Below, one piece after another: positions 1-44,022 of a DNA stretch of 44,022 nt. The stretch covers positions 1-44,022 of the forward strand of contig JAIPJO010000002.1 of the NCBI GenBank assembly GCA_021734135.1, read 5' to 3'. Below the pieces are notes generated by a model. The model searched no databases. It was not told the DNA's origin and worked only from the letters and a program-made list of their open reading frames with translations. The stretch's first letter is position 1. Every line of letters starts with the position of its first letter. A program made the translations under genes and the position numbers. This DNA comes from Patescibacteria group bacterium. GTDB lineage: Bacteria > Patescibacteriota > Patescibacteriia > Patescibacteriales > UBA12465.

Positions 1-19
1 AATATTAACCCTTAAATAT

Positions 20-622
20 ATGTCATTTACATTACCTAAATTAAATTATGAATATGATGCCCTAGAGCCTTATATATCAGCTAAAACTATGGAATTTCAT
101 CATAGTAAGCATCATCAAGCTTATATTGATAAAACTAATAAATTTATTAATAATACAGATACAGGACATAAAGAAAAAACTTTAGAGCAAATTTTAATTG
201 ACACAGCCCATAATCCTAATGAAACAAGCTTATTTAATAATGCTGGACAAGTATGGAATCATAATTTTTTCTGGCAAAGCTTGAGTCCTCAAGGTGGTGG
301 TGAGCCTGATAGTGAAGTAATGAAATATATTAAAGCAGCCTTTGATGACTTGGATAAATTTAAAGAAGAATTTATTGAAAAAGCTATGAGTCATTTTGGT
401 AGTGGCTGGGTATTTTTAATCTTAGAAGATGAAAAGATAAAGATAACTACAAAGTCTAATGGGGATAATCCAATAGCTCATAACCAAAAACCACTTCTTA
501 GTTTTGATATTTGGGAACATGCTTATTATTTAGATTATCAAAATAGAAAAAAGGAATATTTTCAAGCTTTTTTAGATAATTTAATAAATTGGGATTTTGT
601 AAAGGAAAATATTAATAAATAA
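20..622 (+). CDS. sod: Fe/Mn-family superoxide dismutase
   Basis: 200-aa ORF. It has the LPxLxYxYDALEP and HHxKHHQAY N-terminal motifs and the DxWEHAYYLDYQN metal-ligand motif typical of Fe/Mn SODs. Confidence 0.93.
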   Translation: MSFTLPKLNYEYDALEPYISAKTMEFHHSKHHQAYIDKTNKFINNTDTGHKEKTLEQILIDTAHNPNETSLFNNAGQVWNHNFFWQSLSPQGGGEPDSEVMKYIKAAFDDLDKFKEEFIEKAMSHFGSGWVFLILEDEKIKITTKSNGDNPIAHNQKPLLSFDIWEHAYYLDYQNRKKEYFQAFLDNLINWDFVKENINK

Positions 623-674
623 TATAGTAAATATTGAATTTAGATATATTAATAGAATTACTGGATATAACAAG

Positions 675-700
675 AATAGGGCTATATTAGCTCTATTTTT
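675..700 (+). terminator. Rho-independent terminator after sod
   Basis: Stem aatagggcta / tagctctatt (one mismatch) with a 3-nt loop, followed by a T-run. Confidence 0.55.
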
Positions 701-701
701 G

Positions 702-730
702 TTGACACTACTAATATAATATTATAATAT
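702..730 (+). promoter_or_regulatory. Candidate sigma70-type promoter for rpsB-tsf
   Basis: TTGACA at 702-707. TATAAT at 723-728 gives a 15-nt spacer; TAATAT at 725-730 gives a 17-nt spacer. AT-rich context lowers specificity. Confidence 0.35.
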
Positions 731-784
731 AGATATAGAGGGAAAACCTCATTTTTTAATTAAATTAATAATAATTATCACGCA

Positions 785-835
785 CACCTTCTTTTAATAT
801 TTCTTGCTTAAAAAATTAAGCTTTGAAGGTGGAGG
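785..835 (+). promoter_or_regulatory. Structured rpsB 5' leader abutting the SD
   Basis: caccttc (785-791) pairs with gaaggtg (825-831). This helix encloses a perfect hairpin gcttaa-aaaa-ttaagc (806-821). The 3' arm runs into the GGAGG at 831-835. Confidence 0.3.
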
Positions 836-849
836 ATAAAAAGAAAATT

Positions 850-1536
850 ATGACAAAATTACCATCATTAGAAGAGATGCTCAAGGCTGGTATGCACTTT
901 GGGCACAGAACAAGCCGTTGGCACCCAAAAATGGAGCCATTTATTTTTGGCAAAAGAAATAATATTTATATTATTGATCTTGAGAAGAGTCAAAAACAGC
1001 TAAAGAATGCTATTGAATTTATGCAAAATTTAGTACAAGAAAACAAATCAATATTATTTGTTGGTACTAAAAAACAAGTACAAAAGCCACTTAAAGAAGT
1101 TGCTCAAGAACTTAATATGCCTTATGTAGTTGAAAAATGGTTAGGAGGATTTTTAACAAACTTTGCAGTAGTTAAAAAATCAATTAAAAGGTATCTTGAC
1201 CTTAAAGAACAGCAAGAATCTGGTAAATTAGATAAATATACTAAAAAAGAAAAATTAGATTTTGAAAGAGAAATTGAGAAAATGGAGAGTAAATTAGGAG
1301 GACTTAGTGGTTTAAAGAAATTACCTGATGCTTTATTTGTTTGGGATATTAGAGAGGAAGAAACAGCTATTGTTGAAGCTAGAAAAAAGAATATTCCAAT
1401 TATTGCAATTTGTGATACTAATGTTAATCCTGAGTTAGTAAACTATCCAATTGCTTGTAATGATGATGCTACTAAAGCTGTAAAATTAGTATTAGATACT
1501 ATTAAGGATAACCTTAAAAACATTGATAAGAAATAA
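850..1536 (+). CDS. rpsB: 30S ribosomal protein S2
   Basis: MLKAGMHFGHRTSRWHPKM and IICDTN motifs. I prefer ATG 850 (GGAGG at 831-835) over the TTG at 823 given in the ORF track, because it gives the usual S2 N-terminal length. Confidence 0.95.
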   Translation: MTKLPSLEEMLKAGMHFGHRTSRWHPKMEPFIFGKRNNIYIIDLEKSQKQLKNAIEFMQNLVQENKSILFVGTKKQVQKPLKEVAQELNMPYVVEKWLGGFLTNFAVVKKSIKRYLDLKEQQESGKLDKYTKKEKLDFEREIEKMESKLGGLSGLKKLPDALFVWDIREEETAIVEARKKNIPIIAICDTNVNPELVNYPIACNDDATKAVKLVLDTIKDNLKNIDKK

Positions 1537-1550
1537 TTAAAATTATATAT

Positions 1551-2348
1551 ATGGAAACTTTAAAAAAATTACGTGAACAAACCGGAGCAGGTATTGTTGA
1601 TTGTCAAAAAGCTCTAAAAGAGGCTGAAGGTGATTTAAATAAAGCTGTTGAAATTTTAAGAAAAAAAGGAATTTCAAAAGCTTCTAAGAGAATGGATAAG
1701 GAGGCAACTGAAGGAATAATTAAAGCTGGTATTAGTGAAGATAAAAAAACTGCTTATATTTTAGAATTGAATTCAGAAACTGATTTTGTAGCAAGAAACG
1801 AACAATTTCAAGAATTTGCTAATAAATTACTTAAAGTAGCGCAAGAAAAAAATGTTGATACTAAGGAAGAGTTGTTAGCATTAGATTTTGAAGAAACTAA
1901 TGTAAGTGATGCTATTGATGCTTTAAGTGGAGTTATTGGAGAAAAAATTGTTTTGGGTAAATATAATAAATTAAGTGGTGAAACTGTTTCAGCTTATATT
2001 CATATGGGTGGAAAAATTGGTATAATATTATCTTTAGATAAAGAAGGTATGGAAAGTATTGCCAGTGATATTGCTATGCATATTGCTGCCTTAAATCCTA
2101 AATATATCAAACCTGAAGATGTACCAGAAGAAGAGGTAAATAAAGAGAAAGAAATATATAAAGAACAACTTCTTAAAGAAGGTAAACCTGAAAATATTAT
2201 AGATAAAATTTTAGAAGGTAAAATTAATAAATATTATTCAGAAGTTTGCTTGGTAAAACAGGATTTCATTAAAGATGAAGATAATAAAGTTGAAGATGTT
2301 TTGGGTGAAGCTCAAATAGTTAACTTTATTCGTTACAGCTTATCATAA
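1551..2348 (+). CDS. tsf: Translation elongation factor Ts
   Basis: N-terminal UBA-like LREQTGAGIVDCQKALKEAEGDLNKAVEILRKKG, and the position directly after rpsB. Confidence 0.95.
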   Translation: METLKKLREQTGAGIVDCQKALKEAEGDLNKAVEILRKKGISKASKRMDKEATEGIIKAGISEDKKTAYILELNSETDFVARNEQFQEFANKLLKVAQEKNVDTKEELLALDFEETNVSDAIDALSGVIGEKIVLGKYNKLSGETVSAYIHMGGKIGIILSLDKEGMESIASDIAMHIAALNPKYIKPEDVPEEEVNKEKEIYKEQLLKEGKPENIIDKILEGKINKYYSEVCLVKQDFIKDEDNKVEDVLGEAQIVNFIRYSLS

Positions 2349-2405
2349 TAAAATATTCATTATTTCATTCAATGATTTAAGTCTTAGTTTGAGATAATTT
2401 TAAAT

Positions 2406-3275
2406 ATGTCTAAAATAGTTAAAATTAAATTTTCTACTTGGGATAAAGACTATGACTTTTTAAGTAATGGCTTAGATTTAAAAGTTGGTGATCATGTGAT
2501 TGTTGATACTGAATTGGGTAGAGATATAGGAATTGTTAATGAAGTTGTCCTAGATAGTACTAATACTGAAATTAAAGAGGCTGAAGATACTGAAAATGAT
2601 TCTAATAAAAATGAAGAAATTAAACCCGTTATTAGATTAGCAGATAGTGATGATTATGCTAAATTGCCAGATAGAGAAGAAAAATTAAAAGCCTTAAAGT
2701 ATTGCAAAGAAAGAATTGAAAAACATGAATTACCAATGAAATTAGTTGATGTACATTTCTCTTTAACTGGTAAACGTTTAAATTTTGCTTTTATATCAGA
2801 GGGTAGAGTAGACTTTAGAGATTTAGTTAGAGATTTATCGGCTCATTTTAATGGTAATATTAGATTAACTCAAATTGGAAGTAGAGATGAAGCTAGGGTG
2901 AGTGGTGATTTTGGGCCATGTGGTTTACCTCTTTGTTGTAAACGTTTTATTAATAAATTTTCATCAATAACCTCAGATATGGCTGAATGTCAGCAAGTGG
3001 TTCATAGAGGTAGTGAAAGATTATCAGGAATGTGTAATCGCTTAATGTGTTGTCTTTCTTATGAGCAGGATTGTTATAAAGAATTAGCTAAAAAAATGCC
3101 TGCTGTTGGAACAAGAGTAACTGTAGATGGACAAAAAGGTGTTGTAATTTCTCAGCATATCTTAAAGCAAAGCGTTGATGTAGAATTTAAAGTAAAAAAT
3201 AATGGCAGTGGTTATGAAAAAACAGTAACTGAGGTAGATTTAAATAGAAATAAAAAGAAAAAAGAAGAAATTTAA
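2406..3275 (+). CDS. PSP1-domain protein (YaaT/RicT-like)
   Basis: Central FAFISEGRVDFRDLVRDL and Cys-rich GPCGLPLCCKRF...CNRLMCCLSYE segment characteristic of the PSP1 C-terminal domain. Confidence 0.8.
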   Translation: MSKIVKIKFSTWDKDYDFLSNGLDLKVGDHVIVDTELGRDIGIVNEVVLDSTNTEIKEAEDTENDSNKNEEIKPVIRLADSDDYAKLPDREEKLKALKYCKERIEKHELPMKLVDVHFSLTGKRLNFAFISEGRVDFRDLVRDLSAHFNGNIRLTQIGSRDEARVSGDFGPCGLPLCCKRFINKFSSITSDMAECQQVVHRGSERLSGMCNRLMCCLSYEQDCYKELAKKMPAVGTRVTVDGQKGVVISQHILKQSVDVEFKVKNNGSGYEKTVTEVDLNRNKKKKEEI

Positions 3276-3315
3276 AGCATCAAAAATCAAATAAAAGATT
3301 ATATTTATTTATATT

Positions 3316-3343
3316 AAAAAAACCGATTTATATCGGTTTTTTT
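3316..3343 (+). terminator. Rho-independent terminator
   Basis: aaaaaaaccgat-ttat-atcggttttttt: a perfect 12-bp stem whose 3' arm is the T-run. Confidence 0.75.
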
Positions 3344-3447
3344 AGTTAATGAGATTTAATTGATAAAAATGCTTGATAAAAATATTATTTTTCTAAATAT
3401 CTAAAATATGTTATTATAAGAGTATAAAAATTTAACTTTTCACACAT

Positions 3448-4470
3448 ATGCCTAAAAAAACTAAAATTGCCATTAATGGTTTTGGTAGGATTGGTAGAGC
3501 TACTTTTAAGATAATCTTAAATGAAAATCCTAATTTAGAGGTGGTAGCAATAAATGATTTAAGTGATATAAAAACATTAGCTAATCTTTTAAAATATGAT
3601 AGTGCTTATGGTAAATATGATAAAGAAGTAAAAGAATTATCTGATAGTATTAAAGTTGCTGGTAAAAAATATAAAATCTATAATGAAAAAGATCCTGAAA
3701 ATTTACCATGGAAAGAATTGAATGTTGATGTTGTTTTAGAATGTACTGGCATCTTTAAAGATAAAAAGAGTGCTGGTAAGCATATTAGCGCTGGAGCAAA
3801 AAAAGTCATAATTTCTGCCCCTACTAAAGATACTAAAAAAATTAAAACTATTGTTTTAGGAGTAAATGAGAAAGAAATAAATAAATCTGATGATATATTA
3901 TCATGTGCTTCTTGTACAACTAATTGTTTAGCACCAATAGCTGAAGTTGTTCGTTCTAAATTTGGCATTAAAAAGAGTTTAATGACTACTATTCATGCCT
4001 ATACTGCTAGTCAATCACTCGTTGATGGCCCACATAAAGATTTAAGAAGAGGTAGAGCAGGAGCTATTAACATTGTTCCTACTACCACTGGTGCTGCTAA
4101 GGCTACTGGACTTGTAATAAAGTCTTTAAATAATAAGTTAGATGGTATGGCAATGAGGGTGCCAATACTTGTAGGATCAATCGTAGACGCTACTTTTCTA
4201 TTAAAGAAAAAAACAGATATAAATAAAGTTAAAAAAGCCTTTATTTCAGCTTCTAAGTTAAAGAAATTTAAAGGTATAATAAAGGCAAGCACTGAACCAA
4301 TTGTTTCTAGTGATATAGTTGCTAGTTCATATAGTTCTATAGTTGATTTAGAGTTTATCACTTTAATGGATGGCGATTTTCTTAAGGTTGTTGCTTGGTA
4401 TGATAATGAATGGGGTTATAGTAGTCGTTTAGTTGATCTTAGTGTTTTAGTTTCTAAAAAATATCTTTAA
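3448..4470 (+). CDS. gap: Type I glyceraldehyde-3-phosphate dehydrogenase, probably NAD-dependent
   Basis: NGFGRIGR Rossmann start, Asp in VVAINDL, catalytic SCTTNCLAP, and C-terminal WYDNEWGYS. Confidence 0.95.
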   Translation: MPKKTKIAINGFGRIGRATFKIILNENPNLEVVAINDLSDIKTLANLLKYDSAYGKYDKEVKELSDSIKVAGKKYKIYNEKDPENLPWKELNVDVVLECTGIFKDKKSAGKHISAGAKKVIISAPTKDTKKIKTIVLGVNEKEINKSDDILSCASCTTNCLAPIAEVVRSKFGIKKSLMTTIHAYTASQSLVDGPHKDLRRGRAGAINIVPTTTGAAKATGLVIKSLNNKLDGMAMRVPILVGSIVDATFLLKKKTDINKVKKAFISASKLKKFKGIIKASTEPIVSSDIVASSYSSIVDLEFITLMDGDFLKVVAWYDNEWGYSSRLVDLSVLVSKKYL

Positions 4471-4472
4471 GT

Positions 4473-5468
4473 ATGGATTTACTTAAAAAAGTAAAAAATA
4501 ATAATTTAAAAGGTAGGGGTGGGGCAGGTTTTCCAGTTCATGATAAATGGAGTTTAGTTATAAAAGCAAAAGGAAGAGAGAAATATCTTATTGTTAATGG
4601 AGCTGAAGGTGAACCGGGTGTAAAAAAAGATGAATATATTATTAAACATTATACTGAAGAATTACTTAGCGGTATTAAAATTATTTTAGATTATATTAAA
4701 GCTAAAAAATGTATTTTATTTTTAAATCATAATTATATTAAATATGATGAAAAAATAAAAAAATATATAGATAGTAGTTATAATATAGAGATTGTATATA
4801 AAGAAAAAAATGCTGGATATATTGCTGGTGAAGAGAGTACTATGTTAAATATTCTAGAAGGTAAGCGTAGTGAACCAAGGATTAGACCTCCATTTCCAAC
4901 AGAAAGTGGATATAAAGGAAGTCCTACCTTGATACATAATATTGAAACTATTTATAATATTTATTTAGTTTCTTGCTCTCAGTACAAAAAAAACAGATTC
5001 TATACTATAAATGGTGAAGTAAAAAATCCTGGTGTATATAATTTACCAGCTAATTATAGTATTGCTAGAATACTGGAGGAAACTAATAACTTACCATTGT
5101 TCAAATTTTTTGTTCAACATGGAGGACAGGCTAGCGGGGAAATGTTAAATTCATCTCAACTAGAAAAAAAAGTTTCTGGTAGTGGCGCTATTACTATTTA
5201 TAGCTACAAAAATAATAATGATTATGAATTAATTAAGAGATTAATTAATTTTTATTTCAATAGTTCTTGTGGAAAGTGTACGCCCTGTAGAGAGGGTACT
5301 TATAGACTTAAAGAAATGCTTAGCAAAGAAAAAATGGACTGGAAACATTTTTTAGAATTAATTGATAATTTAGAAAATAGTTCATTTTGCGCTTTAGGAT
5401 CATCTTTAGCACTACCTATTAAATCATATATAAAAAATATTAATCCTAAATTTAAACCAGAACTTTAA
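4473..5468 (+). CDS. NuoF/HydB-like flavoprotein subunit (NADH- and FMN-binding, one 4Fe-4S), short form
   Basis: GRGGAGFP FMN motif, NGAEGEPG, EESTMLN, and CGKCTPCREG...FCALG cluster motif. It has only about 12 residues before the FMN motif and no extra ferredoxin domains. Confidence 0.85.
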   Translation: MDLLKKVKNNNLKGRGGAGFPVHDKWSLVIKAKGREKYLIVNGAEGEPGVKKDEYIIKHYTEELLSGIKIILDYIKAKKCILFLNHNYIKYDEKIKKYIDSSYNIEIVYKEKNAGYIAGEESTMLNILEGKRSEPRIRPPFPTESGYKGSPTLIHNIETIYNIYLVSCSQYKKNRFYTINGEVKNPGVYNLPANYSIARILEETNNLPLFKFFVQHGGQASGEMLNSSQLEKKVSGSGAITIYSYKNNNDYELIKRLINFYFNSSCGKCTPCREGTYRLKEMLSKEKMDWKHFLELIDNLENSSFCALGSSLALPIKSYIKNINPKFKPEL

Positions 5469-5470
5469 AT

Positions 5471-7201
5471 ATGAAAAAGTTTTATATTAAAATTAATAAT
5501 AAAAAGATTCTATGTAGTGAGCGAGATTCAATTTTAAATGTTGCTAGAAAAAATAAAATTGATATTCCTTCTTTGTGTTATCACCCTGATTTACCAGTTA
5601 AAGGTAATTGTGGTTTATGTTTAGTGGAAATAAAAGGTGCTAAAAAATTACTTAGGGCTTGCTCTGTTAAGGCAAAAGCAGGTATGGAAGTTAAGACTAA
5701 TACAGCTAAGGTAGTTAAATCAAGAAATTTAAATTTAGAGCTTTTATATGCTGAACATATAAATAAATGTAGTACTTGTGTAAATAGTATTGATTGTCAA
5801 CTTTTAAAGTTAGCTAGAAAATATAAAATAAATGCTAGCAATTTTCCTAAAAGAAAGACTGAGCGCAAAACATATAAGTTTGCTAATGCCGTGGAGATAG
5901 ATGGTAGTCAATGTATTGATTGCAGATCTTGTATTGACTCTTGTCAATTACTTAGTGGCATTAAACATTTAGAATTAAAAGGTAAAGGTGTAAAACAAGA
6001 GATTGTACCTAAAGGTCAAAAAGATAAATTAAGTGGCTTAGCTGCTAAGAAAAAGGGCTTTGCTTGTATATATTGTGGTCAATGTGCTCTGCATTGTCCA
6101 GTTGGTGCAGCTCAAGAACAAGATCAAATAAGTGAGGTAGAGACAGCTTTAAAGAATAAAAATGAAGATGAACTTATAGTAGCACAAATAGCTCCTTCAG
6201 TAAGAGTTAGTATTGGTGAGGAATTTGGTTTAAAACCAGGCACTTTAGTTACTGGTAAGCTAGTTACAGCTTTAAAAAAGTTAGGCTTTGATGCAGTTAT
6301 AGATGTTAATTTTGGAGCAGATACTACAACCATGGTAGAGGCGCAAGAATTAATTGATAGAATAAAAAATAAGAAACCGTTACCGCTTTTAACTTCTTGT
6401 TGTCCGGCTTGGGTCAGATATCTTGAATATTATCAACCAGAACTTATTAAATATTTAACATCTTCACGTTCACCACAAATGCATACAGCAGGACTAATAA
6501 AAACTTATTTTGCAAAAAGAAATAATATTTCTCCAGATAAAATAAAAGTTGTCTCTATTATGCCATGTACAGCTAAAAAATATGAAGCTACTAGAAAAGA
6601 ATTGAGGTTCAATAATAAAGATTTGATTGATTTTGTTTTAACAACTAGAGAAACAGCCTTTTTAATTGCTAAAAATAAAATAAAATTTAATGCTCTTAAA
6701 AATTCAAGTATGAATAATATTTTGTCTGAACATACAGGAGCAGCTGCTATTTATGGTTCTAGTGGAGGTGTAATGGAATCAGCAATTCGCACAGCTTTGC
6801 ATATATTAGAAAATAAAAAATTACCTAAAATTGATTTTAAAGAGTGTCGTGGCATGAAAGGATTAAAAGAAGCTAGTATAAAGATAAAAAATAGAAAATT
6901 AAATATCGCTATTGTTAATGGTTTAGCTAATTTTCAAAAAATAGTTGACCATATACAAAAATATGACTATATTGAAGTAATGACTTGTCCAGGTGGTTGT
7001 ATTGGTGGGGGTGGTCAACCAATCCCTACAAACTCAGATATTAGAGAAGCTAGAATGAAAGCTTTATATAATATAGACTCTAAAAAGAAACTTAGAAAGG
7101 CTCATGAAAATACTTATGCTTTAAAAGCTCTTCATTATTTAGAAAGTCAAAAAATTGATAAACAGATATTACATACTACTTATAGTGAAAAGAAAAAATA
7201 A
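5471..7201 (+). CDS. hydA: [FeFe] hydrogenase catalytic subunit (CpI/M3-like architecture)
   Basis: N-terminal 2Fe-2S (CYHPDL...CGLC...AC), CIDCRSCIDSC and CIYCGQCALHCP ferredoxin motifs, and H-cluster motifs TSCCPAW, MPCTAKKYE and CPGGCIGGGGQP. Confidence 0.93.
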   Translation: MKKFYIKINNKKILCSERDSILNVARKNKIDIPSLCYHPDLPVKGNCGLCLVEIKGAKKLLRACSVKAKAGMEVKTNTAKVVKSRNLNLELLYAEHINKCSTCVNSIDCQLLKLARKYKINASNFPKRKTERKTYKFANAVEIDGSQCIDCRSCIDSCQLLSGIKHLELKGKGVKQEIVPKGQKDKLSGLAAKKKGFACIYCGQCALHCPVGAAQEQDQISEVETALKNKNEDELIVAQIAPSVRVSIGEEFGLKPGTLVTGKLVTALKKLGFDAVIDVNFGADTTTMVEAQELIDRIKNKKPLPLLTSCCPAWVRYLEYYQPELIKYLTSSRSPQMHTAGLIKTYFAKRNNISPDKIKVVSIMPCTAKKYEATRKELRFNNKDLIDFVLTTRETAFLIAKNKIKFNALKNSSMNNILSEHTGAAAIYGSSGGVMESAIRTALHILENKKLPKIDFKECRGMKGLKEASIKIKNRKLNIAIVNGLANFQKIVDHIQKYDYIEVMTCPGGCIGGGGQPIPTNSDIREARMKALYNIDSKKKLRKAHENTYALKALHYLESQKIDKQILHTTYSEKKK

Positions 7202-7205
7202 AATT

Positions 7206-8633
7206 ATGTTTCCTTTATATATAAAAAATACTTTAGAAAAATTAAATAATGCTGATCATGAAGCTTATGTTGTAGGTGGTTGCGTTCGTGATATATTAAT
7301 GAAAAAAGCTCCCAATGATTGGGATATTACCACTAGCGCTACACCTGAAGAAATAATGGCAGTTTTTGATAATGCTAAATATGAAAATGATTTCGGCACT
7401 GTTTTAGTGCCTATAAAAGAAAAAGAGGAATTAATAGATGTTTTAGAGATCACTACTTATCGTAGTGAAAAAGGTTATAGTGATAATCGCAGGCCTGATG
7501 AGGTTAAATTTGAAAATGAATTAGAAAAAGATTTAGAACGTAGAGATTTCACTATTAATGCTTTAGCTATGAATAAAGAGGAAGAAATAATTGATTTATT
7601 TGGTGGTTTAAAGGATATTGATAAAAAAATAATCAGAGCTGTAGGTGAACCAATGGAACGCTTTAAAGAAGATGCATTGAGATTGCTTAGAGCTATTAGA
7701 TTATCAGCTCAGCTTAACTTTGGTATTGAAAATAAAACTGAAAGAGCCATACTTAAAATGGCTGGTTCAGTTAAGTTTGTTTCTCAAGAAAGAATAAGAG
7801 ATGAATTAATTAAAATGTTAAAAACAAATAATGGACATTTAGCTATTAAAAGATTACATGATAATAAAATATTACAGTATATTTTGCCTGAAATAGAAGC
7901 AGGTGTAAATGTTAGTCAAAATCATCATCATATATATACAGTTTTTGAACATAGTTGGAGAGCTTTGGCTAGTTGTCCTAGCTCTGATTGGAGAGTTAAA
8001 TTAGCAGCACTTCTTCATGATGTGGGTAAACCAAAATCTAAAAAAATAATTAAAGGTGAGCCAACTTTCTATAATCATGAGTATATTGGAGCTAAAATGA
8101 CAGATAAAATATTGAAACGTTTAAGATTTAAAAATGAAGACAGAGAAAAGATTGTTAATTTAGTAAAAAATCATATGTTTTATTATAATGCAGGTGAAGT
8201 TACTGCTAGTTCCGTTAGAAGATTAATAAAAAAAGTTGGACAAGATAATTTAAAAGATTTAATTGATTTACGTATAGCTGATAGATTAGGCTCTGGTACT
8301 CCTAAAGCTAAACCATATAAACTTCGACATTTAGAATATATGATGGAGAAAGTTCAACATGACCCAGTTTCAGTAAAAAGTTTAAAAATAAATGGTAATG
8401 ATTTAATGAAAGACTTAAAATTAGAGCCAAGCCCTAAAATAGGTGCAATACTTGAAGTTTTATTAGCTGAAGTAATCGAAGATCCTAAATTAAATGAATA
8501 TAAATTATTATTAAAACGAGCAAATGAGTTACAAAAAGATAATTTAGAGAGTTTAAGAAAACAAGCTAAGGATTTAATTGAACAGGAAAATATAAAAGAA
8601 GATAAAAAAATTAAAAAACAATATTATGTTTAA
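7206..8633 (+). CDS. cca: CCA-adding tRNA nucleotidyltransferase with HD domain
   Basis: VVGGCVRD, RRDFTINA and LLHDVGKP motifs. ATG 7206 is chosen because the 7155 start would overlap hydA. Confidence 0.9.
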   Translation: MFPLYIKNTLEKLNNADHEAYVVGGCVRDILMKKAPNDWDITTSATPEEIMAVFDNAKYENDFGTVLVPIKEKEELIDVLEITTYRSEKGYSDNRRPDEVKFENELEKDLERRDFTINALAMNKEEEIIDLFGGLKDIDKKIIRAVGEPMERFKEDALRLLRAIRLSAQLNFGIENKTERAILKMAGSVKFVSQERIRDELIKMLKTNNGHLAIKRLHDNKILQYILPEIEAGVNVSQNHHHIYTVFEHSWRALASCPSSDWRVKLAALLHDVGKPKSKKIIKGEPTFYNHEYIGAKMTDKILKRLRFKNEDREKIVNLVKNHMFYYNAGEVTASSVRRLIKKVGQDNLKDLIDLRIADRLGSGTPKAKPYKLRHLEYMMEKVQHDPVSVKSLKINGNDLMKDLKLEPSPKIGAILEVLLAEVIEDPKLNEYKLLLKRANELQKDNLESLRKQAKDLIEQENIKEDKKIKKQYYV

Positions 8634-9324
8634 AAAAATAAAATTTAGTAGTAAGATATTAATAATTTTAGCACTTAGTTTAGTCTTGGGTGCTTGTACA
8701 AATTCTAATTCATTAAATAATCAGACTAATATTAATCAAGGAAATAATATTAACAATAACAATATGGCCAATGAAAATAATAGAACAGTTCATAATCAAA
8801 AAGATTTAGCTCAAGAATATCAATATGTAGTATTAAATACTAATTATGGCGATGTTAAAATTAAATTATATACTGAGAAGACTCCTATTACTGCTAATAA
8901 CTTTTTAAACTTAGCTCAAGACGGTTTTTATAATGAGACAAAGTTTCATAGAATAATAGAAGGATTTATGATTCAAGGTGGAGATCCTTTAACTAAAGAT
9001 GACAAACAAAAAGATCGTTGGGGAACAGGTTCTCCTGGTTATGTGATTCCAAATGAAGATGTAAAAGAGGTTTCTAATTTAGAAGGTACTATTTCTATGG
9101 CTAATTCTGGTCCAGACACAGGTGGTTCTCAATTTTTTATTAATACAGCTGATAATCAGGCTCTAGATTATAATAAACAACCACTACAAAGTCAGCATAG
9201 TGTTTTTGGTGAAGTAGTAGAAGGAATGGAAGTGGTAAAAGAGATTGAATCACTAGAAACAGACCTTAGAGATAGGCCACTTGAAGATGCAGTAATTACT
9301 AGTGTAGAGTTATTAAAAGAATAA
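8626..9324 (+). CDS. Cyclophilin-type peptidyl-prolyl isomerase, predicted lipoprotein
   Basis: Signal peptide with an LGAC lipobox, an Asn-rich linker, then FHRIIEGFMIQGGDP and GGSQFFI cyclophilin motifs. Confidence 0.9.
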   Translation: MFKKIKFSSKILIILALSLVLGACTNSNSLNNQTNINQGNNINNNNMANENNRTVHNQKDLAQEYQYVVLNTNYGDVKIKLYTEKTPITANNFLNLAQDGFYNETKFHRIIEGFMIQGGDPLTKDDKQKDRWGTGSPGYVIPNEDVKEVSNLEGTISMANSGPDTGGSQFFINTADNQALDYNKQPLQSQHSVFGEVVEGMEVVKEIESLETDLRDRPLEDAVITSVELLKE

Positions 9325-9360
9325 ATAAAGCAAAAATTACAATTAAATCACTTTAATTAT

Positions 9361-10512
9361 ATGCAAGTATATTTAGATAATGCTGCTACTACTAAAATGG
9401 ATAAAGTGGTAGCAGATATAATGCAAACTTATTTTATAGATAAGTATGCTAATCCTTCTTCAATACATCAAAAAGGTGAGGAAGTATATAATGATGTAGA
9501 AAAAGCTAAAGATAAGGTGGCTAAAATATTAAATGCTAAAGCACAGGATCTTATATTTACTGGCAGTGCCAGCGAAGCTAATAACTTTATCATTAAAGGA
9601 GTAGTTAGAGCTAATAAAGATAAAGGTAATCATATTATTGTCTCTGAGATTGAGCACCCTTGTGTTCTAGGTCCTGCTAAAGAGCTAGTTAAAGAAGGCT
9701 TTAAGGTTACATATGCTCCAGTTGATAAAAAAGGCAGGATAAAAATGTCAGAGTTAAAAGATATGATTTCAGAAGACACTGTTTTAGTATCTATTATGAC
9801 TGCCAATAATGAAATTGGCACAATTCAAAATATTAAAAAAATAGCAAAACTTGTAAAAAAAAGTGGTGCTTATTTTCATACTGATGCAGTGCAGGCAGTA
9901 CCATATTTAGAATTAGATGTTAAAGACTTGGGTGTAGACTTTTTAACGCTTTCAGCTCATAAATTCCATGGTCCTAAAGGTGTGGGAATGGCCTATATTG
10001 ATAGAAGTGTTAAAATTAACCCACTTATTAGTGGAGGAGAGCAAAACTATAGCCTTAGAGCTGGAACACTTGATGTAGCAGGAATAGTGGGATTTAGTAA
10101 GGCACTTGAGTTAGCATATAAAAATAGAGAGAAGAAAATAGAAAAAATTAGAGAATTAAGAGATTACTTTTTAGAACAAGTAAAGAAAAATATTAAAGAT
10201 GTACATTTAAATGGTCATGAAAAGTTTAGATTAGAGAATAATTTAAACCTTAGATTTAATGGTATCGAAGGCGAGGCAATACTTATGGATTTATTTAATC
10301 AAGGAATTTGTGTATCTACAGGTTCAGCTTGTAGTGCTAAAAATTTAAGAACTTCATATGTATTACAAGCTTTAAAGATTAATTCAGATTATTTAAACAG
10401 TAATGTTAGATTTTCACTTAGTAAAAATACTACTAAAGCAGAATTAGATTACACAGTTAAAAAATTAAAGGAAACAGTTGCAAGACTTAGAAGCTTTAGT
10501 CCAATTAAGTAA
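9361..10512 (+). CDS. nifS: NifS/IscS-type cysteine desulfurase
   Basis: LSAHKFHGPKG PLP-lysine motif and STGSACSA active-site Cys loop. Confidence 0.9.
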   Translation: MQVYLDNAATTKMDKVVADIMQTYFIDKYANPSSIHQKGEEVYNDVEKAKDKVAKILNAKAQDLIFTGSASEANNFIIKGVVRANKDKGNHIIVSEIEHPCVLGPAKELVKEGFKVTYAPVDKKGRIKMSELKDMISEDTVLVSIMTANNEIGTIQNIKKIAKLVKKSGAYFHTDAVQAVPYLELDVKDLGVDFLTLSAHKFHGPKGVGMAYIDRSVKINPLISGGEQNYSLRAGTLDVAGIVGFSKALELAYKNREKKIEKIRELRDYFLEQVKKNIKDVHLNGHEKFRLENNLNLRFNGIEGEAILMDLFNQGICVSTGSACSAKNLRTSYVLQALKINSDYLNSNVRFSLSKNTTKAELDYTVKKLKETVARLRSFSPIK

Positions 10513-10532
10513 TTACAATTAATGTCAAACAT

Positions 10533-10964
10533 ATGGCACTTAACTATACTAAAAAAACATTAAATCATTTTTTAAAACCAAAAAATATTGGTGAGATAAA
10601 AAATGCAGATGCCTATGCAGAAATAGGCAACATGGTTTGTGGAGACCAATTAAATTTTTCTATTAAAGTAGAAAAAGGAAAAATTAAAGATGTAAAATTT
10701 CTTTCCTTTGGTTGTGCTTCTAATATAGCCACAGCTTCAATTATGACAGAAAAAGTAAAGGGTATGAGCCTAGAAGAAGCTAAAAACTATGACTGGAATA
10801 AAATAGTTTCTGATTTAGGTGGATTACCTCAACAAAAAGTTCATTGCTCAATTATGGCAGTGCAAGGATTAAAGAAAGTTATTGATAGTTATGAAGATAA
10901 AAAGGGAAATAAAGAAGATCATAAAGGGAAAGCAAAGAAAAAAGTAGTCAAAAAGAAAAAATAA
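10533..10964 (+). CDS. nifU: NifU/IscU-type Fe-S scaffold with Lys-rich C-terminal tail
   Basis: NxxCGD, FGCASNIA and HCS scaffold Cys motifs; sits directly after nifS. Confidence 0.88.
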   Translation: MALNYTKKTLNHFLKPKNIGEIKNADAYAEIGNMVCGDQLNFSIKVEKGKIKDVKFLSFGCASNIATASIMTEKVKGMSLEEAKNYDWNKIVSDLGGLPQQKVHCSIMAVQGLKKVIDSYEDKKGNKEDHKGKAKKKVVKKKK

Positions 10965-11020
10965 GTAGATAAAATAAATTATATTTTATTGAAGTAATGA
11001 TGAAAATATATACATATAAT

Positions 11021-11044
11021 AAAACTGCCTATAAGGGCAGTTTT
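11021..11044. terminator. Bidirectional terminator between nifU (+) and rplA (-)
   Basis: aaaactgcc-tataag-ggcagtttt, flanked by A-rich and T-rich tracts on both sides. Confidence 0.7.
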
Positions 11045-11079
11045 ATTATTATATCAATTTTTTGAATTTTTCTATCAAG

Positions 11080-11808
11080 TTATTCAGAAGAAATATTTAA
11101 TTTAACTCCAGGTCCCATGCTTGAGCATAAAACAATATTTTTAATATATTGTCCTTTAGCTTTAGCTGGTTTTGCTTTTTGAACAGCATCTAAAATAGTT
11201 TTAAAATTCTCCAGAAGTTTCTTATCATCAAAGCTAACTTTTCCAATTAGTGCATGTACATTAGAAGTGGCATCATTTTTAATATTAACCTTACCTTTTT
11301 TAAGTTCTTTTACTGCTTTTGCAGGGTCGTCAGTAACAGTTTCATTTTTAGGCGAAGGCATAAGACCTCTAGTACCTAAAATTTTAGCAATTTTTGCTAA
11401 ATTTTTCATCATAGCTGGTTCAGCTACTGCTACTTCAAAATCAGTTTTTTCACTTTTTTTAATTTCTTCAATTAATTCTTCACCACCAACTATATCAGCA
11501 CCAGCTTCTTTAACTGCTTTTTCGTTAGCACTAGATACAAAAGCAGCTATTTTAACATTTTTACCAGTACCATGAGGTAGGCTAACAGCTGTTCTGATTT
11601 GTTGATCACCTTTTTTAGGATCAATTCCTAGTCTAAAATGAAGTTCAATAGAAGCATCAAATTTAGCTTTGTGTAATTTTTTAACCAATTCAAGTGCTTT
11701 TTCTGGTTTGTAACTTTGAGCTTTATCAAACTCAATAGTTTCAGGATTTTCTTTTGTTTCAGTTTCTGCGTTTGTGTTTTTTGTTTCTTTGTTGTTTTTA
11801 TCTGTCAT
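11080..11808 (-). CDS. rplA: 50S ribosomal protein L1 (about 25-aa N-terminal extension)
   Basis: SIELHFRLGIDPKKGDQQIRTAVSLPHGTGK and GLMPSPK motifs; follows rplK. Confidence 0.93.
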   Translation of the reverse strand: MTDKNNKETKNTNAETETKENPETIEFDKAQSYKPEKALELVKKLHKAKFDASIELHFRLGIDPKKGDQQIRTAVSLPHGTGKNVKIAAFVSSANEKAVKEAGADIVGGEELIEEIKKSEKTDFEVAVAEPAMMKNLAKIAKILGTRGLMPSPKNETVTDDPAKAVKELKKGKVNIKNDATSNVHALIGKVSFDDKKLLENFKTILDAVQKAKPAKAKGQYIKNIVLCSSMGPGVKLNISSE

Positions 11809-11818
11809 ATTTTTATTT

Positions 11819-11848
11819 GTGGTTTTAGCGCTACAGCATAGCTCCCAC
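11819..11848 (-). promoter_or_regulatory. Candidate L1-binding mRNA element (23S L1-stalk mimic)
   Basis: The minus-strand RNA reads GUGGGAG-[GCUA-UGCUG-UAGC hairpin]-GCUAAAACCAC and ends 10 nt before the rplA AUG. It echoes the rRNA L1-stalk flanks GGUGGGAG...GAAAUACCACC. Confidence 0.4.
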
Positions 11849-11896
11849 TATTAATTATATATAATTATATAAATAAGTTATTTATATAAATATTAT

Positions 11897-12319
11897 TTAT
11901 TTAATTTGTACTCCCATTTGCTTAGCAGTACCAGCAATAATTTTTTTAGCTGCTTCAATATCATTAGCGTTTAAATCTTCCATTTTAACTTCTGCGATTT
12001 CTTTTACTTGATCTTGAGTGAGAGTTCCAACTTTTTCAGTTAAAGCATTAGCTGCACCTTTTTTGATGTTAGCATACTTTTTAATTAATTCAGATGCAGG
12101 AGGGCTTTTCATAATAAAATCAAAACTTCTGTCTTCATATACTGATATTTCAACAGGAACAATGTCTCCCATTTTATCTTTAGAAGCATCATTGAATTTA
12201 GTACAAAATTCTTGAATATTTAAACCATGTTGACCTAAAGCAGGACCAACCGGAGGAGCTGGATTAGCTTGACCAGCTGGAATTTGTAATTTAATGGTTG
12301 TTAATAATTTTTTTGGCAT
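11897..12319 (-). CDS. rplK: 50S ribosomal protein L11
   Basis: [38 protein letters not shown] at 12319 is chosen to give the usual MPKK N-terminus. Confidence 0.95.
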
Positions 12320-12373
12320 ATGATTATAATCTAACAATTTCTAAATTGTATTATCATTATTTTTTAATAGCAA

Positions 12374-12919
12374 TTATATTTTTTTAATTTGCAAAAAGTC
12401 TAACTCCACTGGTGTTTCACGACCAAACATTGAAACAGAAACTTTTACCTTTCCTTTAGCTTCATCAATAGCAGTAATTTTTCCTTCCATATTTTTGAAA
12501 GGACCTTCATTAATACGTACTGCTGAACCTTCGCTAACATCAATTTTGTATTTAGGTTCTTCAACACCCATTCTTTTTTGCAGTGATTTAATTTCTTCTT
12601 CACTAACAGGTGTAGGTGTGGTGCCGGTTCCAATAAAACCAGTAACATTTGGTGTGTTTCTAACAATATACCAAGATTCATCAGTTACTTCCATTTCAAT
12701 CATTACATAACCTGGAAAGATCTTTTCTTCAACTATTTTACGTTTTCCATTTTTGATTTTAATTTTTTTCTCAATAGGAACCAAAACATTGAAAATCTTA
12801 TCTTCCATGTCTAAAGTTTCAATTCTTTGGCGTAGATTTTGAGCAACGTTCTCTTCGTATCCAGAATAAGTGTGTAGAACGTACCAACGACGGCCTTGGT
12901 GTAAATTTTGCTTAGCCAT
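12374..12919 (-). CDS. nusG: Transcription termination/antitermination factor NusG
   Basis: WYVLHTYSGYE NGN start, FPGYVMIEM, and a C-terminal KOW domain (GPFKNMEGKITAID); lies between secE and rplK. Confidence 0.93.
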   Translation of the reverse strand: MAKQNLHQGRRWYVLHTYSGYEENVAQNLRQRIETLDMEDKIFNVLVPIEKKIKIKNGKRKIVEEKIFPGYVMIEMEVTDESWYIVRNTPNVTGFIGTGTTPTPVSEEEIKSLQKRMGVEEPKYKIDVSEGSAVRINEGPFKNMEGKITAIDEAKGKVKVSVSMFGRETPVELDFLQIKKI

Positions 12920-12930
12920 AAGTATTCTTA

Positions 12931-13110
12931 TTAAATAATAAAGCCTAAAGCGTAATTAAAAACAAAGTCTAAAAGACCTAAAAAAGCAGCAATAGCAAGG
13001 CTGAGTCCAATAACTAGCCAAGTATAACGTGCTGTTTCTTTTTTAGTAGGCCAAGTGACTTTTTTCATTTCTTCAATTGACGCTTTAATATAGTTTCCTA
13101 ATTTTGTCAT
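12931..13110 (-). CDS. secE: Preprotein translocase subunit SecE (59 aa; not in the ORF track)
   Basis: Hand translation gives MTKLGNYIKASIEEMKKVTWPTKKETARYTWLVIGLSLAIAAFLGLLDFVFNYALGFII. It has the KVxWP motif, a single TM helix and the canonical position upstream of nusG. Confidence 0.85.
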   Translation of the reverse strand: MTKLGNYIKASIEEMKKVTWPTKKETARYTWLVIGLSLAIAAFLGLLDFVFNYALGFII

Positions 13111-13167
13111 ACATTTATTTATTGTATTTAAAAATAGCCTTTTCGGCCATTTTTTTTAACTATTAAT

Positions 13168-13196
13168 AGTTTATATAATCTACTCAATTATGTCAA
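13168..13196 (-). promoter_or_regulatory. Candidate promoter for secE-nusG-rplK
   Basis: On the minus strand, TTGACA (13196-13191), a 17-nt spacer, then TAAACT (13173-13168). Confidence 0.3.
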
Positions 13197-13278
13197 GAAA
13201 AAATTCTTTCATTATAATATTTAACTTGACTTATGTTGGCATTTACGTGAAAATAAGTTAAGATATAATTAATTATAT

Positions 13279-14988
13279 ATGGTAGGACCTAAATTAAAAA
13301 AAACAGAAGATAAACAGTATACAATAACTTCTAGAGCTAAAAGGCTTTTTCAAGCAGTTTACTTTAAACAAAAAAAAGCTGAAGAAGGTGAAAAGGATGA
13401 AATAGCTCATATTAAAGTATCAGCCTTAATTTCTAAGGTTGCTTTTGTTTATGAAAAAATAAGAAATGCAGTTGATTATGATGAAGAGCACATGCTTAGG
13501 AAAAATGCTATTGAAAGAATACTTAAAAGACAGATTGTTATTGAAGGAGTGCTCAAAGCTTCTAAAAGTGAAGAGATTTCACTGCATTTATTAACTGAAT
13601 TAATTAGAGCAGGTTATTTAGGTAATGATATGGTGCCTGAAGCTAAGATTAAAGAAATAGCAGATCTTTTAGAAAAATATATTAAATTGAAAAATTATGC
13701 TTTAGAAAAAGTTAGTACATTTTCAGATATAAATGATGATAATAAGGTGCTGAAAAACAAGATTAAAAAAAGAAACAGTTTAGTAAATTGGTTAATTTCT
13801 ATCGCAGCTACTGAAATCGAAGAGAATCTAGGTAAAGATGTAGTGCAACAAACAGTTATTGAGAATATGTATGAAGATCTAGAGTCTAATATTAAAGCTA
13901 GTGGTGATCTAGATGAAAAATTAAAAAAAGATTTAAAAATACAAATTTATTTAAGTATCTATAGAAAGTATGTAAAGTATAGTGATTCCATGTTGTCTTT
14001 AATTTTATTTAGATATTATAATCGTGAGTGGACCCAAGAGTTAGTAGAGGATGAAAAAATTATGGAGATTGCTTATAAAATACAACCTTTAAAAGAAGCA
14101 ATTGATAGGCAACTTAAGCATCCACTGATAAAACAAATTGATAAAATAACTCGTAAATATGCCGTATTTTATTCTATTATGACGGAACTTGTATCTTCTG
14201 AACCTGTAAAATTATTTTATGAATTAAAAAATAATTCTTCTGCATATTATAAACAAATTAAAAATACATATACCAAGCGTTATAAAAAAGCTAAATCAAA
14301 ACTTTGGCGTAGTGCTTGGCGAAGTATTGTTTATATTTTCTTTACTAAATCTATTTTTGTGATTTTAATTGAGGTTCCAGCTATAAAATGGTTTGGAGAA
14401 GAATTGAATTATGTTTCTTTGTTTATTAATATAATCTTTCCGGCATTACTACTCTTTTTTATGGTTTTAACAACTAGAAAACCTAGTTCTAAAAATCTTG
14501 ATAAAGTTGTTGAAGGAGTGCAAGAGATAAGTTATGAGGAATATAAAAGACATAAACCATTTAAAATTAAAAGACCTGCCAAGAGAAAACCTCTACCTAA
14601 TTTCATTTTTAATTTTATTTATTTTGTTACCTTTCTATTTTCAGTTTATGTGATTATAGAAGTTTTAACATTTATAAACTTTAATTGGGTAAGTATAATT
14701 ATTTTCTTGTTCTTTCTAGCTTTTGTTAGTTTCTTTAGTGTACGTATTAAGAAAAATATTAAAGAATTAATAGTAGCCGAAAGGAAAGATAATTTAGCAG
14801 ATTTTTTATTTGATTTCTTTTATATGCCTATTGTAGCTTCTGGTCGTTGGTTGTCAGGTAAGGCTTCAGAGGTTAACATCTTCATATTTATAATGGACTT
14901 TATTATTGAGGCTCCATTTAAAGTATTTGTGGAAATAGCTGAAGATTGGACTAAATATGTAAAAGAAAAGAAAGAAGAAATAATGTAA
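13279..14988 (+). CDS. Hypothetical multi-pass membrane protein (about 335-aa helical cytoplasmic N-domain plus 4-5 TM helices)
   Basis: Long uninterrupted ORF. Hydrophobic segments include IVYIFFTKSIFVILIEV, LFINIIFPALLLFFMVL, FIFNFIYFVTFLFSVYVIIEVL and IIIFLFFLAFVSFF. I recognise no catalytic motif. Confidence 0.6.
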   Translation: MVGPKLKKTEDKQYTITSRAKRLFQAVYFKQKKAEEGEKDEIAHIKVSALISKVAFVYEKIRNAVDYDEEHMLRKNAIERILKRQIVIEGVLKASKSEEISLHLLTELIRAGYLGNDMVPEAKIKEIADLLEKYIKLKNYALEKVSTFSDINDDNKVLKNKIKKRNSLVNWLISIAATEIEENLGKDVVQQTVIENMYEDLESNIKASGDLDEKLKKDLKIQIYLSIYRKYVKYSDSMLSLILFRYYNREWTQELVEDEKIMEIAYKIQPLKEAIDRQLKHPLIKQIDKITRKYAVFYSIMTELVSSEPVKLFYELKNNSSAYYKQIKNTYTKRYKKAKSKLWRSAWRSIVYIFFTKSIFVILIEVPAIKWFGEELNYVSLFINIIFPALLLFFMVLTTRKPSSKNLDKVVEGVQEISYEEYKRHKPFKIKRPAKRKPLPNFIFNFIYFVTFLFSVYVIIEVLTFINFNWVSIIIFLFFLAFVSFFSVRIKKNIKELIVAERKDNLADFLFDFFYMPIVASGRWLSGKASEVNIFIFIMDFIIEAPFKVFVEIAEDWTKYVKEKKEEIM

Positions 14989-14993
14989 TTTAT

Positions 14994-15677
14994 ATGGCGT
15001 CATTATATATTGTAGCTACACCAATAGGTAATCTTGAAGATATTAGCTTTAGAGCTGTAAAGACTTTAAAAGAGGTAGATTTAATTTTAGCTGAAAATAC
15101 ATATACAGCTAAAAAACTACTTAATAATTATGATATTGAAACAGATCTGTGGCAATATAATCAAAATTCATCTGAAAAGCAATTTATAAATATTTCTGAA
15201 AAGCTAAAAGAAGGGAAATCATTAGCTCTTATCTCTGAGGCTGGCACACCAGGTATTTCAGATCCAGGTTCAATGCTTGTATCTAGATTATTAGAGAATT
15301 TACCAGATATTCAAATTATACCAATTACTGGCGCCTCAGCTCTTAGTGCTATCGTTTCAGTATCAGGTCTTAAAATGGATAGATTTTATTTTTTAGGTTT
15401 TTTGCCACATAAAAAAGGAAGACAAAAAATATTAAAAGAAATAAAAGAAAATAAATATAGTGTAGTGTTGTATGAATCTAAATATAGATTGTTAAAATTG
15501 TTAGATGAATTAATTGAACATGATTTAGGTGATAGAAATTTAGTTGTTGGTAGGGAACTTACTAAAATATATGAACATATATATAGAGGTAAAGCGGATG
15601 CTTTAAAAGAGTATTTTTTAAAAAATGAGATAGAGCAAAAAGGGGAATTTACAATAGTAATAAAAAAAGCCGCTTGA
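14994..15677 (+). CDS. rsmI: 16S rRNA (cytidine1402-2'-O)-methyltransferase
   Basis: LYIVATPIGNLEDISFRAVKTLKEVDLILAENT and SEAGTPGISDPG motifs of the tetrapyrrole-methylase-fold RsmI. Confidence 0.9.
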   Translation: MASLYIVATPIGNLEDISFRAVKTLKEVDLILAENTYTAKKLLNNYDIETDLWQYNQNSSEKQFINISEKLKEGKSLALISEAGTPGISDPGSMLVSRLLENLPDIQIIPITGASALSAIVSVSGLKMDRFYFLGFLPHKKGRQKILKEIKENKYSVVLYESKYRLLKLLDELIEHDLGDRNLVVGRELTKIYEHIYRGKADALKEYFLKNEIEQKGEFTIVIKKAA

Positions 15678-15691
15678 TTAGTTCAAGCGGC
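15669..15691 (+). terminator. Hairpin overlapping the rsmI stop codon (possible terminator or attenuator)
   Basis: gccgcttga-ttagt-tcaagcggc, a perfect 9-bp GC-rich stem. No T-run follows immediately. Confidence 0.4.
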
Positions 15692-15791
15692 CAAAACAAG
15701 TATTTTTTTATAACCCCTTATAATATTGCATACTTGTTTTTACAGGAGAAATTTAAATGTGCAGATCTAATAATATATAATAAAAAAGATT

Positions 15792-17225
15792 ATGTCAAGT
15801 AAATACTATATCACAACCACATTACCATATATTAACTCAGACCCTCATGTAGGTTTTGCTGCTGAATTAATTAAAGCAGACGTTATAGCTCGTTGGCAAA
15901 GACTGCTGGGAAAAGAAGTAATTTTTAATACTGGAACAGATGAGCATGGTTTAAAAATATATAGAAAAGCTAAAGATTTAAATATAAATGTTTTAGATTA
16001 TTGTAATAAAGCATCAGAAAAGTTTGCTGAGTTAAAAGATTCTTTAAATATAAGTTATGATCGTTTTATCCGTACCACTGATGAAAATCATATAAAAGCG
16101 GCACAAGAATTTTGGAAAAGATGTGAAAAAAATGGAGATATATATAAAAAGAATTATAAGGTTAAATATTGTGTTGGTTGTGAGCTGGAAAAAACTGAAT
16201 CAGAGCTAGTTGATGGTAAATGTCCTTGGCATCCTAATCAAGAATTAGATATTATTGATGAAGAAAATTATTTTTTTAGGTTTAGTAAATATCAAGATAA
16301 ATTATTAAAATTATATGAAGAGAATCCAGAATTTGTTAAACCAAAGCATCGCTTACAAGAAATTAAGAGTTTTGTAAAATCAGGAATTAATGATTTTAGC
16401 ATTTCTCGTTTAAAAGAAAAAATGCCCTGGGGAGTTCCTGTGCCTGGAGATGAAAGTCAAGTAATGTATGTCTGGTTTGATGCTTTAGTTAATTATATCT
16501 CTACACTAGACTGGCCAAATGAAGAAGGTGATTTTAGAGATTTTTGGCCAGGACTGCAAGTTGCTGGTAAAGATAATCTAAGACAGCAATCAGCTATGTG
16601 GCAAGCAATGCTTATGTCTGCTGGTATAGAAAATTCAAAAAAAGTTCTAGTGTTCGGCTTTTTAACTAGTGAAGGTCAAAAGATAAGTAAATCTTTAGGA
16701 AATAATATAAATCCAATTGAATACAGTCAAAAATATGGTGAAGATGCACTTCGTTATTATTTATTAGAACAAATTCCTACCTATGGTGATGGTGATTTCT
16801 CAGTTTCTAATTTTGAATTATTATATAATTCACATTTAGCTAATGAGTTAGGGAATTTAGCTAGTAGATTAAGTAATTTGATAGCGAAGGAAGACTTTGA
16901 TCCTAATATCAAAAAAGACTCAGATCAAGAGTTTAATGAGAATATAAAAGAGTTAATGGATAAGTATGAACTTCAATTTGCCCTACATGCAATTTGGCAA
17001 AAAATTAGACAAACTAATGAGTATTTAACCAAGGAGGCTCCTTGGAAAATAGAAGATAAAATAAAAAAGCAAAAAGTTTTAGAGTTTAGTTTGCAGAGTT
17101 TATATGATGCCTGTTTAAAATTACAAGTATTTATACCAAGTACTTGTGAGAAAATACTAAAGCATTTTGAGGCTAGGCCTATTGAGAAAATAGAACCTTT
17201 ATTTCCAAAAATAAAAAATAAGTAA
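15792..17225 (+). CDS. metG: Methionyl-tRNA synthetase, minimal form without the C-terminal tRNA-binding domain
   Basis: PYINSDPHVGFA (HIGH-like), a CxxC...C zinc knuckle, VWFDALVNYIS and KISKSLGN (KMSKS). Confidence 0.92.
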   Translation: MSSKYYITTTLPYINSDPHVGFAAELIKADVIARWQRLLGKEVIFNTGTDEHGLKIYRKAKDLNINVLDYCNKASEKFAELKDSLNISYDRFIRTTDENHIKAAQEFWKRCEKNGDIYKKNYKVKYCVGCELEKTESELVDGKCPWHPNQELDIIDEENYFFRFSKYQDKLLKLYEENPEFVKPKHRLQEIKSFVKSGINDFSISRLKEKMPWGVPVPGDESQVMYVWFDALVNYISTLDWPNEEGDFRDFWPGLQVAGKDNLRQQSAMWQAMLMSAGIENSKKVLVFGFLTSEGQKISKSLGNNINPIEYSQKYGEDALRYYLLEQIPTYGDGDFSVSNFELLYNSHLANELGNLASRLSNLIAKEDFDPNIKKDSDQEFNENIKELMDKYELQFALHAIWQKIRQTNEYLTKEAPWKIEDKIKKQKVLEFSLQSLYDACLKLQVFIPSTCEKILKHFEARPIEKIEPLFPKIKNK

Positions 17226-17233
17226 TAATTTAT

Positions 17234-17749
17234 ATGGTATTATTTGATACAATTTTAATTGTTATTTTAGCGGGTTTTGTTTTCTATGGTCTCTTTAAAG
17301 GTATTATTAAAATGATTGGTGATTTAGCTGGACTTATTGTTGGTGCCTGGTTAGCTAGTTACTATTATTTAGATTTTGCTAATTGGTTAGCTGAATTTAA
17401 TATAGGTTCTGATTATATTTTAAAAATTGTTTCCTTTGTTGTTTTGTTTGCTTTAGCTAGTAAGTTGGTGTCATTAGCCTTTTCTCTATTAGAGAAAGTT
17501 TTAAAATTAGTTTTTTTAATACCATTTGTAAAAACTTTAAATAGATTACTTGGGGCTGTGTTAGGTTTTGCTATTGGTTCTATAAGCATAGGTTTAATAC
17601 TTTTTGTAATTTCAAAATATGTACCTGTTAGTACTAGTTTAGCTACTTGGTTAACGAATTCTGAAATAGCACCTTTTCTACTTAGTGCGGCAAAAATTCT
17701 AATGCCATTACTGCCAGAAGCTCTTAAATTATTAACTGGAATAATATAA
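17234..17749 (+). CDS. cvpA: CvpA-family membrane protein
   Basis: 171 aa with four hydrophobic helices and an N-terminal DxILIVILAGFxFxGxxKG pattern typical of CvpA. Confidence 0.7.
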   Translation: MVLFDTILIVILAGFVFYGLFKGIIKMIGDLAGLIVGAWLASYYYLDFANWLAEFNIGSDYILKIVSFVVLFALASKLVSLAFSLLEKVLKLVFLIPFVKTLNRLLGAVLGFAIGSISIGLILFVISKYVPVSTSLATWLTNSEIAPFLLSAAKILMPLLPEALKLLTGII

Positions 17750-18342
17750 TGAAGATAATTGATACAGAAGAAAATAAGTATGAAAAAAATATAGAAATTA
17801 TTTGTACTGCTTTAAATAATTCTAAGGTTATTGCTATAGCTACTGATACTATTTATGGCTTAAGTGCTGTGGCTTTGGATAAGAAGGCTGTAGATAAGGT
17901 ATATAAAATAAAAAACAGATCTCAAGAAAAAAAGTTTATTCTTCTAGTTTCAGATTTAGAAATGGCAAAAAAGTATGCTAAGATAAATAATAAACAAGAA
18001 AAATATTTAGAGTCTATTTGGCCTGGACCTATCACGGTTGTTTTAGAGGCTAAAAATACAGTTGTTAATGATTTAGCTTTAAAAGAGGGAAGTATTGCTA
18101 TACGCAATCCAGGTTCAGTTTTTTTAATTGATATTATTAAAAAAATAAATAATCCAATTATTTCTACTAGTGTAAACACAAGTGGTAATAATAGTTTAAA
18201 TAGTGTTCTAGATATTAAAGAATTATTTCAAAATAAAAACAATAAACCTGACTTAATAATTAAAAGTAAGCCGGGTGCATATAAATCATCAAGAGTGGTT
18301 AATATAATAGATATAAATAATCCTATAATTTTAAGAAAATAG
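17749..18342 (+). CDS. tsaC: L-threonylcarbamoyladenylate synthase (YrdC/TsaC domain)
   Basis: IAIATDTIYGLSAVA, GPITVVL and STSVNTSG motifs. Confidence 0.85.
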   Translation: MKIIDTEENKYEKNIEIICTALNNSKVIAIATDTIYGLSAVALDKKAVDKVYKIKNRSQEKKFILLVSDLEMAKKYAKINNKQEKYLESIWPGPITVVLEAKNTVVNDLALKEGSIAIRNPGSVFLIDIIKKINNPIISTSVNTSGNNSLNSVLDIKELFQNKNNKPDLIIKSKPGAYKSSRVVNIIDINNPIILRK

Positions 18343-18343
18343 T

Positions 18344-19591
18344 ATGAAAGATAAAAATGTTTTTAATAAAATTAGTAATATATTTTTAGTAATTATTTTA
18401 GTTATAGTTGCCTTTATAGCAGGAAGAAGTAGTCAAGAAAATTTAAATAATACTAATTACGTTGCTCAAGATGGTGATTTTGAGGTTAATATTGATAATA
18501 AATATAGCACTACCCCAGAAGGTAAAACTATTAAGAATGTAGATTTTAATTTATATTGGCAAGTTTGGGATACAGTTAAAACAACTTATGTAGATAGTGA
18601 AAATATAAGTGAAGAAGATATGTTTTATGGCTCTCTTGAAGGGATGATTAAATCAATTGATGATCCTTATACGAGTTTCTTAGACCCTAATTTATCAAAA
18701 AAGTTTAATGACGACCTTTCTGGTAGTTTTGAAGGAATTGGAGCAGAAATTGGTATTAGAGACGATGTTTTAACTATTATTGCCCCTATTGATGGTATGC
18801 CTGCTCAAGAAGCTGGTCTAAAATCTGGTGATAAGGTATTATCTATTGATGGTAAATCTACAGCTGGAATTAGTATTGATAAAGCAGTGGATACTATAAG
18901 AGGTGAGAAAGGAACAGATGTGACCTTAACTATATACAGAGAAGGTGTAGATGAAACAAAGGATATAACTATAACTAGAGGTGTTATCACTATTGAAAGC
19001 GTTAAAACAGAGATGCTTGAAGATGATATAATGTTAATTTCAATTAGTAATTTCAATGAAGACACTGAAACTATGTTTTCTCAAGCTATAGAAGAGGCAA
19101 AGACTAATGAGGCTAAAGGTATTATTTTAGATTTAAGAAATAATCCTGGTGGATTTTTAGAATCAGCTATTGAAATTGCTAGTGAATGGGTGGAAACTGG
19201 TCCTGTTGTATTAGAGAAATTTGATGAAAATGATATTACTAAATATCAAGCTAGAGGTTTGGCTAGATTGCAAGATTACAAGACTGTAGTGTTATTAAAT
19301 CAAGGTAGTGCTTCTGCTTCTGAGATTGTAGCAGGAGCTTTGCAAGATTATAATAAAGCAACTATTGTTGGAGAACAAAGTTATGGCAAAGGCTCTGTGC
19401 AAACCTTAAAACCTTTTACAGATGGTTCATCACTAAAAGTCACAGTAGCAAAGTGGTTAACTCCTCAAGGTGAGTCAATTAGTGAAAAAGGCATTACACC
19501 TGATATAGAAGTTGAGTATACGATTGAAGATTTTGAAAATGATAGAGATCCACAATTAGATAAAGCTATAGAGATAATTAAAAAAGAATAA
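18344..19591 (+). CDS. ctpA: S41 carboxy-terminal processing protease with PDZ domain
   Basis: N-terminal anchor, PDZ (GMPAQEAGLKSGDKVLSIDG), LDLRNNPGG, GSASASEI and GKGSVQ. Confidence 0.92.
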   Translation: MKDKNVFNKISNIFLVIILVIVAFIAGRSSQENLNNTNYVAQDGDFEVNIDNKYSTTPEGKTIKNVDFNLYWQVWDTVKTTYVDSENISEEDMFYGSLEGMIKSIDDPYTSFLDPNLSKKFNDDLSGSFEGIGAEIGIRDDVLTIIAPIDGMPAQEAGLKSGDKVLSIDGKSTAGISIDKAVDTIRGEKGTDVTLTIYREGVDETKDITITRGVITIESVKTEMLEDDIMLISISNFNEDTETMFSQAIEEAKTNEAKGIILDLRNNPGGFLESAIEIASEWVETGPVVLEKFDENDITKYQARGLARLQDYKTVVLLNQGSASASEIVAGALQDYNKATIVGEQSYGKGSVQTLKPFTDGSSLKVTVAKWLTPQGESISEKGITPDIEVEYTIEDFENDRDPQLDKAIEIIKKE

Positions 19592-19597
19592 AAAATA

Positions 19598-19625
19598 GGA
19601 GCTCATTTTTGAGCTCCATTTTTTT
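19598..19625. terminator. Bidirectional terminator between ctpA (+) and the 89-aa ORF (-)
   Basis: ggagctc-attttt-gagctcc followed by a T-run; an A-run precedes it. Confidence 0.75.
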
Positions 19626-19630
19626 GGGGT

Positions 19631-19900
19631 TTAGTACACAAATTCTTCAAAGCCGTTTAGGTATTTAGCCTCATTAAGACAACATAAAATTTCGTTTTCA
19701 TTGGCAAAGCGCCAATTATTAGCTAGGTATTTTTCACTATCTTCATTCATGCTAATGTCAAATAGATCATTATCAGCAATGAATTGAGCGACTTGTCTTA
19801 AGGTGCCGGTACAGAATACCTCGTTACCACTAAAGATTTTGTACTTTTGATCTCCTCTGAGATCTTTGATTAACAATTGTAATTCTTGAAGTTCATCCAT
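19631..19900 (-). CDS. Hypothetical 89-aa protein (orphan)
   Basis: ORF with a strong SD (ACAGGAGAGAUU-AUG), which is rare in this window, and a shared terminator. I recognise no motif. Confidence 0.55.
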   Translation of the reverse strand: MDELQELQLLIKDLRGDQKYKIFSGNEVFCTGTLRQVAQFIADNDLFDISMNEDSEKYLANNWRFANENEILCCLNEAKYLNGFEEFVY

Positions 19901-20025
19901 AATCTCTCCTGTATTAGATTAGTTTTAAAAAAATCAATTAACAAATATTTTTATTTTAATTATATTTGTTATATAATAATAATAATAACAAACATTTCTA
20001 TTAATTGTCAATTTATTTAGTAAAT

Positions 20026-21687
20026 ATGAAAAATCAAAAAAAAGAAAAAAAGAAAAAAAGCACTAAGTTTATTTTTGTAGTAGGTGGAGTTATGTCTGGT
20101 GTTGGTAAAGGAGTTACCACAGCCTCTATTGCTAATATTTTGCAATCTAAGGGTTTAAAGGTCAGCGCTATTAAAATGGATCCATATATTAATGTTGACG
20201 CTGGTACCATGAACCCTGTAGAGCATGGAGAGGTGTTTGTAACAGATGATGGGGATGAAACAGATCAAGATATTGGAAATTATGAAAGATTTTTAAATAA
20301 AAATATATATAAAGAAAATTACATGACCACTGGTCGTATATATAGATCAGTAATAGAGAAAGAAAGAAATCTTGAGTATAAAGGAAATTGTGTGCAAGTT
20401 ATACCTCATATACCGATGGAAATAAGAGATAGAATTAATAAAGCAGCTGAAAAAACTGATTCAGATATAATGATTATTGAAATCGGAGGAACTGTAGGTG
20501 AATATGAAAATTTAATTTTTTTGGAGGCAGCTAGAGTTTTAAAATTAAAACAACCTGATGATGTTTTATTTGTAATGGTTTCTTATTTGCCATTTCCTCA
20601 AAAGATTGGTGAAATGAAAACTAAGCCAACACAGCATGCTGTTAGAAGTTTAAATAGCGCAGGTATACAGCCTAACTTTATTATTGCTCGCTCAGAATTT
20701 AATATTGATGATAAGAGAAAAGAAAAAATTGCTATGCATTGTAATATTAGTTTAGATGATGTAATTGCTGCACCTGATGCAGATTCTATTTATACTATCC
20801 CAATTAATTTTGAAAATAATGGCTTAGGAGATAAGATTTTGAAAAAATTTAATTTAAAAAAGAAGAAAAAGGATTTAGTTGAATGGAGAAAAATGGTTGA
20901 AAGTTATAAAAATCCTAAAGGTGAAATTAATATTGGAATAGTAGGTAAATACTTTGCTACTGGGAACTTTTCTCTATCTGATTCATATATATCAGTTATT
21001 GAAGCTCTAAAGCATGCCAGTGCTCATAATAAAGTAAAAGTTAATTTGCATTGGATAAACACCTCTGAAGTTGAAAAAGAGGGAGTAAAGACTTTAAAGA
21101 AATATGATGGAATTGTAGTTCCGCAAGGTTGGGGTTCACGTGGTTCTCAAGCTAAAATAGATACTATTAAATATTGTCGTGAAAATAAAGTTCCATATTT
21201 TGGACTTTGTTATGGTATGCAAATGGCTGTAATAGAATTTGCTAGAAATGTTTGTAATTTAGAAGGTGCTAATTCTCAAGAAATTGATAATAAAACAAAA
21301 CATCCTGTTATTCATATTATGCCTGAACAAATTGAGTTAATAAAGGAAAAGGGTTATGGTGGTACTATTAGATTAGGAGCTTGGCCATGCAAACTAAAAG
21401 AGGGAACTAAGTTAAAAGGTGCTTATGATAAATTTAATAAAAAAGGAATAATATCGGAAAGACATAGGCATCGTTTTGAGTTTAACAATGATTTTAGAGA
21501 AACTTTAGAAAGTAATGGATTAACAATTTCTGGTACTTCACCTGATAATAAAATTGTTGAAGCTATAGAAATTAAAGATCATCCTTTCTTCGTAGGTGTA
21601 CAATTTCACCCTGAATATATTTCTAGGCCACTAGATCCACACCCATTGTTTGTAGATTTCGTTAAGACTTGTTTTAAATTAAAATAA
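20026..21687 (+). CDS. pyrG: CTP synthase (Lys-rich N-terminal extension)
   Basis: GGVMSGVGKG, the GATase motif GLCYGMQ, and HRHRFEFN. ATG 20026 is preferred over the 20005 start. Confidence 0.95.
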   Translation: MKNQKKEKKKKSTKFIFVVGGVMSGVGKGVTTASIANILQSKGLKVSAIKMDPYINVDAGTMNPVEHGEVFVTDDGDETDQDIGNYERFLNKNIYKENYMTTGRIYRSVIEKERNLEYKGNCVQVIPHIPMEIRDRINKAAEKTDSDIMIIEIGGTVGEYENLIFLEAARVLKLKQPDDVLFVMVSYLPFPQKIGEMKTKPTQHAVRSLNSAGIQPNFIIARSEFNIDDKRKEKIAMHCNISLDDVIAAPDADSIYTIPINFENNGLGDKILKKFNLKKKKKDLVEWRKMVESYKNPKGEINIGIVGKYFATGNFSLSDSYISVIEALKHASAHNKVKVNLHWINTSEVEKEGVKTLKKYDGIVVPQGWGSRGSQAKIDTIKYCRENKVPYFGLCYGMQMAVIEFARNVCNLEGANSQEIDNKTKHPVIHIMPEQIELIKEKGYGGTIRLGAWPCKLKEGTKLKGAYDKFNKKGIISERHRHRFEFNNDFRETLESNGLTISGTSPDNKIVEAIEIKDHPFFVGVQFHPEYISRPLDPHPLFVDFVKTCFKLK

Positions 21688-21763
21688 TAAGAAATCTACT
21701 AAGATAATATTTGTTAGTAATTTTTACTTAGTATTCTTTATCATCTTTGATTATTGATAAAAT

Positions 21764-21791
21764 AAAAACACAGCTTTATTGCTGTGTTTTT
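21764..21791. terminator. Bidirectional terminator between pyrG (+) and rpmA (-)
   Basis: aaaaacacagc-tttatt-gctgtgttttt, a perfect 11-bp stem. Confidence 0.8.
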
Positions 21792-21829
21792 ATTATATAA
21801 TAAGATTGTTTAAATCTTGAGATTATAAT

Positions 21830-22108
21830 TTATTTTTTAACAACATGAACAACTGTGCTTTGTTTTAGTTGACCATTAAATTTCTTCATTTTTTTACTTT
21901 GAAATTCAATAAATCCGCCCTCTTTAGCAAATAGGGAGTCATCATTACCTCTTAATACATTATTACCAGGATGATATTTAGTTCCACGTTGTCTTATTAT
22001 AATAGCACCAGGTTTTGCGTATTCACCGGCAAAGAGTTTTACCCCCAGCCTTCTTCCAATCGAATCCCTGGTATTGGCGGTTGATCCACCTGCTTTCTTG
22101 TGTGCCAT
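21830..22108 (-). CDS. rpmA: 50S ribosomal protein L27
   Basis: [24 protein letters not shown]...[16 protein letters not shown]. Confidence 0.95.
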
Positions 22109-22161
22109 ATGGTTGTTATTTTAATAAAAAAATAAAAATTTCCTCAAATTTTTATAGCTAT

Positions 22162-22190
22162 AATATAGCAAAACGTTTATTTTATGTCAA
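22162..22190 (-). promoter_or_regulatory. Candidate promoter for rpmA
   Basis: On the minus strand, TTGACA (22190-22185), a 17-nt spacer, then TATATT (22167-22162). Confidence 0.45.
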
Positions 22191-22204
22191 ATTAATGTAT
22201 AATT

Positions 22205-23509
22205 TTAAGCTGCTTTTTTTGCATCTTTATATTCATGAGTAGATTTATGTACAAACTTATCACCCCCAATATCGTAACCAGCATGCTTAAAACTATGAGT
22301 GAGCACTTCGTTTAAAGTGTGTGAGCCATGACCAGCACCATGACTAGCAGCGCTAGATATTCCTTGATGTATTAAATCCATTCCACCAATAAGGGATCCG
22401 GCCATTAAAATATGAGTTCCTATTTTTGAATATTTCTTTATATTTTCATTTACCTTTTTAGATTTCATTTTTTTCTCATGAAGCTCAATTAAGCTATCCA
22501 TTGATCCGTCTAGTTTTTCTATTAATTTATCATCTTTTTTCTCTTGACGTTTATCTATACCTTTTTCTATAAAATCTGTTATTTTTTCACCAGCTAAAAC
22601 TCCAGCTATTGATTTACCTGCCATCATACCAGCTTTAACACCAAATGCCGCTAGACCTAGGCCACTGGTGGTTGCAGCTACCGTTGTACCCGCTACTACT
22701 CCAGCTACCATGGCTGCTTGGACATATTTATTTTTGGGCATATGTTTACCAACCGCAGAAAAGAATTTTTTAAGTTTTTGATTACTACCTTTTTCTAAGG
22801 TTTTTTCTCTTACTTCTTCATCTAGTTTATCTAAAGTAGATAAAGCGGCTTTAGTTTCAATTAGATTTTCTTTTTCTGGATTATTTTCAACCTCTTCCTT
22901 AATTTCTAAGAAAATCTCATCAACAGAATTATCTAGATACTCTTTTTTATTTTCTCTAATTTTTTCTTGATTTGATTTAATATCTTCTTTAATTTTTTCT
23001 TTTTCTGGGCCTTTAGCTTTTTTATATTCTAGTTTTAATTTCTTTATTTCTTTGTTAGCTTCTGCAATGTTATTTACTGCTTCAGCTTTTTTTTCAAGGT
23101 TCTTTTCTTTTTCTAGACTTTCTTTTTCATTTTCTTTATCTCTTTCTTTTTCTAGGCTTTCTTTATTTTCGCTATTTTCTTTTTTATTTTCATTGTTATC
23201 TTCAATACTTTCAACTTTATTTTTAAAATCTTCATGACTAGTATTAATTTCTTTTTCAGCTTTTGTTTTAAGTTCAGTCATTTCTGAAACAATTTCTTGA
23301 TTATCTTCAGCTGTTTCAGCTAAAGCTTCAAATTTTTTATTTAAATCTTTTTCACTATTTTCAACTTTTTCTTCACCTTTTTCAATTGCAGTATCTTTTA
23401 TATTTTCAATATCCTTTTCTAAACTAAAAGGATCTTCAACTTTATTTTCAAAACTCTCATGTTTTTCATTTTGATTTTCTATATTATTTTGTTCTTTTTC
23501 CTTATTCAT
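22205..23509 (-). CDS. Hypothetical protein: about 250-aa Glu/Lys-rich coiled-coil region plus Gly/Ala-zipper hydrophobic segments and a His-rich tail
   Basis: 434-aa ORF. Low-complexity KESLEKE-type repeats, then AAMVAGVVAGTTVAATTSGLGLAAFGVKAGMMAGKSIAGVLAG and ILMAGSLIGGMDLI, then HGAGHGSH. Confidence 0.6.
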   Translation of the reverse strand: MNKEKEQNNIENQNEKHESFENKVEDPFSLEKDIENIKDTAIEKGEEKVENSEKDLNKKFEALAETAEDNQEIVSEMTELKTKAEKEINTSHEDFKNKVESIEDNNENKKENSENKESLEKERDKENEKESLEKEKNLEKKAEAVNNIAEANKEIKKLKLEYKKAKGPEKEKIKEDIKSNQEKIRENKKEYLDNSVDEIFLEIKEEVENNPEKENLIETKAALSTLDKLDEEVREKTLEKGSNQKLKKFFSAVGKHMPKNKYVQAAMVAGVVAGTTVAATTSGLGLAAFGVKAGMMAGKSIAGVLAGEKITDFIEKGIDKRQEKKDDKLIEKLDGSMDSLIELHEKKMKSKKVNENIKKYSKIGTHILMAGSLIGGMDLIHQGISSAASHGAGHGSHTLNEVLTHSFKHAGYDIGGDKFVHKSTHEYKDAKKAA

Positions 23510-23514
23510 ATATT

Positions 23515-23694
23515 TTACATTTTTTTTAAATCATTCATTATTTTATTAATTTTTTCTTTTTCAACCGTGCTAGAAATTTCTGTCATTTCTGTAATACTTT
23601 TATCTATAATGTTTTTTAAATTTAAATCTAAATCATTTAAATATGATTTTATGAGCTCAATTTTTTCTTTTTTTTCTTTATCTTGATTTGCCAT
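23515..23694 (-). CDS. Hypothetical 59-aa helical protein (not in the ORF track)
   Basis: Hand translation gives MANQDKEKKEKIELIKSYLNDLDLNLKNIIDKSITEMTEISSTVEKEKINKIMNDLKKM. It fills the gap between two same-strand genes, leaving 9-nt and 5-nt spacers. Confidence 0.45.
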   Translation of the reverse strand: MANQDKEKKEKIELIKSYLNDLDLNLKNIIDKSITEMTEISSTVEKEKINKIMNDLKKM

Positions 23695-23703
23695 TTTGTT
23701 TTT

Positions 23704-24327
23704 TTATTCTTCTTTATTTTCATTTTTTCTCATTTCTGCAAATTTAGCTCTTAGCTTACTTTTTAAATAATCAACATCACTTGCAGTTTCTGCACTTATT
23801 TTTCTGTTTAGTTCTGGATAATTATTTTCAATATAAGAAATCACCTTATCTTCATCTCCAGTTTCTAAGATATCTTCAAAGGCTTTCTTTTCTTCTCCTT
23901 CGGTAGTATTTAATATTTCAGTACTAATTCTTTTAAGTGATATCTCACCCATTTTATTTAAGTTTTCAATATTAACATCATCTGATTCAGGCTCAGTTTC
24001 ATTATCATTTTGTTTTTTTTCATTGGTCATATTTTCTTCAATTAAATTTTGAGTTTTTTCTACCTCTTCTTTGATAATTTCAGAGAAGTTAGGAATTTTT
24101 TCTTGTAAATAGTTAAAGATTTTTTTTTCAGGATCAGACCCTCCGGCAGTTTCATCAAGTTCTTCTTTTTCTTCCTCACTAAGCATTTCTTGTGCTCTTA
24201 AAATTGTATTTTGATATGATATTTTTCCCATTTTTTTAAAGGTTTCTATTCTTTCTTCTTCTGTTTTTTCTTCCATGGCTTTGTTAAAAGGTGTTTCTTC
24301 AATTTTATTTCTTGAAAATCCTAGCAT
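23704..24327 (-). CDS. Hypothetical acidic protein with an internal duplication of an about 65-aa helical module
   Basis: 207-aa ORF. FKKMGKISYQNTILRAQEMLSEEEKEEL...SDPEKKIFNYLQEKIPNF aligns with LNKMGEISLKRISTEILNTTEGEEKKAF...GDEDKVISYIENNYPEL. Confidence 0.6.
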   Translation of the reverse strand: MLGFSRNKIEETPFNKAMEEKTEEERIETFKKMGKISYQNTILRAQEMLSEEEKEELDETAGGSDPEKKIFNYLQEKIPNFSEIIKEEVEKTQNLIEENMTNEKKQNDNETEPESDDVNIENLNKMGEISLKRISTEILNTTEGEEKKAFEDILETGDEDKVISYIENNYPELNRKISAETASDVDYLKSKLRAKFAEMRKNENKEE

Positions 24328-24485
24328 ATTATTATTTAATATTAATTTTATCTTGTAATTTGATTATACTATATAAATGAAAAAAGTAAATATTTTATCT
24401 TTAAATATTATAAATAAAAATTAGAACTACTTTAATATTTATGATATAATTAAATTAATTTATAATAATTAATATAATTAAATTT

Positions 24486-24674
24486 ATGAAAGTAAAAGTA
24501 GATAAAGATAAATGTATTAGTTGTGGTCTTTGCGCTAATATGTGTCCAGATATTTTTATCATGGATGAAGATAATAAATCAGAAGTAACAAAACAGCCTA
24601 GCGCCAAGGAAGAGTCTTGCGCTAAAGAAGCGATAGATTCTTGTCCAGTTGAAGCAATAAGTGAAGAAAAATAA
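24486..24674 (+). CDS. fdx: Single-[4Fe-4S] ferredoxin (Thermotoga/Pyrococcus type)
   Basis: 62 aa. CISCGLCANMCP plus distal CAKEAIDSCPVEAI; the overall pattern closely resembles 60-aa monocluster ferredoxins. Confidence 0.88.
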   Translation: MKVKVDKDKCISCGLCANMCPDIFIMDEDNKSEVTKQPSAKEESCAKEAIDSCPVEAISEEK

Positions 24675-24675
24675 T

Positions 24676-25185
24676 ATGGTAAATGAAACAAAAAATATAG
24701 AACAAATTCCTTTAAATGAAAGTCCTGAAAAAGATAATCAAGAAAAGGAGAGTTTTGTTAATGATAAGGAAGCTATAAAGAAACCTGAAAAACAGGAAGA
24801 TATACAAAAATCTCAAGAGAAAGAAGAGAAAGAGAAAATTCAAGTTAAAGATGATGTTAAAAAATCAGGAGTAAGAGTTGGTCAGGATCTTGTAAGTAAT
24901 GCCCAAAAAGAAAGAATGAAAAAAATTGATAAAATACTTTCAGAGGATATGGGTAATATTTTTTTAAATTTATCTAAAGATAAACAAAAAGAGTTTAAGA
25001 GTAAGGGCGAAAGCACTGTCGTTAAAGTTAATGAGTTAATGCAAAAAGCTAAGGTGAAAGTAAATAAAATAATAAAATTAATTAAAGAGTGGTTAGGCGT
25101 TATTCCTGATGCTAATAAATATTATTTAGAACAAGAGGCTAAAATTAAAGCAGATAAAATACTTAAATTAAAAAATAAGAGATAA
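24676..25185 (+). CDS. Hypothetical Lys/Glu-rich protein with a helical C-terminal half
   Basis: The ORF starts 1 nt after the ferredoxin stop (ATG 24676 preferred to 24661) and ends 2 nt before the next gene. I recognise no motif. Confidence 0.55.
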   Translation: MVNETKNIEQIPLNESPEKDNQEKESFVNDKEAIKKPEKQEDIQKSQEKEEKEKIQVKDDVKKSGVRVGQDLVSNAQKERMKKIDKILSEDMGNIFLNLSKDKQKEFKSKGESTVVKVNELMQKAKVKVNKIIKLIKEWLGVIPDANKYYLEQEAKIKADKILKLKNKR

Positions 25186-25187
25186 TT

Positions 25188-27668
25188 ATGTTGGCTGATT
25201 CATATAAATTTACAATTTATAGTTTTGATTTAAACTTTGATTTAGGTCAAGTTTTTTTAATATTTTTTTTAATAGGATTTTTAATATTAGCTCTTTTTAT
25301 TTTTAGAGCCTACAAAAGGAAAACTAATCATTTAAGTCACCAAGTATATTTAGTTAAACTACCTAAAGATAAACCTCAAGATAATAATAAAGAAGATACA
25401 GTTCAGGAGCTCAGAGAAGATATAGCTAAAGGTGAAACTATTTTTGCTTCAATTAGTGGATTAAAAGCACATAGAGGCTTTAAGGCTTGGTTGAAGGGCA
25501 GAGAAGATCATTTTGCTTTTGAAGTGGTGGCTCATAATGGTAAGATTGCTTTTTATGTTGCAGTGCCACCTAATCATGCTAGATATTTAGAGCAGAGAAT
25601 TAATGCTTATTACCCAGATGCTTCAATAGAGGAAATCTTTGATTATAATGCTTTTAATCCTAAAAATGAGATTATAGGGGGATGGCTAATGACTAAAAAG
25701 GAATTTGTTTTTCCTATAAAAACTTATACCGAAATGGAAGTGGACCCCATGAATTCAATTATTAATGTACTTACTAAGTTAGAGAAAACTGAAAGTATGG
25801 CTATACAGTTTGTAACTAGAAGTGCTAAAAGTTCATGGCACAGAAGAGTTAAAAATGTAGTACGTAAATCATATAAAAATAATTCAATAAGACAAGGTTT
25901 GAAGAAAGATGGTTTATCTGCATCTTTTTCACAATTTTTTAAACCTAAAAAAACACAAAATACCCCTATAGACCCAGAAGATCAGAAAAGATTAACCAAT
26001 AATGAGGAGGAATTACTTAAAAAAATGGAAATTAAAAATGGTAAAGGTGGTTTAGATGTTAATTTAAGAATTATTGTTAGTGCTGAAACTAAGGAAAAAA
26101 CTAGAATGTATTTAGAAAATTTAGGTAGTTCTTTTAGTGAGTATAATGCTTATGAAAGTGGTAATAATTTAAGTGGAATTAAAACTAAAAATCAAAGTAA
26201 AATAATTAAAGATTTTATTTACCGTCATTTTAATGAGAAGCAGGGATTTCTTTTAAGTACAGAGGAATTGGTTAGTTTATATCATTTACCTCTAAAAAAT
26301 ACAGAAACACCTAATATTTTATGGTTAACCGCTAAATCAGCTCCAGCTCCAAGTGAAATACCAACTGAAGGATTATTACTTGGAGAAAATTATTATAGAG
26401 GAGTTAAAAAAGATGTATATATTGATAGGAAAGACAGAAGAAGACATACCTATATTGTTGGTAAGTCAGGTGTTGGTAAATCTGTGCTTTTAACTAATAT
26501 GGCTGTACAAGATATTGAAAATGGTGAAGGGGTTTGCGTTTTAGATCCACATGGAGATTTAATTGGTGATATAATAGAAAGAATTCCCCCTGAACGCGCT
26601 GAGGATGTTATTGTGTTTTCTCCCGGTGATCTAGAAAGACCAATTGGTCTTAATTTATTAGAATATGATGAAAACTATCCTGAGCAAAAAAGTTTTGTTA
26701 TTAATGAAATGATTAATATTTTAGATAAGTTATATGACTTAAAAGCTACCGGTGGTCCCATGTTTGAACAATATATGAGAAATGCCTTACTTCTAATTAT
26801 GGATGATCCTGAATCCGGCTCTACTTTAATGGAAGTACCTAAAGTTTTAGCTGATGAAGATTTTAGAAGAATGAAGTTGGAGCGTTGTTCTAATATTTCC
26901 GTTATAGATTTTTGGAAAAAACAAGCTGAAAAAGCAGGTGGGGAAGCAGCTCTTGCTAATGTTGTTCCTTATATTACCTCTAAATTAACATCTTTTATTT
27001 CCAACGATATGATGAGACCGATTATTGGTCAACAAAAAAGTGCTTTTAATATTAGAGATATAATGGATAACCAGAAAATACTTTTAGTTGATCTTCCTAA
27101 AGGTGTGGTAGGGGAAATGAATGCTTATTTACTAGGAATGATCATGGTAGGAAAAATATTAATGGCATCACTATCTCGTGCAAATATGGACCCAGAAAAA
27201 CGTAAAGATTTTTACTTGTATATTGATGAGTTTCAAAACTTTACCACTGATTCAATTACGCAAATTCTTTCAGAAGCAAGGAAATATAATTTGAATTTAA
27301 TTATTGCCCATCAATATATTGGTCAGTTAAGTAAAAATCAAGATACTAGCATTAAAGATGCAGTCTTTGGTAATGCTGGTACTATGATTAGTTTTAAGGT
27401 GGGTTCAGACGATGCTGAGTATTTAGTGAAAGAATATTCACCTGTTTTTAATGAATATGATTTAATTAATATTGGAAAAGGTACTGCTTATCTTAAGCTT
27501 CTAGTTGATAATGCTGCTGTAAAACCATTTTCTATACAAACTATTTTTCCTGTTATGGGTACTGTTAGACCTGAAATTACTGAGAAAATTAGATCTTTAA
27601 GTAAATTGAAATATGGTAAAAATAGGCGTTTAATTGAGGCTGAGATAAATAAAAGCTCATCTTTTTAA
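25188..27668 (+). CDS. Membrane-anchored TraD/TraG/VirD4-like (type IV coupling protein family) P-loop ATPase with an unassigned about 380-aa N-domain
   Basis: One TM helix (VFLIFFLIGFLILALFIF). Walker A GKSGVGKS (26460-26483), VLDPHGDL, Walker B YLYIDEFQNF (about 27214-27240), and IIAHQYIGQL. Confidence 0.75.
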   Translation: MLADSYKFTIYSFDLNFDLGQVFLIFFLIGFLILALFIFRAYKRKTNHLSHQVYLVKLPKDKPQDNNKEDTVQELREDIAKGETIFASISGLKAHRGFKAWLKGREDHFAFEVVAHNGKIAFYVAVPPNHARYLEQRINAYYPDASIEEIFDYNAFNPKNEIIGGWLMTKKEFVFPIKTYTEMEVDPMNSIINVLTKLEKTESMAIQFVTRSAKSSWHRRVKNVVRKSYKNNSIRQGLKKDGLSASFSQFFKPKKTQNTPIDPEDQKRLTNNEEELLKKMEIKNGKGGLDVNLRIIVSAETKEKTRMYLENLGSSFSEYNAYESGNNLSGIKTKNQSKIIKDFIYRHFNEKQGFLLSTEELVSLYHLPLKNTETPNILWLTAKSAPAPSEIPTEGLLLGENYYRGVKKDVYIDRKDRRRHTYIVGKSGVGKSVLLTNMAVQDIENGEGVCVLDPHGDLIGDIIERIPPERAEDVIVFSPGDLERPIGLNLLEYDENYPEQKSFVINEMINILDKLYDLKATGGPMFEQYMRNALLLIMDDPESGSTLMEVPKVLADEDFRRMKLERCSNISVIDFWKKQAEKAGGEAALANVVPYITSKLTSFISNDMMRPIIGQQKSAFNIRDIMDNQKILLVDLPKGVVGEMNAYLLGMIMVGKILMASLSRANMDPEKRKDFYLYIDEFQNFTTDSITQILSEARKYNLNLIIAHQYIGQLSKNQDTSIKDAVFGNAGTMISFKVGSDDAEYLVKEYSPVFNEYDLINIGKGTAYLKLLVDNAAVKPFSIQTIFPVMGTVRPEITEKIRSLSKLKYGKNRRLIEAEINKSSSF

Positions 27669-27678
27669 TTTAAAGATA

Positions 27679-27707
27679 TTGACAAAATATAGTTAATATA
27701 CTAGAAT
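27679..27707 (+). promoter_or_regulatory. Candidate sigma70-type promoter for ORF 27774
   Basis: TTGACA (27679-27684), an exact 17-nt spacer, then TAGAAT (27702-27707). Confidence 0.5.
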
Positions 27708-27773
27708 ACATTAATTAGTTTTTTACAATAAAATTAAGTACAATATAAACCTAATAAATACTGGAGGATTAAT

Positions 27774-28352
27774 ATGAAAACAGAAGCTATGAATGTAAGT
27801 AAATTTTTTCAAGAGTTTAAAATGTTAAAAGAAGATATTGTTACTTGGTTTAAAGATCTTAGTTTATTGCATGGTAGTATAGTAAATAAAGCAAGATCTG
27901 ATTTACCCAGTGAAGCAATTGAAGTTAATTTTGTTGTTGACTATTCACTTAGTCTGCAGGAAATGATTGAAGCTTGTGATTTTGATTGGTATGACAAAGA
28001 TATCAATGAAAAAAACTTTCCTATTCCAATAGAGTTAAAAGGAAAAAGAATCTACAGAAAAGCTAAAATAATACATTTTCATGATTATTTTAGTAGCCAA
28101 GAAGCTGTATTTGAGGCAAAAAAATATTGGCCTCAATATCGTCAAGCAACATTAGCTGAGCAATTAGCTTTTGCTGAGACTTATCCGGATTTGAAAAAAT
28201 ATTTAGCTATTACCATTTTTGGTTCTATTTGGTCTTTCATTTTTTCTCGTGTACCCGTTCTTGATTTTAGTGATAATAAGCGCCGACTTATATTAGGCTG
28301 GTATAACAGAATTTGGTTAAGTAGTAATTATATCCTTATTGTCTCTAAATAG
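27774..28352 (+). CDS. Hypothetical 192-aa protein (orphan, monocistronic)
   Basis: GGAGG at 27763-27767, 6 nt before the ATG, with its own promoter-like element and terminator. No catalytic motif recognised. Confidence 0.6.
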   Translation: MKTEAMNVSKFFQEFKMLKEDIVTWFKDLSLLHGSIVNKARSDLPSEAIEVNFVVDYSLSLQEMIEACDFDWYDKDINEKNFPIPIELKGKRIYRKAKIIHFHDYFSSQEAVFEAKKYWPQYRQATLAEQLAFAETYPDLKKYLAITIFGSIWSFIFSRVPVLDFSDNKRRLILGWYNRIWLSSNYILIVSK

Positions 28353-28377
28353 CATTGCTATTTTTTTTAAAAATAAT

Positions 28378-28409
28378 AAATCTCGTTTTAAACTTAAGCG
28401 AGATTTTTT
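28378..28409 (+). terminator. Rho-independent terminator after ORF 27774
   Basis: aaatctcgttt / aagcgagattt, an 11-bp stem (one G-U pair) with a 7-nt loop and a T-run. Confidence 0.65.
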
Positions 28410-28478
28410 ATTTAAATTGTAAATATTTGAAATATCTAAAATTAACAGGTATAATAAAAATAGAAAAAATAAATAAAT

Positions 28479-30257
28479 ATGGCTACATTATCTAGAAAAT
28501 ATAGACCTAAGACTTTTAAACAAGTTATAGGTCAAAATCACATTAAAACCAGCCTGGAAAGCGAAATCATTAATAATGATTTAGCACAGGCTTATCTTTT
28601 TTGTGGGCCCAGAGCTGTTGGTAAAACAACCTTAGCTAGAATTTTAGCTAAAAGTCTAAATTGTTTAAATCGTAAAGAAGGGGAATCTGAACCTTGTAAT
28701 GAATGTAGTTCTTGTTTAAATATTAATAAAAATAAAAGTATTGAGGTAATTGAAATAGATGCTGCTAGTCATACTGGTGTAGATAACGTTAGAGAAAATA
28801 TTATTAACTCAGCTAGAGTTGCCCCTACAAATTTAAAATATAAAGTTTTTATTGTTGATGAGGTGCACATGTTATCTATTTCTGCTTTTAATGCTTTACT
28901 TAAAGTTATAGAAGAGCCACCACAACACGTTGTATTTATACTTTGCACTACTGAAGTTCACAAAATTCCTGCAACTGTTATTTCTAGGTGTGAAAGGATG
29001 GATTTTAAACGTTTAAATATAAGTGATACGGTACAAAAATTACAATCTATTGTTGATTTAGAAGAGATCAGCGTTGATAAAGGGGTATTAGAAACTATTG
29101 CTAGACATTCAGGAGGATATTTAAGAGATGCTGAAAGTCTTTTAGGGCAAGTTATATCTCTTAGTTCTGAGAAAAAAATTAGTACTGAGCAAGCTAATTT
29201 AATATTACCGCAAAGTGATATTTTACAAGCTGTTAAATATCTTAATCATATTGCTAGCTCAGAAACAGCTAAAGCAATTAGGCTCGTTAATAATTTGATT
29301 GACTCAGGTATTGATTTAAATAGTTTTTTAGCTGATATTTTACAAATACTTAGAAAATTAATTGTAGAGAAAGTAAACGCTGGTTTATCTCAAAGTTTAG
29401 GTTTAGATTTTGGTGAAAGTATAGAAAAAGAAATATTAAGCTTAAGTACAAAATTGGATATTGAAAAAATTGCTTGGTATATTGATAATTATATTAAAAC
29501 TAATGAAAGTTTAAAAAATGCACAAATAAAGCAGTTACCACTTGAACTTGTATCAGTTAAGTTGGCGGAGAATAGAAAAACATATAGTTCTGATAATTAT
29601 AAAAATAATGAAAGTGGTGGTAATAATTTTAAACAAAAAAATGAAGATTCAACTAACAGTCTTAAAAAAGATAATATAAATAATAATCAAGTAAATAATT
29701 ATAACTTTACAGAAAATAATATAAATAAAGAAAAAAAAGAAGAAGAAAAAATCAATAAAGATAAAGAAGTAGAGATAGAAAAAGAAGAAGAAAAAGAGCT
29801 AAATATTAAAGAAGATGATTTAGCTGAAAAGATAGATATAAATATTGATGATATTCAGGCTAAATGGAGAGAGTTTATTTTAAAAATAAAAAGTGAAAAT
29901 CACTCTTTAACTTTTATTTTGCAAAATTGTTGGCCAAGTGAAGTTAAAGATGGAATTATTAATTTAAAATGTAAATATAAATTTCATCAAGATAGATTAA
30001 AAGATGCTAATATTCAAGATGTAATAAATAAAAATTTATATAATATCTTTAAATTACATTTAAAGTATATAACTAATATTGATAGTAATTTAGAGGTGCC
30101 AAGATCGAGAAGTAAAAAAGAAGATAAAAGTGAAGAAAAAAATATAGATGACTCTAAAAATGAGAAAATAAAAAAAGAAAAAGCTCAAGTTGATGATGAG
30201 CAAAAAGGTGCAATTAATAATATACTTAATGCCTTTGGTGGCGAAGTTATAAGCTAA
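28479..30257 (+). CDS. dnaX: DNA polymerase III subunit tau/gamma
   Basis: GPRAVGKTT Walker A, a zinc module CxxCxxC, DEVHMLS and SRC. An Asn/Lys/Glu-rich linker separates domains I-III from the C-terminal domain. Confidence 0.93.
   Translation: MATLSRKYRPKTFKQVIGQNHIKTSLESEIINNDLAQAYLFCGPRAVGKTTLARILAKSLNCLNRKEGESEPCNECSSCLNINKNKSIEVIEIDAASHTGVDNVRENIINSARVAPTNLKYKVFIVDEVHMLSISAFNALLKVIEEPPQHVVFILCTTEVHKIPATVISRCERMDFKRLNISDTVQKLQSIVDLEEISVDKGVLETIARHSGGYLRDAESLLGQVISLSSEKKISTEQANLILPQSDILQAVKYLNHIASSETAKAIRLVNNLIDSGIDLNSFLADILQILRKLIVEKVNAGLSQSLGLDFGESIEKEILSLSTKLDIEKIAWYIDNYIKTNESLKNAQIKQLPLELVSVKLAENRKTYSSDNYKNNESGGNNFKQKNEDSTNSLKKDNINNNQVNNYNFTENNINKEKKEEEKINKDKEVEIEKEEEKELNIKEDDLAEKIDINIDDIQAKWREFILKIKSENHSLTFILQNCWPSEVKDGIINLKCKYKFHQDRLKDANIQDVINKNLYNIFKLHLKYITNIDSNLEVPRSRSKKEDKSEEKNIDDSKNEKIKKEKAQVDDEQKGAINNILNAFGGEVIS
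29732..29738 (+). other. A_AAA_AAA heptamer in the dnaX linker (candidate -1 frameshift or slippage site)
   Basis: The zero-frame codons are GAA AAA AAA GAA. The -1 frame reads AGA AGA AGA AAA AAT CAA TAA, with the stop at 29756-29758. Confidence 0.25.
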
Positions 30258-30261
30258 ATAT

Positions 30262-31512
30262 ATGTTAGATATTAAAAGAATAATAAATAATAAAAAAGAG
30301 GTGGAGGAAGCTCTTTTAAAGAGAATACCTAAAGATAATTTTGATTTAGATTATATTATTTCTTTGGAAGAAAAAAGAAAAAATATAACTACTGAACTTG
30401 AAAAACTACAAGCACAAAAAAATGAGTTTTCTAAAACTAAACCTGATAGTGAAACTATAGAAAAAATTAAAGATTTATCTAAAAATATAAAAGATAAAGA
30501 AGATGATTTAAAAGAAATTAAATTAGAAATAAAAGAAAAATTATCATCTTTGCCTAATACAGTTAGTGCTGATGTCAAAGCTGGAGATAAAGAGAATAAT
30601 GAAGTAATATATACTTATTCAGATAAGCCTAAATTTGATTTTAAAGTTCTTGATCATGTTAGTTTGGCAGAGAATTTAGAGGTAATTGATTATAAAAGAG
30701 CGAGTAAGATGTCAGGTAATGGTTTTTGGATATATAAAGATAAGGGTGCTTGGTTGGAATGGGCCTTATATAACTATTTTCTAGAATATCATAGAGAGAA
30801 TGGTTATGAGTTTTTTATAATGCCTGAACTTTTAAATAGAGATTCTGCTTATGCTTCTGGTCATTTACCTAAATTTGAAGAAGATCTTTTTTGGACTGAG
30901 GATTCAAAACTTTGCCTTAATGCTACTGCAGAAATGATGTTAACAAACTATCATAGAGAGGAAATTTTAGATGATAGTGAATTACCTAAAAGGTATTTTT
31001 CTTTAGCTACTTCTTTTAGAAGAGAGGCTGGAAGTTACAGAAAAGATGAAAGAGGTATGATTAGAGGACATCAGTTTAATAAAGTAGAAATGTTTCATTT
31101 TACTAAACCTGAAAATTCTTGGCAGGCATTTGAAAAAATAAATCAAGAAGTTATTGATTTAATGAAAGGGTTTGATTTGCATTTTCAAGTTAGTAAATTA
31201 GCTGCTAAAGATTGTTCAGCAGCTATGGCTAAAACTGTAGATGTAGAGGTTTGGATACCTAGTATGAATATATATAAAGAGGTAAGCAGTATTTCTAATG
31301 CCACTGATTATCAAGCTAGAAGGGCTAATATAAGATATAAGGATCAGGAAACAAAAAAGAATGTTTTTGTTCATACCTTAAATGCTTCAGGTTTAGCTAC
31401 TAGTAGAATTATACCAGCTATTTTAGAACAAAATCAGAATGCAGACGGGAGTGTTAATGTGCCTAAAATACTACATAAGTATTTACCTGAAAAATATCAT
31501 ATCTTAAAGTAA
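30262..31512 (+). CDS. serS: Seryl-tRNA synthetase
   Basis: N-terminal coiled-coil arm; class II motifs FRREAGS, RGHQFNKVEMF and LNASGLATSR. Confidence 0.93.
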   Translation: MLDIKRIINNKKEVEEALLKRIPKDNFDLDYIISLEEKRKNITTELEKLQAQKNEFSKTKPDSETIEKIKDLSKNIKDKEDDLKEIKLEIKEKLSSLPNTVSADVKAGDKENNEVIYTYSDKPKFDFKVLDHVSLAENLEVIDYKRASKMSGNGFWIYKDKGAWLEWALYNYFLEYHRENGYEFFIMPELLNRDSAYASGHLPKFEEDLFWTEDSKLCLNATAEMMLTNYHREEILDDSELPKRYFSLATSFRREAGSYRKDERGMIRGHQFNKVEMFHFTKPENSWQAFEKINQEVIDLMKGFDLHFQVSKLAAKDCSAAMAKTVDVEVWIPSMNIYKEVSSISNATDYQARRANIRYKDQETKKNVFVHTLNASGLATSRIIPAILEQNQNADGSVNVPKILHKYLPEKYHILK

Positions 31513-31522
31513 TTATATAACC

Positions 31523-33562
31523 ATGAAGACAAGCTTTATACAATTATGCTTAATATTTGTTCTAGGCTTGTCTTTTTTGTTGTCTATAAATCAGAGTTCA
31601 GAAGTAATTGCACAAACAGATTATCCTCGTTTAGTGAATTATTATTTAGAGTGGTCTATTAGTGATAGTGAAGCTGTAGATTTAGCTAAATGGGATATGT
31701 TAATTTTAGATATGGAAGTACAAGAAAACAGTCCAGAGGCAATAAGAAAAATTAGAAACTATAATCCTGATATTAAAATATTAGCCTATATTACTTCACA
31801 GGAAATTATTGATTATAGTCAACAGTCGTTTCAGACAAATGCTAGCTTAAGAGCTAAATTATATAATCAAATTCATGACTCTTGGTGGCTAAAAGATTAT
31901 CAGGGTAATAAGATTAGTTTTTGGCAGGGAACTAAGATGTTAAATATGAGTTCTGGTTCTGGTATTTCTAGCAATAATGAAAAATGGAATGAATTTTTAC
32001 CAAGATTTGTTGATAAAGAAATACTTAGTACAGGACTTTGGGATGGAGTTTTCTATGACAATATTTGGGGTGATATTTCCTGGCTTAATTCTGCAAATAT
32101 TGATATTGATAACAATAAACAAAGAACCAGTAATAAGTATATGGATAGTGCTTGGAATAAAGGAACAGAGAAAATGTTACGTATTAGTAGAGATTTAAAC
32201 CCTGAAGCTATTATAATGGGAAATGGTAGAGTGTTTTTTGAATATCAAAATTATTTAAATGGTATGATGTTAGAAGATTTTCCTTCAAGTTGGGAAAATG
32301 GTGGAAATTGGTCAGGTTCTATGAAAACTTATATGAATTTAAAAAAATATAATACTAACCCACAGACATCGGTCATACTTGCTTTTAAAGATCAAAATAA
32401 ACCTTATCAAAAAATGCGCTATAGCTTAACATCAACCTTAATGGAAAATGGTTATTTTGGTTATAATCAGAGCGTCTATAAACAAGGAGAGCTTTGGTTC
32501 TATGACGAATATAAGTTTTCCCTTGGTCAAGCGCAAAGTCAAGCTAATAATTTATTATCTTCAAGTTCACAGATGCAATCAGGATTATGGCGCAGGAATT
32601 TTGAAAAAGGGATAGCAGTGTTAAATTCTAGTTCAGAAAAAAAATCATATTTTTTTGATAAAGAAGAGTTTGAAAAATTAAAAGGGGAGCAAGCTCCAGA
32701 TATTAATAATGGTACTATTGTTAATTATGTTAATTTAGAGCCTAAAGACGGAGTAATTTTAAAGAAAAGACAAACAGAAATAAAAAATGCAGTTTTTGAT
32801 AATGGTGCTTATGTTAGAGTTTTCAATAAAGATGGCAAACAAGTCAGTAATGGTTTTTTTGCCTATAAGGATGCTTATCCTGGAAAAAGTCAGATAATAG
32901 TTAGTGATATTGATAATGATAGTATAAATGAAACTCTTGTTAATTATGATGGTGTTATTAATATATATAAGAATGGAAGAGTGTATAAAGAATTTGAACC
33001 TTATGATAACAAATTTCAAGGTGAAATATCAGTAGCTATAGCTGATCTTGATGGTGATGGTACTAAGGAAATAATTACAGGTGCTGGTCCAGGCGGTGGT
33101 CCGCATGTTAGAGTTTTTTCAAAAGATGGAGTACCTCTAATTGGTGGTTTCTTTGCCTACGAAACTAATTTTAGAGGAGGTGTAAATGTAGCTGTACTTG
33201 ATTTAAACAGTGATGGTACTAAGGAAATAATTACAGGTGCTGGTCCAGGCGGTGGTCCGCATGTTAGAGTTTTTTCAAAAGATGGAGTACCTCTAATTGG
33301 TGGTTTTTTTGCTTTTGATCGTGAGTTTAAAGGTGGTATTAGTCTTAGCGTTGGTGATGTTAATGGTGATGGAAAAGGTGAAATAATAAGTACTGCTGGA
33401 CTTGGAGGAAGCCCACGTGTTAAGATATTCAATAGAGATGGTAAACTTCTTGATAGTTTTTTAGCTTATGAGGCTAGTTATAATGAGGGTATAAAAGTTA
33501 TCACTTTAGATATAAATGGTGATGGGATTAAAGAAATTCTCACACAAACATTTAATTTTTAA
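31523..33562 (+). CDS. Secreted protein: putative glycoside-hydrolase-like TIM-barrel N-domain plus FG-GAP/VCBS-type repeats
   Basis: Signal peptide. The N-domain (YPRLVNYYLEW...WDMLILDME...ILAYITSQEI) resembles hypothetical GH-like families, from memory and unverified. The C-terminus has four or more DxDGDGxxEIITGAGPGGGPHVRVF repeats. Confidence 0.6.
   Translation: MKTSFIQLCLIFVLGLSFLLSINQSSEVIAQTDYPRLVNYYLEWSISDSEAVDLAKWDMLILDMEVQENSPEAIRKIRNYNPDIKILAYITSQEIIDYSQQSFQTNASLRAKLYNQIHDSWWLKDYQGNKISFWQGTKMLNMSSGSGISSNNEKWNEFLPRFVDKEILSTGLWDGVFYDNIWGDISWLNSANIDIDNNKQRTSNKYMDSAWNKGTEKMLRISRDLNPEAIIMGNGRVFFEYQNYLNGMMLEDFPSSWENGGNWSGSMKTYMNLKKYNTNPQTSVILAFKDQNKPYQKMRYSLTSTLMENGYFGYNQSVYKQGELWFYDEYKFSLGQAQSQANNLLSSSSQMQSGLWRRNFEKGIAVLNSSSEKKSYFFDKEEFEKLKGEQAPDINNGTIVNYVNLEPKDGVILKKRQTEIKNAVFDNGAYVRVFNKDGKQVSNGFFAYKDAYPGKSQIIVSDIDNDSINETLVNYDGVINIYKNGRVYKEFEPYDNKFQGEISVAIADLDGDGTKEIITGAGPGGGPHVRVFSKDGVPLIGGFFAYETNFRGGVNVAVLDLNSDGTKEIITGAGPGGGPHVRVFSKDGVPLIGGFFAFDREFKGGISLSVGDVNGDGKGEIISTAGLGGSPRVKIFNRDGKLLDSFLAYEASYNEGIKVITLDINGDGIKEILTQTFNF
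33054..33306 (+). repeat. 97-bp perfect direct repeat (33054-33150 = 33210-33306), period 156 bp, inside the FG-GAP repeat region
   Basis: Base-by-base comparison of the two segments shows identity over 97 nt, while the neighbouring repeat units are diverged. Confidence 0.9.
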
Positions 33563-33563
33563 T

Positions 33564-35432
33564 ATGACTAAAAAAAAGAAAACAAATAAAGAGGTATATA
33601 GTCGTGAAGATGGCAATCTTTCTGTTTTAGATAATAAGAATAAACAAACAAATCTTGAAACTCAATCTGATAATAAAAATGCTACACAAAGAAATGGTTT
33701 AAGTTTAACCAAAGATGGCTTAAATATGGGTTATGGCTCTAACTTACTTATTGGTAATTTAAGTATTAATTCAAATTTTAAAAAAAGACACGAAAAACAT
33801 TATAAAAATAGCAAATTTCATCTTTGGGCTGATTTAATCATGGCAGGAATCATTATTGTTTTATTAATCATCATTTTATGGCTTAGTTTTTGGCAACCGC
33901 ATGCACAAATAAGCTTAGAAGCTGGTTCTAATCATGAAATAATAAAAAGCGCTGATTTACAAACATTTAATTTAAAATATAAAATTAATACATCTAGTAG
34001 AGATAATACCATTGCAGTTAATTTACCAGATAATTTTGAATTTGTTAGTGCTGTGCCTAGTGATAAATATAAGCAAGATAAAAATACTTTTGAATTAGGT
34101 AAAATGAGTTCAGGGTCTAATGGTGAAGTAAAAATTGCTGGTTATGTTTATGGAAATATTGGTAAGCAACAAGCTATATCTTTTAATTATAATTGTAGCA
34201 ACTGTGGTAAAAGTGGTGTTTTAAGTTCTTATCTTTTTAATATCGAAGACTCCTCTTTAGATGTTGAAGTTTTAGCACCTGATAAAATATATAAAGATAT
34301 TGAAAATAAATTTAATATTAATATTGTAAATACAAGTCCAAAAGATATAAAAAATATATATTTAAAAGTTTCTGATATTTGGCTTTTAAGTTCTAATGAT
34401 AATATAGAAAATAATAGAATAATAATTGATAAAATTAATTCTGGTGAAGAAAAAAATATAGAATTTAAATTAATTAGCCCTAGTAATATTAAAAATGACA
34501 CTATAAAGATAGAAACATATTTAATTAAAGAAGGGAAAGATCTCTTACAAAATACTTGGCAAAAACAAATAAAAATTCTTGACCCAGAATTAAAAGCAGA
34601 GCTTACTTACTTAAATAATATTGATAATACTATTAGCTTTAATTTAGATTTTAAAAATAACTCAGATAATGTTTTATCTGATATTAGTTTTAGAATAGAT
34701 GCAGATGATAATATTGTTTTAGATAATCTAAGTTTAAATCAGTTAATTAATAATGTGGAAATAATAGATAATATTTTTAGATTTAATAAAAATCTTAAGT
34801 CTCAAGAATCTGTTCATCTTAGTTTAAAAATAGATGCTAAACAAATTAAAGATCAAATTAATCCTGAATTTGAGCTAAATATTAACCCTTCTTATTTATC
34901 CAATCAAAAGCGTTTTATTTATCAAGTTAGTTCAAAACCTATTAAACTCTTAAGTAATCTTAAAGCTGAAGTTAAGGCCTATTATTATAGTCCACAAGGA
35001 GATCAGTTGGGTATAGGGCCTCTACCACCTGTAGAAGGATTACCAACTACATATTGGATATTTTTTGATGCTAGTAATTTTGGTAATGCTTTAAGTGATT
35101 TTAGTTTAAGCGGAAAACTTGCAAAAAATGTTAGATGGGTAAATAAAAAAAGTGTTATAAATGGTAGTATTTATCAAGCCCCAGGTTCAAATAAAGTAAC
35201 CTGGCAAATAAGAAATATTAATAATAAATCTCTTGATAATAAGGCTCGTTTTGCTTTAACTTTAACACCAGATATAAGTCAGGTTAATACTATTCCTACT
35301 TTATTTTATGATATCACAGTAAATGCAGTAGATAATTTTACACAAAAAAATATTAATTTTAAACTTCAAGATATTAATGCAGAATTAACTCATGACCCCT
35401 TAGCTTCAGGTCAGGGAAAAGTTGAAAATTAA
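33564..35432 (+). CDS. Hypothetical membrane-anchored protein with a large extracytoplasmic beta-rich region
   Basis: ATG 33564 lies 1 nt after the upstream stop (the 33516 start would overlap it). One TM helix (LWADLIMAGIIIVLLIIILWLSFW), then repeated Asn/Ile/Lys-rich beta-sandwich-like segments. Confidence 0.6.
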   Translation: MTKKKKTNKEVYSREDGNLSVLDNKNKQTNLETQSDNKNATQRNGLSLTKDGLNMGYGSNLLIGNLSINSNFKKRHEKHYKNSKFHLWADLIMAGIIIVLLIIILWLSFWQPHAQISLEAGSNHEIIKSADLQTFNLKYKINTSSRDNTIAVNLPDNFEFVSAVPSDKYKQDKNTFELGKMSSGSNGEVKIAGYVYGNIGKQQAISFNYNCSNCGKSGVLSSYLFNIEDSSLDVEVLAPDKIYKDIENKFNINIVNTSPKDIKNIYLKVSDIWLLSSNDNIENNRIIIDKINSGEEKNIEFKLISPSNIKNDTIKIETYLIKEGKDLLQNTWQKQIKILDPELKAELTYLNNIDNTISFNLDFKNNSDNVLSDISFRIDADDNIVLDNLSLNQLINNVEIIDNIFRFNKNLKSQESVHLSLKIDAKQIKDQINPEFELNINPSYLSNQKRFIYQVSSKPIKLLSNLKAEVKAYYYSPQGDQLGIGPLPPVEGLPTTYWIFFDASNFGNALSDFSLSGKLAKNVRWVNKKSVINGSIYQAPGSNKVTWQIRNINNKSLDNKARFALTLTPDISQVNTIPTLFYDITVNAVDNFTQKNINFKLQDINAELTHDPLASGQGKVEN

Positions 35433-35446
35433 TAAATATATATACT

Positions 35447-36592
35447 ATGATAATAGATAGCCTAAAAGCATATAGAAAACCAAAATATGATACTTTAAAT
35501 ATTATTAAAATACAGAAAAATAATCTTTTACATAATCTTAAAGTACTACAAGAGGAAAGACCTCAATCTCAAATTATTCCAGTTTTAAAAGCTAACGCTT
35601 ATGGTCATGGATTAAAAGAAATTTGTCAGATATTAAAAGGTAAAGTTAAAATGGTGGCAGTAGATTCTTTTCCAGAGGCGCAGGTTGCTTATAAATATTT
35701 TAAGGGAGATGTTTTAATAATTGGTGAGATGCCGCTTAAAGCATATGCTTATACTAAATTATCTAAAACTGAATTTTGTATATATAATTACAAAACACTG
35801 CGACATATAGCTACTAAATTTGGGAAAAAAGCTAAAATTCATTTGTTCGTTAATACAGGCATGAATAGAGAAGGTATTAAAGATTTAACTAAATTTATTA
35901 AAGATAATTCTTTTTATTTAAATAAAGTGCAAGTTACTGGTTTAGCCTCTCATTTAGCTTCAGCAGAAACACTATCTAATTTTAATGATACTCAAGAAGA
36001 TAACTTTGCTAAGGCACTAGAGATCATGCAAAAAAATGGCTATAAAGACCTTAAAACGCATTTAGGCAATAGTGCGGGTGTTTTTACTTTAAAAGGTGAA
36101 TATAGCGCCTATAGAGCTGGTATAGGCTTTTATGGCTATAATAATATTGACTTAGATCACGAAAAATATAAGATTGCAAAAAAATTAAAACCTGCTTTAA
36201 GAGTGTATTCACAAATTGTTTCTTTGCAAAAAATTAAAGCTCAAGAAATAGTTTCCTATAATGAAAATTTTAGTGCACAAAAAGATACTACCATTGCCAC
36301 TGTTCCTTTTGGATATAGTGAAGGACTCCCTAGGCATTTATCTAATCAAGGTAAAATAAAAGTAATAACTAAAGATAAAACTTTTTTTACTCAAATTAGT
36401 GGTAATGTTTGTATGAATTTAACTTGTCTTGATTTAGATACCAATAATGCACAAATAGGTGATAAGGTGCAAATTGTTTCTTCACTAAATTCTGATGATA
36501 ATTCTTTTGTAAATATAAGTAAGTTAGCTGATACTATTATTTATGAGCCACTCATTAGATTAGCAGCTAATATAAGAAGAGAAATTATATGA
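35447..36592 (+). CDS. alr: Alanine racemase
   Basis: VLKANAYGHG PLP-lysine motif and the C-terminal beta domain. The stop overlaps the ddl start (ATGA). Confidence 0.9.
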   Translation: MIIDSLKAYRKPKYDTLNIIKIQKNNLLHNLKVLQEERPQSQIIPVLKANAYGHGLKEICQILKGKVKMVAVDSFPEAQVAYKYFKGDVLIIGEMPLKAYAYTKLSKTEFCIYNYKTLRHIATKFGKKAKIHLFVNTGMNREGIKDLTKFIKDNSFYLNKVQVTGLASHLASAETLSNFNDTQEDNFAKALEIMQKNGYKDLKTHLGNSAGVFTLKGEYSAYRAGIGFYGYNNIDLDHEKYKIAKKLKPALRVYSQIVSLQKIKAQEIVSYNENFSAQKDTTIATVPFGYSEGLPRHLSNQGKIKVITKDKTFFTQISGNVCMNLTCLDLDTNNAQIGDKVQIVSSLNSDDNSFVNISKLADTIIYEPLIRLAANIRREII

Positions 36593-37521
36593 AAAATAAA
36601 GTAAAAATTGCTATATTATTAGGCGGAACATCTTCTGAGAGAGAAGTGTCTTTAAATACAGGTAATGAAATTTTTAAAGCCTTAAAGCAGGCGGGATATT
36701 CTGTTATAAAATATGATCCTAAAACTGATTTAGAAAAGTTTAGCGTTGATTTTAAAAATGATAAGTTCGATCTTTGTATACCCGCTTTGCATGGTAAAGA
36801 TGGGGAAGATGGCAGTATTCAGGGCTATTTGGAGTTATTTAATATTCCTTATTGCTTTTCAAATGTAGAGGCTAGTGCTGTAGCCATGAATAAAAATTTG
36901 AGTAAAACTTTAGTTAAAGAGCAAGGAATTAAGGTTATTGATTCAAGTTTAATTACTAAAATTGAAGATATTAATGATTTAAATATTGATTATCCACTTA
37001 TTGCCAAACCAAATCAAGGTGGTTCTTCAGTAAATATTAATATATGTAATAATTATGAAGAACTTGAAAAGGCAGTAAATATTATTTTAAATAATAGAGA
37101 AGAGGTGCTTGTTGAAAAATATTTATCAGGACTTAGAGAATTGACAGTTTCTGTTATTGAAAATAATAATAAAGTCTTGAGTTTACCAGTAATGGAGATT
37201 ATTGCTAATAAAGAGGTTTTCTATGATTATGATTCTAAATATAGCCAAGGAGGTAGTACTCATATTTGTCCAGCAAAAATAGATAAAGAGATATATAGTT
37301 TAGCTCAGAAATGGTCAGAGTTAGTTTTTAAAACTATTGGCGCTAAAGATTTAGCTCGTATTGATTTTCTCTATGATGATAAAAGTAATAAATTGTATTT
37401 TTTAGAAATAAACACTATACCAGGTATGACAAAAACTAGTTTAATGCCTGAAGCAGCTAAAAAACAAGGTTATCAGTTTATTGATTTATTAGAGTTAATT
37501 ATAAGCAATCACATAAAATAA
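36589..37521 (+). CDS. ddl: D-alanine--D-alanine ligase
   Basis: GGTSSEREVSLNTG, HGKDGEDGSIQG, ATP-grasp, and LEINTIPGMT. Confidence 0.93.
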   Translation: MKNKVKIAILLGGTSSEREVSLNTGNEIFKALKQAGYSVIKYDPKTDLEKFSVDFKNDKFDLCIPALHGKDGEDGSIQGYLELFNIPYCFSNVEASAVAMNKNLSKTLVKEQGIKVIDSSLITKIEDINDLNIDYPLIAKPNQGGSSVNINICNNYEELEKAVNIILNNREEVLVEKYLSGLRELTVSVIENNNKVLSLPVMEIIANKEVFYDYDSKYSQGGSTHICPAKIDKEIYSLAQKWSELVFKTIGAKDLARIDFLYDDKSNKLYFLEINTIPGMTKTSLMPEAAKKQGYQFIDLLELIISNHIK

Positions 37522-37526
37522 CTATT

Positions 37527-38378
37527 ATGTCAACAGTACTAAAGAAAAGAAGACAGAGGGATTATCAAAATAAAAAATTCACAAACCCTTTCTTTAAAGA
37601 TAAAAGAAATAAAAAGGGAAGACAGGGAACTTCAAAGAAGTCAATCTTATTTATTTTAATTATTATATTAATATTAGGTTTTGCTTTTTGGTTTTTTTAT
37701 ATTGCAAATACTTTTAAAATAAAAGAAATAAAAATTAATGGATTAGAAAGAGTTAGCGAAGAAAAAGTAATAAATAATATTTCTGAAATTACTAATAAAA
37801 CAAAATTTTTTCTAAAACAAGATAATCTATTCCTTGTAAATACTAATGAAATAAGTAATATTTTAAAAACTAATTACAATTTTGCTCAGGTTGATGTTAA
37901 TAAAGAATTATCAGGTAAATTAATTATAGATATTAGCGAGAGACAATATGAGGCGATTTTCTTAGAAGATGGTAATTATTACTACATAGATAAAGAAGGT
38001 TATATAATAGATAAAATTAATGAATTAGAGGATGTAAATCCTAAAAAGTATGCTATAATTAATAATGAAAGTAATGATAAAATAAAAGAAAATAAAGTTA
38101 ATATTGATTTAGATTACTTGGTATTTATTAATAACTTCTACGATGAATTTAAACAAAGTTTAAATGATCTAGAAATTGAGAAATTTATTGTAAAGAATAG
38201 AAATTCTGGTTTAAGTGCTCAAATTATTAATGGTCCTATACTTTATTTAAATATTGATAATGATAGTAGTGCTCAAGTTCGTAATTTAAAAATATTAAGA
38301 GAAAACAATTTGAATGAAGAATTTTTAAAAAGATCTTATATAGATCTAAGGTATGGTGATAGATTATTTTTAGATTAA
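37527..38378 (+). CDS. ftsQ: Cell division protein FtsQ/DivIB
   Basis: Basic N-terminus, a single TM helix, a POTRA-like FKIKEIKINGLERVSEEKV, and the position after ddl. Confidence 0.8.
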   Translation: MSTVLKKRRQRDYQNKKFTNPFFKDKRNKKGRQGTSKKSILFILIIILILGFAFWFFYIANTFKIKEIKINGLERVSEEKVINNISEITNKTKFFLKQDNLFLVNTNEISNILKTNYNFAQVDVNKELSGKLIIDISERQYEAIFLEDGNYYYIDKEGYIIDKINELEDVNPKKYAIINNESNDKIKENKVNIDLDYLVFINNFYDEFKQSLNDLEIEKFIVKNRNSGLSAQIINGPILYLNIDNDSSAQVRNLKILRENNLNEEFLKRSYIDLRYGDRLFLD

Positions 38379-38404
38379 TTTTTATTATAAAATTTATATT
38401 ATAT

Positions 38405-38548
38405 ATGGAAACATTATTTAAAACATTATTTGTAATTGCTATTATAGTTTTTTGCTTATTAGTTATAGGTGTTTTTTTACTTTTATTAAAGGCATTACTT
38501 ATCTTTAATCCAGAGCTTAGTCTTTTTGGCTTAACAATTACTTATTAG
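38405..38548 (+). CDS. Possible 47-aa single-TM peptide (not in the ORF track)
   Basis: Hand translation gives METLFKTLFVIAIIVFCLLVIGVFLLLLKALLIFNPELSLFGLTITY. There is no SD, and in AT-rich DNA this could be a chance ORF. Confidence 0.25.
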   Translation: METLFKTLFVIAIIVFCLLVIGVFLLLLKALLIFNPELSLFGLTITY

Positions 38549-38647
38549 TTTGACGATATAGTAATTTATTTGTTATACTATAACTGAGTGTAAGGGATAT
38601 TATACTCAGTTAATATATTAGCTAAAATTAGCACAATTATAACCAAT

Positions 38648-39580
38648 ATGTCTTATTTACCTTACCTAGATGACTTCCTTTTAAACCTTAAGGTTAACAA
38701 TTATTCACAAGAAACTATTTATAACTATGAACGTGATTTAAATGTTTTTTTAAACTTTTTACAGAATTCAAAGCTTGATTTCGATAAATTAAACAAAAAA
38801 GACTTACTTAACTACAAGGCGCTTTTAACTTCGATTGATAGAACTACCGCTAAATCTCAAAAAACAACTAAAAAACTTTCTCCTTATTCAATCAATAGAA
38901 TGCTTTCAGCTATTAGAGCTTATTTAAAATATTTAATTGATAATGATTATGATGTTCCCTTGGCTCCTGATACAATAAAAATGCTTAAAACTATTAAGAA
39001 GAAATCTCAAGTACCAGAATTAGAACAATTAGTCAAGCTTATTGAAGCTCCCAATACATTTGAAAAAAATAATAAAATTGCCATTAGAAACAGGGCTATA
39101 TTAGAAATTTTATTTGCTACTGGTCTTCGTATTACTGAGTTAGTAAATATAAAAATTAATTCTATTGATAAAGAAGGTAAAATTTTTATCTTAGGTAAAG
39201 GGAAAAAAGAAAGATTCGTTTATTTAACTCCAAGAGCACTTACACACCTTAATAATTACCTAAAAATTAGGCCTGAGCACTCCCCTTATCTCTTTGTTCC
39301 CTATCGTGGTCTAAATGCAGGGGCAAAGCATAAAAAGCTCTCTACGAACTATTTACAAGAAAGAATTAAAAGATATAGAGAGTATTTAGATATTAATATT
39401 CCAGCTTCTGCTCATTCTTTAAGACATGGATTTGCAACTTATTTAGCTGAATCAGGGGCCTCCCCTGCTGCTATACAAATTCTTCTAGGACATGAATCAC
39501 TTGATACTACTACTAGATATGTTCATGCTTCTGATAAGTATGCCCAAAGAATACATAAACGTTATCACCCTTTGAAATAG
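38648..39580 (+). CDS. XerC/XerD-family tyrosine recombinase
   Basis: N-terminal SAM-like domain. The catalytic region has ATGLRITEL, HSLRHGFATYL, LLGHESLDTTTRYVH (R-H-R-H...Y). Confidence 0.88.
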   Translation: MSYLPYLDDFLLNLKVNNYSQETIYNYERDLNVFLNFLQNSKLDFDKLNKKDLLNYKALLTSIDRTTAKSQKTTKKLSPYSINRMLSAIRAYLKYLIDNDYDVPLAPDTIKMLKTIKKKSQVPELEQLVKLIEAPNTFEKNNKIAIRNRAILEILFATGLRITELVNIKINSIDKEGKIFILGKGKKERFVYLTPRALTHLNNYLKIRPEHSPYLFVPYRGLNAGAKHKKLSTNYLQERIKRYREYLDINIPASAHSLRHGFATYLAESGASPAAIQILLGHESLDTTTRYVHASDKYAQRIHKRYHPLK

Positions 39581-39675
39581 TATTATTTTATTTATCTTTA
39601 TCATTTATTAAAATTTCTGTGCTTCCCTTTTTATATATATTTGATATGATATAGATATAATAAATATCTTAAAAT

Positions 39676-42600
39676 ATGAAAAAATATATTCTTTGGTTAA
39701 TACCAGTGTTAGTAATTACGTTATTATTTTTCTATAAAGTTCAAGCATCTCAAGATGTCATTGGTATTCGTGTTTTACCTAATCCTGATCATTATTCAGT
39801 GTTAAGATGGTATGAAAATCAAGGATTTACAGGTAGTCCTCAATCTATGTTAATTGACGGATATAGAGCTATACGTGATGGAAGAACTGTTTATATTAAT
39901 ACTGCTAATGTTTCCGAAGGAAGACTTTATACTAATATTTATTTAATTTCATATAATCAAGATACTCAGCCCGGAACTACTGATATTTTTGGTAAAATAC
40001 TTTCTAATTGGAAATTTAACACCAATATTAACAATAGAGGGACTTGCTCTATATCAAGTTTAAATTGTCAAAGTGATGATGACTGTAATAATGGTTATAT
40101 ATGTAGTGAATCAGAAAATAAATGTGTTTTAGAAGAAGTTTCACAATGCTTATCAGATAGTCAATGTCCTAGTGGATTATTTTGTGATAGTGATAAAGCT
40201 AAATTAATTAGAGATACTAAAAGATTATCAGATTTAAGTGAGCTAAAAGTATATCTTGAAAATTATAAAAATAAATTTAATAGAAATCATTATCCAAAAT
40301 TAACATCTGGCACATATATACCTGGCAGTACTGTTTCTACTTGGCCTAGTTGGCAATATGAGCTAGCCTCAACTCTTGATTTAAATAATCTACCTGTAGA
40401 TCCTATTAATACTATAGGTAAATGTGATGGTAACTTTGATCCTGTTACTTGTTGGAATTCTGATGATAAAGAATTTTATGGCAACATTACAGGCATGGAC
40501 TTCCCTGTTAATAGTAGATTATATTTTTATTACACTGCCGATTTAGGTCAAACTGCTAATTTTTGTACCTTTATTGAAGGTAATTATTCTAATATCCCAC
40601 CTTTATCGTGTGTTTTTAATATAACTACTAATTTTGCCCCTGTTATTACACATGCTGACATGACTGCTTATCCTAATGAGGAATTTTCTAAATATATTTC
40701 TGTTACCGATTTAAATAACGACAGTCTTAATTGGAGTCTTAATACTTCTAATGTTGATTGGACTAATTATGGATGGTCTGCACCACCTGTATTAAAAGAC
40801 ACTGAACATGATAGGCAAACACAACTTTATGCTGAGCAAGCTGGAGAGATTGGAGATTATCCTTTAACCATAAGAGTGGAGGATGATAGGGGTTTATATG
40901 ATGAAAAAATATTGAATATATCAATTAGAAATTTAAATCTTATAGATTATATTTCTATTGGAGAAAGTAAAGAATATTATGTTAATGGCCGTAATTTAGG
41001 TTCAAATTCTAATTTTGATATTAATTTAAGAAATGCTAGTTATAATTCAACATCTATTAGTCTAGAACAATTAAATAATTATGGATTCACCTTTGATTCA
41101 AATAACTTTCTTTTAAAAGAAAATTTTACCCCAGCTCAACATACAGGAGAATATGAAATTAATCTTTATGCATTAAATAATAATTCTGGAGAAAAAACCG
41201 ATTCCTCTTTTGATTTAACTATTGAAAATAACCCTCCTTATGTAGAGGAAGTTGAAGCTGTTTATAGTAATGGAGATACTGAAAGCTGTATACATTCTGA
41301 TCAATGTGTTTTTATTATTGATAACGCTGAAGAAGCCACTTTGCAAGTTATAGCTGAAGATGATAACCCAGGTCACATTCTTAGCTACTCTCTAGAAAAC
41401 AATTTAGATGGTGCTATAAGTATTAATTCTAATATAGGTATTATCTCTGGTTTAAATAATTTAAATTATCACGAAACTGAAATAGCAGAGTTTGATTTTC
41501 AAGTTCGTATTAGTGATCAATATTGTGCAAATTCTACAGAAGAAAGTTGTTCTACATATAAAGATATTAAAGTAGTAGTACAGGAATATTGCTCAGTTAA
41601 TACACCAGAAACGCTTCTTAGCACCAATCCAATTGAAGAGAGTCCAGTAACGGTGAATACTTCTGGTCAAACGATAAATATTGGAAATGAGGCTATAGAT
41701 TGCTCTGATATTGGTAACAGTAGTGTTGATATTAAATATATTGGTGATGCAAATAGCAAGGTAATCATATTTGTTATGGATTATTCTAAAAGTATGGACA
41801 CCTTAATAAATGGTATACCTGCAATAGATAGAGCTAAAGCTGCTCTCACTGATGATAATGACGGTGTCTTAAAAACCATTCATGAAACAGCTTTAGAGCT
41901 ACCTGAAGAGCATTCTATTGAGGTTGGGCTTGTTATATATAATACTAATGTTCACTCTTATGGTCCCCTTGATATTTCACAAGAATCTAATTTGCAACAA
42001 TTAAAGTCTAATATACTTAATTATAATACATATTATCAAACTAAAACCTTAGATGCTTTAAATGAGGCTGAAAACTTATTGGATTCACCCGAGTATTCAG
42101 ATATAAATAAATCTATTATTTTAATGAGTGATGGCTACCCTGGTGTAGATCAAAGAGTTATAAGTGGAGGTGAATGCTATCCTGATTGTGAAGATCCTGA
42201 ATGTGATCCTTGTCCAGAGGGAACATATAGGAGTGGTACTCATTGCACTTGTGAATGTGTACCTCGTACTTGTTGGTGTCAAGGAGAATATCCTGATTGT
42301 TCAACGCCTGTTTGTGGTCCATGCCCGGATGGAGAAAAAAGAATTAATTATTGTACCTGTGAATGTGCTGCTCCTACTTGCCTGTGTGGAGGCACTTACC
42401 CTAATTGTACATGGCCTACTGGATGTGAGTGTGGTAGATCTGGATGTTCTTGTCGTACTAATTGTGGTTCTGTATACAATGACTTAGAAGAAGATAATAT
42501 TGATAATTATAATGACCTAGATTTTAAAATGGCTATAACTGAGCAAACCCAATGCCTTGATACTAATACTCCTTGTGAGGAAGGTTGTTCTTCAAATCAA

Positions 42601-43059
42601 CGATGTCGAGGATTTGATGTTGAGCAAAATTATAATTGCGATACTTCTGATGATGTATTGACTCAAGCAAATTATTTAAAGAATAATGGTGTTCAGATAT
42701 CAGCTATTTATTATGATACTACTGATGAATCTGGACCAGCTCAAAAAATGTGTGAATGGTCTAGTAATAACGGAGTTGATTGTGATAATGAGACTTATTT
42801 TTACGCTGGTACAGATATTAATAAGTTATTTGATGATGTGTTAGTTAATATAGTTAATAAACCAAAAGCTGTAGAAATAGCTGAATTTGAACTTGAAGAT
42901 AGTAATCCTCATCAGTTAGAGAGTTTTCTAGAAGGCGTAAACATAGACGATGCTCTTAATTGTGGTTATCCTAACTTAGCCGTAGAATATACAGATACAG
43001 GATATTTAGAATTCTCAAATTTAAGTTATGATTACTGCCCTGCTAAATTACATCAATAA
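39676..43059 (+). CDS. Large secreted/anchored multi-domain protein: pilin-like module, Ig-like repeats, and a vWA domain with a Cys-rich insert
   Basis: N-terminal hydrophobic leader. RDTKRLSDLSELKVYLENYKNKFNRNHYP resembles the globular-head start of type IV pilin-like proteins. vWA MIDAS DYSKS at 41779-41793, then IILMSDGYPG. 23 Cys within 97 aa at 42175-42465. Confidence 0.65.
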   Translation: MKKYILWLIPVLVITLLFFYKVQASQDVIGIRVLPNPDHYSVLRWYENQGFTGSPQSMLIDGYRAIRDGRTVYINTANVSEGRLYTNIYLISYNQDTQPGTTDIFGKILSNWKFNTNINNRGTCSISSLNCQSDDDCNNGYICSESENKCVLEEVSQCLSDSQCPSGLFCDSDKAKLIRDTKRLSDLSELKVYLENYKNKFNRNHYPKLTSGTYIPGSTVSTWPSWQYELASTLDLNNLPVDPINTIGKCDGNFDPVTCWNSDDKEFYGNITGMDFPVNSRLYFYYTADLGQTANFCTFIEGNYSNIPPLSCVFNITTNFAPVITHADMTAYPNEEFSKYISVTDLNNDSLNWSLNTSNVDWTNYGWSAPPVLKDTEHDRQTQLYAEQAGEIGDYPLTIRVEDDRGLYDEKILNISIRNLNLIDYISIGESKEYYVNGRNLGSNSNFDINLRNASYNSTSISLEQLNNYGFTFDSNNFLLKENFTPAQHTGEYEINLYALNNNSGEKTDSSFDLTIENNPPYVEEVEAVYSNGDTESCIHSDQCVFIIDNAEEATLQVIAEDDNPGHILSYSLENNLDGAISINSNIGIISGLNNLNYHETEIAEFDFQVRISDQYCANSTEESCSTYKDIKVVVQEYCSVNTPETLLSTNPIEESPVTVNTSGQTINIGNEAIDCSDIGNSSVDIKYIGDANSKVIIFVMDYSKSMDTLINGIPAIDRAKAALTDDNDGVLKTIHETALELPEEHSIEVGLVIYNTNVHSYGPLDISQESNLQQLKSNILNYNTYYQTKTLDALNEAENLLDSPEYSDINKSIILMSDGYPGVDQRVISGGECYPDCEDPECDPCPEGTYRSGTHCTCECVPRTCWCQGEYPDCSTPVCGPCPDGEKRINYCTCECAAPTCLCGGTYPNCTWPTGCECGRSGCSCRTNCGSVYNDLEEDNIDNYNDLDFKMAITEQTQCLDTNTPCEEGCSSNQRCRGFDVEQNYNCDTSDDVLTQANYLKNNGVQISAIYYDTTDESGPAQKMCEWSSNNGVDCDNETYFYAGTDINKLFDDVLVNIVNKPKAVEIAEFELEDSNPHQLESFLEGVNIDDALNCGYPNLAVEYTDTGYLEFSNLSYDYCPAKLHQ
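42175..42465 (+). repeat. Tandem Cys-rich protein repeats (about 37 aa, 2.5 copies) with locally elevated GC
   Basis: YPDCEDPECDPCPEGTYRSGTHCTCECVPRTCWCQGE / YPDCSTPVCGPCPDGEKRINYCTCECAAPTCLCGGT / YPNCTWPTGCECGRSGCSCRTNC. The stop-free alternative frame (track ORF 42164-42487) reflects the composition shift. Confidence 0.8.
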
Positions 43060-43061
43060 AT

Positions 43062-43880
43062 ATGAATAAAAAAATATTAATAATTTTAACAATCTTAGCA
43101 TTTTTTGTTTTTAGTGTTTTTATTGTTTTAAACAACAATAATAAAATAGACATACCTTCAATTACAGATAAAAAAGAAAGTGAAAAAGAAAGTGAAAGTG
43201 ATAAAAAAGAAAATATAGAAGAAGAACAACCGCCCTTTTTAGATATATGTAGTGGTGATATTAATGATGAAGAATTAGCTGAGATTTGTAAAATTGAAAA
43301 AACAATTAATAAGGCAACAAAGAATTTAGATGCTAGTAAATGTTTAAATATTAAAGAAGAGTTCAGACAAAGATGTATTATTGATATACTTAAGATTAAT
43401 CCAGATTCAGTTGATTGTTCTTTATTTGATGGTAGGAATAATTTTGTATGCTTATCTGAAAAGAAATATCATCAAGCTATAAGTAGAGATGATAGTGATT
43501 TGTGTTTAGAAATAAAAGATAAAATAAAAAGAGCTAATTGTTTTAATGTTATAGACAAAGTAGATTTACATGGAGATGAAGATGGTGATGGCCTTAGTTT
43601 TTTAGAAGAAATGATGCATGGTACTAATCCAAATTTAAAAGATAGTGATGGTGATGGTTTTAATGATAGTGAAGAGGTTAAAAATAATTATAATCCTGTT
43701 GGAGAAGGAAAAATTAATCAAGAAACTATTCTAGTGAAGTGCAATGAAATTGAAGACGAGGATATGCAAATACTTTGTAAACAAGAGATGGATAATGATA
43801 CAATTGATTTAGAAAAATGCTATGACATAGAATCAGAAGAATTATATAACTATTGTTTAAGTTTATTAGAGTCTCTTTAA
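43062..43880 (+). CDS. Hypothetical anchored protein with a paired-Cys pattern and thrombospondin-type-3-like calcium-binding repeats
   Basis: N-terminal TM helix, DEDGDGLSFLEEMMHGTNPNLKDSDGDGFNDSEE, and regularly spaced Cys pairs. It starts 2 nt after the upstream stop. Confidence 0.6.
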   Translation: MNKKILIILTILAFFVFSVFIVLNNNNKIDIPSITDKKESEKESESDKKENIEEEQPPFLDICSGDINDEELAEICKIEKTINKATKNLDASKCLNIKEEFRQRCIIDILKINPDSVDCSLFDGRNNFVCLSEKKYHQAISRDDSDLCLEIKDKIKRANCFNVIDKVDLHGDEDGDGLSFLEEMMHGTNPNLKDSDGDGFNDSEEVKNNYNPVGEGKINQETILVKCNEIEDEDMQILCKQEMDNDTIDLEKCYDIESEELYNYCLSLLESL

Positions 43881-43889
43881 GACTGTCAA

Positions 43890-43979
43890 AGCCAAGTAGA
43901 AATGTCATACTCTGAGCCAAGTAGAAATGTCATACTTGATGAATTAATATATTATTTTTAAATCTTATTATTTCTACTT
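43890..43979. repeat. Two tandem 22-bp direct repeats plus an inverted 10-bp core copy
   Basis: agccaagtagaaatgtcatact at 43890-43911 and at 43915-43936. The core aagtagaaat recurs inverted as atttctactt at 43970-43979. Confidence 0.85.
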
Positions 43980-44022
43980 AACACTCTTTTTTTCAAATAT
44001 AAATTGTTTTCTCCAAGGATGA

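Follow-up and report, generated by a model that had tools for sequence, protein, structure and literature searches.

Homologues of coupling proteins (T4CPs) are near-universal in Patescibacteria: they were found in 2,918 of 3,026 assemblies, or 96%, against about 80% for VirB4, and 148 of the 5,713 homologues lay near virB4 (PMC12102498, Quinonero-Coronel et al. 2025). These orphan VirD4-type proteins are chromosomal, number about two per genome and are almost never encoded beside virB4 or a relaxase gene; that they are commoner than VirB4 and seldom near virB4 argues against an obligatory T4SS role, and the authors of that survey regarded exaptation of them as possible. The epibiotic life of Patescibacteria depends on a chromosomal T4SS in whose gene cluster no coupling protein has been found, and the T4SS cluster of Southlakia likewise has no recognisable one. 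In the survey the Southlakia t4cp is given as non-essential. In the sole available Tn-seq data, those of Southlakia, another ATPase of this sort, SEML1_0142 (with its P-loop domain at 381-800), scores as essential, as does the 139-aa SEML1_0141 encoded directly upstream of it, while the paralogue SEML1_0293 does not (PMC10633639 supplement).

The window analysed here, a stretch of 44,022 nt from a member of the Patescibacteria (CPR) with a genomic GC content of about 28%, encodes an ATPase of this kind. The ORF listing and a reading of the sequence confirmed all three genes of the original prediction, a ferredoxin, a small protein (g2) and the ATPase, packed between rpmA and dnaX with gaps of 1 nt (ferredoxin to g2) and 2 nt (g2 to ATPase) (Table 1). 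The three are co-transcribed, and their flanks are housekeeping genes, as had been claimed. Initiation at the upstream GTG at 24661 would lengthen the g2 product to 174 aa; homologues, however, begin at the MVNE... methionine. Among window ORFs of at least 90 aa we found no VirB4, VirB6, relaxase or pilin families, which bears out the claim that such genes are not nearby; the accompanying claim on integrases needs one correction, in that the window holds a XerC/D-type tyrosine recombinase gene, which looks like a housekeeping gene. The window also encodes NifS/NifU, and its GC content is even throughout.

Table 1. Coordinates of the features discussed, numbered from the first letter of the window.
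Feature	Coordinates	Strand	Remarks
Ferredoxin, 62 aa	24486..24674	+	TAA stop 24672-24674; first gene of transcription unit
g2, 169 aa, Lys/Glu-rich	24676..25185	+	ATG start at 24676
ATPase, 826 aa, membrane-anchored, DUF8128 + T4CP-like family	25188..27668	+	
Single N-terminal TM helix, residues 21-39	25248..25304	+	Kyte-Doolittle window score 2.94; AF2 helix 15-46
DUF8128 N-domain, residues ~46-395	25323..26372	+	modelled VirB4-NTD-like fold; pLDDT 80-93 in full-length model
Coupling-protein-like P-loop motor, residues ~400-770	26385..27497	+	Pfam T4CP profiles
Walker A GKSGVGKS, residues 425-432	26460..26483	+	motif position
Walker B region YIDEFQNF, residues 678-685	27219..27242	+	invariant in 77 sequences
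NuoF-like protein gene	4473-5468		
[FeFe]-hydrogenase gene	5471-7201		
XerC/D-type tyrosine recombinase gene	38648-39580		beside ftsQ

The motor is of coupling-protein type, as had been described, and profile searches were divided on it: four Pfam profiles exceed their thresholds, all within residues ~400-760, namely T4SS-DNA_transf (36.7 bits against 20.1), TrwB_AAD_bind (33.1 against 20.5), TraG-D_C (28.1 against 22) and DUF87, and TrwB was the sole match when the PDB was searched by sequence. All NCBIfam T4CP models stayed far under their cut-offs (SXT_TraD, 58.8 against 366 bits; CD1115, 39.4 against 250); no VirB4-named Pfam family matched in the Pfam search, and TIGR00929 matched no more than residues 664-764, scoring 28 bits where its cut-off is 643. 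The motifs GKSGVGKS, VLDPHGDL, YIDEFQNF and IIAHQYIGQL start at residues 425, 451, 678 and 705; G425, K426, S427, G428, G430, K431 and S432 of Walker A are invariant in 77 sequences, and the D and E of Walker B stay invariant even in A4 and A8, which align distant members. In the AF2 model the motor carries a helical insertion at ~499-613, with helices at 499-604 between strands 474-477 and 631-635. The predicted lone TM helix was recovered as a hydrophobic helix near the N-terminus, and because basic residues come after it a cytoplasmic location is predicted for the remainder. The two cysteines of the ATPase are not conserved in distant family members.

Precomputed domains of the window ATPase (P0001) comprise PF26449.1, PF10412, PF01935, PF02534 and PF12696, the first being DUF8128. 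Its homologues number 4,681 at E <= 1e-10, and the best 120 of these share 65-86% identity, measure ~820-850 aa and all carry PF26449. Searching with the N-domain identified it in 1,911 cluster representatives (E <= 1e-3), most often in proteins of 800-860 aa, where it spans residues ~50-400. The protein thus belongs to the DUF8128 (PF26449) and T4CP-like ATPase family of Patescibacteria.

Structural comparison pointed to VirB4. With the full AF2 model (pLDDT 71.9), TrwK/VirB4 structures took Foldseek ranks 1-10 (E 9.5e-11 to 8.4e-7, ~840-936 aligned columns), with DotL, Cag-beta and HerA ranking after them. A model of the N-domain alone (pLDDT 60) placed the TrwK/VirB4 chains 7o42_A, 7o41_B and 8rtd_g at ranks 1-3 (E 4.5e-4 to 1.5e-3), the only PDB matches at E <= 1.5e-3, making the VirB4 N-terminal domain the top match of a region to which no identity had previously been given. 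The DUF8128 domain accordingly models as a VirB4 N-terminal-domain-like fold, a likeness with TM-scores of 0.3-0.4 that comes from predicted models of pLDDT 72 and 60 and has no sequence-profile support. FtsK/SpoIIIE and HerA were considered as identities and rejected. The ATPase has no FtsK_SpoIIIE match in Pfam or NCBIfam, one TM helix and no gamma domain, and no FtsK chain was among its Foldseek matches at E <= 1e-3; DUF87 covers the Walker A region only, and no NurA or partner gene is present. A closer kinship with FtsK or HerA, raised at the outset as something that would refute the original prediction, did not emerge, neither family ranking ahead of VirB4 and T4CPs in Foldseek. Within the FtsK-HerA superfamily, the ATPase probably belongs to the VirB4/VirD4 branch.

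We compared the locus with those of 72 relatives whose ATPases are 58-71% identical (close set) and with 80 loci of remoter family members (distant set). Because the full triad recurs in the same order and with short spacers in 46 of the 72 close loci, the adjacency of the three genes is not chance, and that doubt about the original prediction does not apply within the clade. The gene g2 lies 5' of the ATPase gene in 59 close loci, in most of them at a distance of 1-17 nt, and in locus L079 a single in-frame ORF fuses the two, which may be a sequencing error. Its product contains 21.9% Lys, 12.4% Glu and no Cys, and has neither a TM segment nor a Pfam family match; the N-terminal half is variable and of low complexity, and the C-terminal ~95 residues are conserved, with the invariant motif W-L-x2-I-P-x2-N-x3-LEQEAKIKAD. 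All 231 homologues are hypothetical proteins of Patescibacteria, 155-190 aa long and without a Pfam family. We propose that g2 is an adaptor or partner of the ATPase.

Most members of the ATPase family are preceded by a small, fast-evolving partner. Other small upstream proteins recur in the distant loci (~18-21 of type 'LDxxHD' and 11 of type 'WLAxWC'), and in Saccharibacteria a different protein of 159-170 aa precedes the ATPase, gyrB and gyrA. The type of small partner matches the clade of the ATPase in a neighbour-joining tree. No homology among the different types is detectable, so that we infer a shared role from their position only.

We consider it probable that g2 and the ATPase form a conserved translocase module of the VirB4/VirD4 type, with the ferredoxin an ordinary carrier outside the functional module. 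The two proteins would be this clade's form of a Patescibacteria-wide pair, a fast-evolving small partner and a membrane-anchored NTPase. The N-terminal TM helix would tether the ATPase to the cytoplasmic membrane, to be followed by the cytoplasmic DUF8128 domain and then by the C-terminal coupling-protein-like RecA motor with its helical insertion. By analogy with VirB4 and TrwB, the ATPase may assemble as a hexameric ring in which ATP hydrolysis would power, at the membrane, either the driving of a macromolecular substrate or the building of an envelope structure; the conserved C-terminal helices of the partner might dock on it as an adaptor or regulator. If this explanation is right, it is a serious possibility, short of an even chance, that the module supplies the chromosomal Patescibacteria T4SS, which is encoded elsewhere, with its missing coupling ATPase or a second energising one; what is left is split between a T4SS-independent role in envelope or DNA handling and something else. 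It is less likely than not, though a real possibility, that DUF8128 ATPases and their fast-evolving partners are a third, hitherto unrecognised branch of the VirB4/VirD4 family and make up an essential Patescibacteria machine.

A pump linked to replication or segregation, in which the module would handle chromosomal DNA at the membrane independently of a T4SS (by segregating it, helping with decatenation, or taking up or exporting DNA, for example), strikes us as unlikely. The neighbourhood invites the idea, with dnaX following at once or after a short interval in the majority of close loci and in ~13 of 80 distant ones, and with gyrB-gyrA directly after the ATPase in Saccharibacteria, but such neighbours are weak evidence because housekeeping genes dominate the reduced genomes of CPR bacteria. 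The TrwB 'DNA-binding' and TraG-D_C signatures of the motor, the presence of T4CP homologues in more assemblies than VirB4 and the essentiality of the synteny-inferred Southlakia orthologue would all suit such a pump; yet Saccharibacteria keep a canonical ftsK (TM7x_00370), and the ATPase has VirB4 and T4CPs but not FtsK/SpoIIIE among its significant structural matches, with neither the gamma domain nor the Pfam profile of FtsK.

The ferredoxin is a monocluster [4Fe-4S] protein of the Thermotoga maritima type (Pfam Fer4_13, E 2.5e-19), matching from end to end both T. maritima ferredoxin (1rof/1vjw; E 2.4e-16) and the monocluster ferredoxin of Pyrococcus furiosus (E 2.8e-14). It has the same ~60 aa, CxxCxxC...CP ligands and second Cys pair as those proteins (PDB 1vjw, 1rof, 2z8q), with cysteines at positions 10, 13, 16, 20, 45 and 53, and differs from them in nothing but its position at the head of an operon. 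The CxxCxxC...CP ligands are retained in 49 of 49 full-length orthologue ORFs, a 50th (L064) being truncated by the start of its locus so that only the C-terminal CP is left. It is probably a general electron carrier and not a subunit of the ATPase module: it would serve the redox enzymes of fermentation, among them the window's [FeFe]-hydrogenase and NuoF-like protein, which, with NifS/NifU, are ordinary ferredoxin users, and it appears to head the rpmA-proximal operon solely in this sub-lineage.

That the ferredoxin is instead a true third subunit, linking ATPase activity or the transfer of substrate to the redox state of the cell, seems to us very improbable. Its spacing from g2 is tight and conserved (median 7 nt over 50 loci; triad spacers 1-47 nt), which indicates stable co-expression and is compatible with a functional link in this clade; it stays with g2 and the ATPase where insertions of 1-2 kb part it from rpmA (the window, L006, L011 and L023), and in the 72 close loci it is never beside the ATPase without g2. 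Nevertheless, it is missing from 13 loci that have g2 and the ATPase, including one (L030) that retains rpmA, g2, the ATPase, dnaX and serS, and it adjoins the ATPase in none of the 80 distant loci and none of the Saccharibacteria loci examined. Fusions of ferredoxin to either partner were not seen, and neither g2 nor the ATPase has an Fe-S or redox-sensing Cys motif. The functional redox link of the original prediction is unsupported because the ferredoxin is limited to one sub-clade, is missing in L030 and is a standard carrier, and because cysteines are lacking or unconserved in its neighbours; the analysis sets aside 'redox-gated secretion' as a reading that tempts but lacks support. More improbable still is that, in this Falkowbacteria-like clade, the ferredoxin is the third component of an essential, phylum-specific VirB4/VirD4-hybrid translocase that, with its adaptor, is switched by redox state; if true, this would be the first ATPase for secretion or DNA translocation to be gated in that way.

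Largely refuted, and barely credible to us, is the reading of the ATPase as a coupling protein left over from a conjugative or integrative element that has decayed, or as belonging to a defence island, which the T4CP signatures, a PADLOC 'mad8' match on the motor (E 3.8e-15; PADLOC HerA matches are weak) and the plasmid location of the motor's closest non-CPR relatives (27-34% identity; once between CHAT and TPR genes) might suggest, but against which stand the uniform GC of the window, housekeeping flanks that are syntenic in dozens of genomes, strong purifying selection (many lineages share 65-70% identity, and hundreds of positions are invariant), the lack of adjacent relaxase, integrase or other defence genes, and the absence of DUF8128 from the plasmid homologue examined.

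The locus had been put forward as a candidate for an undescribed system, which holds in part: a 2025 survey described orphan T4CPs (PMC12102498), and Pfam lists the N-domain as DUF8128, but the module itself has not been characterised. The window ATPase fits the description of those orphan T4CPs and carries the same Pfam signatures; DUF8128 or a VirB4-NTD-like N-domain, a small upstream partner and a linkage to ferredoxin (a word that occurs 0 times in its text) are not part of that report. With TrwB, VirD4, TraD and DotL the ATPase shares the Walker A/B motor, the T4CP signatures of Pfam and an N-terminal membrane anchor. T4CPs, however, typically have a two-TM domain joined straight to the nucleotide-binding domain, whereas here one TM helix and an extra ~350-aa domain come before a motor whose Walker A starts at residue 425; the association of T4CPs with relaxase and mating-pair-formation genes is absent among window ORFs of at least 90 aa, and six Pfam-annotated related loci have no relaxase or VirB-type genes either.

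On predicted structures of moderate confidence, the ATPase has the two-domain architecture of VirB4/TrwK from the R388 T4SS (PDB 7o42, 7o41, 8rtd), with an N-domain of ~400 aa and a C-terminal RecA-type ATPase bearing a helical insertion; as in VirB3-VirB4, a small protein is encoded directly upstream and is once fused to it. Unlike VirB4/TrwK, with which identity is ~10%, it has a TM helix of its own, its partner, unlike VirB3, has none, and its gene is not beside those of VirB3, VirB6 or VirB8, families that are absent from the window. Similar in layout is the SEML1_0141/0142 pair of Ca. Southlakia epibionticum (Wang et al. 2023), in which a small gene lies 13 nt 5' of one for a 'TraM recognition domain' ATPase of ~1,000 aa, in a context (Mg-chelatase ... 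small gene, ATPase ... gyrB) shared with Saccharibacteria DUF8128 proteins. We take it as the orthologous pair from synteny, what ties SEML1_0142 to the family being its synteny, its name, its length and the positions of its domains, with an expected identity of ~35-39% that comes from a related cluster; it differs from the window in having no ferredoxin, gyrBA in place of dnaX as neighbours and a small partner without detectable homology to g2. The module is a concrete candidate for the missing T4SS ATPase, or else for an essential translocase of the membrane that is new, and it offers defined genetic targets in Southlakia and Nanosynbacter. Among the orphan T4CP homologues, one family appears to unite a VirB4-like N-domain with a coupling-protein-like motor and a co-diversifying partner.

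The ORF listing and Pfam matches bear out the original prediction of three genes, their spacing (1 nt between ferredoxin and g2, the Lys/Glu-rich second protein, and 2 nt between g2 and the ATPase) and the coupling-protein-type motor of the third. An alternative GTG start at 24661 is possible for g2; the methionine of its MVNE sequence is the start in homologues. We scanned close relatives (three Pfam-annotated loci and 80 genome loci) with profiles of the window proteins, that of g2 being built on ORFs shorter than 320 aa and so free of the g2–ATPase fusion of locus L079. Arrangement counts are restricted to the 72 loci that extend 900 nt or more upstream. The order ferredoxin–g2–ATPase recurred in 46 of these, g2 and the ATPase occurred without ferredoxin in 13, and the ATPase had neither neighbour in a further 13, six of which had a ~760–960-aa membrane protein upstream instead. 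Ferredoxin adjoining the ATPase without g2 was never seen among the 72, and one relative (L030) keeps rpmA (minus strand), g2, ATPase, dnaX and serS with no ferredoxin. For a distant set, 22 full-length members 33–42% identical to the window ATPase were aligned and 80 metagenome loci fetched; ferredoxin adjoined the ATPase in 0/80, and dnaX lay downstream in about 13/80. Synteny of the triad is seen among the close relatives, and chance adjacency, named beforehand as a refutation, does not apply within the sub-lineage, where 46 loci share the triad order. Judged by gene order, the triad appears to be a stable operon in one sub-lineage, and only there does ferredoxin seem to have joined the operon head; the functional module is probably the pair of g2 and ATPase.

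Coordinates of features in the window and in related loci (L-numbers)
Feature	Sequence	Coordinates	Strand	Remarks
GAPDH	window	3448-4470
NuoF-like flavoprotein	window	4473-5468
[FeFe]-hydrogenase	window	5471-7201		2Fe-2S N-domain
rpmA	window	21830-22108	-	opposite to triad, upstream of it
Three Lys/Glu-rich ORFs	window	22205-24327	-	434, 59 and 207 aa
DUF5663-like protein	window	23704-24327	-	207 aa
DUF5663-like protein	L086	3956-4276
DUF5663-like protein	L087	4012-4320
DUF5663-like protein	L089	1894-2232
DUF5663-like protein	L134	1831-2133
DUF5663-like protein	L122	7379-7687
DUF5663-like protein	L126	8786-9076
Ferredoxin (gene 1)	window	24486-24674	+	62 aa
g2 (gene 2)	window	24676-25185	+	169 aa counted from ATG
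ATPase (gene 3)	window	25188-27668	+	826 aa
Promoter-like near-consensus site	window	27679-27707		after ATPase stop
192-aa ORF	window	27774-28352		between ATPase and dnaX
Terminator-like hairpin	window	28378-28406		after 192-aa ORF
dnaX	window	28479-30257		downstream of triad
XerC/D-type tyrosine recombinase	window	38648-39580		directly downstream of ftsQ; Phage_integrase and SAM-like N-domain
VWA protein, then TSP3 protein	window	39676-43880		1,127 and 272 aa
g2::ATPase fusion	L079	3694-6726		1,010 aa
Tandem DUF8128 ATPases	L091	3603-7955
Tandem DUF8128 ATPases	L096	4935-9985
Tandem DUF8128 ATPases	L110	242-6143
Plasmid motor relative	L167	6044-8170		Bradyrhizobium plasmid

Lys makes up 22% and Glu 12% of g2, which belongs to no Pfam or NCBIfam family and lacks both Cys and a transmembrane segment. 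In 59 of the 66 distant loci with enough upstream sequence, a same-strand ORF ends at most 250 nt from the ATPase start. The g2 type is found in only about six of the 80 distant loci, and two further small-protein types recur among the 59 upstream ORFs, one with LDxxHDxL at its end (about 18–21 loci) and one with WLAxWC.R (11 loci), neither belonging to a Pfam family. All three types have a variable low-complexity N-terminal half and a short conserved helical C-terminus. Homology of g2 to the others was rejected: hhalign gave a probability below 1% against both types, and a phmmer link to the LDxxHD type arises only through low-complexity regions. Partner type follows ATPase clade in a rough neighbour-joining tree, in which the window ATPase groups with other g2-associated ATPases. 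These patterns point to a small, fast-evolving upstream partner, present almost everywhere, that co-diversifies with the ATPase and is represented in the window's clade by g2. In L079, a related locus, a complete g2 domain (residues 6–171) is joined in frame to the ATPase, a single case and so possibly a sequencing error; if real, the fusion would tether g2 to the short tail before the transmembrane helix, which raises a question of topology.

The ATPase has one hydrophobic helix (residues 21–39), and the four motor motifs first noted start at residues 425, 451, 678 and 705; T4SS-DNA_transf, TrwB_AAD_bind, DUF87 and TraG-D_C exceed Pfam thresholds within residues ~400–760, and TrwB is the sole PDB sequence match. 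It is a typical member of a family that is already catalogued, the N-domain as Pfam DUF8128 (PF26449) and the proteins among the orphan type IV coupling protein (T4CP) homologues counted in 2025. We found 4,681 homologous proteins at E ≤ 1e-10; the best 120 are 65–86% identical and 805–854 aa long, bar two truncated entries, all carry DUF8128 ahead of the T4CP-type domains, and their sources, where named, are Patescibacteria, Parcubacteria, Falkowbacteria or Pacebacteria. An alignment of 77 sequences has hundreds of invariant positions. An HMMER scan with the N-domain only gave 1,911 cluster representatives (50% clustering, E ≤ 1e-3), in which DUF8128 almost always occupies residues ~50–400 of 800–860-aa proteins, with some longer forms of 900–2,000 aa. 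Second, sometimes tandem, paralogues form a separate deep clade in the neighbour-joining tree, where the second copies of L096 and L110 join the homologues P0382 and P0389, in agreement with the reported approximately two T4CP homologues per Patescibacteria genome. Many of the MAGs bearing loci L004–L083 are titled 'uncultured Gammaproteobacteria bacterium', and single ones Planctomycetota, Bacillota or Nanoarchaeia; such titles probably reflect mislabelling or mis-binning.

A profile built from the longer family members recovered ~990–1,150-aa PF26449 proteins, some named 'TraM recognition domain-containing protein [Candidatus Saccharibacteria]', in a context of Mg-chelatase (minus strand), a 159–170-aa hypothetical protein, ATPase, gyrB and gyrA; the partners matched none of the g2, LDxxHD and WLAxWC types. 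Published tables for Ca. Southlakia epibionticum list a minus-strand Mg-chelatase-like gene (SEML1_0138), a 139-aa hypothetical protein scored GD/ES/ES (SEML1_0141), just downstream of it an ATPase scored essential with its P-loop domain at 381–800 (SEML1_0142), and a second such ATPase, non-essential, of 921 aa with TrwB_AAD_bind at 402–719 (SEML1_0293; PMC10633639). Synteny, name, length and domain position make SEML1_0141/0142 the most likely counterpart, in Saccharibacteria, of the small partner and DUF8128 ATPase. The essential Southlakia type IV secretion system (T4SS) cluster has no recognisable coupling protein (PMC10633639). In the role that we prefer, the module would supply the Patescibacteria T4SS with its missing coupling ATPase or with a second energising one; that SEML1_0141/0142 are essential, as the T4SS is, fits this. 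That this role is obligatory is argued against by T4CP homologues being more widespread than VirB4 and rarely linked to it: 5,713 VirD4-type homologues occur in 2,918 of 3,026 Patescibacteria assemblies and VirB4 in about 2,400, only 148 of the 5,713 lie near virB4, and the authors say that exaptation cannot be ruled out (PMC12102498). A serious rival is that the module handles DNA, as its dnaX and gyrBA neighbours would suggest, although a canonical ftsK exists in Saccharibacteria.

Redox gating, suggested in the original prediction, fares worse. The first gene encodes a Fer4_13 ferredoxin (Pfam E 2.5e-19) that aligns end to end with the monocluster ferredoxins of T. maritima and P. furiosus and lies 1–47 nt from g2 (median 7, 50 loci). 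Its four cluster ligands are kept in 49/49 full-length orthologues (the 50th, in L064, is cut off at the locus start, leaving the C-terminal CP alone); in 14 of these 49 the Cys20/Cys45 pair (window numbering) is missing in part or altogether, as expected of an optional or dispensable disulfide (compare the ferredoxins of T. maritima and P. furiosus). GAPDH, a NuoF-like flavoprotein and an [FeFe]-hydrogenase are packed head to tail in the window, an arrangement suggestive of an NAD(H)/ferredoxin-linked hydrogenase module that has merged with a glycolytic operon and is a plausible client of the ferredoxin; counting NifS/NifU, ordinary ferredoxin-dependent fermentative enzymes and Fe–S assembly genes thus lie ~15–20 kb from the triad. 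Neither Cys-free g2 nor the ATPase, whose two Cys are non-conserved, offers a redox-sensing site. Because the carrier is generic, has metabolic clients in the window and meets no such site, ferredoxin is probably a co-transcribed passenger; a redox-gated triad is highly improbable, given also the restriction of ferredoxin to one sub-lineage. Our literature search found no paper linking ferredoxin with T4CPs in Patescibacteria (CPR), and PMC12102498 does not mention ferredoxin.

A mobile element is rejected on the even GC content (~28% along the whole window) and housekeeping synteny conserved across loci, and a defence system on PADLOC 'mad8' and HerA matches that cover the generic motor only, partner genes being absent. 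Besides the genes already named, window ORFs of at least 90 aa are housekeeping or metabolic (SOD, rpsB, tsf, the CCA-adding enzyme, an rplA–rplK–nusG cluster, metG, Sua5, CtpA and pyrG), with serS, a GHL15/FG-GAP protein, alr, ddl, ftsQ, a XerC/D-type recombinase and a VWA protein downstream of the triad; VirB4, VirB6, relaxase and pilin families are absent among them. The recombinase contradicts the earlier statement that no integrase lies nearby, and itself looks like a housekeeping gene. The VWA protein (4.4% Cys, N-terminal hydrophobic segment) and the bacterial-TSP3-repeat protein after it are a candidate surface adhesin pair. Three Lys/Glu-rich ORFs separate rpmA from ferredoxin in the window; in the related loci L001–L003 the two genes are only ~200–500 nt apart, and no gene is called in that interval. 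The 207-aa ORF matches DUF5663; small proteins of this kind, perhaps another accessory component of the module, lie one or two genes from DUF8128 ATPases in the window and in six of the distant loci from metagenomes. The 192-aa ORF, which matches none of the Pfam, NCBIfam or PADLOC families and lacks homologues among 83 close loci, is probably a lineage-specific insertion; it sits between a promoter-like site and a terminator-like hairpin, in a scan whose counts were not above shuffled expectation. A tRNA scan of the window found no tRNA genes.

An AF2 model of the whole ATPase (77-sequence alignment; mean pLDDT 71.9, N-domain mostly 80–93) starts with a long helix, which is followed by an alpha/beta N-domain (~50–370) and a RecA-type core with a helical insertion at ~499–613. 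Its top Foldseek match in the PDB was TrwK/VirB4 of R388 (E 9.5e-11), with ~900 aligned columns spanning both domains; DotL (1e-6), Cag-beta (2e-6) and HerA (1.6e-5) followed, aligned over the motor region alone, and no FtsK chain was significant. A separate, lower-confidence model of residues 46–395 (pLDDT 60, pTM 0.62) matched VirB4 chains only, at E ≤ 1.5e-3. On these predicted models, a fold like that of the VirB4 N-terminal domain is the best description of the ~380 residues originally left unassigned. The motor appears closer in sequence to coupling proteins, passing Pfam T4CP thresholds and scoring 58.8 bits with SXT_TraD versus 28 with VirB4_CagE, both far below NCBIfam cut-offs. Its nearest relatives outside Patescibacteria (27–34% identical) are orphan 'T4SS DNA-binding domain' proteins, mostly on plasmids of the non-mobilizable type (261 of 307 plasmid records), and in one case CHAT and TPR genes flank the ATPase gene. 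Orphan T4CP-like ATPases may be used widely outside conjugation. The one homologue tested for DUF8128, from a Bradyrhizobium plasmid, lacks that domain and has an unrelated N-region.

New with respect to the papers searched, where we found no mention of the name DUF8128, are the VirB4-like N-domain, the co-diversifying small partner, the synteny link to the essential Southlakia pair and the clade-specific ferredoxin operon. The ATPase is, as far as alignments and models indicate, a phylum-wide, strongly conserved, membrane-anchored protein in which a T4CP-like motor follows a VirB4-like N-domain. If it behaves like VirB4 and TrwB, it would assemble as a ring at the membrane, the small partner would dock on it through the conserved C-terminal helices, and ATP would drive macromolecule translocation or the assembly of an envelope structure.
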